A stretch of DNA of 64,000 nt from Halobacteriota archaeon. GTDB lineage: Archaea; Halobacteriota; Halobacteria; Halobacteriales; Halobacteriaceae. The notes beneath the pieces are model-generated. The model did not search any database. It worked only from the letters and a program-made list of their open reading frames with translations, and had not been told where the DNA came from. Position numbers and translations under genes: made by a program. Numbering within the stretch: position 1 is the first letter of the stretch; every line of letters starts with the position of its first letter. This document shows positions 1 to 64,000 of this stretch, piece after piece. Where the stretch lies: the NCBI GenBank assembly GCA_051744605.1, contig JBNJDE010000001.1, positions 1,580-65,579 on the forward strand, given 5' to 3'.

Positions 1-113
1 TTGACGGCGAGGACGCCGCGGATCGCCCCGTAGCCCGCTCTCTGATCGGCATCCCGGATGGCGGTCGCTACTTTCCCCCCGGCCTGTCCCAGGCCGATCA
101 ACGCGGCTTTCAT
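1..113 (-). CDS. cetZ: CetZ (tubulin/FtsZ family) protein, N-terminal fragment (continues off the left edge); CetZ2-like
   Basis: Manual translation from ATG at 113 gives MKAALIGLGQAGGKVATAIRDADQRAGYGAIRGVLAVN. This has the FtsZ/tubulin T1 loop (IG(L/V)GQAGGK) and the following 'AVN(T)' strand. Too short to appear in the ORF track. Confidence 0.9.
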   Translation of the reverse strand, partial: MKAALIGLGQAGGKVATAIRDADQRAGYGAIRGVLAV

Positions 114-193
114 ACCCGAGTGATTGCCGGCCCGGCCTATCAACGTTTGGCCGTCCGATCCTTTTTGTATCGAGACCGGCCCAACCGATCTCG

Positions 194-604
194 ATGCAGC
201 GAACCCGGTCCCTCGAGGAGCGACTCGATGCGGTGGAGCGAGCAGTCACAGACGGGGAGGTGCCCGTCGCGGACGTGGAAGACGCGGCCGAACGCACGGC
301 CCGCATCGAGCGCGTCGAGTCGCGACTCGATACGATGGAAGCACAGGTCGACGACCTCGAGGCCGCAGTCTCGGCCATCCGCGGGTACGTCGGCGAACTG
401 CGACACGTGAACCGGGAGGTCGAACGGACGGCCGCCGCTGCCGTCGCCGCCGTCGACCGACTGGACGCTGGTTCGGGGCCGTCACCACCGATCGCCCGTG
501 TCGACACCGACGAGCGGGTGGTTCCCGAGACGCGTCCAGCAGACGAAGCGGCCGGTGCCGAAGCGGACCGCGCGGTCCTCGATCGGCTGCGAGCGCTGCT
601 GTGA
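194..604 (+). CDS. Small acidic coiled-coil protein, first gene of the pilus-like operon
   Basis: 136-aa acidic ORF with heptad-like stretch (RIERVESRLDTMEAQVDDLEAAVSAIRGYV). TATA-like CTTTTTGTAT at 161-170. Stop overlaps the next GTG start (GTGA). Confidence 0.75.
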   Translation: MQRTRSLEERLDAVERAVTDGEVPVADVEDAAERTARIERVESRLDTMEAQVDDLEAAVSAIRGYVGELRHVNREVERTAAAAVAAVDRLDAGSGPSPPIARVDTDERVVPETRPADEAAGAEADRAVLDRLRALL

Positions 605-1158
605 TCGTCCGTCTCGTCCTCGCGGCGGTCGTCGCGGCGGCACTCCTCGGGGCAGCGATGCCCGTGGTCGACGACGCGAGACACGGGGTGGCGGCGACGG
701 ACGCGGACCGTTCGGCCACGGCGATAGCGGACGCCATCACCGACATCCACCGGTCGAGCGACCCCGTTCCACGAGGGGTCGCCGGCGCGAAGCGGATCGT
801 GACCGTCGAGACTGCCGACGGGGCGACGATCACGGTCGGGAGCCAGTCGAACCGAACCGCGTCAGGCGCGCGCGAGAAGCGGACCGAACCAGGTTCGAGC
901 GAGAATGGAACCGCGTCGGGGACGAGCGAGAATCGAACCGGTATGGACGGACCGACGGACGACGTCATCTCGTATCGGGTTCCGTCAGGGACCACGGGAA
1001 CCGTCGCGGTCGACGCGGACGTTCGCGTCGTGAAGAACGGGTCCGTTCGGCCCGACGGGGAAGGGCTCACGCTCCGCGACGGGCAGCGCGCCGTCCTTCG
1101 ACACGAACTGGTCGAGGGACACCCGACCGTGACGGTCGAGAGAGTTTATCCCGGATGA
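601..1158 (+). CDS. Membrane-anchored pilin-like/accessory protein with internal 9-aa repeat
   Basis: GTG at 601 overlaps the upstream stop. N-terminal hydrophobic helix (IVRLVLAAVVAAALLGAAMP) is followed by a beta-rich acidic domain. ATGA overlap with the ATPase gene. Confidence 0.7.
   Translation: MIVRLVLAAVVAAALLGAAMPVVDDARHGVAATDADRSATAIADAITDIHRSSDPVPRGVAGAKRIVTVETADGATITVGSQSNRTASGAREKRTEPGSSENGTASGTSENRTGMDGPTDDVISYRVPSGTTGTVAVDADVRVVKNGSVRPDGEGLTLRDGQRAVLRHELVEGHPTVTVERVYPG
853..942 (+). repeat. Degenerate 27-bp in-frame tandem repeat (3 units plus a partial)
   Basis: Units at 853-879, 880-906, 907-933 and a partial at 934-942 encode RTASGAREK / RTEPGSSEN / GTASGTSEN / RTG. GAGCGAGAAT recurs at 897 and 924; GAACCGCGTC recurs at 854 and 908. 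Confidence 0.75.
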
Positions 1159-2996
1159 CCGGACCAGCCCGCCCTATGTTCACCGAGTCCGAGGGTGGTG
1201 CCGAGTGCGCCTGCGCGCACGATTTCGTGGAGGATCGACTCGTGGTCGACGCCGAGGAGTGCTCCGGCGACGGGGACCTCGCCACGGACTCCGCGTGTCG
1301 CGCACACGTCGTCCGTTCCCTTCGCGAGCGGTCCGTCGCGGTCGTCCGCGTGGAGCGCGACGGCGTCGCGGTCTCGTACGAGGGGCGGTCCGCCCGACTG
1401 CTGTCGATCGCTGGAGCGTTCGCCGCCCGGGTCGCGGCGCGCGACGTCGAACTCGCGGAGCGGACCGAACGGGCGCCACTCGCCGCCGCACGAGACGCCT
1501 CCAGTCGTGTGGGCCCGGTCAGGGACCTGGCGGCGGAGACGGGCTTTGCCCGGTATGCGGAACTGGACGACCTCGACTCCGTTCTCGTCGGTGCGATCGG
1601 GCCGTCGATCGCCGCCGCCAGGGTCGATCCTCGACCACCTGAAGACGCACGGGTCCTCACGTCACGGGTACTCGATTCCGGCGCCACTGCGCGGGTCTAC
1701 GAGACCGACGGCGAGCGTCGCTACCACCTGGAACCGCTCGAGTACACCTTCGGAGCGACGGCCTTCGCGACGCTGGAACGGGCCCACGCCGAACTCGCCA
1801 CGCTGAAACCCGGGCGTCGGTCGGCACACGACGCAGTCGCCACCGTCGCGGACGCCGACCAGCCACTGGATGCACTCGGTCGCGTTCTCGCGAAACACAC
1901 CCGGGGATACGGCGTCCTCGACGACCTGTTCGCGGATCCCCGTGTGGGTGAGGTGTACGTCAACGCCCCGGCCGACGAGACGCCGCTCCACGTCCGTGTC
2001 GATGGACGGACCATGCAGACGAACGTGCGACTGACCGAACGGGGTGCGAAACTCGTGGCCTCCCGCATCCGCATGGAGAGCGGCCGGGCGTTCTCGCGGG
2101 CCGACCCGACCGTCGACGCCCTGCTCACGGACGTCGGCGGGCGGACGGCAGTCCGCGTCGCCGGCGTCCAGCCGCCAGCGAGCGAGGGGCTCGCGTTCGC
2201 CTTCAGGGCCGAGGCCACCGACGAGTGGCGCCTCGCCACGCTGGTTGATCTCGGCACGCTCTCCCCGCGAGCGGCCGGGTTCCTCGCAACGGCGATGAGC
2301 CGTGGCGCTGCCGTCCTCGTCGCGGGGCCACGGGGCGCCGGGAAGACGACGCTCGCGTCCGCGTTGCTCTGGGAACTGCCCCGGGAGGAGCGACTCCTCG
2401 CCATCGAGGACACCCCCGAACTCCCGATTCGGTCGATCCAGGCGGCCGGTCGGGACGCCCAGCGACTCCAGGCGGCACCGGACGACGCCGACCTCTCCCC
2501 CGCAGAAGCGCTACGAACCGCGCTTCGACTCGGCGATGGTGCCCTCGCCGTCGGCGAGGTCAGGGGGCCGGAGGCCGCCGTCCTCTACGAGGCGATGCGA
2601 GTCGGCGCGGCGTCCAGTGCCGTCCTCGGGACCATCCACGGCGAGGGTGCCGACGGCGTGCGAGAGCGAGTCGTCTCCGACCTGGGCGTCCCGGCGTCGT
2701 CGTTCCGGACGACCGACCTCGTCGTGACCATCGTCCCGGACGGGGCAGACCGGCGGGTGGCGGCCATCGAGGAGATAACGGACGCTGGCCCGAGCACGCT
2801 CTTCGAACTGACGGACGACGGCGTCGAACCGACCGGGCGGATCGCCAGAGGAAACAGCGAGTTCCTCGCAGCGATGGCCACGGCCTCGGAGTCCTACGCG
2901 GACGTCCGTGAGTGCATCGGGGAACGCGTGGGGGACTTCGAGGCCGACGCACCGCCCGGCGATTCGGTGGCGGCTCCAGGGACGGTGACCCCATGA
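1155..2996 (+). CDS. pilB: Type II/IV secretion (PilB/VirB11/CpaF-like) ATPase
   Basis: ATG at 1155 (ATGA overlap). Walker A GPRGAGKTT, Asp box LAIEDTPEL, Walker B LAVGEVRG, His box GTIHG. Confidence 0.9.
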   Translation: MTGPARPMFTESEGGAECACAHDFVEDRLVVDAEECSGDGDLATDSACRAHVVRSLRERSVAVVRVERDGVAVSYEGRSARLLSIAGAFAARVAARDVELAERTERAPLAAARDASSRVGPVRDLAAETGFARYAELDDLDSVLVGAIGPSIAAARVDPRPPEDARVLTSRVLDSGATARVYETDGERRYHLEPLEYTFGATAFATLERAHAELATLKPGRRSAHDAVATVADADQPLDALGRVLAKHTRGYGVLDDLFADPRVGEVYVNAPADETPLHVRVDGRTMQTNVRLTERGAKLVASRIRMESGRAFSRADPTVDALLTDVGGRTAVRVAGVQPPASEGLAFAFRAEATDEWRLATLVDLGTLSPRAAGFLATAMSRGAAVLVAGPRGAGKTTLASALLWELPREERLLAIEDTPELPIRSIQAAGRDAQRLQAAPDDADLSPAEALRTALRLGDGALAVGEVRGPEAAVLYEAMRVGAASSAVLGTIHGEGADGVRERVVSDLGVPASSFRTTDLVVTIVPDGADRRVAAIEEITDAGPSTLFELTDDGVEPTGRIARGNSEFLAAMATASESYADVRECIGERVGDFEADAPPGDSVAAPGTVTP

Positions 2997-4675
2997 CGGC
3001 TGAACAACGACGGCGCTGGCACGGGCTGTCGGTGGCCATCGAGGACTCGATACCGATCGCCGACACGCCCGAACTCTCCCGGCACCCGTCTCTCACGGTC
3101 GCCGGCGTGACGCTGGTTGCTGGTGCACTACTCGTCGTCGCGGGAAGCGTCCTGCTGGCGTCCGGGTCGGCGCGTGCTGCAGGAGTCGGACTCGGTGTCG
3201 CGCTGGGCGCGCTCGCGACGTACGGAACCTGGTTCGCACCGTCGGCGGTCGAGTCGTATCGCCGCCGGACGGCCGTCGGCTCGGTGCCCGAGGTGGTGGC
3301 CTACGCCGTGCTCCAGGCGCGACTGACGCCATCGCTCGAACGGGCCGCTCGCTTCGCCGGGAAGCAGTCGGGCGGCCTGCTCGGCCAGGACCTCGCCACC
3401 GTGGGAAGTGGCGACGCCACCGGGCAGGCCGGATGGGAATCCTTCGCCGCCGAGTGGTCCGCGTACGACGAGTCGCTCCCGCGGTCGGTCTCCCTGCTCA
3501 CCGCCGGGATCGACTCGGCGCAACCGGCCCGTGACGCATTGCTCGACCGTGCCCTCGATACTGCCCTTGCGGGGTCCCGAGAACGAGTGGCGAGCTTCGC
3601 GTCGTCGATCAGGGCACCGGCGACCGGGATCTACGCCTTCGGTGTGCTCTTACCGCTCGCGATGGTCGGGCTGCTACCCGTGGCGTCGAGTGCGGGGGCC
3701 GGCGTCTCCCCCGCCGCCATCGCCGTCCTGTACGACGGAGTCATCCCGATCGGTCTCCTGGTGGCGAGTGGCTGGCTCGCCGCTCGTCGACCCGCCGTCT
3801 CACGGCCGCCCTCCGGTATCGACAGTCTCGCTTCGCCTCGATCTGCGGCCCATACGATTCTCCTCGCCGCCGGGGCGGGCGTCACGGCAGGCGTCCTCGC
3901 GTCCCTCGTGCTACCGGCCTGGACGACCTGGATCGTGGCGCCCGGAATCGCCGCCGGCACGGCGGCGATCTACTGGTTCGAGCCGATCCGGAACCGCCGA
4001 CGGCGGGTGGAATCGATCGAGTCCGGGGTCCCCGATGCCGTCTCGCTCGTCGGACACCGACTGGCGGCTGGCGACCCACTGGAGGCCGCGATCGCCGTCG
4101 TCGGGGAGCGGATGACCGGCGAGACCGCCAGCGTGTTCCGCGAGGGGACGCGCGTGCATCGACGGCTCCGGGTGACCGTCCCCGAAGCGTTCACCGGGTC
4201 TAGCGGCGCCCTCTCTGCGTTCGAGAGTCGACGAACGGAGACGGCCGTCGCGTTGCTCGCCGCTGCAGCACGGAACGGCACGGCGGGTGGCGAGACCCTC
4301 GTCGACATCGCCGGCTACCTCCGCGACCTGGACGACGTCGAACGGGACGCGCGTCGAGAGCTGGCGCGGACGACGGACACCTTGCGACAGACCGCGCTGG
4401 TGTTCGGTCCCGCCATCGCCGGCGTCACCGTCGCGCTCGCGACCGGCATGGGCTCGCTCGGCGAGCACGGGCAAGCCGTCCCGGTTCCCGCGCTGGGTGT
4501 CGCCGTCGGTGGCTACGTCCTCGCGCTCGCCGTCGTCCTCCCGGCGCTCTCCGTGGTCCTCGAACGGGGGTACGATGGGGCGATCGTCGGCCACCGGGTC
4601 GGCATCGCGCTCCTCACCGCCAGCACCGTCTATCCAGTCACGTTCCTCGCGGCACGCAGCGTGGTACAGGTTTAA
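2993..4675 (+). CDS. pilC: Type IV pilus membrane platform protein (PilC/TadB-TadC-like)
   Basis: ATG at 2993 overlaps the ATPase stop. Polytopic, with two cytoplasmic T2SS-F-like lobes (…TPSLERAA…; …AAGDPLEAAI…) each followed by TM helices. Confidence 0.8.
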   Translation: MTAEQRRRWHGLSVAIEDSIPIADTPELSRHPSLTVAGVTLVAGALLVVAGSVLLASGSARAAGVGLGVALGALATYGTWFAPSAVESYRRRTAVGSVPEVVAYAVLQARLTPSLERAARFAGKQSGGLLGQDLATVGSGDATGQAGWESFAAEWSAYDESLPRSVSLLTAGIDSAQPARDALLDRALDTALAGSRERVASFASSIRAPATGIYAFGVLLPLAMVGLLPVASSAGAGVSPAAIAVLYDGVIPIGLLVASGWLAARRPAVSRPPSGIDSLASPRSAAHTILLAAGAGVTAGVLASLVLPAWTTWIVAPGIAAGTAAIYWFEPIRNRRRRVESIESGVPDAVSLVGHRLAAGDPLEAAIAVVGERMTGETASVFREGTRVHRRLRVTVPEAFTGSSGALSAFESRRTETAVALLAAAARNGTAGGETLVDIAGYLRDLDDVERDARRELARTTDTLRQTALVFGPAIAGVTVALATGMGSLGEHGQAVPVPALGVAVGGYVLALAVVLPALSVVLERGYDGAIVGHRVGIALLTASTVYPVTFLAARSVVQV

Positions 4676-4701
4676 CCCACAGGACCGGACCACCCCGTCC
4701 C

Positions 4702-5169
4702 ATGAACGCGACTCCCGCCGACGTACCGTTCGTCTGGATCGCCCTGCTCGTCGTCAGTGCGAGCGTCTTCGGTGTCGTCCTCTCGGTACCGACCGCACCG
4801 CCACCGGACGCCGACCGTGTGGCGGACGCCATCGACGAGGTCGCGGCCACCGACCACGCCGCGGAGACGGTGATACCGATCGACGCGACGGCGGTCAGGA
4901 TCGAACCGACGTCGATCGCCCTTCGAGATTCGGGTGGGTCGGCCCACGCGTCGTTGTACTTCGGGCCGGTCGTGCCGGCGCAGCCGGACAGTGACCTCGC
5001 GGCGGTGGCACGGGGGACACCGCCCGATGCGGTGTATGCCACGCCGGCGGCGTTCGAGGCCGCTCTCGACCGAGCACAGACGCGAGAGCATACCTGGCGA
5101 ACGGCTGGCGACGAACTCCGAGTTCGTCGGGTCCAGTTCGGGGAGGTCGACGGTGTCATCGTCGGGTAG
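4702..5169 (+). CDS. Pilin-like/accessory membrane-anchored protein
   Basis: 155 aa, single N-terminal hydrophobic helix (VPFVWIALLVVSASVFGVVL), acidic globular domain; inside the operon. Confidence 0.7.
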   Translation: MNATPADVPFVWIALLVVSASVFGVVLSVPTAPPPDADRVADAIDEVAATDHAAETVIPIDATAVRIEPTSIALRDSGGSAHASLYFGPVVPAQPDSDLAAVARGTPPDAVYATPAAFEAALDRAQTREHTWRTAGDELRVRRVQFGEVDGVIVG

Positions 5170-5527
5170 CAGGGCCCAGGTCGAACCGCTCCCCGCGCTC
5201 GTCGCGGTGAGCGCGTTCGTCGCCGCACTGGCGGTCTACGCGGTCGCGTTCCACGACGTGCCCACCGATACCGACCGGGACGTCGAGACGCAGGCGCTCG
5301 CGGCGGTGGTGGAGTCCGCGTCGACCGCCGGCGTTCTCGACCCGGCGGCGGTTCCAGACGATGGCCCGGCCGGCCACGAGATGGCGGTCGTCGTCCGGGC
5401 CGACGGCAGCGAGTGGAACACGGGTCCCGAACCCCCGGACGATGCCAGATCGGCAACGAGACAGGTCCTCGTCGGCACCGATCGCGGTGAGCAGGTGGGG
5501 CGCATCAGGGTCTGGGTGTGGCGATGA
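5153..5527 (+). CDS. Pilin-like protein with class III-like signal
   Basis: GTG at 5153 gives MSSSGSRA/QVEPLPALVAVSAFVAALAVYA: basic-small residue pair followed by a hydrophobic helix. ATGA overlap with the next gene. Confidence 0.7.
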   Translation: MSSSGSRAQVEPLPALVAVSAFVAALAVYAVAFHDVPTDTDRDVETQALAAVVESASTAGVLDPAAVPDDGPAGHEMAVVVRADGSEWNTGPEPPDDARSATRQVLVGTDRGEQVGRIRVWVWR

Positions 5528-6072
5528 ACCGGGGTATCAGTACGGTCCTCGACGTGGGATTCGCCATCGTCCTGGTGGGCGCGAGCGTCGCGGTCCTCGC
5601 CGGCGTGCCCTCGACGGGCGTCGACCAGCAACCCGCCGTCCACGCGGGCGGTGGCGTCGCGGTCGCCGGCAGCACCATGACGGTGCAGTACGAGCGAGAG
5701 GACGATCGGTCGGCAGTCGTCACACGGACCGTCGCGGGCCACGTACGCGATGCCGCCATCGCACGGGACCAGGGCGTCGGGGAGACGTACGTCGCTGCCG
5801 TCGAGGCGGACGTCGCCGATCGCATCGAGGAGACGGGGACGCGCACGCAAATCGTCGGCGCGTGCGTCGAGGACGGTCGTGCGTCGACCATGGGATCGGA
5901 ACCGAGTCACGGGAGCGGAAACGCGGGACAGGACGCCGGGACGGTCGTCGCTGGTCCCGCGCCACCGACCGGGGCACCGGTCGACGCGACGGTGTATCGC
6001 TGGAACGAGTCCGCAGTTCCGTCCTCGCCGGCGTGCCAGCCGGTGGTCGTCGTCCGGAGCTGGTCGCCGTGA
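5524..6072 (+). CDS. Pilin-like protein with class III signal peptide
   Basis: MNRG/ISTVLDVGFAIVLVGASVAVLAG matches the archaeal prepilin-peptidase [KR][GA]/x pattern. GTGA overlap with the next gene. Confidence 0.75.
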   Translation: MNRGISTVLDVGFAIVLVGASVAVLAGVPSTGVDQQPAVHAGGGVAVAGSTMTVQYEREDDRSAVVTRTVAGHVRDAAIARDQGVGETYVAAVEADVADRIEETGTRTQIVGACVEDGRASTMGSEPSHGSGNAGQDAGTVVAGPAPPTGAPVDATVYRWNESAVPSSPACQPVVVVRSWSP

Positions 6073-8945
6073 CCTTCGTCGCGGACGAGCGAGGTCGCGT
6101 GCCGTTCGCGCTCGTCGCGGCGCTGTTGCTCGTGAGCAGTCTGACGTACACGAGCGGCCTCGTTCACGAGGAACCCGCGGAGCCGGTCTCGCCCCGGCTG
6201 GTCGAGGAGGCGACCGCGGAGGCTCGCATCCAGCTCGGGAGCGTGGCACGCACGGCCGATCGGCACGCGGCGGCCGAACCCGTGACGACCGTGGCGACGA
6301 CCCGACTCGGTCGGGTACTCGCCGACGACCCGTTCGAGCGCTCCCTCGAACTCCGTATCGCCGTCCTGGCTCGCCAGGACGTCGTCGCGAATCGCACGGC
6401 AGACGGGTCCCGCGTCGAGGTCACGGTCCCGCCGATTACGGACGAAGCCGACGCCCGCCGGGCGCTCCGGGAGGTATCGACGACTCACCTCACCGACGAT
6501 AGATACCGCGTTCGGCTGGAGAACGTCTCCGTGAGGGTCCACCGAGATGGACGTGTGGTAGACGAAGACACCATCGCCCTCGAGACGACGGTCGCGCTCC
6601 CATCGATGGCCGTCCACCAGCGTGCAGGGACCTTCGAGCGCCGACTGTCGGCGGGCGTCACGGAACCGGGCCTCGAGCGAGGGCTGACCACCCGGCTGTT
6701 CGCACTGGCCTGGGTTCGTGGCTACGCGCAGTACGGCGGCGCACCGATATCGAACGTCGTGGCGAACCGCCACGTCGGCGTGCTCACGAACGACGTGCTC
6801 GTCGACCAGCAGGTGGCCACCTTCGGTCGGGCCGACCCCGATAGCCGTCGCGGCGTGGCCCGGGCGGGTGCGGACGTCGCCGTCGCCGACGGGGTCGGTG
6901 GGATGGAGAGCCTCATCTCCGCCGAGATGGGGCCCGACGACGAGGCGGCCAAACCCGAGGGTGCCGCCTCGCTCGGGGCCATCGATACGCCGTCGGTCAT
7001 GGACGATTCCCACGAGTACGACGTGGGCCGCGGTGCGGACGAGACGTTCGTGGACTTCGTCGATGGAAGCGGGCTGGACGACGCGCTCTCGGCGGCGTAT
7101 CGGGCTCGGATCCGCCCGGAGGCCACGGCTCGACAGACCGACTATTCGGTGCGCCACGACGGCAGTCGGCCGGCGAACGGGACGCCACAGTTCTCGTACA
7201 CGACGACCGACAGAACGGTCCGTGGTGACGACCGGACGACTGCTCGTGGGTCGACGGTGCTCCGATACGAGCGGACGGTGACGGTCACCGAGACGGAGCA
7301 CACCTACTGGACGGTCAACCGGACCGTCGTCGCGACGACGAGTACCGAACGAGAGCGCACCTACGACGTCTCCATCGACGTCCGCTGTCGCTACGACGCT
7401 CCCGACGCCCCCGGTGGTCGCGTGACCCGCGCGTGCCCATTCGGGGATTCGGCACGTGCCGACCTCGAAGACGAGGCGACCAGCGCGGTAGCGGGGCGGT
7501 TCGGCGGGGTGGATTCGATCGCCGAAGACGCCGTCCGTGGCGACCCGTCGTACCGGTGGCGAACGGTTTCCGTCGATCCGCCGAGACAGGCTCGTGAGCG
7601 AGCATACGCTTCGACCGCCGATCTGCGAGACGACCTTCGGGACGTCGACGTCGCGGTCGAACCAGCCTCGATGGCGTCCACGGCGAATCCGGCGTCTCGG
7701 TTGTCCGAGAACGTCCATCGGCGCCACGACCGGCTGGTGGCAGCCCCTCGATCCTATCGCTCGGCGGCCGCGGTGGCGGAGTACGTCGCCAGAGAACGGT
7801 ACCTCGACGCGATGGAGGACGACCTCGACGACCACTCGTCGACGTTCGCCGGGATGCAGGACGCGCTGGGGGACGTGATGGCCGACCACGCGGTCCCGAG
7901 TGAGCCTCCTGCGGGGGAACCCGACACGCTCCCACCCATCGCCTCGTCCGTCGAGGCCGAACCACGGTACCTGTCGCTCGAGGCGGAACGAGGGTCGCCC
8001 AACCTCGCCGCCAGGAACGTCAACGTGTTCACGGTCCCGTACGGGGACGCCGCGGACTCGGTCTCGGGGGTCGTCGGCGGGGACGACGAGTCGACGTCGC
8101 TCTCGACGGCCACCAGCACCCTCGTGGCCACGAACCGCGCGCTCGCCGAGGAGCCCGATCCGCAGTTGCGTGCCGAACGGGACGGACTTCGCGTAGCGAT
8201 CCGCCAGTCGCTCGACGCCGTCCGCGAGGAACAGCGACGGGCGCTTCGGGAGAGCGCTGGACTATCGCGGACCGAGGCGACCAGGGCCCTCGATGCAGGA
8301 TACGACCGACACGGTTCGACCGCTTCGCGCGCCACCGCGGTCGTCGAGGGGACGATCTCGGGCGACGTCGCGGCGTCGCTCCCCGACTCGCTGTCGGCGA
8401 GCGAACGTGACCGTGCCAAGGTGGCACTGCGGGTGGCGACGACCGAGGCGCGAGACGCAGCGTCGGTCAGCGTCGACGAATCCACCGTCTCCGCCGCGAC
8501 CGACCGATTGCGCCCCCACCTCCGCGAGGGCGTCGATCAGGCGGTTCGCGTGGGGACCCATCGTGCGGTGTCGCTGGGGAAACGGCGGGCGATGCGCTCG
8601 GCCGCGGCCGAGATCCCCGCGGGACTCCCGCTGACGCCCGTTCCGGGCCAGTGGTACGCGACCGCGAACGTCTGGGTGGTCTCCGTCGAGGGCGGTTACG
8701 ACCGATTCACCGTCGAGACGCCGCGAGCGACGCCGATTCACGGCGACGACGGGACGATATCGTACGTCCGCGAATCCGCGGCCGTGACGCTCGACGTCGA
8801 CGACGACGGCATCGAGGAGACCATCGGCCGGAACGAACCCATCGACCTGTCCGCCGACACCGGGGTCGTCGTGGTGGTCCCCCCAGGGCCCGCCGGCGTG
8901 GGCGATACGAACGGGGTCGCCGACGAACGGTCCCCCGGCTGGTGA
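6069..8945 (+). CDS. Large (958 aa) pilin-signal extracellular protein, putative adhesin/tip protein
   Basis: GTG at 6069 gives MTFVADERG/RVPFALVAALLLVSSL. Long acidic beta-rich body with no further TM helix. DVDDDG loop near the C-terminus. Confidence 0.8.
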   Translation: MTFVADERGRVPFALVAALLLVSSLTYTSGLVHEEPAEPVSPRLVEEATAEARIQLGSVARTADRHAAAEPVTTVATTRLGRVLADDPFERSLELRIAVLARQDVVANRTADGSRVEVTVPPITDEADARRALREVSTTHLTDDRYRVRLENVSVRVHRDGRVVDEDTIALETTVALPSMAVHQRAGTFERRLSAGVTEPGLERGLTTRLFALAWVRGYAQYGGAPISNVVANRHVGVLTNDVLVDQQVATFGRADPDSRRGVARAGADVAVADGVGGMESLISAEMGPDDEAAKPEGAASLGAIDTPSVMDDSHEYDVGRGADETFVDFVDGSGLDDALSAAYRARIRPEATARQTDYSVRHDGSRPANGTPQFSYTTTDRTVRGDDRTTARGSTVLRYERTVTVTETEHTYWTVNRTVVATTSTERERTYDVSIDVRCRYDAPDAPGGRVTRACPFGDSARADLEDEATSAVAGRFGGVDSIAEDAVRGDPSYRWRTVSVDPPRQARERAYASTADLRDDLRDVDVAVEPASMASTANPASRLSENVHRRHDRLVAAPRSYRSAAAVAEYVARERYLDAMEDDLDDHSSTFAGMQDALGDVMADHAVPSEPPAGEPDTLPPIASSVEAEPRYLSLEAERGSPNLAARNVNVFTVPYGDAADSVSGVVGGDDESTSLSTATSTLVATNRALAEEPDPQLRAERDGLRVAIRQSLDAVREEQRRALRESAGLSRTEATRALDAGYDRHGSTASRATAVVEGTISGDVAASLPDSLSASERDRAKVALRVATTEARDAASVSVDESTVSAATDRLRPHLREGVDQAVRVGTHRAVSLGKRRAMRSAAAEIPAGLPLTPVPGQWYATANVWVVSVEGGYDRFTVETPRATPIHGDDGTISYVRESAAVTLDVDDDGIEETIGRNEPIDLSADTGVVVVVPPGPAGVGDTNGVADERSPGW

Positions 8946-8991
8946 GACCGGGAACAACATCCACAATACCCCTGCCGGCGTATGGGCGGGC

Positions 8992-9426
8992 ATGCTCCTG
9001 GACCCGATCGACGCCCCTGAGGAAACGACGGCCGAGGACCTCCATCTCGCGTACCTCGAGGAACTCGCCGCGGTCGTCTCGGACGTGGGCGTCGACGAAG
9101 CGGCGGACCGGACGGAGATACCTGCAGACGTACTCACGGCGCTCGTCTCCGGTGAGCACCCGGATCTCGTGCTGGACGACGCGGCGGCGATACTGGCGTT
9201 GACCGACGAGTGGCCGGACGCGGACGTGGTGATGCTCGAGATCCGCGACTCGATCATGCTGGGGATGAGTTCGGCGGTCCTCGACGTCGACGCGCTCGAG
9301 CGAGAACTCGACGACGGGCTGGACGCGAAGACGATCCAGCAGATGATCGAGGGACGGCGGCCGATGCCACTCGCGGAGTACGCCGCTATCGCGCTGACCA
9401 TCGAACGAGAGAACGACTACGCCTAG
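8992..9426 (+). CDS. Conserved haloarchaeal protein with HTH-like segments (DUF5791-like, from memory)
   Basis: 144-aa acidic ORF; GVDEAADRTEIPADVLTAL and GLDAKTIQQMIEGRRPM resemble HTH motifs. Confidence 0.65.
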   Translation: MLLDPIDAPEETTAEDLHLAYLEELAAVVSDVGVDEAADRTEIPADVLTALVSGEHPDLVLDDAAAILALTDEWPDADVVMLEIRDSIMLGMSSAVLDVDALERELDDGLDAKTIQQMIEGRRPMPLAEYAAIALTIERENDYA

Positions 9427-9590
9427 AGCTGTTTGTACTCGGCCCCGCAGTCCGGACACCGACGCACGGCGTAGATCTCGTCCGGGTCGTCCTCGCGGTT
9501 GAGTTGCGCTCCGCACGCGGAACACACCAGTCTATCGTAGGTATCTCGTTCCAGTTTGCCGGCCCGGAGGCCCTTGCGTACGGATTCCAT
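9423..9590 (-). CDS. CPxCG-type zinc-finger microprotein (HVO_0758 family)
   Basis: 55 aa MESVRKGLRAGKLERDTYDRLVCSACG…RRCPDCGAEYKQL, with two CxxCG knuckles. Closely resembles the recalled sequence of Haloferax volcanii HVO_0758. Confidence 0.85.
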   Translation of the reverse strand: MESVRKGLRAGKLERDTYDRLVCSACGAQLNREDDPDEIYAVRRCPDCGAEYKQL

Positions 9591-9697
9591 ATTGGTAGTG
9601 GGTTCCGGGGTGGGAAAAATACCGTGGTCATTGCCACCAGTTCGGATACCGGTCCGGAACCGCAACGTTTGAGCGACCCACGTCGGTACCTCGCGAC

Positions 9698-10903
9698 GTG
9701 AGCATGCGAGTGGCGGCCGACGGGGAGACAGAGCGGATCCACGTCTTCGGCTCGCTGTGCCTGCTGGTCTTCCTCGTGAACTTCGGCCGCATCGTGTTCG
9801 CGCCGCTGCTCGACCCCTTCATGGGCACGTTCGGGGTCGGCGAGGCGACCGTCGGACTGGTGGCCACGCTGGCCTGGCTGGGCAGTGCGGTCCCTCGTCT
9901 GCCGACGGGCTACCTCCTCCTGTATCTCGACCGCCACCGGGTGGTGTTGCTGACCGGCCTGCTCCTCGCGGCGTCCTCGGCGTTCACCGCGACCGCGGAG
10001 TCCATCCTCCACGTGGGCGTCGGGGCGTTCGTCATGGGGAGTTCGAGTGGTGCGTACTTCGTCGCCGCCAATCCGCTCGTCAGCGAGCTGTTCCCGGACC
10101 GGGTCGGGCGAGTGATCGGGATCCACGGCACCGCATCGCAACTTGCTGCGGTGGTCGCACCGCTGTCCATCGGTCTGGTCATCGCGGTGTCCACCTGGCG
10201 GACGGTCTTCTGGGCGTTGAGCATCGTCGCGCTCGTCGGGACCGCCGGGCTGTACGTCGCGGCGAGGCGTGCCACCCTCCCGACGGTACAGTCGGGCGAG
10301 CGCCGGTTGCTCCAGTCGGTCAGGAACCAGTGGCCCATCGTCCTCACGGGGGTCGCCATCATCGGCGCGACCGGATTCGTCTGGAACGGCTTCTTCAACT
10401 TCTACGTGAGCTATCTGACTGCGACGAAAGGCATCGGGCTGGGGACCGCCCAGACGCTGTTGACCGTGGTGTTCGCCGCGGGCGTCCCCGCGTTCTGGTA
10501 CACCGGGCGGCTGGCCGACCGGATGAACCACGTCACGCTGATGCTCGCCATCCTGATCGCCTTTCTGAGCACGCTGCTCGTACTGACCGCCGTCCAGTCG
10601 CTTCCCGCGGTCGTCGCGGTGTCCATCGTGCTGGGGTACGTCGTCCACAGTCTCTTCCCCGCGCTCGACACCTACCTCCTCGACAACCTCCCGGACACGG
10701 ACCGAGCGAGCGCGTACGCCGCGTACAGTGCGTCGATGATGCTCATCCAGGCGGGGGCGAGCGTGGTGGTCGGGTGGCTGGTCGAGAACGGCTTCGCGTA
10801 CGACACCGTGTATCGGTCCTTTGTCGTCGGACTGTTCGTCATCTTCGTCGGCCTCGTGTGGCTGCGCCGGGCGGACCGGCTCCCGGAAGCGGCCAGGGGT
10901 TGA
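9698..10903 (+). CDS. MFS transporter
   Basis: About 12 hydrophobic segments; MFS motif-like GRLADRMNH. Start may instead be ATG 9704. Confidence 0.9.
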   Translation: MSMRVAADGETERIHVFGSLCLLVFLVNFGRIVFAPLLDPFMGTFGVGEATVGLVATLAWLGSAVPRLPTGYLLLYLDRHRVVLLTGLLLAASSAFTATAESILHVGVGAFVMGSSSGAYFVAANPLVSELFPDRVGRVIGIHGTASQLAAVVAPLSIGLVIAVSTWRTVFWALSIVALVGTAGLYVAARRATLPTVQSGERRLLQSVRNQWPIVLTGVAIIGATGFVWNGFFNFYVSYLTATKGIGLGTAQTLLTVVFAAGVPAFWYTGRLADRMNHVTLMLAILIAFLSTLLVLTAVQSLPAVVAVSIVLGYVVHSLFPALDTYLLDNLPDTDRASAYAAYSASMMLIQAGASVVVGWLVENGFAYDTVYRSFVVGLFVIFVGLVWLRRADRLPEAARG

Positions 10904-10975
10904 CCTGTCGCGCACTCGATCTCGAGGCGGCTCAGCGCCGGAAGGTAAATCCACCTGGCGGTCGGCTATCACGAC

Positions 10976-12067
10976 ATGGATTACACGCAGGAACGGGTCG
11001 CCACCCTGCACGATTTCGGCGACGCGGACCCGGCGTTCGCGCCCCAGCGGGCGGCACTCGTCGTCCCGATGACCGACCGGGACGCCGGCAGTCTCACCGC
11101 CGACCGCCTCTTCTCCTCGCTCGGCGAACTCGGACTGGCGTCGGTCATCGCGCCGATACGGGCTCCCGAAGAGCGCATCCCCTCGATCGTGGACTGGGTG
11201 ACGGGCTTCGAGGTGGACGTCCAGCCGGTGTGGTGTAACGGCCCCGCCCTCGAATCGCTTTTGGCCGATCACGGCCTCGATGGAGAGGCCGGGAAGGGTC
11301 GCGACGTCTGGGTGGGCGTGGGACTGGCTGGCGAGGTGGACCACGTCGTCTTCCACGATGCGGACGTCACGAGTTACGAGCCCCGGGACATCCGGAAGCT
11401 CCTCTCGCCGCTCGAGGGGGACGCGTCGTTCACGAAGGCGTACTACGCCAGGGTAGAGGACGGCAACCTGTACGGTCGGCTGTTCAGGCTCCTCTACGAA
11501 CCGCTGATCACGAGCCTCGAAGGTGCCCATCCGGCGCCGATCCTCGGGTACCTCGGCGCGTTCAGATACGCCCTGGCCGGGGAGTTCGCGATGACGACCG
11601 ACGTCGCCCACTCGATGCGGGTGCCGCGCCGATGGGGACTGGAGGTCGGAACGCTCGGCGAGGCGTACCGGACGGTGGGGTTCGAGGGGACTGCCCAGGT
11701 CGACCTCGGCCGCTACGAACACGGTCACCGAGCGGTGTCGGGTCCCGAGGGGCTGTCGACGATGGCGGTCGGCGTGGCGGAGACGGTGTTCAGAGTCCTC
11801 GAGGACCAGGGGGTCGAACCGGCGTACGGGGAACTGGTCGCTGCCTTCGAACGCGAGGGCGTGCAGCTCGTCCGCCAGTACAGCGCGGACGCCCGATTCA
11901 ACGACTTCCAGTACGACGAGGAGGCCGAGCGAGAACAGGTAGGGGCGTACGCGCAGGCGATAGCGCCGCCCGGACCGGACGACCGGTTGCCGGCCTGGTC
12001 GAAGACCGACCTGGACATGGCGACGCTCCTCGAGGTCGTCCGCTCCGACCTGAATCGGGCACAGTGA
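10976..12067 (+). CDS. Glucosyl-3-phosphoglycerate synthase-like glycosyltransferase (GT-A)
   Basis: GKGRDVW, FHDAD (DxD), KAYYAR, GRLFRL, YALAGEFAM, WGLEVGTL and YEHGH motifs typical of GpgS/MpgS-like enzymes. Confidence 0.75.
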   Translation: MDYTQERVATLHDFGDADPAFAPQRAALVVPMTDRDAGSLTADRLFSSLGELGLASVIAPIRAPEERIPSIVDWVTGFEVDVQPVWCNGPALESLLADHGLDGEAGKGRDVWVGVGLAGEVDHVVFHDADVTSYEPRDIRKLLSPLEGDASFTKAYYARVEDGNLYGRLFRLLYEPLITSLEGAHPAPILGYLGAFRYALAGEFAMTTDVAHSMRVPRRWGLEVGTLGEAYRTVGFEGTAQVDLGRYEHGHRAVSGPEGLSTMAVGVAETVFRVLEDQGVEPAYGELVAAFEREGVQLVRQYSADARFNDFQYDEEAEREQVGAYAQAIAPPGPDDRLPAWSKTDLDMATLLEVVRSDLNRAQ

Positions 12068-12093
12068 AGTCTCTCGACGAAGAGTGCACTCGT

Positions 12094-12561
12094 ATGCACA
12101 TCGACGCCGACGAGTTGGCCGGTATCGTCGACCTGTTCGGGCTGCTCCCCCGGTCGGCGCTCCTGGACGCCGTCCGCGAACTGGCCTTTCGCCGCGACGT
12201 CTCCTTCGACGCCGCAGAGACCGAGGCGGCTATCGACGATGCCGTGGCCTCGTTCGTCCTGGTCCAGTTCGAATACGAGGGCGAATCGGTCCTCGTTCCC
12301 GGACCGACGGCGTTCCCGATGCTCCCCGAGGGGGCCGAGGACCTTCCGCACATCCTGGACGCCGAACGTCGCGACGTCGACCGGTCGGTCCTCGCCGACC
12401 CGATCCGCGACCGACTCACGCAGGCCGCCTCGCAGGTGCAAGACCCCGAACGGGCCCACGAACTCCTCGACGTCACCTACGATGCGGAGGCCTGGACCGA
12501 CGTCGACTTGACGGCCGTCCGGGACCGGCTGGAACGGGTCACCGGTGCGGGCCCCGGGTGA
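12094..12561 (+). CDS. Conserved haloarchaeal hypothetical protein
   Basis: ATG at 12094 (MHIDADELAGIVDLFG…), acidic composition, sits between flanking genes in operon spacing. Confidence 0.7.
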   Translation: MHIDADELAGIVDLFGLLPRSALLDAVRELAFRRDVSFDAAETEAAIDDAVASFVLVQFEYEGESVLVPGPTAFPMLPEGAEDLPHILDAERRDVDRSVLADPIRDRLTQAASQVQDPERAHELLDVTYDAEAWTDVDLTAVRDRLERVTGAGPG

Positions 12562-12591
12562 GTTAAGGCCTTCCACCGGCTGGAATGGAAC

Positions 12592-13200
12592 ATGGACCTG
12601 GGTCGGGTGGCCGAACACACTCCCCGGATCATCGAGGACGAGGACCGCGACGCGGCGGTACTGGTCCCCGTCATCCGGCGGTCCGACGGTCACCACCTGC
12701 TGTTCATCAAGCGTGGCGATCACCTCGGGGAACACCCCGGGCAGATGGGGTTCCCGGGTGGTGGCCACGAACCGAGCGACGACGACCTCTGCGAGACCGC
12801 CGTCCGGGAGGCGGGCGAGGAGGTGGGACTCCGTCGGGACGAGATCGAGTTCGTCGGCCAACTCGACGACACCAGGACGACGTCTCGATACGCGGTGACT
12901 CCGTACGTGGCCCGCATCCCGGACCGCACCTATCGACCCGACGAGCGGGAGGTCTCCGAGGTCGCCATCCTGCCCATCGATGCGCTGACCGACCCGGCGA
13001 ACTACGAGGTCGAACGGCGCGAACATCCCCGCTATGGCGAGGTGTTCGTCCACTTCTTCAGGGTCGACGGCTACACCGTCTGGGGGGCCACGGGGCGGAT
13101 GCTCGTCCAGTTCCTCGAACTCGCGACGGACTGGCGGCCACCCGGCGGCGTCGGACACGTCGTCGATCCGGAGGCAGACCTCCGGACCGGCGGTCGTTGA
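12592..13200 (+). CDS. Nudix hydrolase, CoA pyrophosphatase-like
   Basis: Nudix box GGGHEPSDDDLCETAVREAGEEVGL, upstream HPGQMGFPGG and downstream VWGATG motifs. Confidence 0.9.
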   Translation: MDLGRVAEHTPRIIEDEDRDAAVLVPVIRRSDGHHLLFIKRGDHLGEHPGQMGFPGGGHEPSDDDLCETAVREAGEEVGLRRDEIEFVGQLDDTRTTSRYAVTPYVARIPDRTYRPDEREVSEVAILPIDALTDPANYEVERREHPRYGEVFVHFFRVDGYTVWGATGRMLVQFLELATDWRPPGGVGHVVDPEADLRTGGR

Positions 13201-13333
13201 CGTGAGCGGTACACTTATCCACGTGGCCAGGGTACGACTGTATCACATGGTCGCAACGACGATGGATCGAGTTCCGGCACGGCACTGATTCTCTCACTAC
13301 GGCGGTAGTACACGGTTTCGGCGGTGATGGTCG

Positions 13334-14155
13334 ATGTTGAGTAGCCGAGAGGCTATCGGCCGGACCTGCGCGGAAACCGGTACGGGAACGCTCGTCGAAG
13401 ATACCTGCCTCGACGGGGTCGCCCTCAAACCGACGGAGGTCGACATCGACGGCGCCCACGAGGTCCCTCTGGGGACGTTCACCGTGGACTACGAGGGCCA
13501 CGAGCACGTCCCCGACGTGGCGACGCTCGAGCGACTGGCGGCGGACCGGGAGGTCCGGGTAACGGTCCCCGTCCGCGCCGACGGGTTCGATCCGCTCGGC
13601 GATTCGAGCGCCCTCGAGGCGCTCCCCGAGACGGCCGATATCGTCTTCGTCGCCGGGAACCCCGCCTACCTCGAGGAGCACGAGCAGCAACGAGCGGTCG
13701 CCCCACGACTCGGCGCGGCCGTCGAAGCCGTCTCGAACGCCTGGGTCGGCACGGAGGGCATCGAACGTCTCGCGCTCGCCACCGGGGCGACGCAGTTCGA
13801 ACTCCTCTCGCGGACCACCGAGCGGACCGTCCACGCGCTTCGGTCGGCTGGCTTCGGTGGCGACGTCGCGGTGTACGCACCGACCGTGTTGACCGACGAC
13901 GAGGACGAGATCCTCGACGCCGTCGGCGCGTACGTCTCGCGACGGAAGCCCGTCGCCAGGGCGCTGCCCGAAGACGCACCCACCGACAGTACCGCGACGG
14001 GACGGGCCCGCTCGGTGCTCCTGGACGCAGCGACGGACTACGCGCTCGTCGGATCGCGAGGGTCGGTCCACGAGCAAGTAGAATCGCTACGCGAGGCCGG
14101 CGTCGACACCGTCGTCGGGTACCCCGCACGGGGCCTCGAAGAGTTCGTGGGCTGA
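13334..14155 (+). CDS. Conserved haloarchaeal protein, possibly luciferase-like TIM barrel
   Basis: 273-aa acidic ORF with alternating beta/alpha pattern (VALKP, VRVTVPVRADGFDPLGD, VAVYAPTV, VVGYPARG). Confidence 0.65.
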   Translation: MLSSREAIGRTCAETGTGTLVEDTCLDGVALKPTEVDIDGAHEVPLGTFTVDYEGHEHVPDVATLERLAADREVRVTVPVRADGFDPLGDSSALEALPETADIVFVAGNPAYLEEHEQQRAVAPRLGAAVEAVSNAWVGTEGIERLALATGATQFELLSRTTERTVHALRSAGFGGDVAVYAPTVLTDDEDEILDAVGAYVSRRKPVARALPEDAPTDSTATGRARSVLLDAATDYALVGSRGSVHEQVESLREAGVDTVVGYPARGLEEFVG

Positions 14156-14156
14156 C

Positions 14157-14573
14157 TCAGGCGTCGCTGTCGTCGACGTCGTCCTCGTCGGCCTTCGGCA
14201 ACCGAACCTGGAGCGTGCCGTCCTCCTTCAGCGTCGCCCGCGTCCGCTCCAGGTCGACGACGGCGTCGTCCGGGAGTTCCGCTCGTCCCTCCAGGGCGAG
14301 GCCACGACCGGGGAATCGCATCTCGTAGCCCTCGTGAAAGGTCCTGAACCGATCGACGCGGACCTCGATTCCCCCGGTCTCGTACCACACCTGGATGTCG
14401 GTGATCGTGGCACCCGGGGCGTCGAAGAGGACGAGGTAAGCCTCCGGGTTCTCGAGGAGGTCCGAGCGCAGCGGCGTTGCTTCGTGGAAGCGCGACGCGA
14501 CCTGGCCGACGGTGTCGACGACGGCGTCCCCGATGCGTTTGACGGGTCGGGTGAGGGGCACGTTACTGGTCAT
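14157..14573 (-). CDS. Hsp20/alpha-crystallin family small heat-shock protein
   Basis: DLLENPEAYLVLFDAPG … ATLKEDGTLQVRLPK alpha-crystallin signature. Confidence 0.85.
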   Translation of the reverse strand: MTSNVPLTRPVKRIGDAVVDTVGQVASRFHEATPLRSDLLENPEAYLVLFDAPGATITDIQVWYETGGIEVRVDRFRTFHEGYEMRFPGRGLALEGRAELPDDAVVDLERTRATLKEDGTLQVRLPKADEDDVDDSDA

Positions 14574-14706
14574 GGGGTACCTCCTGACGGCTCCGTCGGA
14601 AACGACGTGGCCGTCGGTGGTATGGGAGATCGTTGGCTCGCCACGGGCTTAAGCCCGGGGGCCGGGGAGCGCCCGGCTTATATCTATCCGTGCCCAAACC
14701 CGCCCG

Positions 14707-16407
14707 ATGACCGATCCTGGTGACCTCGCGGTGACGCTCGTCGACGGGTACGTCGACGAGCCGGCACACTTCGGCGTCCCACCCTACGTGTCGACGTACC
14801 CCCGGTACGTCGCGGGTGCGCTCGTGGACGTCGGCGTGCCGGCGGCGAACGTCACCTATCACACTATCGACGCCCTCCGCGAGGAGCGGGGCCGATGGGC
14901 CGACGTCGACGACGCGGACCTGCTCGTCTACCTCGGGGGGATGACGGTTCCGGGCCGGTACGTCGGCGGGACGCCCGCCGAACCGGAGGAGGTCCGCGAG
15001 ATCGCGTGGACCGCCTCGGGCACGACCGTGATGGGCGGCCCCATCAGGTTCGGTGTCGGCGAGGAGAACGCGGGCGCCATCGAGACCGAACGCGACGATC
15101 TCGACTTCGACTACGTCGCTGGTGGCGACGTCGAGGCAGCCATCCACGATCTCGTCGCAAACGGGCTCGAGGGCTTCAACCGCCGGTATCGAACCGTCGA
15201 GGAGGGCTCGCGATGGGCGCGCAAGGGCGCCTTCGTCGTCGAGCAGCACCCCAACTTCCCCGAGTACCTCATCGCCGAACTCGAGACCTCGCGGGGCTGT
15301 GCCTACCGGTGTTCGTTCTGTACGGAACCGATGTACGGCGATCCGACGTTTCGGGCGCCCGAGTCGGTGGTATCGGAGGTCGCGGCCCTGTACGACCGCG
15401 GGGTTCGTCACTTCCGCATCGGCAGGCAGGCCGACATCCTGGCCTACGGCGGTGACGGCGAGGCGCCGAACCCTGCCGCGCTGCGCGAACTGTACACGGG
15501 CATCCGCGAGGCGGCGCCGGACCTGGGGACGCTGCACCTCGACAACATGAACCCGGTGACGATCACGGACTACCCCGAGGCGTCCCGGGAGGCCATCGAG
15601 ATCATCGCCACCCACAACACGCCCGGCGACACGGCAGCCTTCGGGGTCGAGAGCGCGGATCCCGTCGTGCAGGCCGAGAACAACCTGCTCGTGACCGCCG
15701 ACGAAGCGCTCGAGGCGATCCGCATCGTCAACGAGGTCGGCGGGTGGCGACCCGGCGAGGACCCGGCCGACGCTCCGACGACTGGCCCGGATGCGAGTCG
15801 TCGCCTCCCGAAATTGCTCCCCGGTATCAATCTGGTTCACGGGCTCGCGGGCGAACGCGAGGAGACCTTCGAGCACAACCGCCGGTTCCTGGAACGGATC
15901 CTCGAGGCGGACCTGCTGGTCAGGCGGATCAACATCAGACAGGTGATGGCCTTCGAGGGGACGGAGATGGCCGAGACGGGCGCCCAGCTCGCCGCCGACC
16001 ACAAGGGGCAGTTCAAACAGTACAAGCGGGCCGTCCGCGAGGAGATCGATAACCCGATGCTGCAGCGCGTCGCCCCGTTGGGAACGATCCTCGAGGACGT
16101 CCACCTCGAGTACCACGACTCGGGGACGACGTTCGGGCGCCAGCTGGGCACCTACCCGTTGTTGGTCGGCATCCCGGGCGAGCGGGACCTCGGCCGCGTC
16201 ATCGACGTCGCGATCACCGGCCACGGCTACCGCTCCGTCTCCGGGGTCCCCTATCCGCTGTCCGTCGAGTCGGCCACCATGGACGAACTGACGGCCATCC
16301 CCGGCATCGGCAGCGGGACGGCTGGAGACGTGATCGTGGGTCGGCCCTACGACTCGCTATCGGCGGTCCCAGGCGCCGATGCACTCGCTCCCTTCGTGGC
16401 CGACTGA
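14707..16407 (+). CDS. Radical SAM enzyme with C-terminal TRAM-like and helix-hairpin-helix regions (COG1031-like)
   Basis: CxxxCxxC in ETSRGCAYRCSFC, GRQ…LGTYP…VGIPG beta region, HhH motif ELTAIPGIGSGTA. Confidence 0.85.
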   Translation: MTDPGDLAVTLVDGYVDEPAHFGVPPYVSTYPRYVAGALVDVGVPAANVTYHTIDALREERGRWADVDDADLLVYLGGMTVPGRYVGGTPAEPEEVREIAWTASGTTVMGGPIRFGVGEENAGAIETERDDLDFDYVAGGDVEAAIHDLVANGLEGFNRRYRTVEEGSRWARKGAFVVEQHPNFPEYLIAELETSRGCAYRCSFCTEPMYGDPTFRAPESVVSEVAALYDRGVRHFRIGRQADILAYGGDGEAPNPAALRELYTGIREAAPDLGTLHLDNMNPVTITDYPEASREAIEIIATHNTPGDTAAFGVESADPVVQAENNLLVTADEALEAIRIVNEVGGWRPGEDPADAPTTGPDASRRLPKLLPGINLVHGLAGEREETFEHNRRFLERILEADLLVRRINIRQVMAFEGTEMAETGAQLAADHKGQFKQYKRAVREEIDNPMLQRVAPLGTILEDVHLEYHDSGTTFGRQLGTYPLLVGIPGERDLGRVIDVAITGHGYRSVSGVPYPLSVESATMDELTAIPGIGSGTAGDVIVGRPYDSLSAVPGADALAPFVAD

Positions 16408-16444
16408 GGGTCACACCGAAACCCGGACCGGGCGTGCCCGCGTT

Positions 16445-16852
16445 TCAGGCGAACTCCTCTTCGACGATCTCGCCGACCGCGAAGTTCGATTTCACTTCCG
16501 TGATCTCGACTTTGACCCGTTCGCCCACGTCGGCGTCCGGGACGATGATGACGTAGCCCCGCTCGACGCGGGCGATGCCGTCGCCCTGCTTGCCGATGTC
16601 CTCGATCTCGACGTATCGGAGTTCGCCCTGTTCGACCGGTGGCTGGGGTTCCGACGGCGGAATGGTCTCCTCGTCGGGCGTGGACTCGGTCTGTGCTTCG
16701 TCCGCCCTGTCGATGAGCGCGACGCGGTAGACGTCCCCGGGAGTGACGATCCCGTTCTCGATCTCGCGGCGTGGGATCTCGACGACGTACTCGTCGTCGG
16801 TCAGGGTCACTTCGGCATTGAACAGACAGAGGAGGTTCTCGGAGATCTCCAT
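16445..16852 (-). CDS. TRAM domain-containing protein
   Basis: C-terminal PPVEQGELRYVEIEDIGKQGDGIARVERGYVIIVPDADVGERVKVEI is a classic TRAM domain. ATG at 16852. Confidence 0.9.
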   Translation of the reverse strand: MEISENLLCLFNAEVTLTDDEYVVEIPRREIENGIVTPGDVYRVALIDRADEAQTESTPDEETIPPSEPQPPVEQGELRYVEIEDIGKQGDGIARVERGYVIIVPDADVGERVKVEITEVKSNFAVGEIVEEEFA

Positions 16853-16884
16853 AGTTCTGGATACATCCGACGGTGTCACCCGCC

Positions 16885-17541
16885 TTAGTAGTTGTCACCG
16901 TGGCCCGAGATCGGGGTCCCATCGGCTCGTTTCGCCCCTTCGGAGTCGTGGACCACGGTTCCGACGTCGTCGACGGATTCGTAGCCGTCGCGAACGGCGA
17001 TCGCCTCCCGGAGTTCGACGATGGTCCGTCGCTTGAGGGTCTCGGCGAGGTCGCGGGCGTCCGCTCGCGAGATGTCCCGCCCGACGCCCTCGCATTCGTG
17101 CACCTGGAGCGCCCCGACCTGTTCGACGACGGCGCCAGGCGCGTCGCCGCCGTCGCCGATGTCGAGGCTGAACGGATAGGTCTGACAGATGAATGGCCGT
17201 TCGGGATGGACGGAGCACGCCCCGAGTCCGTCGGCCTCCTCGTAGAACACACAGTCGCCGCAATCGTCGACCTGGAGGGCCCACTCGAAGGTCTCACCCT
17301 GGCCATCCGCGTCGAGTCCGTACGGCATCGGCCGGGCCACGGCCGACCATTCGCGATCGGTGGCCGTCTGGAGCGTGCGGATTTCGTCGGGAAAGACCGT
17401 CGCCGTGTGGGCCTGCTCGCCATCGGCGGTACAGCACTCGCCACACCGGGTACATTCGAACCCGACCGACTCGATGGACGCGGCGATGGCGTCGACGTCG
17501 ACCTCGCGTGCGGCCACGAGCTCCGCCTCCAGGCTCTTCAT
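16885..17541 (-). CDS. YkgJ/UPF0153 family cysteine-cluster (putative Fe-S/Zn) protein
   Basis: CTRCGECC, CVFY, CSVHPERPFICQTYPF cysteine pattern. Confidence 0.85.
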   Translation of the reverse strand: MKSLEAELVAAREVDVDAIAASIESVGFECTRCGECCTADGEQAHTATVFPDEIRTLQTATDREWSAVARPMPYGLDADGQGETFEWALQVDDCGDCVFYEEADGLGACSVHPERPFICQTYPFSLDIGDGGDAPGAVVEQVGALQVHECEGVGRDISRADARDLAETLKRRTIVELREAIAVRDGYESVDDVGTVVHDSEGAKRADGTPISGHGDNY

Positions 17542-17628
17542 GTGTTCTCCAGGGGTGCGGGGCGGAAAAGCCGCCCGTTCGCCGTCGTGACTGGTGGATG
17601 GATAGCAGTGTTGAGAAGTGGTGTCGAG

Positions 17629-17898
17629 TCAGACGTCGAGGTAGTAGACCTGCTTGCGCGCGTCGCGGAAGCTGTACCGGGATTCGACGAGGTCCGCGTC
17701 GTCGAGACGGTTGAGCGCGTATCGGACCGTCCGATCCGGAAGCAGACTCTCCTCGGCCAGTTGCCCCTGGGAGAGGGGGTTATCGCTCTCGAGGACCTTG
17801 GCAACCAGCTTCGCACTCGGCGGGAGTTCGCGGAGGCGCTCGCGGAACTCTTCGTTCGACTGGATCGGCGATTGCCCTTGCGTGGCGGTCGTGCTCAT
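17629..17898 (-). CDS. Small winged-helix transcriptional regulator
   Basis: LPPSAKLVAKVLESDNPLSQGQLAEESLLPDRTVRYALNRL … SFRDARKQVY wHTH pattern. Confidence 0.85.
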   Translation of the reverse strand: MSTTATQGQSPIQSNEEFRERLRELPPSAKLVAKVLESDNPLSQGQLAEESLLPDRTVRYALNRLDDADLVESRYSFRDARKQVYYLDV

Positions 17899-17916
17899 GC
17901 CTTTCATTCACAAACC

Positions 17917-17970
17917 GGGGTACGTAAAGGTTAGCTATACCCCTGACTAAATCCCTAATAGGATATTAGG
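17917..17970. promoter_or_regulatory. Promoter of the wHTH gene with two inverted repeats
   Basis: GGGGTA-N15-TACCCC (17917-17943) brackets a TATA-like TTTACG on the minus strand. CCTAATA-GGA-TATTAGG (17954-17970) is a perfect 7-bp IR. Confidence 0.5.
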
Positions 17971-18052
17971 ACGTTGTACAGACAATATCTGACGGTTTAC
18001 ACCTCGTCCGTCGAGCGGCCCGAAAAACACCCAGTGCGGGCTGTGCGGCCGA

Positions 18053-18580
18053 TTATCCGAGCAGGTATCGAAGCCAGGGACGGCGCTCGACGGCGGGATG
18101 GGACTCGAAGTACGCGTCGAGACCGACGATGCGGCCCGCGCCGAAGGTCCACAGGGCGAACAGGACGAAGATGTAGACGACGTGCTGGTCGACGAGGAAC
18201 GCGTTCCCGAGCGGGAGACTGGCCGCCCAGAGGAGACTCAGGATGGCCACCCCGATGGCCGCACTCAGCCGGACCGCCACACCGAAGATGAGCGCCGCGC
18301 CGACGACGATGAGTCCCCAGACGAACAGCGGGTCGAGGAGCCACGCGAGGGAGTCGGCGAGGTACGCGAAGACACCGGATAACGGGTTCGCCGGCGAGAC
18401 GGTACCGAAGAGGCCTGCCGTCGACCAGGTCGGGTTGGAGAGACGCCACATTCCCGCGTCGAAGAGGACCCAGCCGACGGCCAGGCGCATCGCGACCAGC
18501 GCGTATCCAGCCAGCAGCGGCGAATACGGCACCTGCGATTCGTAGCCGAGGATGTTCGTTCGGACGGTTTCTCGAGACAT
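18053..18580 (-). CDS. DoxX family membrane protein
   Basis: ATG at 18580; MRLAVGWVLFDAG, four TM helices, GAGRIVGLD DoxX signature. Confidence 0.8.
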   Translation of the reverse strand: MSRETVRTNILGYESQVPYSPLLAGYALVAMRLAVGWVLFDAGMWRLSNPTWSTAGLFGTVSPANPLSGVFAYLADSLAWLLDPLFVWGLIVVGAALIFGVAVRLSAAIGVAILSLLWAASLPLGNAFLVDQHVVYIFVLFALWTFGAGRIVGLDAYFESHPAVERRPWLRYLLG

Positions 18581-18673
18581 GGGCGGGGGTATGCTCTCGC
18601 GTACGAAATCACCCGCCTTGAACGGTCCACCCGGTTGTCGAAATCTGAGAACCACCGGGACGCCGCCTGCTGT

Positions 18674-18684
18674 GGGGGGGGGGG
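18674..18684. repeat. G11 homopolymer in divergent intergenic region
   Basis: 11 consecutive G between the DoxX and methyltransferase starts. Confidence 0.9.
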
Positions 18685-18757
18685 TATCGTTCGCCGCTGT
18701 CCCCGTGTACTTCCAGTACGGTTTTATTCCCGGCTGTGAGTATATGCTGACAGAGAC

Positions 18758-19468
18758 GTGAAGGGCCAGGAGTGGTATCAGGAAGACGAGGTGGCCGAGG
18801 CGTACGAGGAGAAGCGTTTCTCCCGGGGCGGCCGCCTCATCGACCGACGCGAGAAGCAGGCCGTCCTCGACGCGCTCGAACCGGTCGAGGATCGAACCGT
18901 CCTCGAGATCGCCTGTGGAACCGGCAGGTTCACCGTGATGTTGGCCGAGCGGGGGGCCGATATCGTCGGCCTGGACATCTCCGGACCGATGCTGCAACAG
19001 GGCCGGGAGAAGGCCAAGAATGCGGGCGTCATCGACCATCTCGAGTTCATGCGCGGCGATGCGGGCCGACTGCCGTTCCCCGACGACCACTTCGACGTGG
19101 TCTTCGCCATGCGATTTTTCCACCTGGCCGATACCCCGGCGGCGTTCCTGACCGAGATGGCTCGGGTCTCCAGGAACCAGGTGTTCTTCGACACCTTCAA
19201 CGCCTTCTCGACGCGGAGTGCCTACAACTGGATGCTTCCGATGGGCTCTCGCCTGTACGAAGACGACGAGGTCACCGAACTGATCGACGACGCCGGCCTG
19301 ACACTCGAGGATTCGGCACACGACTTCGTGTTGCCGTACGGGCTCTACCGGAAGATCCCGGACTGGCTGGCCGATCCGCTCCGCGAGGTGGATACCTCGG
19401 TGATGGACCGGGACGTCGGACAGCGGTTCGCGTCGGTCTCGTACTGGAATACGTCGATCGACGGGTGA
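18758..19468 (+). CDS. Class I SAM-dependent methyltransferase
   Basis: Motif I VLEIACGTGRF, VGLDIS, GDAGRLPFPDDHFDVV. Confidence 0.9.
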   Translation: MKGQEWYQEDEVAEAYEEKRFSRGGRLIDRREKQAVLDALEPVEDRTVLEIACGTGRFTVMLAERGADIVGLDISGPMLQQGREKAKNAGVIDHLEFMRGDAGRLPFPDDHFDVVFAMRFFHLADTPAAFLTEMARVSRNQVFFDTFNAFSTRSAYNWMLPMGSRLYEDDEVTELIDDAGLTLEDSAHDFVLPYGLYRKIPDWLADPLREVDTSVMDRDVGQRFASVSYWNTSIDG

Positions 19469-19516
19469 GGGACCCGACCCGAGCGGTTTTTACCGTCACG
19501 GTTGCTTGTCGCGACC

Positions 19517-20437
19517 ATGCACCTGTCCGTGGTGGTGCCCACACTCAACGCCCGTGATCGGCTCGCAGCGTCGCTCGACGCGCTGGCCGAACACGCCCCC
19601 GACGCCGAAATCGTCGTGGTCAACGGCCCGTCGTCTGACGGGACGTCGGGGATGGTGCGGGACCACCCGGCCCCCGACGCGCTGCTGGAACTCTCCGAGC
19701 GGAACCTCAATACTGCCCGGAATGCCGGTATCGCCGCCACTGCTGGTGACGTCGTCGCGTTCGTGAGCCAGGACTCGCAGATCGAATCGGGATGGGCCGA
19801 CACCGTGGCCGCCGCGATGGAGGCCGGGGCCGACGTCGTGACCGGCCCGGTCCACCGCCGTGTCAACGGTGGCGTCACGACCGAGTCTCCCGAGACACGT
19901 TCGATGGGGTCGCGCTCGGTCCAGTACTTCGACGGCGGCAACGTGGCGTTCACCCGTCCCACCATCGAGGTACTGGATGGCTTCGACCAGTACCTCCACA
20001 CCGGGGCCGCCCGTGACGCCGCCCATCGACTCGCCGGGATGGACGTCGCGGTGGAATGGGACGCCGAGATGGTCGTCATGCGGGCGGAGACCGACGACGT
20101 CCGCCATCGCATCGGCGAGGACGATATGTCGACGGTCCTCGGGCTGAAGTACCGATCGCTCGGGTATCGCCTCGGCAAGAACTACGGGTTGAGTGGGCCG
20201 TCCCTGGCGAGTGCGTTCCGCCATCCACTCGTCGAGGCGCTCGAGGAGGGGTGGAACGTCGTCCGCGGCGAGACCAAGCCCTCCCAGTGGCTCGCGTCCG
20301 GCCGATCGGTGCTGACGAACCTGGCGATGGGGGCCCAGGACGGTCTCGCGGCCCGGTTCGCGGATCGCTCACCGACACGGAATCCCAACGGCGTGTCGGC
20401 GCAATCGAACCGGCCCGTCGCGACCTACTCGCTTTGA
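19517..20437 (+). CDS. Glycosyltransferase family 2-like protein
   Basis: MHLSVVVPTLN, EIVVVNGPSSDGT, NLNTARNAGI. The DxD position reads FVSQDS. Confidence 0.8.
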   Translation: MHLSVVVPTLNARDRLAASLDALAEHAPDAEIVVVNGPSSDGTSGMVRDHPAPDALLELSERNLNTARNAGIAATAGDVVAFVSQDSQIESGWADTVAAAMEAGADVVTGPVHRRVNGGVTTESPETRSMGSRSVQYFDGGNVAFTRPTIEVLDGFDQYLHTGAARDAAHRLAGMDVAVEWDAEMVVMRAETDDVRHRIGEDDMSTVLGLKYRSLGYRLGKNYGLSGPSLASAFRHPLVEALEEGWNVVRGETKPSQWLASGRSVLTNLAMGAQDGLAARFADRSPTRNPNGVSAQSNRPVATYSL

Positions 20438-20489
20438 GGGCGACCAGCCCTGCGCTGACTGCGGCCAGAGTCGCTCTGCCGGCGACCGG

Positions 20490-21308
20490 TCACCCCTCTG
20501 GCCCGAGCCCCGGAATCACTCGTGTCGCGTTCTTCGAGAAGACCCGTTTCATCTGATCCTCCGGGACGTCCAGGGTCAGGATCTCCATGACGCCGACGTT
20601 CGGGTGCGTCGACGGCGACCCGCTCCCGAAGAGGACCCTGTCCGGGTGTTCCATGATGGCTTGCTCCAGGAGGTCCCGGTAGCGGACGATGCTCGTGTCG
20701 AGGTAGAGGCCGTCGTAGTCGTCGAGCAGTGAGATGGCCGCCGTCATCATCTCGCGGTCGAGCGGATAGCCGCCGAAGTGGCCCAGGATGACCGGGATCG
20801 GCCGCTGGAGGATGGTCGAGACGACCTCGCTCGGGGGAAACCGTTGGCCCCCGTGGACGACGATCGGGAGCCCTACGTCCTCCAGGACGTCGAGGACGTC
20901 CTCCGTCGGCAGTCCGTCGCGGGTCGGGTCGAGTTTGAACCCGTGGAACCGGTCGTCGTAGGCGTACTGCTCGATGTCCTCCGGCGACGTTTGCCATTCG
21001 TGGCGAGTCGCGGCCAGGTTCCGGATCGGTGCCGCGGCCGTCCCCACCTCGAAGGGACCGTCGATGCGCGCGAAGGCGATGAACGGACGTTCGACGGCCT
21101 GTCTCGCGACCGCGTTGTTGGCGCGGAGATAGCCCTGCTCGCCCTTCTGTGCCTCCGGAAAGACCACCGAACGGACGATGCCCGCCTGGTGGTTCTCCCG
21201 TTCGAGGTCCTCCGCGTCGATGGTCCGCCCCCGGATCGGCCGTCCGGGGCCGGCGTGGAGGCGCGCGTGGACGTCGACCACCCGGAATCCGTGCTCCAGC
21301 TCCAGCAT
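20490..21308 (-). CDS. Amidohydrolase_2-like TIM-barrel protein
   Basis: VVDVHARL, FHGFKLDP, PIVVHGG, ILGHFGG, YLDTS, RVLFGSG layout. ATG at 21308. Confidence 0.8.
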   Translation of the reverse strand: MLELEHGFRVVDVHARLHAGPGRPIRGRTIDAEDLERENHQAGIVRSVVFPEAQKGEQGYLRANNAVARQAVERPFIAFARIDGPFEVGTAAAPIRNLAATRHEWQTSPEDIEQYAYDDRFHGFKLDPTRDGLPTEDVLDVLEDVGLPIVVHGGQRFPPSEVVSTILQRPIPVILGHFGGYPLDREMMTAAISLLDDYDGLYLDTSIVRYRDLLEQAIMEHPDRVLFGSGSPSTHPNVGVMEILTLDVPEDQMKRVFSKNATRVIPGLGPEG

Positions 21309-21567
21309 TCGTCTGCCAGTGGCGTGGCCTGCTATATCGGTGTGACGGTCACCGGGCCGAAGAAGCGGCGGGGCAACCCGTGTCGTGAAGGGCCAACCGG
21401 TGTGGTGGAGTGGCACCGCGAGTCGTGGATGGCCGTATCGAGTCGTGGAGAGCCTTCGTCAGCGGCGGGCCGAGCGAACGAACCGTGGGCGGGCGGTCCG
21501 CGGTCGGCGAGTGTGGGCGGGCGCGGTTACGGACCGGGTCGTGGCTGGGAACGCAGGTGCTCGGGTA

Positions 21568-22794
21568 TTACTGTCCGGGCGGGCCATTACCGTTCCCCTG
21601 GCCGTTGTTGGACTTCTTCTCGTCGTCCCCGTCGTTACCGGCGTGGTCGGGCGGGCCGCGACGGTCCTCGTCGCTGGTTTCGTTCCCGTCGTCGGTCTCG
21701 GTGTCGTTCTGGGTCACGTGGTCCGGCGGGCCAGCACCGTTACCCTGGCCGGGGGTGGATTCGTTCTCGTCCGTCACGTGGGCTGGCGGACCGGTTTCCT
21801 TGTCCGCGGCCGGGTTGTTCTCGTGGACGAATGCGGAGATCTGCTGTCCGAGCGGCCCCTCGTGGTCGTTCTTGATCGCATCGATGAACGTCACCAGGGT
21901 CTGTCCGAAGTTGTCCGGGCGGTCGTCGGTCGTCGCGACCATCTCGACCGTCGTGTTCGCGGTCTCGTCGTCGTAATCGGCGACGACCGCCACCGTCACG
22001 TTCTCGTCGGGAGCGGGCAGCGACAGGGTCCCGTTGGTCGCCGTGTATCCACCGCCGTCGTAGGTGTAGTTGCCGTCGGTGGCTTCGACGCTGACGGTCG
22101 CCGTGTCGACGAATTCACCGTCGTCGGTCACTTCGACGGAGAGGCGACCGTCGTCACCCTGCCCGGCGGCGAGCTGCAGGCCGAGATCGGTCAGGGTGGC
22201 CTGCGTCTGTGCGGTCAGATTTTCACTCGTGGCGGTCACGGTGACGTCGACGGTCTCCTCGGGGGAGGGAATGTCGACGAGGCCGTGGTCGTTCGTCTCG
22301 TATTCGCCATCCGTGCCCGAGTAGGACGCGTTCTCGTCGTCGAGCGTGACGTTGACGGTGGCGTTCTCGACCGGGTCGTCGTACTGGGTGACGTTGACGG
22401 TCGGGTTCTGTGCCCCGTCTTGCTCGACGGCGACGTCGAGTGACTCGTTCAGCGGAACGAGCGTGACGGTCTCAGAGACGTTCGTTCCGTCGTACTCGGC
22501 GATCAACTCGACGTCGACGGTCTCCTCGGGATTGGGGAGGCGCACCTCGCCGTTCTCGTCAGTCTCGTAGGATTCGTTGGCGGAGTAGTTATCGTCGGGG
22601 TTCACCTGTACCGTCGCGTTCTCGACGGCGGAGTCGTTGTCAGTCACGGTGACGAGTGCCTCGCCGGTATCGGATTGCTGGTCGACGGCGATGGACAGCG
22701 ACTCCGGTGCTGCCATCGCTGCCGGAGCGGCCACGGCGGTGACCAACAGCAGGGCGGCGGCGATCGCCAGGGTTCGTGTTCGATTCGGTTCCAT
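21568..22794 (-). CDS. Secreted acidic glycoprotein with three ~85-aa beta repeats and a GPPxH-repeat tail
   Basis: Sec-type signal (…LLLVTAVAAPAAMA). Three units share V(E/D)(N/T)ATV.V and (L/I/S)P.P(E/D)E(T/N)V.V. Many N-x-S/T sequons. Confidence 0.8.
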   Translation of the reverse strand: MEPNRTRTLAIAAALLLVTAVAAPAAMAAPESLSIAVDQQSDTGEALVTVTDNDSAVENATVQVNPDDNYSANESYETDENGEVRLPNPEETVDVELIAEYDGTNVSETVTLVPLNESLDVAVEQDGAQNPTVNVTQYDDPVENATVNVTLDDENASYSGTDGEYETNDHGLVDIPSPEETVDVTVTATSENLTAQTQATLTDLGLQLAAGQGDDGRLSVEVTDDGEFVDTATVSVEATDGNYTYDGGGYTATNGTLSLPAPDENVTVAVVADYDDETANTTVEMVATTDDRPDNFGQTLVTFIDAIKNDHEGPLGQQISAFVHENNPAADKETGPPAHVTDENESTPGQGNGAGPPDHVTQNDTETDDGNETSDEDRRGPPDHAGNDGDDEKKSNNGQGNGNGPPGQ

Positions 22795-22980
22795 TGCGAG
22801 TCAGCCTATCCATCGGCTATCCATAAAGCGGCCAGACGCTGGCACCGCGTTCGCGCGTGTTCGGACGAATTTCGCACACTTAACCCGAGTTTATGGCCGT
22901 ATATCGGCTGGATACGCGGTGTCGTGGCGGCGGGGTCTGGATTCGCGTGGCCGGTCCTCGACCCCGCGGACGATCGCGAT

Positions 22981-23020
22981 GATAGCACCTGTCACGATAT
23001 CTATATATAGAACTGCTATC
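22981..23020 (+). promoter_or_regulatory. Thermosome gene promoter: TATA palindrome flanked by an inverted repeat
   Basis: GATAGCA (22981-87) and TGCTATC (23014-20) surround CTATATATAG (23001-10), which lies 25-34 nt upstream of ATG 23035. Confidence 0.55.
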
Positions 23021-23034
23021 CTCCTGTCGGTCGT

Positions 23035-24609
23035 ATGTCCCAAGCGCAACGAGGCATGGGCAGCCCCATCTTTATCCTCGGGGAAGACGCCCAGCGGACG
23101 ACCGGACGAGACGCACAGCAGTCGAACATCGCCGCCGGCAAGGCGGTCGCGGAGTCCGTCCGCACCACCCTGGGACCGCGGGGCATGGACAAGATGCTCG
23201 TCGACTCCTCGGGGACGGTGGTCATCACCAACGACGGGGCGACCATCCTCGCGGAGATGGACATCGAGCACCCGGCCGCGCAGATGCTGGTCGAGGTCGC
23301 GGAGACACAGGAGGACGCGGTCGGTGACGGCACGACGACGGCGTCGGTCCTCGCGGGCCAGTTACTCGTCCGCGCCGAGGAGTTGCTCTCTCAGGACGTG
23401 CATCCCACGACGGTCGCGGAGGGCTACGCACGCGCTCGCGACATCGCCCTCGAGGCGATCGACGACCTCGTCATCGACGGCGACGTCGACGACGAGACGC
23501 TCGAACGGGTCGCCCGGACGAGCATGACCGGCAAGGGAACTGGCCATCTCAGTGCCGAAGCCCTGGCCGAGTACGTCGTCCGCGCCATCCGCGCCGTCGA
23601 GGACGAGGAGGGCGTCAACCGCGACGACGTCCGCGTCCACACGCAGGTCGGCGCGTCCTCGGGCGCGACCGAACTCGTGGAGGGCGTGGTGGTCGACGGC
23701 GAGGCCATGCGCGATGAGATGTCCCGGCGCGTCGACGACGCGACGGTCGCCGTCCTCGACGCCAAGATCGAACCGCGCGAGACCAGCACGGACGTCGAGT
23801 ACAACATCACCGACGTCCGGCAACTCGACGAGGCCATCGCCGCCGAGGAAGCCGAACTCGGCGCGTACGCCGACGCACTGATCGAGGCCGGAATCGACGT
23901 CCTCGTCGCCACGAAGGACGTCGACGACCGGGTAGCCGCCCAACTCGCCAGGGCGGGCGTGGTCGCGTTCGAGGACGTCTCCTCGGCCGACGCTCGCGCC
24001 ATCGCCACGGCGACGGGGAGTTCGATGCTGGGCGACGTCCGCGACATCGATGCCGACGACCTCGGATTCGCCGAGTCCGTCCGGGTCGAGACCTACGGGG
24101 ACGACGACCTGATCTTCGTCGAGGGTGGCGCCGACGCGAAGAGCGTCACGCTGTTCGTCCGGGGTGGCACCGAACACGTCGTCGACGAACTCGAACGAGC
24201 CCTCGGTGACGCACTGGACGTGGCTACCGTGACGATCACCGACGGTGGTGTGGTCCCTGGTGCCGGCATGACCGAGATCCGTGTCGCCGATGCCGTCCGC
24301 GATGCCGCGGCTGGCGTCGAAGGGCGCGGTCAACTCGCCGTCGAGGCCTTCGCCGACGCGCTCGAGGTCATCCCGCGCACCCTCGCCGAGAACATGGGCA
24401 TGGACCCGATCGACGCGCTGGTCGACCTCCGCGCGGCGAACGAATCCGGGTCCGCCGGCGTCGTCTCGGCGGGCGAGACCGGTATCATCGCCGATCCGGT
24501 CGAACGTGGCATCGTCGACCCCGCGGCGGTCAAGCGCGAAGCCATCGAGTCCGCGACGGAGGCGGCGACGATGATCGTCCGCATCGACGACGTCATCGCC
24601 GCGGAGTGA
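23035..24609 (+). CDS. Group II chaperonin (thermosome) subunit, divergent third-subunit (Cct3) type
   Basis: [47 protein letters not shown]; lacks the GGM tail. Confidence 0.93.
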
Positions 24610-24615
24610 CCGGCG

Positions 24616-25377
24616 TCAGGAACGGTCCAGTACGACCGGATCGCCAACCGCGACCCGAAACGCATCGTCGCCACGCCCCTGGTTGGCGGCGAGTTCGACG
24701 TTCTCGTGGCTGCCGACCGTGACGAGCCGTTGCCCCGGCTCGACCGTGGCGTACGTGCGACGGACCGGGGCTCGCTCGCCGTTCACCCGTATCTCTCGAC
24801 CGAACCAGTCGTCGAGCGCGTCACCAGGAACGTTCGTGATGGCGTTTCCGAAGTCATCGACCACGAGGACCTCCCCGTGGACGGTTCCTTCTCGACAGTC
24901 CGGCTCGGGGAAGTTGACCGACTCGTACTCGGTGGTGGCGGAGAATCGGTCGTCCGACCGCAACAGGACGGTTCCTTCCTCGTGTATCTCCGCGGCGAGC
25001 GGTGCGAAGACGTCTCTCCCGTGGAACGTTGAGCTTTCGGGCATGCGGTGGTCGACCGCGTAGACCTGGACGTCGCCCGGAGCGATTCGTCGCGCCGCCG
25101 GGAGCAAGAGCCCGTTGTCCGGGCCGACGAGCACGTGGTCGCCAGCGCTGACCGCCAGGACGGCCCGTTCGGTGCCGACTCCCGGATCGATCACGGCGAG
25201 GTGGACGGCGGGTGGGAATTCCGGCAACACCTCGCGGAGCCAGAAGGCTGCTGCCCGAACGTCCTGGCGGGGCAGGTCGTGGGCCACGTCGACGAGCTGG
25301 GCGTCGGTTCGTCGGAGGATCGCCCCCTTCATCGCGGCGGGGTAGGGTGACCCGAAGTCCGAGGCGATGGTGAGCAT
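24616..25377 (-). CDS. SAM hydroxide adenosyltransferase / SAM-dependent halogenase family (DUF62)
   Basis: TIASDFG, HLAVIDPGVGTER, GPDNGLL, STFHGRDVFAP, VDDFGNAITN, ELAANQG. ATG at 25377. Confidence 0.9.
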   Translation of the reverse strand: MLTIASDFGSPYPAAMKGAILRRTDAQLVDVAHDLPRQDVRAAAFWLREVLPEFPPAVHLAVIDPGVGTERAVLAVSAGDHVLVGPDNGLLLPAARRIAPGDVQVYAVDHRMPESSTFHGRDVFAPLAAEIHEEGTVLLRSDDRFSATTEYESVNFPEPDCREGTVHGEVLVVDDFGNAITNVPGDALDDWFGREIRVNGERAPVRRTYATVEPGQRLVTVGSHENVELAANQGRGDDAFRVAVGDPVVLDRS

Positions 25378-25379
25378 GG

Positions 25380-25907
25380 TCACTCCAGCGGGACGTTGTC
25401 GGTGTCGCCGACGCGCTGGATGCGCTCGATCCCGTCGATCTCCTCGATGGTGTCGACGACCGGTTGGGGCAACAACGAACGCCACCCCTCGTCCGCGGCC
25501 ATCTTCTTTCGGATCTTCGAGCCCTTGAGGACGTCGCGATCGAACATAGGCGACTGGCGAACGGTCGTCCCGGACTCCTCGAATAGCTGGATGACGAGGG
25601 GGTTGTTCGAGTAGGCCACCTCGAAGCGCGGACTCATGCTCTCGAGGTGGCTCACCCACACCGAGTTGCGATTGATGTCCTCGATGGGGACGACGTAGGT
25701 CACGACGTCGTCGTCGATGTCCGCGACGGACTTCGTGATCATCATGATCCGCTCGCCCGCGGTGAACGGGTCGCGCTGGGTGTGGCTCCGGTCGGCGCTC
25801 CCGATGGCGATGATCAGTTCGTCCACCTCGGTGACGATGTCCTCGACGACCTGCTGGTGGCCGTCGTGGTATGGCTGGAACCGTCCGATGTAGAGGCCGC
25901 GGGTCAT
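25380..25907 (-). CDS. nadM: Nicotinamide-nucleotide adenylyltransferase
   Basis: GRFQPYHDGH (HxGH), GSADRSH, PFTAGER. Confidence 0.93.
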   Translation of the reverse strand: MTRGLYIGRFQPYHDGHQQVVEDIVTEVDELIIAIGSADRSHTQRDPFTAGERIMMITKSVADIDDDVVTYVVPIEDINRNSVWVSHLESMSPRFEVAYSNNPLVIQLFEESGTTVRQSPMFDRDVLKGSKIRKKMAADEGWRSLLPQPVVDTIEEIDGIERIQRVGDTDNVPLE

Positions 25908-26066
25908 CCTTTGCCGTCCGTACCGCGGGTGGCATTACTAAGGTTGGTATTTCGGGTTCGGCCAGCGGTTCCGCCGAAATCGGCAGGTGTCGTAGGGGTG
26001 AGGTGGGCCGCAGGGAGAAAGTATATCAATCTACCCGCCGTTTTTTCGAACCGACGAAACACTTCT

Positions 26067-28106
26067 ATGAGCAACGATCCCACGACTGATGCTCCCGGTG
26101 GCGAACCCGACGAGGCCGACCAGGTCGAGGAGTCACGAGACCTCAAAGAGGAGGACCTGGGCAGCAGCGTCGACGCGTCGGGAGACGTGGAAATCAACGA
26201 AGAAATCGCCGAAGACGACCTGCTCGGCGGACTCCAGATCGAGAGCACGGCGGACATCACCGTCCCCGAACGCCTCGTCGACCAGGTCATCGGTCAGGAG
26301 GCCGCCCGCGAGATCGTCAAACGGGCCGCCAAGCAACACCGCCACGTGATGATGATCGGCTCCCCGGGAACGGGGAAGTCGATGCTGGCGAAGGCGATGG
26401 CCCGCCTCTTGCCGCCCGAGAGCCTCCAGGACGTCCTGGTCTACCACAACCCCGACGACTCGAACGAACCGAAGATCAGGACCGTCCCCACGGGGAAGGG
26501 CGAGCAGATCGTCGACGCCCACAAGGAGGAGGCCAGAAAGCGCAACCAGATGCGCTCCTTTTTGATGTGGATCATCATCGCCATCATCGTTGGCTACTCG
26601 CTCCTCATCGCCCGGCAGGTGCTGCTCGGCCTGCTGGCAGCGGGGGTCATCTACTTCGCCTTCCGCTACAGCAACCGCGGGAGCGACGCGATGGTGCCCA
26701 AACTCCTCCTCAACAACGCGGACAGCACGACGGCGCCCTTCGAGGACGCGACCGGCGCCCACGCCGGCGCACTGCTGGGCGACGTCCGCCACGACCCCTT
26801 CCAGTCGGGTGGCATGGAGACGCCGAGTCACGACCGCGTCGAGGCCGGCGCCATCCACAAGGCCCACAAAGGGGTCCTGTTCGTCGACGAGATCAACACC
26901 CTGGACATCCGCAGTCAGCAGAAGCTGATGACGGCCATCCAGGAGGGCAAGTTCGCCATCACCGGCCAGTCCGAGCGCTCCTCCGGCGCGATGGTCCAGA
27001 CGGAACCGGTCCCCTGTGACTTCATCATGGTCGCCGCGGGGAACATGGACGCGATGGAGAACATGCACCCGGCGCTGCGCGACCGCGTCAAGGGCTACGG
27101 CTACGAGGTCTACATGGAGGACACCATCGACGACACGCCCGAGATGCGCCGGAAGTACGCCCGCTTCGTCGCCCAGGAGGTCGAGAAGGACGGTCGGCTC
27201 CCGCACTTCGATCCGGACGCCGTCCGAGAGATCATCCTCGAGGCCAAGCGTCGTGCCGGCCGGAAGGGCCACCTGACCCTCAAACTACGGGATCTCGGTG
27301 GGCTGGTCCGCGTCTCCGGCGACATCGCCAAGGCCGAAGACGCCGAGTTCGTGCGGCGTGACCACGTCCTCGAGGCCAAGAAACGCTCGCGGTCCATCGA
27401 GCAGCAGGTCGCCGACAACTACATCGAGCGCCGCAAGGAGTACGAGTTGAAGGTCACCCAGGGCGATGCCGTGGGCCGTGTCAACGGCCTCGCCGTCATG
27501 GGGGGCGACTCGGGTATCGTGATGCCCGTCATGGCCGAGGTCACGCCACGACAGGGCGAGGGCGGCCAGGTGTACGCCACCGGGAAACTCCAGGAGATCG
27601 CCGAGGAGGCGGTCGAGAACGTCTCGGCCATCATCAAGAAGTTCTCCGGGGAGTCCATCCGGGACAAGGACATCCACATTCAGTTCGTCCAGTCCTACGA
27701 GGGCGTCGAGGGCGACTCCGCGTCCATCACGGTCGCGACGGCGGTCATCTCGGCCCTCGAGAACATCCCGATCGCGCAGGACCTCGCCATGACCGGGTCG
27801 CTCTCGGTCAGGGGCGACGTCCTGCCGGTCGGTGGCGTGACCCACAAGATCGAGGCCGCCGCGAAAGCGGGGTACTCCAGGGTCATCATCCCGAAGGCCA
27901 ACGAGCAGGACGTCATGATCGAGGACGAGTACGACGAGATGATCGAGATCATTCCGGTCTCGCACATCTCCGAGGTCCTCGACGTGGCCCTCACCGCCGA
28001 GCCGGAGAAGGACTCGTTGGTCGACCGGCTCAAATCCATCACCGGCAAAGCGCTCGACGCCGCTGACGGTGCAGAGACGCCTGGAAGCAGCCCGAGTCCG
28101 CAGTAA
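26067..28106 (+). CDS. lonB: Archaeal membrane-anchored Lon protease (LonB)
   Basis: Walker A GSPGTGKS, two-TM insert, LFVDEI, catalytic GDSAS and KIEAA (Ser-Lys dyad). ATG at 26067. Confidence 0.95.
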   Translation: MSNDPTTDAPGGEPDEADQVEESRDLKEEDLGSSVDASGDVEINEEIAEDDLLGGLQIESTADITVPERLVDQVIGQEAAREIVKRAAKQHRHVMMIGSPGTGKSMLAKAMARLLPPESLQDVLVYHNPDDSNEPKIRTVPTGKGEQIVDAHKEEARKRNQMRSFLMWIIIAIIVGYSLLIARQVLLGLLAAGVIYFAFRYSNRGSDAMVPKLLLNNADSTTAPFEDATGAHAGALLGDVRHDPFQSGGMETPSHDRVEAGAIHKAHKGVLFVDEINTLDIRSQQKLMTAIQEGKFAITGQSERSSGAMVQTEPVPCDFIMVAAGNMDAMENMHPALRDRVKGYGYEVYMEDTIDDTPEMRRKYARFVAQEVEKDGRLPHFDPDAVREIILEAKRRAGRKGHLTLKLRDLGGLVRVSGDIAKAEDAEFVRRDHVLEAKKRSRSIEQQVADNYIERRKEYELKVTQGDAVGRVNGLAVMGGDSGIVMPVMAEVTPRQGEGGQVYATGKLQEIAEEAVENVSAIIKKFSGESIRDKDIHIQFVQSYEGVEGDSASITVATAVISALENIPIAQDLAMTGSLSVRGDVLPVGGVTHKIEAAAKAGYSRVIIPKANEQDVMIEDEYDEMIEIIPVSHISEVLDVALTAEPEKDSLVDRLKSITGKALDAADGAETPGSSPSPQ

Positions 28107-28172
28107 CCCCACTCGCCGTTTCCTCGCTCTTCTCGCCAAGCGTTTTGGTGTCCCCAGTCGAACCCACGACCG

Positions 28173-28880
28173 ATGACACGCTGGCTCCCCTTTCTCGCGC
28201 TCCTCCTCACCCTCACCGTCGGTGTCGTTGCCCTCGCTCGCTCCTCCGCGGCGGTGATCGGCTCAGAGGACGTTCCGCACCTGAGCGGACGGGCGCTCCG
28301 GTGGAACGTCGTTGTCTCCCAGGGGCTCGTCGCCGTGGTCGTCATCGCGGGCGCCTATCTCGCCGACGTCCCCTGGGAGGCGTTCGGCTGGCGGGGCTTC
28401 GCTGGCGTTCCGGCGACGGAACTCGCGAGCAGTCTCCTCGTGGGGGTCGCCCTCGGTGCGGCGATAGCGATCGGAAACGTCCTCCTCGAACGCGTCGTCG
28501 ACGCCCCGGCACTCCGCGAGGCCGAAGCGGTCAGGCACCTCCTGGCTCCATCCTCGCCGAGCGGGTGGGTGACCCTCCTGCTGGTCGTGGTCCCCACCAT
28601 CGCCATCGCCGAGGAACTCCTGTTCCGGGGCGCCCTGGTCGGTGCACTCGCCGTCGGTTTCGAGGTCTCGCCCTGGGCGCTGGCGGTGCTCTCCAGTCTG
28701 GCGTTCGGCGCCGCTCACAGTGCGCAGGGTACCGTCGGGGTGGTGGTCACGGCCGTCTTCGGGTTGGTCCTGGCGGTCGCGTTCGTCCTGACCGGCGACC
28801 TGCTGGTCGTCATCGTCGCGCACGGCGTCGTGGACGCCGTCGAGTTCGTCTACTACGAGGGGCCCCTTTCGACCCTCTAG
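28173..28880 (+). CDS. CPBP/Abi (CAAX protease II) family intramembrane metalloprotease
   Basis: EELLFRG, FGAAH and HGVVD motifs with multiple TM helices; directly downstream of lonB. Confidence 0.88.
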   Translation: MTRWLPFLALLLTLTVGVVALARSSAAVIGSEDVPHLSGRALRWNVVVSQGLVAVVVIAGAYLADVPWEAFGWRGFAGVPATELASSLLVGVALGAAIAIGNVLLERVVDAPALREAEAVRHLLAPSSPSGWVTLLLVVVPTIAIAEELLFRGALVGALAVGFEVSPWALAVLSSLAFGAAHSAQGTVGVVVTAVFGLVLAVAFVLTGDLLVVIVAHGVVDAVEFVYYEGPLSTL

Positions 28881-29332
28881 AGGCCTTCGAGTTCGCGGAG
28901 ACGTCTGGTGACGCCCGGTGGTGCACTGTCGGGCCCGTCGCTGATCCGATGGGCCGGCACCACGAGCGGGGCCGGGTTGGCCCGGAGCGCGTCTCGCACC
29001 ACCGTCGTTCCGTCTTCGACGTCGGCGAGCACGGCGGTCGTTCGGGCGACGGCCTCGACGGTGGCCGATTCCCCGTACGGTATCGACCGAACCTCCTCGA
29101 GGGCCGCGCGCTGGTCCGTCGGGATGGTAACGGCGACGTCGACGTCCGCGAACTCGTCGGGTCCTCCGTCCAGGTAGTCGAATATTCGGTCCAGAAGCGG
29201 GTGCTCGGCCCTCGCGTCCTGGTCGGGCGTCTCGGGGAAGGAGACGCTGATGACCTTCGAACCGACGACGCCGACCTGGACGTATCGGTCGAGCAGCGTC
29301 GACTCCCGCGCGTAGATACCGGCTGCCTCCAT
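28877..29332 (-). CDS. MGMT-family protein lacking the catalytic Cys (alkyltransferase-like)
   Basis: VRSIPYGESATVEAVA … ANPAPLVVPAHRI; the canonical motif is PCHR. Confidence 0.8.
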   Translation of the reverse strand: MEAAGIYARESTLLDRYVQVGVVGSKVISVSFPETPDQDARAEHPLLDRIFDYLDGGPDEFADVDVAVTIPTDQRAALEEVRSIPYGESATVEAVARTTAVLADVEDGTTVVRDALRANPAPLVVPAHRISDGPDSAPPGVTRRLRELEGL

Positions 29333-29416
29333 GGCGTGTCGGTCGCCCGGACCGGCCATGAACGTTTGGCCCGAGCCGCAATGCTTATGCACAGACTAGT
29401 GCATTGATGTACAACA

Positions 29417-30169
29417 ATGGACGAAACGAACTCGATGGCGCCCGCGGTGCGCTCGATCCTGCGGGCGGCCGACGAACGTCCCGATCCCGACGGTCGCGTC
29501 GCGGTCGATGGTCAGTCACTGGTGACGGCCATCGAGACGACGACCGACGCCGGGCGGGTCCCGATCATCGCCGAGGTGAAACCGACGAGTCCGACGACCG
29601 ATGGAACCAGGACCGACGACCCCGTGGGGCTCGCCCGCGAGATGGTGGCCGGCGGGGCCACGGCGCTCTCGGTGCTCACCGAACCCGAACACTTCGGCGG
29701 GTCGACCGAATCGCTCGAACGCATCCGCGAGACGGTCGACGTCCCGGTGGTGCGCAAGGATTTCGTCCGCAGCGAGGCCCAGCTTGACGCCGTCGCCGCG
29801 GACGCGGTACTGCTGATCGTCCGGTTCGTCGACGACCTCCCCCACCTCGTCGAGGCGGCTCGCGACCGCGGGATGGAACCGCTGGTCGAGGTTCACTCCA
29901 GCGACGAACTGGTCGCCGCACTCGACGCCGGTGCCGACCTCGTGGGCATCAACAACCGCGACCTCTCTCGACTCGAGGTCGACCTGGCTACCTTCGAAGC
30001 GGTCGCGCCGAGCGCGCCCGAGGACGTCACGCTCGTCGCCGAGAGTGGTATCGCCACTCCCGACGACGTCCGCCGGATGCGCGAGGCCGGCGCCGACGCG
30101 TTGCTCGTCGGCTCCGCCATCATGGCCGGCGACGTCCGCGAACGGACACGGGAGCTGGTCGCGGCATGA
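29417..30169 (+). CDS. trpC: Indole-3-glycerol phosphate synthase
   Basis: [38 protein letters not shown]. Confidence 0.95.
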
Positions 30170-31389
30170 GCGTGGGAAGCTTCGGCGAGTACGGCGGACA
30201 GTACGTGCCAGAAGCGCTGATGCCGGCGGTCGAGGAACTCGCCGACGCGTACGAACGGTACGTCCTCGAGAACGAGGACGGATTCATGGACGAACTGCGA
30301 CGCCATCTCCGGGAGTTCGGCGGTCGGCCGACGCCGTTGCAACACGCGGCGGCCCTGAGCGAGCGCTACGGGTACGACGTCTACCTCAAACGGGAGGACC
30401 TCCTCCACGGGGGTGCGCACAAACTGAACAACGCCCTCGGGCAGGTCCTGCTGGCGACGTACATGGGCAAAGAGCGCATCGTCGCGGAGACGGGCGCGGG
30501 ACAGCACGGCACGGCCACGGCGATGGCCTGCGCGTACCTCGACGTCGACTGCGAGATTTACATGGGCCGGACGGACATCAACCGCCAGCGCCCCAACGTC
30601 TTCCGGATGCGAATCCACGACGCGGCCGTCAACCCGGTCGACGCCGGGTCCGGGACGCTCAAGGAGGCCATCAACGCGACGCTGCGCGACTGGGCGACGA
30701 ACGTCGAGGACACGCACTACGTCATCGGGTCGGTCGTCGGTCCCCACCCGTTCCCGAGCATGGTTCGGGACTTCCAGGCCGTCATCTCTGAGGAGGCACG
30801 CGAACAGGCACTGGCGCAGATCGGGTCGCTCCCGGACGCCGTGGTGGCCTGTGCGGGCGGCGGGTCGAACACCATGGGTTCGTTCGCGAACTTCCTCGAC
30901 GACGAGTCCGTGGACCTCTACGCCGTCGAGGCCGGTGGCGACGGGATCACGGTCGAGGATTCGACGGGGTTCGCGCCGCATTCCGCCACGCTCTCGGCCG
31001 GCGAGGACGGCGTGCTCCACGGTGCCCGCACGAAGCTCCTGCAGACTACCGACGGACAGGTCGTCGAGTCCCACAGCGTGAGCGCGGGACTCGACTACGC
31101 CGGCGTCGGCCCGGAACTCTCTCACCTCGTCGATACGGGGCGGGTCACGCCGGTCAACGTGGACGACGACGCGGCCCTGAATGCCTTCCACCGTCTCTCG
31201 CAGGCCGAGGGGATCATCCCCGCGCTCGAGAGTAGCCACGCCATCGCCTTCCTGGAGGAGGCGAACTTCGACGGGCCGGTCGTCGTCACGCTCTCCGGTC
31301 GCGGGGACAAGGATCTCGATACGGTTATCGAGGAGAGCGACCGGCGGGAGATTCCCGCTGCACCGTCGATGGAGGTATTCGATGGGTGA
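30166..31389 (+). CDS. trpB: Tryptophan synthase beta chain
   Basis: GGAHKLNN (PLP Lys), [31 protein letters not shown]. Confidence 0.97.
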
Positions 31390-32212
31390 ACGAGCCATCG
31401 CGCGGGCCTTCGAGGACGGGCCCGCACTGGTTCCGTACGTCGTCGCCGGGGACCCCGACGCCGAATCGACCGCGGCGTACGTCGAGGCGCTCGTCAGGGG
31501 CGGGGCCGACGTCCTGGAGCTGGGACTGCCGTTCTCCGAGCCCATCGCCGACGGTCCGACCATCGAGGGCGGCATCCGCCGGGCCCTGGACGCCGGGATG
31601 ACGCCATCGCGGTATCTCGACCTCGTCGCCGACCTGGACGTGACGGTCCCCATCGTCACGATGACGTATTACAATCTCATCTTCCACTACGGCGACGGCG
31701 ACGTGGAACCGTTCGTGGCCGATGCCGCTGCCGCCGGCGTCGACGGCCTGATCGTGCCCGACCTCCCCGTGGAGGAGAGTGACCCGTTGCGAGCGGCGTG
31801 CGAGGAACACGACCTCGCACTCGTGTTCATCGTCGCACCGACGACGACAGCGGCGCGGATCGAACGGATCGTCTCGCAGGCCTCAGGGTTCGTCTACGTG
31901 CAGGCTCGTCTGGGAACGACCGGGGCCCGGGAGAGCGTGAGCGAACAGACCTACGAGAGCCTGGAACGCCTCCCCGACGTCGACATCCCGACGGCGGTCG
32001 GATTCGGCGTCAGCAGCGGCGAACAGGCCCGTTCCATCGTCGAGGGCGGTGCCGACGGCGTCGTCGCCGGGAGCGTCTTCGTCGACATCGTCGCATCGGG
32101 CGAGAACGTGTCAGCGCGTCTCGAAGAAACCGCCGCCGCCATCAAGGTGGGGGCGACCGACGCGGCTGCCGAGTCCGGCCAGTCCGCAGTGTCGGAACCG
32201 GAACGAACATAG
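31382..32212 (+). CDS. trpA: Tryptophan synthase alpha chain
   Basis: [38 protein letters not shown] at 31382. Confidence 0.95.
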
Positions 32213-32230
32213 CGACGGGCTTGCTACACC

Positions 32231-33031
32231 ATGGCAATGACAGCTGGGAAAACCGCACGACTCGACCGTATCGGACGTGACGGACGGTTCGTCACGATTC
32301 CGATGGACCACGGCATAACAATGGGACCGGTACGCGGCCTCGTCGACATCGAGGCGACCATCGACGCGGTGACCCGCGGCGGTGCGGACGCCGTCCTCAC
32401 CCAGAAGGGCATCGCGTCTCGGGTCCATCCGAACAAGAACGGCAAGGGCTACATCGTTCACCTCAACGGCTCGACCACCATCGGGCCGGACGAGAACGAC
32501 AAGCGGGTCACCGGGACCGTCGAGGACGCGGTGCGGGCCGGTGCCGACGCCGTCTCCTTTCACATCAACGTCGGCAGCGTCCACGAACCCGATCAGATCG
32601 AAGACCTGGCCGAACTGACCACCGAGGCCGACCGCCTCGGGATGCCGGTCCTCGCGATGGCGTACGCAAGGGGGCCGGGGGTCGACGAACACGACGCCGA
32701 GAGCCTGGGTCACGCGGTCCGACTGGCCGAGGAACTCGGCGCGGACGTCGTGAAGACGGCCTACAGCGGCGACGCAGAGAGCTTCGAACACGTCGCGAAC
32801 GCTGCACGACTCCCGGTCATCATCGCCGGCGGAAGTCCACAGGGCGACCTCGCGACGCTCGAGAACGTCCAGGGCGTCATCGAGGCCGGCGGTGCGGGCG
32901 TCTCGATGGGACGGACCATCTTCCAGCACGACGATCCCTACGCGATGACGGCTGCGGTCTCGGCGGTCGTCCACGACGAGGTCGACCCCGAGACGGCGAT
33001 GCGCGAGGCGGGCCTGGCCCTCGAGGCCTGA
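32231..33031 (+). CDS. aroA': 2-amino-3,7-dideoxy-D-threo-hept-6-ulosonate synthase (class I aldolase DhnA family)
   Basis: PMDHG, GADAV, MAYARG, ELGADVVKT, GVSMGR; lies near DHQ synthase II. Confidence 0.85.
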   Translation: MAMTAGKTARLDRIGRDGRFVTIPMDHGITMGPVRGLVDIEATIDAVTRGGADAVLTQKGIASRVHPNKNGKGYIVHLNGSTTIGPDENDKRVTGTVEDAVRAGADAVSFHINVGSVHEPDQIEDLAELTTEADRLGMPVLAMAYARGPGVDEHDAESLGHAVRLAEELGADVVKTAYSGDAESFEHVANAARLPVIIAGGSPQGDLATLENVQGVIEAGGAGVSMGRTIFQHDDPYAMTAAVSAVVHDEVDPETAMREAGLALEA

Positions 33032-33700
33032 TCAGAAGACGGTGGGCAGTTGTTGTAGCGACTTCAGGGTGTGGACCGGTTCGGCCGTCGCCCGCTCTTC
33101 TCTGTCGACTGCCGTGGGAACCCAGACGGACCTGACGCCGACCCGGTTCGCGCCGGCGATGTCGTCGGACAGCGAGTTGCCGACGTGGATGGTCGCATCC
33201 GGTTCGACGCCGAGTTCCCCGAGGGCGATCTCGAACGGCTCCGGCGAGGGTTTCGAAGGAGTGGTCTCGCCACCGTAGACGATGGTGTCGAAGGTATCGG
33301 TGAGGCCGAGCGTCTCCAGTTTCTGCCACTGATGGGCCCGTTCCCCGTTGGTGACGAGGCCGACCGGGCGGTCGCCGACGCTCGCGAGGGCCTGGCGGGC
33401 CCCTTCGCGGAAGCTAACCGCTGTGTGGTCGAACCGGCCGATGTACGTCTCGGCGATAGTGTCGGCGGGAACCGGTTCGACACCGGCACGCTGGGCGGCG
33501 ATGTCGAACGCGTTGGTCATGAACGAGACGGTGTCGTCCGCGTCGGGGGCCTCGTTGATGGCCTCCCGAAGCCGCTGTTGGTCGGTGAAGGGTTCGACGT
33601 CGAGCGTCTCGAACGTCTCCTGGAGGAGGGCCTCGCCGTCCTGCTCGTGGACGCAGAGCGTCCCGTCGAGGTCGAAGAGGACGGCGTCGGTTCGTGGCAT
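33032..33700 (-). CDS. HAD-superfamily hydrolase
   Basis: FDLDGTL, LVTNG, KPSPEPF, HVGNSLSDDIAGA. ATG at 33700. Confidence 0.9.
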   Translation of the reverse strand: MPRTDAVLFDLDGTLCVHEQDGEALLQETFETLDVEPFTDQQRLREAINEAPDADDTVSFMTNAFDIAAQRAGVEPVPADTIAETYIGRFDHTAVSFREGARQALASVGDRPVGLVTNGERAHQWQKLETLGLTDTFDTIVYGGETTPSKPSPEPFEIALGELGVEPDATIHVGNSLSDDIAGANRVGVRSVWVPTAVDREERATAEPVHTLKSLQQLPTVF

Positions 33701-33803
33701 ATCCGTCCCTGCGTCCCGCGGTCTGATAACGGTTCGGACGTCGGGGTGGTCAGTAATCCGCGGTTTCGGCACGTTGAAGGAACGCCACCGCCACAGTGCG
33801 GGT

Positions 33804-34967
33804 ATGACACCCTCGGTCTGGCTGAAAGCCGACGACGCGGTCGGCGACTGGGAGACGCGCAAACGACGGATCACGACCGGCCTGGAGGCCGGCGTCGACT
33901 GGATTCTCGTCGACGAGTGGGACGTCACGAAGGTCCGGGAACTCGGCGAGGTGAACGTCGCCGCCTTCGTCACCGACGACGTCGACGTCATCGGCGAACA
34001 GGCGGAGGATCTCGGCGATGCCGACGCCTACATCGTCGGCAAGGACGGCGAAGGCGACGGGACCATCGACCTCCCCAGCGACTTCGCGGGGTCGGCCGAC
34101 CTCTCGACCGTCCGCCGGGACGGCGCGGACGGGGCGTTCGTCCGCATCTTCGACGCCGACTACGAGGCCTTCGCCGAGGCCGCGGCCGCCGACGCCGATC
34201 ACACCCTCGTCGTCGGGGAGGACTGGAAGATCATCCCGCTCGAGAATCTCATCGCCCGCATCGGCGACGAGACGGACCTCGTCGCGGGCGTACAGAGCGC
34301 CGCCGAGGCCGAGACCGCCTTCGACACGCTCGATATCGGCGCCGACGGCGTCCTCCTCGACACGGACGATCCGGACGAGATCCGCGAGACGGTCCGCGTC
34401 CGCGATTCGACCACCCGGGAATCGGTCGACCTGGAGTACGCCGAGGTCATCGAGGTCGAACCGGCGGGGAGCGCCGACCGCGTCTGCGTCGACACCGCAT
34501 CGATTATGGACGACGACGAGGGGATGCTCGTCGGGAGCATGAGCCGCGGGCTCTTTTTCGTCTACGCCGAGACCGCAGAATCACCGTACGTCGCGTCGCG
34601 GCCGTTCCGCGTCAACGCCGGTGCCGTCCACGCCTACGCGCGGACGCCGGCGGGCGACACGAAGTACCTCGCGGAACTGAAAAGTGGCGACGAGGTCCAG
34701 ATCGTGGACACCGCCGGCAACACCCGCGAGGCCGTGGTCGGGCGCGCGAAGATCGAACGCCGCCCGATGTTCCGGGTCCGCGCTCGAGCGGCGGACGGCG
34801 ACGAGTTCGAGACGCTGTTGCAGAACGCCGAGACGATCAAGGTCGAGACCCGGGACGGACGGCGGGCCATCACCGACCTCGAGGTCGGCGACGAGGTTGC
34901 CGTCTTCCGGCAATCCGGCGGTCGTCACTTCGGCGAGGCTGTGGACGAACGCATCATCGAGAAGTAG
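33804..34967 (+). CDS. aroB': 3-dehydroquinate synthase II
   Basis: WKIIPLENLIA, DRVCVDT, RPFRVNAGAVHAY, LQNAETI. ATG at 33804. Confidence 0.93.
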   Translation: MTPSVWLKADDAVGDWETRKRRITTGLEAGVDWILVDEWDVTKVRELGEVNVAAFVTDDVDVIGEQAEDLGDADAYIVGKDGEGDGTIDLPSDFAGSADLSTVRRDGADGAFVRIFDADYEAFAEAAAADADHTLVVGEDWKIIPLENLIARIGDETDLVAGVQSAAEAETAFDTLDIGADGVLLDTDDPDEIRETVRVRDSTTRESVDLEYAEVIEVEPAGSADRVCVDTASIMDDDEGMLVGSMSRGLFFVYAETAESPYVASRPFRVNAGAVHAYARTPAGDTKYLAELKSGDEVQIVDTAGNTREAVVGRAKIERRPMFRVRARAADGDEFETLLQNAETIKVETRDGRRAITDLEVGDEVAVFRQSGGRHFGEAVDERIIEK

Positions 34968-34988
34968 GTCCGGTCGTTCGGATTCGAC

Positions 34989-35468
34989 TCACCGAAACGG
35001 CAGTCCCTCGGGCCCCTCGTCCTCTTCGGGGCTGACCTCCGTCTCTAACTCCGAGAGTTCGGTCGTACACCACGGACAGAAGTCGAGCTCGGCGTCGAGT
35101 TCGCCGCCGCAGTTCGGACACGTCGGCGTCTCGCTACTGGCCTGGCGTTCGGTCGCCCGTTCCTGTCGGAGTCCGGTCAGATAGGCGTCGACGACGTTGA
35201 GCACCCTGACGACGAGGAGACTGCCCGTCACTTCGAGCGAGAAATCCTGACTCGCCGAGATGAGTCCGTCGATGCCGGTCTGCTGGAACGCGGTGACGGC
35301 GGATTCCGGGACGACCATCGCCGCGGTGACCAGCGCGAGCGCGAACCACGCGATCGCTCTGAGCCAGGCCCGGAGGTAGACGTGTCCGAGCCCCGGGTAC
35401 AGGAACCCGAGCAGGCCGGCGATGATCGGGCGACGGCGGATCAGCGACGATTGCACACCTGCACTCAT
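34989..35468 (-). CDS. Membrane protein with C-terminal zinc ribbon
   Basis: TM2-like PGLGHVY motif, TM helices, CPNCG … CPWC. Confidence 0.8.
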   Translation of the reverse strand: MSAGVQSSLIRRRPIIAGLLGFLYPGLGHVYLRAWLRAIAWFALALVTAAMVVPESAVTAFQQTGIDGLISASQDFSLEVTGSLLVVRVLNVVDAYLTGLRQERATERQASSETPTCPNCGGELDAELDFCPWCTTELSELETEVSPEEDEGPEGLPFR

Positions 35469-35528
35469 CGCCGTGGACAGGTTAAGGTGTTGCTTTCCAC
35501 GATGTCGCCCGAGATTCCAGTGGATCTC

Positions 35529-36212
35529 TCAGAGCAAGGCGTCGACGAGGGTCCGTAACTGTGCGAGGTCGTACTGGCCGGGTGCGGTCGCGTTCGCAGG
35601 GTCGACCGGTGCGTAGCCGATCGATGACCCGTACAGGGGGGCGACGACTCGCGAGTGACGGCCTGGCTGGCCCATGGCCATCGTCGCGACCCGTTCGCCC
35701 GCACGCGAGAACTCGTACGTGACTCGCAGGAGATCGAGGACCTGACCGCTGTGTTCGGCGGTGACGGCCAGTTTGCCGACGTCGCCGAGGGCACAGAGCT
35801 GGGCCAGCCGGTCGGCGAGGTCGCCCAGATCGGGTGTGCGCTCGAAGTCGTGGCTCGAGACGACGGTCTGGACGCCCGCCGACGTCGCTGCCGCCAGTAC
35901 CTCTGAGGCGTCCTCGTGGACGTCGGTGTCGATGAGTGCGTCGAGTTCGACGTCGACGGCCGCGACGGCGTCGACCGAGACTGCCGCCACCAGTTCGTCG
36001 ATCCGTTCGGGTTCGTCCGCCCGTTCTCCGCCCTCCCATTCGGGTCGGTTCGTCACGAGGAGCGGCAGGGCCCCGTCGTACCCCTCGAGGTCGGCGAGCG
36101 GGTCGTCGGCGAGGTCCATGCGGAACTCGACGGCGTCGGCGTGCTCGCGTGCCGCTGGCTCCTCGTCCAGGTCGCCCGTACTCGCCGCGAGGACGAACCC
36201 GTCGAAATCCAT
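35529..36212 (-). CDS. aroD: Type I 3-dehydroquinate dehydratase
   Basis: DAVEFRMD, SSHDFERTP, GKLAV, MAMG..GRHSR..APLYGS, TAPGQ. ATG overlaps the tfb stop (TGATG). Confidence 0.92.
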   Translation of the reverse strand: MDFDGFVLAASTGDLDEEPAAREHADAVEFRMDLADDPLADLEGYDGALPLLVTNRPEWEGGERADEPERIDELVAAVSVDAVAAVDVELDALIDTDVHEDASEVLAAATSAGVQTVVSSHDFERTPDLGDLADRLAQLCALGDVGKLAVTAEHSGQVLDLLRVTYEFSRAGERVATMAMGQPGRHSRVVAPLYGSSIGYAPVDPANATAPGQYDLAQLRTLVDALL

Positions 36213-37159
36213 CAGACTGGGATGGTGTCTTCGGCTTCGAGGAGTTCGTGGTACCGGTTCCGGATGGTGACCTCGGAGATGTCGGCGACGTCGCTGACCT
36301 TCGCCTGCGTGGTCTTCTCGTTCGTGAGGAGCGCCGCGGCGTAGACGGCGGCCGCGGCGAGGCCGACCGGGCTCTTGCCGCTGTGGACGCCCTTCTGCTT
36401 GGCGTTTTCGAGGAGTTCGCGGGCCCGGTGCTGGGACTCGTCGCTCAGCCCGAGTTCGGAGGCGAAGCGCGGAACGTAGCTCGCGGGATCGGCGGGCCTG
36501 ACCTCGAGACCGAGTTCGCGGACGATGTAGCGGTAGGTGCGCGCGATCTCGTCCTTCTCGACGCGGCTGACGTCGTCGATCTCGTCGAGGCTGCGCGGGA
36601 CTCCGGCCTGGCGGGCGGCGGCGTAGACACAGGAGGTGGCGACACCCTCGATGGACCGGCCCGGGAGGAGGTCCTCCTCGAGCGCACGCCGGTAGATGAC
36701 GGAGGCCGTCTCGCGGACGTTGTCCGGGAGACCGGTCGCGGAGGCCATCCGGTCGATCTCGCCGAGTGCCTGCTTCAGATTGCGTTCCTTGGCGTCTCGC
36801 GTGCGGAACCGCTCGTTCCACTTGCGCAGGCGCTGCATCTTCTGGCGCTGTCGGGACCCGAGGGAGTTCCCATAGGCGTCCTTATCGCGCCAGTCGATGT
36901 TGGTCGAGAGGCCCTTGTCGTGCATGGTGTTCGTGGTGGGCGCGCCGACGCGCGATTTCTTGTCCTTCTCCTGGGAGTCGAAGGCCCGCCACTCGGGGCC
37001 GCGGTCGATTCCGTCCTCCTCGACCACGAGGCCACAGTCGGCACAGACCGTCTCGCCGTGCTCCTCGTCGGTTACCACGAGGCCGCCACACTCCGGGCAG
37101 CCGTCGGTCGATTCTTTCTCCTGCTCGTCTCGTTCGGTTGTTCTCAGTGCGTGGGACAT
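36212..37159 (-). CDS. tfb: Transcription initiation factor IIB
   Basis: Zn ribbon CPECG … CADCG, GPEWRAF, cyclin repeats with GRSIE and GKSPVGLAAAA. Confidence 0.96.
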   Translation of the reverse strand: MSHALRTTERDEQEKESTDGCPECGGLVVTDEEHGETVCADCGLVVEEDGIDRGPEWRAFDSQEKDKKSRVGAPTTNTMHDKGLSTNIDWRDKDAYGNSLGSRQRQKMQRLRKWNERFRTRDAKERNLKQALGEIDRMASATGLPDNVRETASVIYRRALEEDLLPGRSIEGVATSCVYAAARQAGVPRSLDEIDDVSRVEKDEIARTYRYIVRELGLEVRPADPASYVPRFASELGLSDESQHRARELLENAKQKGVHSGKSPVGLAAAAVYAAALLTNEKTTQAKVSDVADISEVTIRNRYHELLEAEDTIPV

Positions 37160-37167
37160 GCGAACCC

Positions 37168-37185
37168 TCCGGGAGGACTCCCGGA
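37168..37185 (-). promoter_or_regulatory. Perfect 8-bp hairpin in the putative tfb 5' leader
   Basis: TCCGGGAG-GA-CTCCCGGA, ending 8 nt before the ATG. TATA-like CTATAAG on the minus strand at 37218-37224. Confidence 0.45.
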
Positions 37186-37409
37186 CAATCGTGAACGCCT
37201 GGTTTGGACAAAAGTGACTTATAGCTTCCGCTCTATCCTACCTGGGAGACTGGTTACCGTGGTACAACTGTCACCACACCGGGTGGCGATTTCTCGCCGC
37301 GGTACCGTCCGGTCGCCGTCGGAACGAAGACCGATCGATCGATTGATACGATGGCGCTGCGGGTGCGCGTCGCGAAACACTCAATGGATTCGGCGACCCC
37401 CGTTCGGGT

Positions 37410-37925
37410 ATGCGGGTCGCAGTCGGGAGCGAGAATCCGGTGAAGCGGGCGGCGACCGAGCGAGCATTGGCCGACGTGGCGACCGCCGTCGAGAGCGTGG
37501 CGGTCGAGTCCGGCGTGGCCGAACAGCCCTGGGGGGAAGCGGAGACCATCGAGGGCGCGAAGACCAGAGCCGAGCGGGCACGGTCGGCTGACGACTACGA
37601 CCTCGGCGTCGGTATCGAAGGTGGTGTGGCCTCGGTGGACGGGGCCGAGGGGCTGTTCTTGATCATGTGGGCTGCGGTGACCGACGGCGAGCAGGTCGGC
37701 CTCGGTGCCGGCCCGCGACTCGAACTGCCCGAAACCGTCGCGAGCAGACTCGAGGCGGGGGCGGAACTCGGGCCGGTGCTGGACGACCTTCTCGACACGA
37801 CTGGTATCAAACAGACCCAGGGTGCCGCCGGCGTCCTCACCGACCGGATCATCACCCGGGAGGACGCCCTCTTCCAAGCGGTCGCCGGTGGATTCGGTCC
37901 GTTCGTCTCCGGGCACTACGACTGA
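37410..37925 (+). CDS. yjjX: Inosine/xanthosine triphosphatase (YjjX/DUF84 family)
   Basis: VGSENPVK, SGVAEQP, ET..GA..RA, GIEGG, GAAGVLT…ITR. Confidence 0.9.
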   Translation: MRVAVGSENPVKRAATERALADVATAVESVAVESGVAEQPWGEAETIEGAKTRAERARSADDYDLGVGIEGGVASVDGAEGLFLIMWAAVTDGEQVGLGAGPRLELPETVASRLEAGAELGPVLDDLLDTTGIKQTQGAAGVLTDRIITREDALFQAVAGGFGPFVSGHYD

Positions 37926-37934
37926 CGGCGGTAC

Positions 37935-39782
37935 TCACTCGTCGGCCGACGGCTTGGCGGCCTTCCCGTCTGGAGTAACGTCTCCCGTTCCGTCGACGGC
38001 TTCGGTGAGCGAGACGTTCAACGCGATCATCGAGACGGCGCCACCCAGGACCGTGACGACGTTCTTCACCGCGTGGTCGACGATGGCCGCAGCGAGGGCG
38101 ATGGCCGGGCCGACCGGGGTGAGCGCGACCACGAGTACCGTGAACGCCGCCTCGTAGAGGCCGATACCGCCCGGCGAGAGTGGGAGGACCTTCGCGAGGT
38201 TCCCGACGCTGACCGCGAAGAAGCCGACGGCCAGAAGCGTTGCCAGCGGCAGGTCGACGCCGAACGCGCCGAACACGACGAGGGCCGTCAGCACGTCGAT
38301 GGCCCAGATGGCGAGGCTGGCCACGCCGACCCGCCCGAATGCCCGGCGGTCGGCCGCGACGGTCTGCACGTCGCCGACGAAACGCTCGAGGATGGTGGCG
38401 ACGTACTCCACGTAGGAGTCGTCGCTGGCCCACTCGATGAACGGTCGGATGCGGTTTTTCTCCGAGCGGGCGGAGACGACGATGGCGACCACGGCACCGA
38501 TGGCCAGCGTTCCCACCCCGAGGGCGACGGCGATGGCAGTCCGCGCGCTCTCTCGCTGGGCGGCCGACACGTCGCCCCCGCCAACCAGCGTGGCAGTGAG
38601 GGTCGCCAGGTCGGCCGGCGAGAACACGGCGAGTCCGACCAGGACGCTCCCGGCGAGCAGCGTTATCGTGAGCAGATCGAAGACCCGCTCGACGGCCAAC
38701 GAGGCGAATCCAGACGCGTACGGTACACTCCGTCGGGCCTTGACCACGTACGCTCGGACGGCGTCGCCGGCCCTGGCTGGGAACACCAGGTTACCCGTCT
38801 GGCTGATGAAGATGGCCCCGGTCAAAAAGCCGGTCCGCTCGTCGAAACCGAGTTCCCGCAGGATGTCGCGATAGCGGCGACCCCGCAGTGGCCAGGAGGT
38901 GAGATAGATGGCGGCCGCGATCGCTACCAGGACCGGATCCGCCCCCGCCATGGCCGCAAGTACCGAACTCGGGTCCAGATAGAGGAACATCAACGCGACG
39001 GCCATCACCGAGAGGCCGATCCCCACGAGCATCCCGGTCCGTCGGTTGGCGTACGGGGCCACTCTGAATTCCCAGCCGACACGCAGTACCTGCGTTCCCA
39101 TCCCGAAGACGTCTCGCACCAGGTCCACCTTGGAGTCCCCCTTGGGGGTCCACTCGACCGGGAACTCCTTTACCCGGTACCCCCGACGCTGGGCCTTGAC
39201 GAGCATCTCCGTGTCCCAGAACCAGTGCTCGTCCTGGACCGCTGGCTGGAGGTCTTCGAACGCCTCGCGACTGAAGGCTTTGAATCCGGCCTGGTGGTCC
39301 CGGAGGTCGGAGTCGAGGACCGTGCGGACGAGGAGGTTGAATCCTCGCGATGGGATGCCACGTTTGGCCGGTCTGTCGGCCTCTTCGCCGGGGATCCACC
39401 GCGACCCGGTCGCGAGGTCCCACTCCCCCGATCGGACGCTCTCGACCAATTCTTCGAGGTGGGACATGTCCGTCGCGAGGTCGGTGTCGTAGTAGACGAG
39501 CGTGTCGCCGTCGGCGGCGGCGAACGCCCGTTCGAGGGCCCCACCACGACCGAGGCGTTCGTCGCTGTGGAAGTGGCTTACCCGGTCGTCCTCGGCGGCC
39601 AGACGGTCGGCGATAGCGGGTGTTCGGTCGTCACAGCCGTCCTCGGCAACGATGACCTCGTACGTTCCGGCGGGGAGGAAGGAGTCGAGCGTCGAGAGGG
39701 ACACGGCGATGGTCTCCTCGATCGTCGACTCCTCGTTGTACGCCGGCAATACGACACTCACCTCGACGGACCGGTCGGGCAT
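37935..39782 (-). CDS. aglD: GT2 glycosyltransferase fused to a flippase-like (lysylphosphatidylglycerol synthase TM) domain; AglD-like
   Basis: VVLPAYNE, AEDGCDDRT, YYDTDLATD, WFWDTE, followed by FPARAGDAVR, ERVFD and PGGIGLYE membrane domain. Confidence 0.85.
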   Translation of the reverse strand: MPDRSVEVSVVLPAYNEESTIEETIAVSLSTLDSFLPAGTYEVIVAEDGCDDRTPAIADRLAAEDDRVSHFHSDERLGRGGALERAFAAADGDTLVYYDTDLATDMSHLEELVESVRSGEWDLATGSRWIPGEEADRPAKRGIPSRGFNLLVRTVLDSDLRDHQAGFKAFSREAFEDLQPAVQDEHWFWDTEMLVKAQRRGYRVKEFPVEWTPKGDSKVDLVRDVFGMGTQVLRVGWEFRVAPYANRRTGMLVGIGLSVMAVALMFLYLDPSSVLAAMAGADPVLVAIAAAIYLTSWPLRGRRYRDILRELGFDERTGFLTGAIFISQTGNLVFPARAGDAVRAYVVKARRSVPYASGFASLAVERVFDLLTITLLAGSVLVGLAVFSPADLATLTATLVGGGDVSAAQRESARTAIAVALGVGTLAIGAVVAIVVSARSEKNRIRPFIEWASDDSYVEYVATILERFVGDVQTVAADRRAFGRVGVASLAIWAIDVLTALVVFGAFGVDLPLATLLAVGFFAVSVGNLAKVLPLSPGGIGLYEAAFTVLVVALTPVGPAIALAAAIVDHAVKNVVTVLGGAVSMIALNVSLTEAVDGTGDVTPDGKAAKPSADE

Positions 39783-39886
39783 TAGTACGAACATCTACCA
39801 TGCCCGTCTAAGAACCTTCTGAACCCAGGGCCAAATGACACAGAATCTGGTTCGTATTCGTCCAAAAACTGAACGGTGCTGGGCCG

Positions 39887-42595
39887 TCAGCTCGTGTCTG
39901 CGACGGTCGTTCCGGTCGGGACAGCCCCCGACCCGTCGGTGCGACGACGGTTGCGGAGCGTGAGGGCGACCAGTATGGCCATACCGATGGCTCGAACCGG
40001 GAACGTGATGGCGAAGCCGGTCAGCGAGACGGAGACGACGAGACCGGCCAGTTGCTGGACCGGTAGCAAGAATAGCTCGGGAACGGTGAGGAACACCGAC
40101 GAGATGGCGAAGAGCAGGCGCTCGAATCCGGTCACCTGCTCGAACTGATGGCCGATGATCGTGACGCCGAGAGCGTAGACGCCCACGAAGAGTCCGATGA
40201 CCGGGATGACGATCTCCGGTAGTAGGAAACCGACGTCCGCCAGGTCGGCGAAGGAGACCAGGGAGACGCCGGCTTCGGTGGTTTTGATCAGGAGGATACC
40301 CGGCGCGAAGATGAACGCGAACGGCACCAGGAGTTTGTTCAGCGAGAGCAGGAAGGCCGTCTTGGCCGTCTCGAATTCGTCGGCCTTGGCGACCCCGGCC
40401 CCGGCGAACGCAGCGACGGCGACGGGTGGCGTGACGTCGGCCATGAGCCCCCAGTAGAGGATGAACAGGTGTGCCGCGAGTAGTGCCACCCCGAACTCCT
40501 CGATGGCCGGGCCGAGCATCGCGATGAGGATGATGTACATGACCGTCGTCGGCATCCCCATGCCGAAGATGATGGCCGCGATACCGGTCAGGAGCAATAG
40601 CCCGAGGAGTGACTGTCCGCTGACGGAGAGGATCAACGCTGTCAAGTTGGGACCGAGTCCGGTGACGCTGATGACGCCCGGTATGACGCCGGCCGCCGCG
40701 ACGGAGACGACGACCGTCGTGGCGGTCTTCGCCCCGTCCTCCATTGACTTGAGCACGAACGCGACGACGCGGTAGGCCGGCTTCCCGGCCAGCGTCGGCC
40801 GACCGACGAACTCTGCGCCGGTCCTCGCGCTCTCGTCGACTGCGTCGTCGAGTTCGAGGAGGTCCGAACTGATCTCCGGTCGGGTCACCAACAACAGGAG
40901 CGAGACGGCGATGACCATGACTCCGAGGTCGCTCGTCGCGGCTCGAACCGCCTCACCGATGGCGAGCCCACCCTGGAGGGTGCTACCGGCCAGGGTTGTC
41001 TCCAGCAATCCCAGAATGCCCTGTCCGGTGGTCGCCAGCGTGGCGACCTGTGCGACGAAGAGAGCGAGGATCGAGCCGACGAGGACCGTCCGACTCCGTT
41101 TGGAGTACGCGGCGAGGAAGGAGACGAGCGCGATTAACGCGATGATGGTGAACCACCCGGAGCGGGCAACCGACAGTCGGACCACCACGAGGAAGTAGAG
41201 CAGTAGACCGACTGGCACCAGGTAGAACCACCCGTTCTTCAGGATCTTGCTTGGTTGGGAGAGTGACTCCTTGGGGACGCCGCCGATGTCGTGTTTGACC
41301 GCCTCCAGGTGGACCATCACCCACATCCCGAAGAAGAACGCTATCGCCGGGATGGCCGCCGCGACGATGACGGTGGCGTATGGCGTCTGGGTAAACTCTA
41401 CGATGAGGAACGCTGCGGCACCCATCACGGGTGGCAGGATCTGCCCGCCAGAGGAGGCAGAGGCCTCGACTGCGCCCGAGAAGGAGGGCGAGTATCCCGA
41501 GCGTTTCATCAGCGGAATCGTGAACGCCCCCGTCGTCACCGTGTTGGCGATGGACGACCCGGAGAGCATGCCCATGAACCCGCTGGCCACGACGCTGGAT
41601 TTCGCCGGTCCGCCACGTTGTGACCCGGTCAGCGAGTACGAGAAATCGATGAACCACTTTCCGGCGCCGCTCATCTCGAGGAAGGCACCGAAGAGGATGA
41701 AGATGTAGATGAACCGGAGGCTGACGGTGACCGGCACGCCGAAGACGCCCGCCTCGGTGTTGAACCAGAGGTCGCGGAGGATGCTCGCCCACTGAGTCGG
41801 CGGGATGGAGAGCGACCCGATGAAGGAGTCTCTCGGGATGAAGTGCCCCCAACGCGCGTAGACGATGAACAACGTCACCAGGCCAGTGAGGAGCAAGCCG
41901 AGCGCCCGCCGGGTGGCCTCTAAAACCAGCAGGACGCCGACCGCGGCGAGGATGAACGCGAACGAGACCTCGTCCAGCGGGATCCCGATGGCCGAAACGA
42001 GGGAAACGATGGGGTCCGTGATGGGCCAGACCTCCTGGAGCGGTTGGCCCGCCGTGAGTCCGCGGACCCGCATCGAGCGGACCTCGTCGAACTCGGTGAT
42101 CATGTAGAAGGGCGTCAGCATGATGAGCCCGCTGAACAGGATGTCGACCGGGGTCACGCGGTCGGCGTCGGCGTCGACGGCCGCCCAGCGAACGAAGCCG
42201 CGGAGGCGTTCGAGGACCGAGACGACGCCGCTATCGGCCCCGAACTGGGAGCGCGCCGCCGGGAGTATCTTCCCAAGTCGGCGCGCAACTGGCCCGGTCC
42301 CTTTCGAGGTCGGGAACAGGAAGAACGTCAGGACGAACGCGAAGGCGACGTGGACCGCGTTCGCCTGGAGCAACTGGAGAGAGAACAGTTCGACGGTACC
42401 GAAGAATGGCACGCCGAACTCGAACTGGAAACTCCTCGCAGCCAGCCACATCTGGAACGCCGAGAAGGTGATCCCGACGGCGGCGACGAGGACCGCGGCC
42501 CAGCCCCGTAGCGACCGCTTGCGTTCTACTTCCTGTAACAGTTCGTCGGTGTCCGGTTCTTCGTCGTCGGTCTGTTCGGGATCGGGTTCACTCAT
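39887..42595 (-). CDS. TRAP transporter fused permease (4TM/12TM)
   Basis: RGGPAK, SGSSIANTVTTG, EASASSGGQILPPVMGAAAF, GMGMPT, ADVTPPVA motifs. Confidence 0.93.
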   Translation of the reverse strand: MSEPDPEQTDDEEPDTDELLQEVERKRSLRGWAAVLVAAVGITFSAFQMWLAARSFQFEFGVPFFGTVELFSLQLLQANAVHVAFAFVLTFFLFPTSKGTGPVARRLGKILPAARSQFGADSGVVSVLERLRGFVRWAAVDADADRVTPVDILFSGLIMLTPFYMITEFDEVRSMRVRGLTAGQPLQEVWPITDPIVSLVSAIGIPLDEVSFAFILAAVGVLLVLEATRRALGLLLTGLVTLFIVYARWGHFIPRDSFIGSLSIPPTQWASILRDLWFNTEAGVFGVPVTVSLRFIYIFILFGAFLEMSGAGKWFIDFSYSLTGSQRGGPAKSSVVASGFMGMLSGSSIANTVTTGAFTIPLMKRSGYSPSFSGAVEASASSGGQILPPVMGAAAFLIVEFTQTPYATVIVAAAIPAIAFFFGMWVMVHLEAVKHDIGGVPKESLSQPSKILKNGWFYLVPVGLLLYFLVVVRLSVARSGWFTIIALIALVSFLAAYSKRSRTVLVGSILALFVAQVATLATTGQGILGLLETTLAGSTLQGGLAIGEAVRAATSDLGVMVIAVSLLLLVTRPEISSDLLELDDAVDESARTGAEFVGRPTLAGKPAYRVVAFVLKSMEDGAKTATTVVVSVAAAGVIPGVISVTGLGPNLTALILSVSGQSLLGLLLLTGIAAIIFGMGMPTTVMYIILIAMLGPAIEEFGVALLAAHLFILYWGLMADVTPPVAVAAFAGAGVAKADEFETAKTAFLLSLNKLLVPFAFIFAPGILLIKTTEAGVSLVSFADLADVGFLLPEIVIPVIGLFVGVYALGVTIIGHQFEQVTGFERLLFAISSVFLTVPELFLLPVQQLAGLVVSVSLTGFAITFPVRAIGMAILVALTLRNRRRTDGSGAVPTGTTVADTS

Positions 42596-43104
42596 GTGTT
42601 TGCTAACAACGTTCGAAGTGGTCGGTCGCGTTCGACACTTATCTGCACGGGTGTCGCGTCAGACCGTTCGACCAGGTCGTACTCCTCGTCGCCGACGACG
42701 AGCGTGTGTCCGGCGACGGTGCCCGGGACGACGTTCACCTTCTCGTAGGTGCGGTCGTCGTAGGCGATGTAGAACTCGCCCTCAGCGGTCCGTCCGTCGA
42801 TGTCCGCCCTGGCTGGGAGCCCCCAGCCGAACGAAGAGAACTCCATCCGGGTCATGCGGAGGGCCCCGTCGTCGACGACGTAGACGTCTCGAACGGTGGT
42901 CTTCTCGACACTGTGCATGTACTCGAGCGTGACCGTCGTTCCGTCGTCGACGGAGGTGACGAGGAGTTCCTCGCCGGTCTCCTGATCGGAGACGATGAGC
43001 ACCGGTGACGCGGCCGCCTGTGCAGCGGTCGCCAGGGCTACGGTGACCACGAGAACGGCGACGGCTGCGACGAGCAACCTCCTTGGCGGACGGATGGGCG
43101 TCAC
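42592..43104 (-). CDS. DUF1850-like TRAP accessory protein
   Basis: Signal/anchor helix, YMHSVEKT, FSSFGWGLP; located between the TAXI and permease genes. Confidence 0.8.
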   Translation of the reverse strand: MTPIRPPRRLLVAAVAVLVVTVALATAAQAAASPVLIVSDQETGEELLVTSVDDGTTVTLEYMHSVEKTTVRDVYVVDDGALRMTRMEFSSFGWGLPARADIDGRTAEGEFYIAYDDRTYEKVNVVPGTVAGHTLVVGDEEYDLVERSDATPVQISVERDRPLRTLLANT

Positions 43105-43210
43105 GGTATGCTAGTGGTACGTGAAACTGGTAATCGTTTCTGTTGCTATCCGCCGACCGTGCCTCGAACGCGTTTACGGAAAGAACGGTTCGAGTGGGGT
43201 GATGGGGCCG

Positions 43211-44227
43211 TTATTCGAAGTAGGCGGCCGCGCCGGGGTGGAGGTCGATGGACATGCCGTCCTGCGCGGAGTCGGCGCTGATGAAGTCCGCCTTGATGGA
43301 CAGGTCGTCGGTGTTGTCGAAGATGGCCGCCGTCACTTCCTCGACGACCTCCTCGGGGTACGCCTCGTGGGTCGCGATCATTGCCTGCACCGAGACCGTC
43401 GTCACGTCATCGTCGATGCCGTCGTAGGTCCCGCCAGGGATGGTGTCTTCGGCGAACCAGTCCGCGGAATCGAGAACGGTCTGCAACGTGTCGCCCTCGA
43501 CGGGAAGGATCTCGATGTCCGCGGTGGTGGCCAGTTCTTCGATGGCACCAACCGGCCAACCACCGACGGTGAACGTGGCGTCGACGTCGCCGTCACGGAG
43601 CTGGTCCGCAGCGGTCGAGAAACTCCCGTTCTGCTCGCTGAAGTCGTCGGTCGTCAGACCGACGGCCTCCAGAATCTGGAGGGCGTTGACCTGCGTTCCG
43701 GAGCCGAGGTCGCCGGTGTTGACACTCTTGCCTTCGAGGTCCTCGAGCGTCTCGACTTCGGCACCCGGTCGGGTGACGATGTGGATGGTCTCCGGGTAGA
43801 GCGTCGCGACGCCCATCAGGTTGGGGATGGCGGCGCCCTCGAACTCCTCGAGACCCTCGCCGTTCTTCGCGAAGTAGGCGATGTCGTTCTGGATGAGCGC
43901 GAAGTCGGCCGACTCGTTGCCGAGACTGCCGACGTTCTCGACGCTCGCCCCCGTCGACTGAACCTGGAGTGAGTGGTCCGTATTCTCCTCCACGATGGTC
44001 TTGAACTCACCGGAGAGCGGGTAGTACGTCCCACCCGTACCGCCGGCGTGCCAGGAGATGCGCTCTCCGCCGTCGCCGCCGTCGCCACCGTCTCCGCCGT
44101 CTCCGCCATCGTCACCGTCGCCACCGTCTCCGCCGTCGCCGCCGTTACCGCCACAGCCGGCGAGTGCGGTGATTCCTGCTACGCCCGTTGCCTTGATGAA
44201 CGTCCGCCGATCAGCATACTTTGCCAT
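43211..44227 (-). CDS. TAXI family TRAP solute-binding lipoprotein (Tat-exported)
   Basis: DRRTFIK twin-arginine motif, lipobox LAGC, GGTGGTYY, TGASVEN, GSGTQ, LHPGA. Confidence 0.93.
   Translation of the reverse strand: MAKYADRRTFIKATGVAGITALAGCGGNGGDGGDGGDGDDGGDGGDGGDGGDGGERISWHAGGTGGTYYPLSGEFKTIVEENTDHSLQVQSTGASVENVGSLGNESADFALIQNDIAYFAKNGEGLEEFEGAAIPNLMGVATLYPETIHIVTRPGAEVETLEDLEGKSVNTGDLGSGTQVNALQILEAVGLTTDDFSEQNGSFSTAADQLRDGDVDATFTVGGWPVGAIEELATTADIEILPVEGDTLQTVLDSADWFAEDTIPGGTYDGIDDDVTTVSVQAMIATHEAYPEEVVEEVTAAIFDNTDDLSIKADFISADSAQDGMSIDLHPGAAAYFE
44066..44153 (-). repeat. 9-bp tandem repeat encoding a (GGD)n acidic linker after the lipobox
   Basis: CCGCCGTCG/CCGCCGTCT-type units encode GGNGGDGGDGGDGDDGGDGGDGGDGGDGG. 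Confidence 0.85.
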
Positions 44228-44401
44228 ACCCAATCATTCACTAAGGTTCATATTAATCCCTTTCCCTTGAAGCCGAATCTTAATCTTTTTAGTGTATCCC
44301 TATTGATGAAACTGGTCGGCGAGGTCACGTTAATCCGTCGTACCAACACGCTTGGCCGTTACGGTCTAACGCCGTCGCCATGGTCGAAGGATCTGCACAA
44401 T

Positions 44402-44425
44402 CGCAGTACTGCGTGGGGTTAACCC
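44402..44425. promoter_or_regulatory. Two adjacent palindromes upstream of the small HTH gene
   Basis: CGCAGTACTGCG (44402-13) and GGGTTAACCC (44416-25). Confidence 0.45.
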
Positions 44426-44469
44426 ACCGTACCAAACCCACTATACGCTCGTACGCCGTCCCCTTCGAT

Positions 44470-44718
44470 ATGAGCGCGACCGCGCCACAGCAGGCCACCG
44501 CGGCGACGCTGAGCCCGAAACAGCAACGCATCCTCGAGTACCTCCGCGGGAAGGCCCAGACGAAGACCTACTTCAAGTCCAGGGTCATCGGTGACGCACT
44601 CGATCTCTCGGCGAAGGAGGTCGGAACCAACATGCCGGCCGTCTCGAACGTCGAGGGACTCGATATCGAGAAGTGGGGATATTCGTCGAGTACGACCTGG
44701 AAGGTCACGCCGGCCTGA
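44470..44718 (+). CDS. Small winged-helix protein
   Basis: LSPKQQRILEYL … YFKSRVIGDALDLSAKEVG … EKWGYSSSTTWKV. ATG at 44470. Confidence 0.75.
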   Translation: MSATAPQQATAATLSPKQQRILEYLRGKAQTKTYFKSRVIGDALDLSAKEVGTNMPAVSNVEGLDIEKWGYSSSTTWKVTPA

Positions 44719-44832
44719 ACGCCCGGAATCGACGCTTTCTCGCTCGGTATCGTTCGATCGTTCTCACTGTCTCTCGATTCTCGAGGCCGACCATTTACGG
44801 CACGGCACGCTTCGAAGCGGTCCCACAGAACG

Positions 44833-45429
44833 TCAGGGATCGTACTGGACGAGGGACGCCGCCTCCGACGCGAGGGTCGCTGCCCGGTCGTCGAACGAAT
44901 CGGCGTACCGGACGAGCAACGTCAAGAGGGTCTCGGGCCTGGCGATGCGATAGCCGTCCTCGGCTTCGAGAACACCGACGCCCTTGAGTTCCGAGGCGTA
45001 GGTACTGATCGTCGCCCGCGACACGTCGAGTCGGTCTGCGAGGTCACTGCCGGTCGTCGCAGGATTTCGGAGGAGTACGATGACCATCCCCCGGGGCGTA
45101 TCGCGACGGAGGTAGCCCAGGGCGACCTGCTCGTAATCGGAGAACCGCCCCGCCTGGAAGAACCGGCGGTAATCGCCGTCCCGATGGCTCACGATGGCGC
45201 CGTCGTCCTGCAGTCGGCGGAGGTGGTGCTGTGCCTCGCCCGTACCGAGTTTGAGGTCGTCGCGCACCTTCGAGAAGTGGGCGCCCGGGGTCGCCCCGAG
45301 ATAGCCGAGGATGGCTTCTCTGACCTCGCTGTCGTCGTCATCCCGATTCCCGACGACGGCGAGTGGACTCGCTGCCCCGACCGCGGCGAACCGTCGGAGA
45401 GTGGCCCGTTTGTCCTCGTCGATACCCAT
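44833..45429 (-). CDS. Double winged-helix transcriptional regulator
   Basis: PGAHFSKVRDDLKLGTGEAQHHLRRL and PATTGSDLADRLDVSRATISTY HTH motifs. Confidence 0.85.
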   Translation of the reverse strand: MGIDEDKRATLRRFAAVGAASPLAVVGNRDDDDSEVREAILGYLGATPGAHFSKVRDDLKLGTGEAQHHLRRLQDDGAIVSHRDGDYRRFFQAGRFSDYEQVALGYLRRDTPRGMVIVLLRNPATTGSDLADRLDVSRATISTYASELKGVGVLEAEDGYRIARPETLLTLLVRYADSFDDRAATLASEAASLVQYDP

Positions 45430-45505
45430 TCGAATCGGGGTACGTGACGGGAGGGGAAAAGTATTCGCTCGGTTCCCGCTCCGTTAGATGGCCCCTTCGT
45501 ACCGG

Positions 45506-46609
45506 TTACTTCTCCGCTGGCGTCTCCTCTCCCTCGAGTTCCTTGTCCAGCTCCTCGATGACCTCTTCGGCGGACTTGAGCCCTTCCTGTGCCACGTTCG
45601 GACTGATCTCGCTGTCCACCTCGAACTTCCCAATCATCTCGTCGATGTTGTCGAGACCGAGCAGTTCCCGCGTGTCCTCGTCGAACTCAAGGCTGTCGAG
45701 GACGGTCATCTCCTGGGCCACGTCACCGTCGGTGAGGTGTTTGCCGTACCGACCGACCAACGAGGAGAGTTCCTGCGGGATGATGAAGGTCGTCGATTCG
45801 CCTTCCCCGATGGCCTCCAGCGTCTCCATGCCCTTCTCGATGATTGCCCGTTCGCCCATCGACTCGGCCGATCTGGCACGGAGCACCGTCGAGATTGCGT
45901 CACCCTGGGCTTCGAGGATCTGCGATTCTTTCTCCCCCTGGGCCCGGATGATGTCCGAACGCTTCTGGCCCTCTGCCTTCTCGATGGCGCTCTGGCGTTC
46001 TCCCTGCGCTTCGAGGATCATCGCCCGGCGACGACGCTCCGCAGAGGTCTGCTGCTCCATCGCCTGCTGGACCTCTCGAGACGGGTTGACCTCCCGGACC
46101 TCGACGGACTCCACGCGGATGCCCCACTCGTCGGTGGGTTCGTCGAGTTCCTCACGGATGCGAGAGTTGATCTCCTGGCGCTTGTTGAGCGTGTCGTCGA
46201 GTTCCATGTCGCCGATAACGGCACGTAACGTGGTCTGCGCGAGATTGGAGACGGCTCGCTTGTAATCGTCGACCTCGAGGAACGCACGCTTCGCGTCCAT
46301 CACGCGGATGTAGACCACGGCGTCCGCGGTGACCGGCGAGTTGTCCCGCGTGATCGCCTCCTGTTGGGGTACGTCGATCGTCTGGGTCCGCATATCGAAC
46401 GTGTACCGCCTGGAGACGAACGGCGGCACGAAGCTGATACCCGGTTCGAGCAATCCGCGGTACTCGCCGAACACCGTCAGTGCGTCCTTCTCGTAGGCGT
46501 CGACGATGGCGACGGCCGAATAGACGGCCACGATCAGCAGGGCCAGCACCAGCAGTCCCGCGAAGGTGATCGATGAACCGGTCGGGAGTGCCTGGAGGAT
46601 TGCTATCAT
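45506..46609 (-). CDS. SPFH/band 7 (stomatin-like) protein
   Basis: N-terminal TM, QEAITRDN, QTTLRAVIG, WGIRVESVEV, AERRRRA…AQG repeats. Confidence 0.93.
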   Translation of the reverse strand: MIAILQALPTGSSITFAGLLVLALLIVAVYSAVAIVDAYEKDALTVFGEYRGLLEPGISFVPPFVSRRYTFDMRTQTIDVPQQEAITRDNSPVTADAVVYIRVMDAKRAFLEVDDYKRAVSNLAQTTLRAVIGDMELDDTLNKRQEINSRIREELDEPTDEWGIRVESVEVREVNPSREVQQAMEQQTSAERRRRAMILEAQGERQSAIEKAEGQKRSDIIRAQGEKESQILEAQGDAISTVLRARSAESMGERAIIEKGMETLEAIGEGESTTFIIPQELSSLVGRYGKHLTDGDVAQEMTVLDSLEFDEDTRELLGLDNIDEMIGKFEVDSEISPNVAQEGLKSAEEVIEELDKELEGEETPAEK

Positions 46610-46660
46610 ACCTGAAGCCTTCGTTCCCCACCCGAATAACAGTTGGTGTCCCAGCGGGCA

Positions 46661-47188
46661 CTACGCCTGTTCGCTCTCCTCTCGTTCTCGTTGCTGAGCG
46701 AGTTCGCGATCGATCTCGTCGATCTCCGAGAGCTGTTCGACGGTGATGACGTTGCCGCCACCCGGGTCGATGACCACGATCTCGGCGTCGACGGGGATCT
46801 CCCCCTCGAGGCTCCGAGCCGCGTACGTCGAGTCGAATCCGCCCCGTTCGAGCTTCACGCGACCCGACCGTTCGGTCACCCGCTCGACGACGTGCCCGCG
46901 TTCACCACGAAGGTCGTCCGAACTCCTCGTCTGCCCGGTGTCCGTCCCCTGATAGAGGTTGAGGCGGCGGTAGACGACGAGGGCTGCCCCGCCGGTGATG
47001 GTCACGAGCAATGCCAGGACGAGTGGACTCGCCAGCGATGGCACGAGCAACCCGATCAACCCGGCCGCCATGAGGGCGACCCCGAGCACGATCAGGTGCG
47101 CACCGGGCGCGAGCGCCTCCATGATGGCGATCACGATGCCGGCGCTGAAGAGGAGCAGCGAGAGCGATTGACCGAGGACTTCGACCAT
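46661..47188 (-). CDS. NfeD family protein (short form, OB-fold C-terminus)
   Basis: EALAPG TM hairpin and C-terminal G.RG.V…GRVK…VVIDPGGGNVITV; directly upstream of the SPFH gene. Confidence 0.85.
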   Translation of the reverse strand: MVEVLGQSLSLLLFSAGIVIAIMEALAPGAHLIVLGVALMAAGLIGLLVPSLASPLVLALLVTITGGAALVVYRRLNLYQGTDTGQTRSSDDLRGERGHVVERVTERSGRVKLERGGFDSTYAARSLEGEIPVDAEIVVIDPGGGNVITVEQLSEIDEIDRELAQQREREESEQA

Positions 47189-47219
47189 GCAGATGCTTGG
47201 CACTGCACGGCAAAAACCG

Positions 47220-47390
47220 TTACCCGAGTCCGAGCAACGTCGCGAAGACGTACAGCGCCGCCAGCACGCCGAGCAGCACGAAGATGGCGTTCTCGAGTGA
47301 CGGCGACCCCTTCTCGACCGGCGGCAGCTCGTACTCGTCCACGACGCCGTCCGGGCCGACGTCGTCGAGATCGTACTTCCAGTCGCTCAT
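47220..47390 (-). CDS. Small single-TM membrane protein
   Basis: MSDWKYDLDDVGPDG…ENAIFVLLGVLAALYVF, 56 aa. Confidence 0.65.
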   Translation of the reverse strand: MSDWKYDLDDVGPDGVVDEYELPPVEKGSPSLENAIFVLLGVLAALYVFATLLGLG

Positions 47391-47421
47391 CGACGGGAGT
47401 TGGTGGCGGGCGGGCAAAAGC

Positions 47422-49164
47422 TCACTGGCCGGTGACCGCGCCAGCGAAGACGACCCCGCGTTCCCCGTCGATCGTCACCGTCCTCCCGTCGGCGACCGAG
47501 GGGAGTTCGGCACCGCTCACCATCGGCACGCCCATCTCGCGGGCGATCATCGCGGCGTACCCGGTCATCCCGGACTTCGCGCTCACGATGCCGGCCAGTT
47601 TGGAGACGTCGCCGTCGAACTCCTCGTCGAAGTCGTGGTCGAGCACGGCGATGGCACCGGCCGGGACCGCGGAGAGGTCACCGTCGGCCAATCTGGCGAC
47701 GGGACCGGCGACCCGTCCGCCGACGACCGCCCGGCCGACCGCGAGCGTCTCCGCGGCGACGTGCACCTTGAGCGTATTCGCGGTGTCCTCGCCGTCGAGT
47801 TCGGTCATCATCCCTGACATCACGACCACCGTGTCGCCGCTCTCGACGATGCCGGCCTCGACGCTCGCCTGGACGGACCGGTCGATGACGGAGGTGGCCG
47901 ATCCACCCTCGATCGTCGCCAGCTGTGCGTTCACCCCCCAGACGAGTCCCATCTGTCGGCGGACGTCGTCCCGGGGCGTCGTCGCCACGACCGGGACGCC
48001 GGGGCGGAACTTGGCGACCTTCCGGGCGGTGTAGCCCGACTCGCTCGCCACGACCACGGCGCTCGCGTCGATGTCCCTCGCGAGATACCGGGCCGACCGC
48101 GCCACGGCCTCGGTCCGCGATTCGTCCTCCGCGGGCGGCACGCGCTGGTCCTGCAGTTCGTCGTATTCGGGACTCGATTCGATCTCTCGGACGATGCGGT
48201 CCATCGCCCGGACGACCTTGACCGGGTGATCGCCGACGGCGGTCTCCGCGGAGAGCATCACCGCGTCGGTGCCGTCGAGGACGGCGTTGGCGACGTCCGA
48301 GGCTTCGGCGCGCGTCGGTCGGCCACGGTGGACCATCGAATCGAGCATCTCGGTCGCCGTGATGACGGGGGTGCCGGTCGCCTGGGCCCCCCTGATGATC
48401 CGTTTCTGGATGAGCGGGACGTCCTCCATCGGGAGCTCGACACCGAGGTCACCCCTGGCAACCATGACTCCCTGTGAGGCCTCGATGATCGCATCCCGGT
48501 TCTCGACCGCGCCGGCCCGCTCTATCTTCGCGACGACCGGGATGTCGGCGCCCAGCGATTCGAGGAACCCGTTGACCGCGAGGACGTCATCGGCGTCTCG
48601 CACGAAACTCGCCGCGACGAAATCCACGTCCTTCTCGGCAGCCAGTTCGAGGTCCGCCCGGTCCTTCTGGGTGACGACGTCGAGGTCGAGGGCCACCCCG
48701 GGCACGTTGACCCCTTTGTGACTCGTCAGTTCGCCGCCGACGTCGACCGTCGCGACGACGCGCTCTCCGTCGACCCGTTCGACCGTCGTCTCGATCCGAC
48801 CGTCGTCGACGAGCACCCGGTCCCCGGGTTCGACCGTCGCGATACTCGTCGACAGCCCGATCCGTTCGTCAGTTACCGCTTCGCCCGGTTCGAAGTGGAC
48901 CGTCTCGCCCGCCTGGAGGGTGACGGGGGCTTCGGTCTCGCCGGTCCGGATCTCCGGTCCCTGCAGATCCATCATCACTGCGAGCGGGTTCTCCGTCACC
49001 TCGTCGACCCGCTGTGCGCGGTCGATCAGGGTCGCCCGGTCCTCGCGAGTTCCGTGGCTGGCGTTGATGCGCGCCACCGTCATCCCGGCGTCTGCGAGGT
49101 CCCGGATGGCGTCGACGGTGTTCGACGCCGGCCCCAGTGTGCAGACCACTTTCGCGTTTCGCAT
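47422..49164 (-). CDS. pyk: Pyruvate kinase with C-terminal PEP-utiliser swivel-like domain
   Basis: KVVCTLGPAS, DLQGPEIRTG, AKIE, MVARGDLGVE, TEMLDSM, DGTDAVMLS. Confidence 0.96.
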   Translation of the reverse strand: MRNAKVVCTLGPASNTVDAIRDLADAGMTVARINASHGTREDRATLIDRAQRVDEVTENPLAVMMDLQGPEIRTGETEAPVTLQAGETVHFEPGEAVTDERIGLSTSIATVEPGDRVLVDDGRIETTVERVDGERVVATVDVGGELTSHKGVNVPGVALDLDVVTQKDRADLELAAEKDVDFVAASFVRDADDVLAVNGFLESLGADIPVVAKIERAGAVENRDAIIEASQGVMVARGDLGVELPMEDVPLIQKRIIRGAQATGTPVITATEMLDSMVHRGRPTRAEASDVANAVLDGTDAVMLSAETAVGDHPVKVVRAMDRIVREIESSPEYDELQDQRVPPAEDESRTEAVARSARYLARDIDASAVVVASESGYTARKVAKFRPGVPVVATTPRDDVRRQMGLVWGVNAQLATIEGGSATSVIDRSVQASVEAGIVESGDTVVVMSGMMTELDGEDTANTLKVHVAAETLAVGRAVVGGRVAGPVARLADGDLSAVPAGAIAVLDHDFDEEFDGDVSKLAGIVSAKSGMTGYAAMIAREMGVPMVSGAELPSVADGRTVTIDGERGVVFAGAVTGQ

Positions 49165-49252
49165 ACCGCTGCTTTCGATGCCGTCACAAAAAACCCCGCC
49201 GTCGCTACCGGAGCCACCACAGTTACTACCTCCCCCGCAAATGCTCTCTCAG

Positions 49253-50443
49253 ATGCGCGAGCGCCGTCGGACCCTCTTCGTGACCTCGACCGCCCTCTTT
49301 TTCTCGGTGCTCGTCTGGTTCAACTACTCCGCGGTCCTCCCCTTCGTCGTCGACGACTGGGGACTCACGGGGACCGAGGCGGGGGTCATCTTCGGGGCGT
49401 TCCAGGCGGGCTATCTCGTGGCCATCCTTCCGGCAGGGTGGCTCTCGGATCGGTACTCCCCGCGCTGGATCATCGCGGTCGGTGCCACGGGAACGGCCGT
49501 CCCGAGTCTCGCGTTCGCGGCCATCGCCGACGGCTACCTGATCGGTGTCGTCCTCCGGTTCCTCTCGGGGCTGTTCGTCGCCGGGGTCTACGTCCCCGGG
49601 ATGCGCTTTCTCACGGACTGGTTTCCACCGGCGGTCCGCGGGCGGGCGCTCGGTCTCTACATCGGGACGTTCTCCGTCGGGAGCGGACTCTCTTTCGTGT
49701 TCTCGACCGTGGCGGCATCCGCGCTCGACTGGCGGGTCGCCATCGGCGTGACGAGCGTTGGGGCGCTGTTCGTCGCACCACTCGTGTTGGGATTGACCCG
49801 TGACCCGCCCGAGCGGGACCGAACGGCTCCGGCCGGGTTCTCGCTCTCGGTGCTCGCCAATCGGGAGTACCGCTGGTCGGTGAGCATCTACGCCTGGCAC
49901 AACTGGGAACTGTTCGGGGTTCGCAACTGGCTCCTGGCGTTCCTGGTGGCCGCTCCGGCCTTCGCGGCGACCGGTTCGACGGTTCTGCCGGGCATCATCG
50001 TCGGTGCCATGATCGTCATGAGTGGCGTGGGGAACGTCGTCGGCGGGTACTCGAGCGACCGCGTGGGGCGGACGCGGACCATCGCCGTCGCCCTGGGCGC
50101 GAGCGCGCTGGTGAGCGCGTCCATCGGTTTCCTCGGCGACCTCCCGGTCGCGATACTGGCCGGTGTCGTCTTGCTGTACGGCGTCGTCCTGGCGATGGAC
50201 TCGGCGCCGACCTCCACGCTCGTGACGGAGGTCGTCGAGGACGAGGTCGTGGGGACGGCCCTCTCTATCCAGTCGCTCGTCGGCTTCTCGACGACGGTCG
50301 TCTCGCCGGTCGTCTTCGGCCTCGCTCTCGACCGGGCGGGGTACGCGGTGGCGTTCTCGACGATGGCCGCCGGCGCGCTCCTCGGGCTCCTGTCGGTCGG
50401 GGGGCTCGTGCGATTGCGCCGAAAACGAGCTGCGTCCGCGTGA
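49253..50443 (+). CDS. MFS transporter
   Basis: About 12 TM helices; GWLSDRY and GYSSDRVGR motif A copies. Start may instead be 49241. Confidence 0.9.
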   Translation: MRERRRTLFVTSTALFFSVLVWFNYSAVLPFVVDDWGLTGTEAGVIFGAFQAGYLVAILPAGWLSDRYSPRWIIAVGATGTAVPSLAFAAIADGYLIGVVLRFLSGLFVAGVYVPGMRFLTDWFPPAVRGRALGLYIGTFSVGSGLSFVFSTVAASALDWRVAIGVTSVGALFVAPLVLGLTRDPPERDRTAPAGFSLSVLANREYRWSVSIYAWHNWELFGVRNWLLAFLVAAPAFAATGSTVLPGIIVGAMIVMSGVGNVVGGYSSDRVGRTRTIAVALGASALVSASIGFLGDLPVAILAGVVLLYGVVLAMDSAPTSTLVTEVVEDEVVGTALSIQSLVGFSTTVVSPVVFGLALDRAGYAVAFSTMAAGALLGLLSVGGLVRLRRKRAASA

Positions 50444-50467
50444 CGACCGGAGGGATGCGCCGGGCGA

Positions 50468-52594
50468 CTACCGGATCTTCGTTCCCGGCTCGGCGTCGTC
50501 GTGGGTAGTCAACAGATCGGCTTCCTCGCCGGCCGCGAGGATCATCCCGTTTGACTCCACACCGAACAGTTCGGCCTTCTCCAGGTTCGCCAGGAGGACG
50601 ATGCGCGTTCCCGGGAGGGCCTCGACGTCGTGGAGTTGCCTGATGCCCGCGACGACCTGGCGTTCCTCGACGCCGATGTCGACCTCGAGTCGGACCAGTT
50701 TGTCCGCGCCCTCGATCGGTTCGGCCGCGAGTATCTCGCCGACGCGGATGTCGAGTTCCTGGAACTCCTCGAAGGAGATGCGTTCGTCTGCGATGGGTTC
50801 GAGTTCGGTCATTGGTTCGCTCTCGTCCTCGTCCGTGGTATCGGTTTCGACATCGTCGCCAGCGGTCGAATCGCTTGCACCCTCGGCCGCCGCGGCGTCC
50901 GCTTCGGCGACGCGTTCGGCCAGCTGCTCGTTCAGTTCATCGACGGTGTCGTCTTCGATCTTCTCGAAGAGCTCGGTGGGCTCGTCGAAGGTCTCGGGTG
51001 GTGCCTCGAGACAGGCCTCGATGCGCTGGTCGTGGATGGAGCCGTCTTCTTCGAGTTGCGACCAGACGGTCTCGGCCTTCTCGGGGGTGAACGGCGCGAG
51101 CAACACGGCGATGGCCTTCACCAGCTGGACCGTATCGCGGATGACCCGTGCGGCCCGGGCTGGGTCGTCGTCGGTGAGCTTCCAGGGCTCGTTGCGCTGG
51201 ATGTACTCGTTGCCGAACCGTGCCAGGTCGATGGCGGCGTCGCCGGCCCGTCGCAGCGAGTAGTCGTTGAGCGCGTCCTGGAACTCGGCCATCGCGTCTC
51301 GAATGGCGTCTTCGACCTCCTCGGAGACGTCGGCGTCGGGCGTTCCATCGTAGTTCCGGGTGGCGAAGAGCAACGCCCGGTAGACGAAGTTGCCCACGTC
51401 GTCGGCGAGTTCGGTGTTGACCCGTTCCTGGAATCGCTCCCAGGTGAAATCGACGTCCCGCTCGAAGCTCCCGGCGGTCGAGAGGTAGTAGCGGAGCAGG
51501 TCGGTCGAGAAACCGGTGTCGAGGTAGTCGTCGGCCCAGATGGCCCGGTTGCGACTGGTCGAGAACGCTCGCCCCTCCAGGTTGACGAATCCACTGGCCA
51601 TCACGGCCCGGGGTTCGGCGTAGTCGGCGCCGTGCAGCATGGCCGGCCAGAAGACGGTGTGATGCTGGATGATGTCCCGGCCGATGACGTGGACGATTTC
51701 CCCGCCGCCGGAATCGTCGTCGCGCCAGACCGCCTCCCAGTCGTACTCCTCGGCACCCACGCGCTCCGTGTACTGCTTCGTCGAGGAGATGTACTCGATG
51801 GGCGCGTCGACCCAGACGTAGAGGACGAGGTCGTCGGCCTCCTCGTCGTCGCCCGGATAGTCGATGCCCCAGTCGAGGTCGCGGGTGATACACCAGTCCT
51901 GGAGTTCGCCCTCGATCCACTCCCGTGGCTGGTTCTGCGCGTTCGAGGTGCCTCCCAGGCGGTCGATGAACGCTTGGAGGTACTCCTGGAAGTCGGAGAC
52001 CCGGAAGAACTTGTGCTCGCGGGTGCGGTACTCCGCCGGATTCCCGGTGAGCGTACTCTTCGGATCTTCTATCTCGCCAGGTTCGAGATGTCGGCCACAG
52101 CCCTCGTCGCACTCGTCGCCACGGGCAGTCTCGCCACAGTAGGGACAGGTGCCGACCACGTACCGGTCGGGGAGTGGTTGATCGTCGATGGGGTCCCAGG
52201 CGACCTCGATCTCCTTCTCGTAGATGTGCCCGCGGTCGTCCAGGGTCCGGACGATGTCGCGGGTGATGGCCGTGTTCGTCTCGTCGTGGGTGTTCCCGTA
52301 GTTGTCGAACTCGATGTCGAACTTCGGGAAGGTCTCCTCGTAGGTCTCGTGCCACTCGAGGGCGAACTCCTCGGGGGAGACGCCCGCCTGTTCGGCGTTG
52401 ACGGCGATGGGCGTGCCGTGCATGTCCGATCCGGAGACGAAGGCCGTCTGCTGGCCGATGGTCTCCAGTGCGCGCGAGAGGATGTCGCCGCTCACGTAGG
52501 TCCGCAGGTGGCCGACGTGCAGGTCCCCGTTGGCGTACGGGAGTCCACACGTCACCACCGCCGGCGATTCCGTTGGGAAGTCCTCGTGGCTCAT
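50468..52594 (-). CDS. metG: Methionyl-tRNA synthetase
   Basis: GLPYANGDLHVGH (HIGH), zinc knuckle CPYC … GDEC, YVWVDAPI, C-terminal tRNA-binding domain. ATG at 52594. Confidence 0.97.
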   Translation of the reverse strand: MSHEDFPTESPAVVTCGLPYANGDLHVGHLRTYVSGDILSRALETIGQQTAFVSGSDMHGTPIAVNAEQAGVSPEEFALEWHETYEETFPKFDIEFDNYGNTHDETNTAITRDIVRTLDDRGHIYEKEIEVAWDPIDDQPLPDRYVVGTCPYCGETARGDECDEGCGRHLEPGEIEDPKSTLTGNPAEYRTREHKFFRVSDFQEYLQAFIDRLGGTSNAQNQPREWIEGELQDWCITRDLDWGIDYPGDDEEADDLVLYVWVDAPIEYISSTKQYTERVGAEEYDWEAVWRDDDSGGGEIVHVIGRDIIQHHTVFWPAMLHGADYAEPRAVMASGFVNLEGRAFSTSRNRAIWADDYLDTGFSTDLLRYYLSTAGSFERDVDFTWERFQERVNTELADDVGNFVYRALLFATRNYDGTPDADVSEEVEDAIRDAMAEFQDALNDYSLRRAGDAAIDLARFGNEYIQRNEPWKLTDDDPARAARVIRDTVQLVKAIAVLLAPFTPEKAETVWSQLEEDGSIHDQRIEACLEAPPETFDEPTELFEKIEDDTVDELNEQLAERVAEADAAAAEGASDSTAGDDVETDTTDEDESEPMTELEPIADERISFEEFQELDIRVGEILAAEPIEGADKLVRLEVDIGVEERQVVAGIRQLHDVEALPGTRIVLLANLEKAELFGVESNGMILAAGEEADLLTTHDDAEPGTKIR

Positions 52595-52756
52595 GGTGTT
52601 CGGTGCCGCCTCCGAGCGGATAACGCTCGCGATTTCTGTGTTCGCATGGGTGGTGTGATGGGTTCGACACGCCGGGACCGGCCTGCCGAGTGGTACGCGA
52701 TGGCGTACTCCCCGCCCAGCCAAAAGAATTCCCTTCACTCGCCCGGGGCCGTTCGG

Positions 52757-53434
52757 TTAGTCGAGGACCTCGACGCCGCCGAAGAGGGTCAATCCGGTGA
52801 TGACGAGTTGCGTCTGCCCACCGCCCGTCCGGGGACGATTGTCCTCGCTGGCCCCGAAGAGCGTCAGGGTCTCCATCGAAACGGTCCAGTCCTCCGGAAC
52901 CCTGACCTCGAGTCCGCCGAACAGGGAGAGCGCTTCGATGACCGCGGGTGGCGATTCGACGGCCGCGTCGCGGAGATCTATCTCCGAGCCGCCGAAGATG
53001 GAGACCACGGTTCCACCGACGAAGGTCTCCGCCGTCACCCGCCGCTGACTGCCACCGAAGACGGCCACCATGGAGAGGTCGTCGGCACTGCTCTCCTCGA
53101 GGTGCAAGCGACGTCGCCGGGACCGACCGACGAGGACGAGCACACCGAAGAGGACGACGAACAGCGGCCACCAGGTCCCGATCTGTGCGTCCGAGACGAG
53201 GCCGAGGTTCCGCAACTGGAAGATGCCGGCGACGGCGACGATCATGACCGGCCCGGTCACGTTACGGCCCCCACTTTTCACGATGGCCCAGAGACCGAGC
53301 AACACGAAGAGGAGGGGCACCCACGACCACAACGAGGCGGTCGGGAGGGCGTCCGTCGTCGAGGCGAGCAGGAGGAGACCAAACAGGACGATGAGGAGCC
53401 CACTAACGAAGCGGCCTGTAGTACGACTGACCAT
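52757..53434 (-). CDS. LiaF-like membrane protein (N-terminal TMs plus beta-helical cell-wall-response domain)
   Basis: Four TM helices, then VFGG…SIFGGSEIDL…SLFGG…TLFG repeats. ATG at 53434. Confidence 0.75.
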   Translation of the reverse strand: MVSRTTGRFVSGLLIVLFGLLLLASTTDALPTASLWSWVPLLFVLLGLWAIVKSGGRNVTGPVMIVAVAGIFQLRNLGLVSDAQIGTWWPLFVVLFGVLVLVGRSRRRRLHLEESSADDLSMVAVFGGSQRRVTAETFVGGTVVSIFGGSEIDLRDAAVESPPAVIEALSLFGGLEVRVPEDWTVSMETLTLFGASEDNRPRTGGGQTQLVITGLTLFGGVEVLD

Positions 53435-53471
53435 ATAGCGAAGACGGCCGCCTGAATGAAAAATGGTATGT

Positions 53472-54038
53472 TCAGATGACGAACAAGGTGCCCTCGATGA
53501 CGCCGATGGTGACGAGGAGTCTGCCAACGCTCCCCGCGAACGCGGCGGCGGCGAACTTCACGTAGTCGTCTTCCAGGATGGAGAAGGCGTACAGCGAGAG
53601 GGTATCGGGGAAGAAGGGCACCGACAGTCCCATGGCCATTCCGACGTACCCCCATCGCTTGACGAGGGCGACCATCTGTTTCTGGGACCACTCTTTCGGT
53701 CGCAGTCCCAGGCGGCGCAACGACCTGATGACGACGCCGGAGCGGGACGCGTTGTGGCCGATGGCCAGGGCGAAGACGCTCCCGAGGGCCTTGCCAAGCC
53801 CACTCACCACGATGACCAACACGACCTGCAGTTCGACGGGGAACCCGAGCGCGAGCGTGTTCCCCGAGCAGACGTAGCCGACCGGACAGAGGACCACCTC
53901 GCTCGGGAGTGGGAGGATAAAGGAGATGAGGACGGAGTACACGAAGATGAGGAACACGCCGCTCCAGCCACTGGCCGTTCGAATCGCGGCTTCGAACGGA
54001 TCGAACCCCAGTGACTCGATGACGAGGACCAGGCTCAC
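53472..54038 (-). CDS. YqaA/DedA (VTT domain) membrane protein
   Basis: ILPLPSE, GKALGS, SVPFFPD, AFAGSVGR. Confidence 0.8.
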   Translation of the reverse strand: MSLVLVIESLGFDPFEAAIRTASGWSGVFLIFVYSVLISFILPLPSEVVLCPVGYVCSGNTLALGFPVELQVVLVIVVSGLGKALGSVFALAIGHNASRSGVVIRSLRRLGLRPKEWSQKQMVALVKRWGYVGMAMGLSVPFFPDTLSLYAFSILEDDYVKFAAAAFAGSVGRLLVTIGVIEGTLFVI

Positions 54039-54099
54039 ACGCCCTCATCTGGGATGGCCGGGCAAAACAATATCGTTCTCTTCTCCGGTGTCTCCGGTC

Positions 54100-55176
54100 T
54101 CACCGAGATACCCGGTCCAGATCGGACAGGAAGGCTTCGAGCATCTCCCGCGTCACGTGTGGCATCATCACGACGCGAAGTTCGCCGGCCGCCGTCCGGG
54201 AGATCCGCCAGCCCTCCCCGGTCAACGCCTCGAAGGTCGCCCGGGGGAGGTCGACGGCCACGATCGGATGCTGAGGTTCGACGACGTCGTATCCACGCGT
54301 CACCATCGCGTCCGCGAGCCACGTCGCGAGGGTCATCCCTCGTTCGTAGTTCTCGCGGTAGCCCTCCGGCCACTGTTCGGTCAGGGCGGCGTGGGCACTC
54401 GCGACCCCGGCGCCGCTGCGCGTCCCCGTGAGACTCGCCTGTCCGGCCGTCTCGAGGTACGGGGTGTCCACGGCGAGGGCGTCCAGGACGGTCTCGTCAG
54501 TCGTGAGCAACCCGCCAGCCGGGATGGCGGCCTGCCCCATCTTGTGGGGGTCGATGGTCATCGTGTCGATCGCAGCGTCGCCGAAGTTCCACGCTTCGTC
54601 GGTGAACGGGAGGACGAAGCCGCCCCAGGCGGCGTCGACGTGGAACCGGGCGGCGGCGTCGTGGGCGACGTCGGCGAGCGTCGGAATCGGGTCCACGCGG
54701 CCGTACTCCGTCGTCCCGGCGACCCCGACGACCAGGACGGTGTCGTCGTCGACCAGTTCGGTCACGGCGTCGACGTCTGCGCGGTAGTCGTCGTCGACCG
54801 GTGCCAGACGGAGGTCGACGTCGAGGATGTCGGCCGCCTTCTGGAAGGAGAAGTGGACGCTCTCGGGGCCGACGACGTTCGGGTCGTCGGTGCTGGAAAG
54901 ATTTCTGGCGGCACGCACGGCCTGGATGTTGGCTTCGGTCCCGCCGGTCGTGACGTATCCCTTCGGGTCGCGCGCTTCGACCAGCTCGCCGAGGCGGGTG
55001 ATGACCTCGCGCTCCAGGCGGGCGATGCCCGGGTAGGTCTCGGGATCGCCGGGATTCGTCGCGAGAAACCGCATCGCGGCGTCGCGTGCCTCGGGGATGG
55101 GCTCGGTACACATCGAGGAGAGCACACGTTCGAACGACTGGGGCTCGGGACGGGCGCCCATCTGGGGGGCGGTCAT
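54100..55176 (-). CDS. mfnA: PLP-dependent L-tyrosine/L-aspartate decarboxylase
   Basis: [34 protein letters not shown] (PLP Lys), GTRSG. Confidence 0.92.
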
Positions 55177-55222
55177 ACCGGGAAAATGCAGTTCGTCTCG
55201 TTTAGCGATTGTGTTTGCGCGG

Positions 55223-57475
55223 CTACTCTCGAACCGCGTCGAGGATCAACCGCTGTTCGACGCGTTTGACCTCGTGCTGGACGTCGCGCACGGCGTCGAT
55301 GTTGGCGGAGATGGAGGAGATGCCCTCCTCTGCCAGGAAGCGAACCATCTCGGGTTTCGACCCGGCCTGCCCACAGATGCTCGTGTCCACGTCGTGTTCG
55401 CGACAGGTGGCGATGGTCTGTTCGATGAGGCGGAGGACGGCGGGGTGCAACTCGTCGAAGCGGTCGGAGACGTTGCCGTTGTTGCGGTCGACCGCGAGCG
55501 TGTACTGGGTGAGGTCGTTGGTCCCGAAGGAGGCGAAGTCGATGCCTTCGGCGGCCATCTCCTCGATCATCATCGCACTCGCCGGCGTCTCGACCATCAC
55601 GCCCCAGGTGCGCTTTTCCGGATCGAGGCCCACTTCGGTCATCAACTCGCGGGCCGCAGCCACGTCTCGCTCGTCGTTCACGAGGGGGAACATGATCTCG
55701 ACGTTGTCGTACCCCATCTCGTAGAGGCGTTTGAACGCCTGCAGTTCGTGTTTGAACAGGTCGGGTTCGGTGAGCGACCGACGGATCCCCCGATAGCCGA
55801 GCATCGGGTTGTGTTCGTGGGGTTCGTCCTCGCCGCCCTCGAGCTGGCGGAACTCGTCGGTCGGGGCGTCGAGTGTTCTGACGCGCACGGGTCGCGGGTA
55901 GAACTCGTCCGCGACGCCGCGGACGCCCTCGACGATCTCGTCGACGTAAGCCCGTTCGCCGTGGTCGGCGATGTAGCGTTCGGGCGTCTTGTTCGTCGAG
56001 AGGATCATATGCTCCAGGCGCAGCAGACCGACGCCGTCCGCGCCGGTCGCGGCGGCCCGTTCGGCGGCCTCTGGGATGGAGACGTTGACCTTGACCTCGG
56101 TCGCTGTCATCGGTTTCACCGGTGTCTTCGGCCGTGCTTCCTCGATAGGTTCGCGTTCGGTCACGGATTCGGGACGGCCCTCCGTGATAACCCCTCTATC
56201 GCCGTCGATGGTGACGATCTGGTCGTCCCGAAGGGTATCGGTCCCGTTCCCGCAACCGACGACGGCGGGGACACCGAGTTCGCGCGAGACGATCGCCGCG
56301 TGACTGGTCATGCCGCCTTCGTCGGTGACGATCCCGGCCGCTCGTTTCATCGCCGGGACCATATCCGGGGTCGTCATCTCCGTGACGATGATGTCCCCTT
56401 CGCCGACCTTGTCTAGCTGGTCCAGTTTGTCGACGATGCGGACCGCACCCGAGGCGATGCCCGGACTGGCACCGAGGCCGGAGAGGAGTTCCTCGCCGTT
56501 ACCGTCCTCCGAAACGGCCGCCTGGGTCTCGTCGGAGATGGTGGTGATCGGACGCGACTGGAGCATGTACACGTCGCCGTCGACGATCGCCCATTCGACG
56601 TCCTGTGGGGTTCCGTAGTGGTCTTCGACCCGCCGGCCGAGAGCCACGAGGTCGGAAAGTTCGTCGTCGGTGAGCACGCGTGCGGTGCGTTTGTCGTCGG
56701 GCACCTCCCGCTCGACGGTCTCCCCGGAGTCGGCGTCCCGCTCCATCATGATCTTCTTGTCGGCGATGGTCACGTCCTCGACGACCTCGCTCTCGCGATC
56801 GACGACGTAGTTGTCGGGCGAGACGGATCCTGAGACGACGGCCTCACCGAGCCCCCAGGCCGCCTCGACGATGACCTTGGGGGCCCCGGTCGAGGGATGG
56901 CTCGTGAACATCACGCCGCTCTTCTCGGCGTCGACCATCTGCTGGACGACGACCGCGATGTTCACGACGTCGTGTTCGAAGCCCTTCTGCTGGCGATAGT
57001 AGATGGCCCGCTGTGTGAACAGCGACGCCCAGCAGCGTTTCACCCTGTCGACGAGGTCGTCGCGCTCGACGTTCAGGTAGGTGTCCTGTTGGCCGGCGAA
57101 GCTCGCGTCCGGGAGGTCCTCTGCGGTCGCCGAGGACCGAACGGCGACGAACGCCTCCCCGTCTCCCAGGGCGTCGTACGCGGACTCGATCTCCTCGTGG
57201 AGCTCGTCCGGCATCGGCGTCTCGAGGATGAGACTCTTGGCGTGCGCCTCGGCCTCTGCGAGTGCCGCCGAGTCCTCCGTGTCCACGTCGACGGACTCGA
57301 ACAGTTCCTCGTCGATGCCCGTCTCCTCGATGAAGTCACGATACGTTCCTGCAGTCACGACGAACCCCGGCGGTACCGGGAGGCCTGCATCCGTCATCTC
57401 CCCGAGTGAGGCCCCTTTACCGCCGACGAGGTCGATGTCGTCGGCTCGGATGTCTTCCAGCCAGCGTACAGCCAT
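55223..57475 (-). CDS. ppsA: Phosphoenolpyruvate synthase
   Basis: [15 protein letters not shown]…[15 protein letters not shown] (phospho-His), [16 protein letters not shown] at 57475. Confidence 0.96.
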
Positions 57476-57594
57476 GTGACATCCTAGTTGACTGCAATCT
57501 CCATAAAGAAGGTTGCGCACGGCGAGTGACAAACATTGCCGCTACGGCCAGGCCGTGACGGGTGTTTTTTGTGAGCTGCTCTCCTTCCACCGCT

Positions 57595-58014
57595 ATGGAA
57601 TCACGACGCGCACTCGCGTGGTCCGCCCGGTACTTCCTGATCAGCGCGGTCTTCGCGCTCGTCGGCGCGGTGCTGGTCGGTGCCGGCGTGGGGTACGGCG
57701 GGCTACAGGCGTGGACTATCTACCAGCAGACGGGTGACGCGGTGGGGGCAACCCAGGGTGTCGCGGTCTATCTCGTGCTCGCGCTCGTCGGCATCCTCGT
57801 GTGGCGCTTCGGGAAGGCGTTCGCCCTCTATGCGACCCTGACCGGCGCCGTCGAGGAGCAACTCAGTGACACGTTCGACACCGAACACGTGAAAAGCGAC
57901 ATCGTCGCCATCCTCGACGACCGTCTCGCCGACATGCAACAGGACCTCCAGTCGGTCAACCGCGAGATCCGTGACGTGAAAAACGAATCCGAGTTCGAGT
58001 TTCAGCGCGAGTAG
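57595..58014 (+). CDS. Hypothetical two-TM protein with C-terminal coiled coil
   Basis: Two hydrophobic helices and an acidic heptad tail (RLADMQQDLQSVNREIRDV). Confidence 0.7.
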   Translation: MESRRALAWSARYFLISAVFALVGAVLVGAGVGYGGLQAWTIYQQTGDAVGATQGVAVYLVLALVGILVWRFGKAFALYATLTGAVEEQLSDTFDTEHVKSDIVAILDDRLADMQQDLQSVNREIRDVKNESEFEFQRE

Positions 58015-58031
58015 GTGGCGCGCCGCCGTTT

Positions 58032-58976
58032 TCAGCTCACTTCGAGGATGTCGTCGCCGTCCGGTTCCGGAACGACCAGTTCGCCGTCGAGCGCCGTCGT
58101 CGCCGTCCCACCCACACGAACGGTCTCGTCCACGCGAACCCGCACGCGTCCGGGCCGGTCGAGGAAATCCCCCTGTTCGAACCGGAGTTCGTCAGGCATC
58201 CCGTCGGCAACACTGACGTCGCTTCCGCCAGGTGCCGACCCGCCACCGTCGAAGGCACCGACGTATCGGAGGTACGCGCCGGTCGCACCGCTCGCCGTTC
58301 CCGTCACCGGATCCTCGGAGACCCCGGCGCCGGGGACGAAGGCCCGACCGTGCACGGTCGAATTCGATTCGAGCGTATCGAAGGTGAACGCGTAGACACC
58401 GACCGCGTCCACCCGCGCTGCCAGCGCGTCGACCGCCCCGTCGTCGGGGTCCGCCCGTCCGAGCTCTTCGAGGAAGTTGACCGGGACGACGAGGAACGGC
58501 AACCCGGTACTGGTGACCGCGAGTGGCAGGTCGTCACGGACCGCTTCGATGGCCTCGGCGCGGATGCCCAGCGCCGACGCGACCTCGGCCGTGTCCAGAT
58601 CCACCGTTCGAACCGTTGGCTCGGATTGGGTCATCCAGGCCGTCCCGTCCTCCTCGACAGCCACGTCGAGGACGCCGACGTTCGTCTCGATGGTGAAATC
58701 GCCGGTGACCGTGCCCCTCTCCGCGAGGTGGACGAGGCTCGCGATGGTCGCGTGCCCACAGAGGTCGACCTCCGTGGTCGGCGTGAAGTAGCGAAGCCGC
58801 CTGTCAGCCCGAGTCGAAGGGTGGACGAACGCCGTCTCGCTCGCGCCGATTTCACTCGCGATGGCCTGCATCTGGCCCTCGTCGAGTCCCTCGGCATCCG
58901 GGACGACGCCCGCGGGATTGCCGGCGTAGGGCTCGTCGGTGAAGGCGTCGACGATGAGCCCCCGTGTCTCGTTCAT
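58032..58976 (-). CDS. PhzF/DAP-epimerase family protein
   Basis: VDAF…GNPAGV, SETAF, EVDLCGHAT, EDPVTGTA. ATG at 58976. Confidence 0.92.
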   Translation of the reverse strand: MNETRGLIVDAFTDEPYAGNPAGVVPDAEGLDEGQMQAIASEIGASETAFVHPSTRADRRLRYFTPTTEVDLCGHATIASLVHLAERGTVTGDFTIETNVGVLDVAVEEDGTAWMTQSEPTVRTVDLDTAEVASALGIRAEAIEAVRDDLPLAVTSTGLPFLVVPVNFLEELGRADPDDGAVDALAARVDAVGVYAFTFDTLESNSTVHGRAFVPGAGVSEDPVTGTASGATGAYLRYVGAFDGGGSAPGGSDVSVADGMPDELRFEQGDFLDRPGRVRVRVDETVRVGGTATTALDGELVVPEPDGDDILEVS

Positions 58977-59031
58977 GGGCAGTTTGTTCGGCGGAATCGT
59001 GTTGAACCCATCGGGTCGGACCACGGACAGA

Positions 59032-59059
59032 TGTATACTATATAGCTCATGTGTATACT
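59032..59059. promoter_or_regulatory. TGTATACT direct repeat (20-bp period) flanking a CTATATAG TATA palindrome
   Basis: TGTATACT at 59032-39 and 59052-59; CTATATAG at 59038-45. Confidence 0.45.
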
Positions 59060-59328
59060 CTCAGATGGTGGCGAATACAACAATAGCTAAGTAGGTTCGG
59101 AATCCGGGTCAACATGGGTGTCAGAGGCACGGTCCGGTCGGAACTCCTCCCCTCCCACCGCACTCCCCCATCGTCTCCGGCCGCCCGTCCGACGCACCCA
59201 TTTTGTATTCCCCCGTCTCCTCTTTCCAGTGTCCATGGCGAGCCTCGGGCCCCGTCGTGTGCCGAATCGGGGTGGATGTCAAAGCAGTTAATGCGAGTCG
59301 TGGCGTTGGTCGGGCGTGGTGACCGAGC

Positions 59329-60027
59329 ATGTCTGATCTCCCCGAGGAGTTCTCCTGTACTGTCACGAACTGGGAGTACATCTACGGCCTCGCGCGGGAC
59401 GTAAGCGACCAGGTGAAAGCGGCCGACTTCGAACCCGACGTCATCGTGGCACTGGCCCGCGGTGGCTGGTTCGCGGGCCGCGTCCTGTGTGACTTCCTCG
59501 GCCTCGACGATCTGACCAGTCTGAAGATGGAACACTACGTGGGGACCGCCGAACAGAGCGGGTCGCCGGAGATCCGCTATCCGATGCCCGAAGGGTCGGT
59601 CGAGGGCAAGGACGTCCTGATCGTCGACGATATCGCAGACACCGGCGGGTCCATCGAACGGGCCTACGAGTACGTGACCGACCGGGACGCGGGCGAGGTC
59701 CAGACCGCGACCCTGCAGTTACTCCAGACCAGCGAGTTCGAACCCGATTTCGTCGGAGAACGCCTCGAACAGTGGGCCTGGATCGTCTACCCCTGGAACT
59801 TCATCGAGGACATGGTCGACCTCATCAGCGGGGTCATGGCGAAGGCCGACGACCCGCCGTACACCAGCGACGATATCCGTCACCTGCTCACGGCGTATCA
59901 CGACATCGAACGGATCGAGATGGAGATCGCCCAGCCCGACCGTCTCGGCGAAGTCCTCGACGAGATGGAACGGCGCGACGTGGTCGAACGGGTCGACGAG
60001 GACGCCTGGGCACTGCTCGACGACTGA
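59329..60027 (+). CDS. Purine-type phosphoribosyltransferase with C-terminal extension
   Basis: ALARGG, PRPP loop LIVDDIADTGGS, WIVYPW. Confidence 0.88.
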   Translation: MSDLPEEFSCTVTNWEYIYGLARDVSDQVKAADFEPDVIVALARGGWFAGRVLCDFLGLDDLTSLKMEHYVGTAEQSGSPEIRYPMPEGSVEGKDVLIVDDIADTGGSIERAYEYVTDRDAGEVQTATLQLLQTSEFEPDFVGERLEQWAWIVYPWNFIEDMVDLISGVMAKADDPPYTSDDIRHLLTAYHDIERIEMEIAQPDRLGEVLDEMERRDVVERVDEDAWALLDD

Positions 60028-60101
60028 GCCCGACTGAAGCCCGGGTCCCGTCCGCCCTATCGAACGGAATCATTTTCCCGCCCGTCCCGACAACTAGCGG
60101 T

Positions 60102-60956
60102 ATGCTCGGGTTCATCGGTGGCAGCGGCATCTACGACGCCCTGCCCCTGCAGAACGTCCGCGAAGAGCGCGTCGAAACGCCCTACGGGTCGCCGAGTGCG
60201 CCGGTGACCGTCGGCGAGTTCGAGGACACCGGCACAGACGTGGCGTTCATCCCGCGTCACGGGGTGGACCACCAGTACTCACCGACCGACGTTCCCTACC
60301 GGGCGAACATCTACGCCCTCAAGCAACTCGGCGTGGAACGCGTCCTCGCCAGCAACGCGGTCGGCAGCCTCCGCGAGGACCTCCCCCCGCGGAGTCTCGT
60401 CGTCCCGGACCAGACCTTCGACCGGACCCGGCACCGCGAACAGACGTTCTTCGGGGATGGTATCGTCGTCCATCAGTCACAGCCGGACCCGTTCTGTCCG
60501 CACCTCTCCGGAATCCTCGCCGAGGCGGCCCGGGAGGCCACGGATGCCCAGGTCGAGGAGGGTGGCACGTACGTCTGTATCGAGGGACCGCAGTTCTCCA
60601 CGCGGGCGGAGAGCGAGTTCTACCGCGAGCAGGGCTGGGACGTCATCGGCATGACCGCCGTCCCGGAGGCCAAACTCGCCCGCGAAGCCGAACTCTGCTA
60701 TGCGACCGTCACTGGGGTCACCGACTACGACGTCTGGAACGAGGACAGCGAGGTGACCCTCGAGGAGGTGCTGGAGAACGCCGCGCACAACGAGGATCTG
60801 ATCAAGCGAACCGTCGAAGCCGCGATCCGAAGCATGCCAGAGGGACGTGAGTGCGGGTGTGAGACGGCACTCGAGGGATCGATCAACACGCCGAAAGCTG
60901 CCGTCCCCGAGGAGACCCTGGACCGGGTCTCGCTCTTCGTCGACGACTACCTCTGA
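60102..60956 (+). CDS. mtnP: S-methyl-5'-thioadenosine phosphorylase
   Basis: GFIGGSG, TPYG.PS, RHG, NAVGSL, EGPQFSTRAES, GMT..PEA, VTDYD. ATG at 60102. Confidence 0.92.
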   Translation: MLGFIGGSGIYDALPLQNVREERVETPYGSPSAPVTVGEFEDTGTDVAFIPRHGVDHQYSPTDVPYRANIYALKQLGVERVLASNAVGSLREDLPPRSLVVPDQTFDRTRHREQTFFGDGIVVHQSQPDPFCPHLSGILAEAAREATDAQVEEGGTYVCIEGPQFSTRAESEFYREQGWDVIGMTAVPEAKLAREAELCYATVTGVTDYDVWNEDSEVTLEEVLENAAHNEDLIKRTVEAAIRSMPEGRECGCETALEGSINTPKAAVPEETLDRVSLFVDDYL

Positions 60957-61873
60957 GACTGGTCGGATTCGGTCGTGTTTGCCTCGTCTGGGGCGTCGGT
61001 TTCGTCCTCCGCAGGGGACCCGTCGCCGAACGCCACGTCCGGGTCCGCATCCGGGTCGATGATCCAGAGGTCGCCGAAGAGGTCGTCCTGCTGGAGGTAG
61101 ACGTCGCCCCGGTGGGAGAGGAACAACAGGGCGAGAAACGACTCGATACGCGTCCCCGCGGCGTCGGCGATCTCCTCGAAGAGGACCTCCGTGCGCCCCT
61201 TCTGATAGGCCAGCTCCAGTTGCGACCAGACGGCTTCGATGAGGGCGTCGATGTCCTCCTGGTGGGTCGTACCGGTGACGTCGTCCGTGTCCGGTTCGCC
61301 CTCCATCCGCATGTCGTCGCCAGAGCGGTAATCGAGGGTCTGGACGCCGCGACTGAACCCGCTCGGGGACTCGCTCGTGTCGTAGGAGCGCGACTCCTTC
61401 CACCAGGTCCCGCGCTCGGCCTTCCGCAGGTCCCTGACGAGTTCGTCCAGGGTCATCGGGGTGCCGCGGGCGGTCTTGCGGTCGAGTCGCCGCTCCATCT
61501 CGCTCTCGAGTGCCGCGATGGGGTCGCCGGCGGGCCCGTCGAAGGCGTCGTCGTCCCAATCCTCCTCCCAGGGCGGGGCTGGCTCGATCTCGTCGTCCGT
61601 CTCCGCCTCCTCGTCGTCGTCCGACAGCATCACGTCGCTTTTCATCCGGAGGAGGACGCTCGCGTAGAACAGTGCCCGTCCCGACGTCCGAAGGTCCCCG
61701 TCGTCCAGGGCCGCGAGGAACTCGTCGGTCACCGTGACGATGTCGACGTCCCAGGGGTCGATGTCCCCCTGCTTCGCCAGTTGGACGAGCAGTTCGACGG
61801 GCTCGACGTCCCCGTCGTCCTCGTTCGTGGGGTCGGGATCCGGTGGCCGGGCCACGTCGACGCCGTCAGTCAT
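60947..61873 (-). CDS. scpA: Segregation and condensation protein A (kleisin)
   Basis: IDPWDVDIV..TD.F, ASVLLRMKS, TLDELV, FLALLFL…LQQDDLFG; directly downstream of smc. Confidence 0.92.
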   Translation of the reverse strand: MTDGVDVARPPDPDPTNEDDGDVEPVELLVQLAKQGDIDPWDVDIVTVTDEFLAALDDGDLRTSGRALFYASVLLRMKSDVMLSDDDEEAETDDEIEPAPPWEEDWDDDAFDGPAGDPIAALESEMERRLDRKTARGTPMTLDELVRDLRKAERGTWWKESRSYDTSESPSGFSRGVQTLDYRSGDDMRMEGEPDTDDVTGTTHQEDIDALIEAVWSQLELAYQKGRTEVLFEEIADAAGTRIESFLALLFLSHRGDVYLQQDDLFGDLWIIDPDADPDVAFGDGSPAEDETDAPDEANTTESDQSQR

Positions 61874-64000
61874 CGGCGATCAGCTCCCGCTGGGCGGCCA
61901 GATCGATGCCGGTGACGGCGCTGACGTTCTCGTCCTGCATGGTCACGCCGATGGCCCGCTCGGAGCGTTCGAGCATCGCCGAGCGGTGGGAGACGACGAC
62001 GAACTGGGCCTCCGTGGCGAGTTCGTCGACCATTTCGCCGACCCGTTCGGCGTTCGCCGCGTCGAGGAAGGCGTCGACCTCGTCGAGCGCGTAGAACGGC
62101 GCCGGGTTGTACCGCTGGATGGCGAAGATAAAGGCGAGGGCGGTGAGGGACTTCTCGCCGCCGGACATCGCGTCCAGGCGCTGGATGGGTTTATCGCCCG
62201 GTTGCGCACGCATGGTGAGGCCCCCGTCGAAGGGGTCGGCCGGATTCTCGAGGACGAGTTCGCCGGTCCCGTCGGAGAGGCGCTGGAAGATGTCCTCGAA
62301 CTGCTCGTTGATGGCCTCGTACGCCTCCATGAACGTCTCCTTTTTCAGCCGGTCGTACTTCTCGATGCGCTCCTGGATGGCGTCCCGTTCCGCCACGAGT
62401 TCGTCTTTGCGGCCCTCGAGATCCTCGAGTTTCGACTGGACGCGGTCGTAGTCCTCGATGGCCTTCATGTTCACCGGCTCGAGTTCGGCCATCTGGGTCT
62501 CGAGGCGTCGGATGTTCCGCTCGACCTCCTGGAGGTCTGGGATCTCCTCGGGATCGTACTCCTCGACCGTCTCGGAGAGCTCTTCGATCTCCTCCTCGAG
62601 ACGGTCTCTGGCGCGTCTCAGGCTCTCCAGGCGGTTGGAGACCCGCTCGACCTCCTGTTGTTTCTCGTCGCGGTGGCTCTTGGCCTCCTTGAGGTCGGAT
62701 TTCAGCCCCTCGCGGTCGTCTTTGAGTTCGGCCAGTTCTTCTTCGAGTTCCGCGACCGCTTCGCGCTTCTCCTCGAGTAGCCCCTCGTTCTCCTCGATCT
62801 CGGCTTCCAGCTCCTCGATCCGCTCCTGCTGGGCCGCCTTCTTGTTCTGGGCGGCTTCGACGTCGTCGTGGAGCTCGTCGACGGCCTCCTCGGCGTACTG
62901 CTTTTCGAGGTTGAGGCTGTTGAGGTCGCCGTCGATGTCGTCCATCCGCGATTCGATGTCGTCGATATCCGCCTGGATCTCCTCGCGTTTCGCCGCGAGC
63001 TCGGGCACTCGCGAGTCGGCCAGTTCGGCCTCTATCTCCTCGATCTCTGCCTGGATGGCGTCGATCTCGTCGCTCTTCTCGGCGATCTCCGCGTCGAGGT
63101 CCTGCATCTGCTCGTCGACGTCCTCTCGTTCGGTCTCGAGCCGTTCGATACGGGACTCCATCGCCTCGATGCGCTCCTCGGCGTCCTCGCGTTCGCCCTC
63201 GACGCGTTCGATGTCCGATTCGAGGTCGCGGACCTGGTCGGCCGCGGCGGCGCGCTTCTCGCGGGCGTCTTCCAGACGGCTCTCGATGCTTCGGACGTCC
63301 TCGCGGATGTCCGCCCGTTTGTCCTCGAGGCGCTGGATGCGTTCGGCGACCCGCTCCAGTTGACCCTTCCCGGTCTTCGAGAAGGAGTACCGTGAGCCCG
63401 ACCGGCTGCCACCGGTCATCGCACCGCTCTTCTCGATGAGGTCGCCATCGAGCGTGACGAGGCGACGGTCGCCCATCAGCGAGCGGGCGGTGTCCAGGTC
63501 CTCGACGACCAGGGTGTCGCCGAGCACGTACGAGAAGATGGCGGCGTACTGCTCGTCGAAGTCGACGAGGTTGTAGGCGTAGTCGACGACACCCGGCTCG
63601 TTCGGGGCGCTCGGGAGCGAGCGCTCGTACATCTCGGTCAACGGCAGGAAGGTCGCTCGACCTGCGTTGCGCGACTTGAGGTAGTCGATGCACTGCTGGC
63701 CGACGCCGTCGTCGTCGACTACGACGTTCGCCATGCGGCCCCCGGCGGCCGTCTCGCAGGCGGTCGCGTACCGTTCGTCCACGCCGCCGAGTTGGCCGAC
63801 GGTCCCGTGGACGCCGTCGAAGCCGGCGTTCAGCACCGTCGTCACGGCCCTGCCGTAGGAACTGTCGCCGTTCTCGTCGGCTCGTGCTTCGATTCGGGCG
63901 TATTCCTCGCGGGCCGCGCCCAGGTCGTCTTCGACGTCGTCGAGGTCGTCCTGTCGCTCGGTCTTCTCTCGTTTCAGGTCCTCGACGACCGCCGCGATCT
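61866..64000 (-). CDS. smc: Chromosome segregation protein SMC, C-terminal part (starts beyond the right edge)
   Basis: Frame is open to the window end. Hinge (GRATFLPL, GAMTGG), coiled coil, signature MSGGEK, Walker B LDEVDAFLD, VVSHR. Confidence 0.96.
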   Translation of the reverse strand, partial: IAAVVEDLKREKTERQDDLDDVEDDLGAAREEYARIEARADENGDSSYGRAVTTVLNAGFDGVHGTVGQLGGVDERYATACETAAGGRMANVVVDDDGVGQQCIDYLKSRNAGRATFLPLTEMYERSLPSAPNEPGVVDYAYNLVDFDEQYAAIFSYVLGDTLVVEDLDTARSLMGDRRLVTLDGDLIEKSGAMTGGSRSGSRYSFSKTGKGQLERVAERIQRLEDKRADIREDVRSIESRLEDAREKRAAAADQVRDLESDIERVEGEREDAEERIEAMESRIERLETEREDVDEQMQDLDAEIAEKSDEIDAIQAEIEEIEAELADSRVPELAAKREEIQADIDDIESRMDDIDGDLNSLNLEKQYAEEAVDELHDDVEAAQNKKAAQQERIEELEAEIEENEGLLEEKREAVAELEEELAELKDDREGLKSDLKEAKSHRDEKQQEVERVSNRLESLRRARDRLEEEIEELSETVEEYDPEEIPDLQEVERNIRRLETQMAELEPVNMKAIEDYDRVQSKLEDLEGRKDELVAERDAIQERIEKYDRLKKETFMEAYEAINEQFEDIFQRLSDGTGELVLENPADPFDGGLTMRAQPGDKPIQRLDAMSGGEKSLTALAFIFAIQRYNPAPFYALDEVDAFLDAANAERVGEMVDELATEAQFVVVSHRSAMLERSERAIGVTMQDENVSAVTGIDLAAQRELIADD

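Follow-up and report, generated by a model that had tools for sequence, protein, structure and literature searches.

What does it mean that, at the left edge of a 64,000-nucleotide stretch of DNA (the window; C1:1580-65579 of the assembly), a tubulin-like cetZ gene stands head-to-head with a pilus-type operon? A sequence-only reading had proposed a co-regulated module and an uncharacterised system. We put the probability at roughly 0.85 that the window start lies instead within a locus found across the haloarchaeal class, here in its Halanaeroarchaeum version, in which functional coupling between the two halves is at most conditional and nothing points to an obligate CetZ2-pilus module.

Identity of the locus and its genes

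On the minus strand, window positions 1-113 translate to MKAALIGLGQAGGKVATAIRDADQRAGYGAIRGVLAV, and the frame runs past the window edge to give a whole 357-aa protein (C1:619-1692); the CetZ N-terminus previously placed at ATG 113 is indeed the start of a complete CetZ2 orthologue. The product matches Pfam CetZ_C (PF21011, 217 bits) and Tubulin (94 bits), aligns to PDB chains 4B45 (466 bits) and 4B46 (321 bits), and lacks the long M-loop insertion in the PDB chain comparison. Both PDB titles read merely 'cell division protein FtsZ'; we take 4B45 to be H. volcanii CetZ2 and 4B46 to be CetZ1. Judged by these matches, the minus-strand gene is cetZ2.

The eight-gene operon predicted to run rightward from 194 is present and tightly packed (194-8945), in the order DUF7310, DUF7311, secretion ATPase, platform protein, DUF7283, DUF7285, DUF7284 and DUF7286, and nearly all of its junctions overlap, as claimed, with a gap at g4/g5. 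Since every one of the eight found a family match in profile searches, they are not chance reading frames of 70% G+C sequence. The full local order is phosphodiesterase, cetZ2 (leftward), the eight-gene operon (rightward) and DUF5791, with the following features, gene junctions being taken directly from the sequence:

1-113, minus: first 37 codons of cetZ2 (full gene C1:619-1692)
137-150, minus: BRE/TATA-like element of cetZ2, reading CCAAACGTTGATAG on the cetZ2 strand, 24-37 nt before the ATG
162-170, plus: TATA-like box of the operon, TTTTTGTAT, 24-32 nt before the g1 ATG
178-186, plus: conserved GGnCCA(A/C)C element, after the TATA-like box and ahead of g1
194-604, plus: g1, acidic cytoplasmic coiled-coil protein, DUF7310 (PF23991, 97 bits)
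601-1158, plus: g2, DUF7311 (PF23993, 83 bits), single N-terminal TM anchor (5-23); GTGA overlap with g1
1155-2996, plus: g3, PilB2-type secretion/assembly ATPase (T2SSE, 72 bits; TadA-like TIGR03819, 118 bits); ATGA overlap with g2
2993-4675, plus: g4, PilC2/TadC-class polytopic platform protein with two large loops and seven or eight hydrophobic segments; ATGA overlap with g3
4702-5169, plus: g5, DUF7283 (PF23954, 169 bits), N-terminal TM anchor; 26-nt gap after g4
5153-5527, plus: g6, DUF7285, prepilin-like (PF23956, 83 bits); 17-nt overlap with g5
5518-6072, plus: g7, shortened DUF7284, prepilin-like (MNR-G|ISTV; PF23955, 26.6 bits); from GTG 5518, 10-nt overlap with g6; alternative start ATG 5524, giving an ATGA overlap
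6069-8945, plus: g8, DUF7286, 958 aa (PF23957, 843 bits); GTGA overlap with g7
8992-9426, plus: g9, DUF5791 (PF19104, 144 bits), right-hand flank

That the operon encodes an archaeal type IV filament machine is borne out by Pfam and NCBIfam profiles, PDB sequence matches, hydrophobic segments and conserved motifs. Across 21 orthologues, g3 carries an N-terminal domain of ~230 aa with an invariant CxC...C...C motif, an intact Walker A (AGPRGAGKTT) and EDTPEL, GEVRG and LGTIHG boxes; its best PDB matches are A. fulgidus GspE2 (2OAP), CpaF and FlaI. Against T2SSF, g4 scores 20.4 bits, under the cut-off of 25.2, and its orthologues score 16.7-27.6 bits over the same region, the cut-off being reached by one of them only; a PDB sequence search with g4 gave no match. 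Hydrophobic-segment analysis of g1 found no TM segment, and from description and position g1 is probably arCOG07564, the coiled-coil signature of subclade 4F (Makarova 2016, PMC4858521).

The operon had also been credited with class III signal proteins, a claim that stood for g6, g7 and g8: of the five proteins anchored at their N-terminus, these three alone have a conserved class III-type R-[G/A] site. In g6 the motif R-[A/G]-Q-x-E-P, followed by a hydrophobic helix, is present in 17/17 aligned orthologues and also in alignment A3. Four of the five detectable g7 orthologues keep R-[G/A]-ISTV; the g7 match to PF23955 spans profile positions 1-152 of 278, and a full-length DUF7284 (in L032) scores 266 bits. 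The start of g8, (D/E)R-[G/A]-RVPFAL, is conserved and followed by a hydrophobic helix, with Arg at +1, a residue that the FlaFind rule is not known to allow there. Orthologue alignments revealed no R-[G/A] site at the N-terminus of g2 (MIVRxVLA) or at the conserved start of g5 (MFDxPxDxWYxWLG). The AF2 model of g6 (pLDDT 82; helix 13-32, helix 44-56, four strands) had no significant PDB fold match, and that of g8 (pLDDT 76.8, pTM 0.48, mixed alpha/beta) had no solved relative in a Foldseek search of the PDB (best E 0.04). A pilin fold is therefore not confirmed for either protein, and the Foldseek test rejects both an Ig-repeat adhesin and a PilY1-like propeller for g8. Invariant alignment columns mark a C-terminal D..DG / GVGD region in g8, which is probably equivalent to the 'adhesin-like' arCOG02945 of a 2026 survey (PMC13705601).

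By its gene content, the locus is a haloarchaeal type IV filament locus of subclade (subsystem) 4F. Subclade 4F has been described as having an ATPase whose N-domain is rich in Cys, the coiled-coil family arCOG07564, a large surface protein and a neighbouring gene like ftsZ (PMC4858521); in H. volcanii, cetZ2 (HVO_0745) adjoins the pilB2/C2 regulon HVO_0746-0753 (Brown and Duggin 2023, PMC9856176); and subsystem 4F co-localises with CetZ2 (PLoS Genet 2026, PMC13705601). The proposed likeness to the H. volcanii cetZ2-pilB2/pilC2 region was correct (locus L011). The suggestion of an unrecognised system failed, as these three papers already catalogue the locus and its cetZ2 linkage: the cetZ2-4F pairing is real, old and already published. 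Added here are deletion stubs, a partial operon in one genus and a comparison of cetZ2 and operon expression.

Promoter-like elements and expression

The 80-bp cetZ2-g1 intergenic region (114-193) was expected to hold one box per direction, and both boxes are kept in 18 orthologous loci, each A+T-rich box at a fixed distance from its own start codon. An ungapped profile of these loci gave the consensus GGcg.AA..TTgAa at -39 to -26 on the cetZ2 side, where A+T reaches up to 90% against a 30% background, and TTtAa.a at -31 to -25 on the operon side. From these patterns we infer a promoter role for both boxes, and the position of the cetZ2 element so close before the ATG suggests a leaderless or near-leaderless cetZ2 mRNA. 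For the GGnCCA(A/C)C element, whose consensus across the 18 loci is cGgG.CCA.Cc (-17 to -7), candidate roles are those of a regulator site and of a proximal promoter element. On this view cetZ2 and the operon would each have a conserved BRE/TATA-type promoter of its own, the two standing back to back ~25 bp apart.

Published H. volcanii RNA-seq TPM tables (one species, three planktonic time points, one laboratory) bear on whether these promoters act together. In the table rows that cover the locus, cetZ2 climbs from 89.6 TPM in early phase through 102.8 in mid phase to 129.9 in stationary phase, and HVO_0746-0752, the seven genes that precede DUF7286, stand at 0.16-4.5 TPM and drop in stationary phase; seven of the eight operon genes thus lie 20- to 800-fold below cetZ2. 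Deletion of minD2 lowered cetZ2 5-fold (log2FC -2.32, adjusted p 1e-18) and left HVO_0746-0750, 0752 and 0753, the operon rows covered, without a significant shift. Growth phase and minD2 loss affect cetZ2 and the operon in different ways, so the proposed co-regulated module is unsupported in the planktonic conditions tested; the kind of expression pattern that the sequence-only reading had named as counting against it is what H. volcanii, the one organism with data, shows. Within the span of these tables the two H. volcanii promoters behave independently in planktonic culture, which makes long-kept synteny the best reading of the adjacency.

Linkage and loss across Halobacteria

Using full-length DUF7286 as the operon marker, we surveyed 151 Halobacteria species genomes. 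The marker was found in 100 and CetZ2 in 130, with both in 93; the two were adjacent in 70 of these 93 (70/81 with both on one contig), divergent in 70/70, and far apart on the same contig in 11. The supposed class-wide linkage accordingly holds; besides the 93 genomes with both, 37 have CetZ2 without the marker and 7 the marker without CetZ2. Gene order was identical in 19/20 fetched loci from 7 GTDB families, and distances between CetZ2 proteins co-vary with those between operon proteins (r 0.63-0.69, Mantel p 5e-4). The flanks are equally conserved. DUF5791 comes after g8 in 18/20 loci; g9 is probably outside the machine and may correspond to arCOG04674 of PMC9856176, kept in 34/41 species there. 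The phosphodiesterase was seen wherever looked for (the window's own genome, G004 and G120) and abuts g1 directly where cetZ2 is absent or moved.

Several genomes retain traces of a vanished operon. Between cetZ2 and DUF5791, one (G078) has an N-terminal piece of g1 joined to a C-terminal piece of g8, and two (G015, G065) have g8 stubs; in another (G023) the operon is wholly gone and DUF5791 lies directly beside cetZ2. In-place remnants of g1 and g8 indicate deletions and not empty insertion sites: the operon has been repeatedly lost, rather than inserted as a mobile element. In genus g11 only DUF7285-DUF7284-DUF7286 is retained, directly divergent from cetZ2, g1-g5 are gone, and 2/4 genomes are without a 4F ATPase. 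The cetZ2-operon arrangement would on this evidence be ancestral to Halobacteria and eroded by deletions.

A functional module, as the sequence-only reading proposed, is a possible but doubtful alternative, in which CetZ2 filaments along the cell edge would position or scaffold the 4F machine or be anchored by it, perhaps via the coiled-coil DUF7310 and the DUF7311 anchor, with both promoters co-induced in some condition, for example on surface contact, in late stationary phase or on cell-cell contact. The class-wide divergent arrangement with its closely spaced conserved promoters fits this, as does the trio kept beside cetZ2 in genus g11, and an independent CetZ-pilus association in Thermococcales (PMC4858521, PMC9856176) argues for some real functional link; in Hbt. 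salinarum, pilB2 is 8.5-fold up in adherent cells (PMC4292770), in a locus that is perhaps subclade 4C. However, expression in the H. volcanii table rows is uncoupled and runs in opposite directions in stationary phase, the two partners occur singly or far apart in many genomes, and a functional study of CetZ2 gives a phenotype without any mention of pili. Because the other neighbours are equally conserved, synteny alone does not single out the pilus genes.

Working of the machine and comparison with known systems

'Orphan', as the operon had been called, is a loose word, for helpers exist in trans: at other sites the genome encodes three pilins of the PilA type (Pilin_N) and a single prepilin peptidase of the A24 family. 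Returning to the conserved 4F filament locus, we picture the operon as supplying a coiled-coil protein, a membrane anchor, a hexameric-type 4-Cys ATPase, a platform and four N-terminally anchored proteins. The single A24 peptidase would cleave DUF7285, DUF7284 and perhaps DUF7286 at their R-[G/A] sites; ATPase and platform might then pull the cleaved proteins out of the membrane into a short complex that primes or tips the filament, a role for the small proteins and DUF7286 that we infer by analogy, and a PilA-type major pilin encoded elsewhere would lengthen it. A rare surface filament would result, made only in particular conditions and most probably serving attachment.

It is unlikely, if conceivable, that the locus makes no pilus and instead encodes a device embedded in the membrane for secretion or envelope remodelling, in which the 'pilins' would form only a short type II-like pseudopilus piston with DUF7286 as cargo or cap. 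Profile searches found no PilA-type major pilin in the operon, its small proteins are few and short, the DUF7286 fold is without solved relatives, H. volcanii DUF7286 has, in the table rows covered, 5-10 times the expression of the ATPase and platform genes, and the 4F ATPases form a cluster separate from those of other archaeal systems (PMC13705601). No secreted substrate is in evidence, however, and PilA-type pilins are available in trans; the stand-alone PilA family arCOG02981 has been tied to 4F (Makarova 2016, PMC4858521), and cross-use of pilins by H. volcanii PilB/C pairs is documented (PMC6491452). A mobile or recently acquired island inserted beside cetZ2 in some lineages, as PMC9856176 suggests, is very improbable: otherwise identical flanks enclose the operon in some genomes and not in others (PMC9856176; seen again here), and the ATPase/TadC pair has been inferred to have come from Crenarchaeota by horizontal transfer (PMC4858521), but operon-free genomes carry in-place remnants, position and orientation are the same in 7 GTDB families, operon protein distances follow those of CetZ2, and positions 1-9000 hold no integrase, repeat or composition break (G+C 0.68-0.74 throughout).

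The conserved 4F filament locus can be set beside several known systems. With the minor-pilin/PilY1 priming complex of bacterial type IVa pili and the pseudopilus tip of type II secretion it shares small prepilin-like proteins beside one very large protein and a major subunit encoded elsewhere, although this is analogy only, without sequence or fold similarity, and no PilY1-type match was among the 50 Foldseek matches listed for the g8 model. As in the bacterial Tad/Flp pilus, a polytopic platform gene comes right after the ATPase, A24-family peptidase dependence would be shared, and the closest sequences to g3 are enzymes of the CpaF/TadA type and of the archaeal GspE2 type; unlike that system, the operon is without Flp pilin, secretin/RcpA, TadZ, TadD, TadE, TadF and TadG, has one fused platform protein in place of TadB and TadC, and carries accessory genes that all belong to haloarchaea-specific DUF families. 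In Thermococcales, too, a CetZ-family gene adjoins a pilus set (clade 1), but the CetZ clade, ATPase clade and pilin families are other ones. The Hbt. salinarum pil-2 locus (OE1347R-OE1332R; Losensky 2015, PMC4292770) is likewise haloarchaea-restricted, with an arCOG01818 ATPase and very low transcript; its seven genes are co-transcribed, pilB2 and pilC2 first, with three FlaFind-positive prepilins. It differs in that the text of PMC4858521 appears to tie it to subclade 4C and that its pilC2 has an in-frame stop in 3/3 sequenced strains. The H. volcanii 4F locus (L011) differs in carrying a carboxylate-amine ligase-like gene, HVO_0744, between phosphodiesterase and cetZ2 that is absent from the window genome, in its spacer of ~120 bp, and in that g7 is shortened to 184 aa in the window. 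It otherwise holds the same families in the same order at orthologue identities of 31-65%, with the coiled-coil gene first, a large last gene, a Cys-rich ATPase N-domain, cetZ2 divergent upstream and DUF5791 downstream.

The operon and the tubulin gene divergent from it

The eight plus-strand genes at the start of the window (g1 to g8), together with the minus-strand cetZ gene facing away from them, are an orthologous copy of an already known and experimentally unstudied system, the subclade 4F type IV filament locus of Halobacteria, whose H. volcanii counterpart is the pilB2/pilC2 regulon (HVO_0746-0753) beside cetZ2 (HVO_0745). Gene models were placed by the start codons at their junctions. 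Read from the sequence, these junctions bear out the anatomy proposed by the sequence-only reading, with a CetZ N-terminus on the minus strand and eight mostly overlapping plus-strand genes. Over its first 9 kb the window has 68-74% G+C and shows no break in composition.

Gene models of the operon and of the gene that follows it (window positions)
g1: 194-604, plus strand; DUF7310 coiled coil (Pfam, 97 bits)
g2: 601-1158, plus strand; 4-nt overlap with g1; DUF7311 (Pfam, 83 bits)
g3: 1155-2996, plus strand; 4-nt overlap with g2; T2SSE, the PilB2-type ATPase (Pfam, 72 bits)
g4: 2993-4675, plus strand; 4-nt overlap with g3; T2SSF, the putative platform protein (20.4 bits, below the cut-off of 25.2)
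g5: 4702-5169, plus strand; 26-nt gap after g4; DUF7283 (Pfam, 169 bits)
g6: 5153-5527, plus strand; 17-nt overlap with g5; DUF7285 (Pfam, 83 bits)
g7: 5518-6072, plus strand; overlap with g6 of 10 nt from GTG 5518, or of 4 nt (ATGA) from ATG 5524; DUF7284
g8: 6069-8945, plus strand; 4-nt overlap with g7; DUF7286 (Pfam, 843 bits)
g9: 8992-9426, plus strand; next gene after g8; DUF5791 (Pfam)

On the other strand, window bases 113-1 translate to MKAALIGLGQAGGKVATAIRDADQRAGYGAIRGVLAV, and the frame runs on to complete a 357-aa protein at C1:619-1692; contig C1, whose positions 1580-65579 make up the window, belongs to a 2.19-Mb assembly of 177 contigs. Pfam identifies in the protein a C-terminal domain specific to CetZ (PF21011, 217 bits) and the tubulin GTPase domain (PF00091, 94 bits); the protein carries the GGGTGSG signature and has no hydrophobic segments. 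Against the PDB it aligns to 4B45 in a single stretch at 466 bits and to 4B46 in two stretches at 321 bits, the gap falling where CetZ1 has its insertion; the long M-loop insertion is absent from it. Both entries are titled just 'cell division protein FtsZ'; 4B45 is, we take it, H. volcanii CetZ2 and 4B46 CetZ1, and because of this difference in score we assign the minus-strand gene as the CetZ2 orthologue. Its neighbors in this genome are a PF01663 phosphodiesterase upstream and DUF5791 downstream; the published cetZ2 neighborhood holds a phosphodiesterase (arCOG01377) and a hypothetical protein (arCOG04674; PMC9856176), the latter of which, judging from position, we infer to be DUF5791.

For the ATPase g3, the closest NCBIfam models are TadA, TrbB and FlaI-type ATPases, and the best PDB sequence matches are A. 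fulgidus GspE2, CpaF and FlaI. Its N-terminal domain spans about 230 aa; the pattern CxC-x(15-24)-C-x(10-11)-C is kept in 21 of 21 orthologues, in which Walker A and the Asp and His boxes are invariant. Orthology to pilB2 (HVO_0748; 51% identity, syntenic) and the accessory genes would place g3 in 4F, and the likeness to the H. volcanii cetZ2-pilB2/pilC2 region, noted in the sequence-only reading, holds. Searching genome contigs for related loci with g3 returned a single relative, a Halanaeroarchaeum sp. MAG, and the window's genome has five or six T2SSE ATPases besides g3. The g4 protein contains seven or eight hydrophobic segments, and its orthologues match T2SSF over the same region at 16.7-27.6 bits, above the cut-off in one orthologue (27.6 bits). 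A PDB profile search with the g4 alignment gave no match; position and the H. volcanii annotation both agree with a PilC/TadC-type platform. The leading gene in 18 of 20 loci is g1, which has no transmembrane segment; its family, DUF7310, is described as a coiled-coil region and is inferred to correspond to arCOG07564, the coiled-coil protein unique to halobacterial 4F loci.

The remaining proteins (g2, g5, g6, g7 and g8) each have one N-terminal hydrophobic segment. In N-terminal alignments of up to 20 loci, g5 (MFDxPxDxWYxWLG) and g2 (MIVRxVLA) are plain anchors with no R-[G/A] site, and Arg-[Gly/Ala] directly ahead of the hydrophobic helix is conserved in g6, g7 and g8. The sites read R-[A/G]-Q-x-E-P in g6 (a predicted prepilin-type site), R-[G/A]-ISTV in g7 (in 4 of the 5 orthologues detectable by tblastn) and (D/E)R-[G/A]-RVPFAL in g8, so DUF7285, DUF7284 and DUF7286 carry predicted class III (prepilin) signal peptides. 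Elsewhere the genome encodes an A24 prepilin peptidase (PibD/A24; one PF01478 match, 44 bits, contig C144) and three PilA-type Pilin_N genes.

Among named proteins, those nearest to g8 and g6 come from Halanaeroarchaeum. DUF7286 (g8) is probably arCOG02945, the large adhesin-like or S-layer-like protein of 4F. Structures of both g8 and g6 were modeled. The g8 model (32-sequence alignment; mean pLDDT 76.8, pTM 0.48) mixes helical and sheet domains; Foldseek against the PDB gave nothing significant, the best being SecB-like fragments at E 0.04. The g6 model (22-sequence alignment; pLDDT 82) combines two helices, the first at the N-terminus, with a sheet of four strands, and for this model Foldseek returned no pilin and nothing significant (the best, at E 0.13, being a domain of ribosomal protein S3); going by the model, a pilin-like topology of g6 is plausible. 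PilY1-like, Ig-repeat adhesin, S-layer-like and canonical pilin folds thus all stand unconfirmed for these two proteins. In g8, a DxDxDG motif is partly conserved (D909 and D913 invariant, D911 and G914 nearly so), and neither the model nor Foldseek gave structural support for tying it to a PilY1-like fold or a calcium loop.

Two irregularities were seen among these families. DUF7284 is just 184 aa in this genus (g7; Pfam 26.6 bits, profile positions 1-152 of 278) and about 290-326 aa in other families, its C-terminal half being gone in the Halanaeroarchaeum lineage. Separately, a 1154-aa protein (P0120, 8 contigs) continues from DUF7286 through a short linker into DUF5791. It may be a natural fusion, or a stop codon may have been lost; a real fusion would tie the flanking g9 functionally to g8.

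Conservation and erosion across Halobacteria

A set of 151 Halobacteria species genomes was searched with the DUF7286 profile and with the window's CetZ2, for which the score gap was clean (putative orthologues at least 387 bits, paralogues at most 332 bits). Full-length DUF7286, the operon marker, was found in 100 genomes, CetZ2 in 130 and both in 93. The conserved linkage expected from the sequence-only reading was borne out: 70 of the 93 genomes have the two genes at a distance of 1.5-7.1 kb (median 6.7 kb), in every case on opposite strands and head-to-head. In 11 of the others they lie far apart on one contig and in 12 on different contigs, some at contig ends. Of twenty retrieved loci, which span 7 GTDB families, all but that of one Natrialbaceae-like genome (G054, locus L021) have the order cetZ2, g1-g8, DUF5791, and the gene lengths of one of them, L011, match the HVO_0743-0755 annotation. 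The presence of one partner does not depend on the other, 37 genomes having CetZ2 but no operon marker and 7 the marker but no CetZ2.

Several genomes preserve traces of loss. Between cetZ2 and DUF5791, G078 (L024, G078:C1:403000-412000) holds residues 7-92 of g1 and, after them, residues 745-958 of g8, G015 (L025) has g8 residues 753-958 left, and G065 (L026) has g8 residues 576-768 left, with one TGA inside the fragment found by profile search; in G023 (L033), cetZ2 stands immediately next to DUF5791 with no operon remnant. G078, G015 and G023 are congeneric, and the operon is intact in the rest of their genus. Loss also runs the other way: the PF01663 phosphodiesterase that flanks cetZ2 in the window's genome directly abuts g1 in G120 (L028), from a genus without CetZ2, and in G004 (L030/L031), where cetZ2 lies 1 Mb away, implying that cetZ2 can be cleanly excised from the locus. 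CetZ2 is also correlated with g3, g4 and g8 in pairwise protein distance (r 0.63-0.69, Mantel p 5e-4). Taken together, the remnants, the phosphodiesterase-g1 junctions and the co-varying distances point to a putatively ancestral cetZ2-operon arrangement eroded by repeated deletion. Brown and Duggin suggested that the pilus regulon is a mobile genetic element or a recent acquisition (PMC9856176); these results speak against that suggestion, and we reject the mobile-element reading of the operon on the deletion stubs in G078, G015 and G065.

A different remainder is found in G054, from one Natrialbaceae-like genus (family f5), whose reduced locus lacks g1-g5 and has an intact DUF7285, DUF7284 and DUF7286 set immediately divergent from cetZ2.

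Reduced locus L032 (G054:C1:1476000-1495000; positions within the locus)
DUF7285: 14022-14627, minus strand; intact
DUF7284: 13045-14025, minus strand; intact
DUF7286: 9788-13057, minus strand; intact
cetZ2: 14675-15817, plus strand; divergent from DUF7285

Of the four genomes of this genus, G054 and G017 gave no 4F-type ATPase genome-wide, the best match being 30% identical; in the other two, the 4F ATPase lies 1.4 Mb away (G055) or is split (G077). The genes that stay with cetZ2 during locus erosion are DUF7285, DUF7284 and DUF7286. L032 also contains a PQQ beta-propeller gene between DUF7286 and DUF5791, and a second CetZ paralogue about 2.3 kb downstream of cetZ2.

Predicted promoters and expression of cetZ2 and the operon

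From the cetZ2 ATG to the start of g1, the spacer measures 72-81 bp in 12 of the 18 loci and never exceeds 131 bp. Ungapped profiles of the 18 loci, anchored on each start codon, recovered a cetZ2-side consensus GGcg.AA..TTgAa at -39 to -26 (window 137-150, minus-strand reading CCAAACGTTGATAG) and a g1-side consensus TTtAa.a at -31 to -25 (window 162-170, TTTTTGTAT), with A+T at the box positions reaching up to 90% against a background of 30%. TATA-like elements for both directions, as noted in the sequence-only reading, are thus conserved on each side, and the profiles show two separate putative promoters rather than one shared element. The haloarchaeal TATA box lies about 27 nt ahead of the transcription start; because of this geometry and the box positions, the cetZ2 and operon mRNAs would be leaderless or nearly so, and about 25 bp would separate the two predicted pre-initiation complexes, placed back to back. 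On the g1 side, a further element, cGgG.CCA.Cc at -17 to -7 (GGnCCA(A/C)C; window 178-186), is conserved across the 18 loci; the TATA box does not account for it, and it is a candidate regulator site.

Expression was taken from the supplement of a MinD2 study (PMC11588486), which gives TPM for H. volcanii H26 in planktonic culture.

Expression of cetZ2 and the pilB2/pilC2 regulon (TPM in early, mid and stationary phase; PMC11588486)
cetZ2 (HVO_0745): 89.6, 102.8, 129.9
HVO_0746: 3.9, 3.1, 2.4
HVO_0747: 1.7, 1.8, 0.7
pilB2 (HVO_0748): 0.98, 0.99, 0.35
pilC2 (HVO_0749): 1.2, 1.3, 0.30
HVO_0750: 4.1, 4.5, 1.5
HVO_0751: 0.68, 0.99, 0.16
HVO_0752: 1.9, 2.0, 0.52
HVO_0753: 14.3, 20.4, 12.7

Between cetZ2 and HVO_0746-0752 these tables give a 20- to 800-fold gap in level and opposite trends into stationary phase. 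In the same supplement, deletion of minD2 lowered cetZ2 in early phase (log2FC -2.32, adjusted p 1e-18), with no significant change listed for HVO_0746-0750, 0752 and 0753. The correlated expression predicted for a co-regulated module was therefore contradicted, within these planktonic H. volcanii tables, by levels, by stationary-phase trends and by a minD2 effect confined to cetZ2, and because they diverge in all three the two transcription units are not co-regulated under the planktonic conditions sampled, a result of the kind that the sequence-only reading had named as refuting its module. CetZ2 itself has been described as up-regulated in stationary phase, acting in plate-shape maintenance and forming dynamic cell-edge patches, in a functional study that does not mention pili (PMC13556191). 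Under mating conditions, cetZ2 mostly goes down.

Within the operon, the DUF7286 gene HVO_0753 stands at 5-10 times the pilB2/pilC2 level, and its seven upstream genes range over 0.16-4.5 TPM (PMC11588486). This excess suggests an internal promoter or start, or a stable 3' fragment; an internal HVO_0753 start fits the reduced G054 locus, in which DUF7285-DUF7284-DUF7286 lie beside cetZ2.

Coupling to CetZ2 and comparison with known systems

A working scheme would have the A24 peptidase process g6, g7 and perhaps g8, after which the ATPase and platform might build these proteins into a priming or tip complex; PilA-type pilin could then be supplied in trans onto this complex, the outcome being a rare, condition-specific filament.

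Whether such a machine is functionally coupled to CetZ2, as the sequence-only reading proposed and as Brown and Duggin had earlier, is a separate matter. For all the conserved head-to-head linkage, we consider coupling doubtful: the two units are expressed independently in H. volcanii, either partner is found without the other, and unrelated neighbors, DUF5791 among them, are no less conserved. Were the two functionally linked, a type IV filament machine would for the first time be tied to a cytoskeleton of the tubulin family.

A narrower form of coupling would tie only DUF7285-DUF7284-DUF7286 to cetZ2, leaving out the ATPase and platform, since these three genes are retained divergent from it in the Natrialbaceae-like genus, where 2 of 4 genomes are without a 4F ATPase, and since the H. 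volcanii DUF7286 gene is expressed so far above the ATPase and platform genes. On this reading, which strikes us as improbable, their prepilin-like products could make up a membrane-anchored envelope complex engaging the cell-edge CetZ2 patches. Such a complex might be one of the missing stationary-phase plate-shape factors, with any available PilB/PilC pair, or none, processing DUF7285-DUF7284-DUF7286. CetZ2's first defined function only dates from 2026, and the 'additional factors' are still missing.

Among known systems, the bacterial Tad/Flp pilus resembles this locus in the g3 ATPase alone, which is like TadA/CpaF. No match to Flp-type pilin, TadV, RcpA secretin or TadZ/TadD/TadE/TadF/TadG was found among the eight operon proteins in Pfam and NCBIfam; the earlier label 'Tad-like' hence suits the ATPase and not the rest. 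Of two further haloarchaeal loci, the Hbt. salinarum pil-2 locus, a possible equivalent, is assigned to 4C or to 4F by papers at odds with one another (PMC4858521, PMC4292770, PMC6491452), and the Natrinema J7 'PilB2-C2', which adjoins pilA genes (PMC12426801), is probably of a different clade and was left out of the evidence.

The closest counterpart is subclade 4F as described in Halobacteria by Makarova, Koonin and Albers in 2016 (PMC4858521), with an ATPase bearing a variable Cys-rich N-terminal domain, the unique intracellular coiled-coil protein arCOG07564, frequently a large S-layer-like protein, a major PilA-type pilin mostly encoded elsewhere and an ftsZ-like gene in the neighborhood. 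Brown and Duggin (2023, PMC9856176) identified that neighbor specifically as cetZ2, located it beside the pilB2/C2 regulon across most of the Haloferacales and Halobacteriales (12 of 22 species, then 41 species) and put CetZs forward as possible scaffolds for type IV systems. Neither a filament nor a mutant phenotype for a 4F locus is reported in PMC9856176, PMC13705601, PMC4858521, PMC4292770 or PMC6491452. The locus, put forward in the sequence-only reading as a candidate uncharacterized system, had already been catalogued (PMC4858521, PMC9856176), and the window supplies one more orthologous copy. With its marker in 100 of the 151 species genomes sampled, 4F is among the most widespread haloarchaeal type IV filament loci. 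To its published description our comparison adds a linkage that appears ancestral, putatively separate promoters whose units are not co-regulated in planktonic culture, and DUF7285-DUF7284-DUF7286 as the genes retained beside cetZ2.
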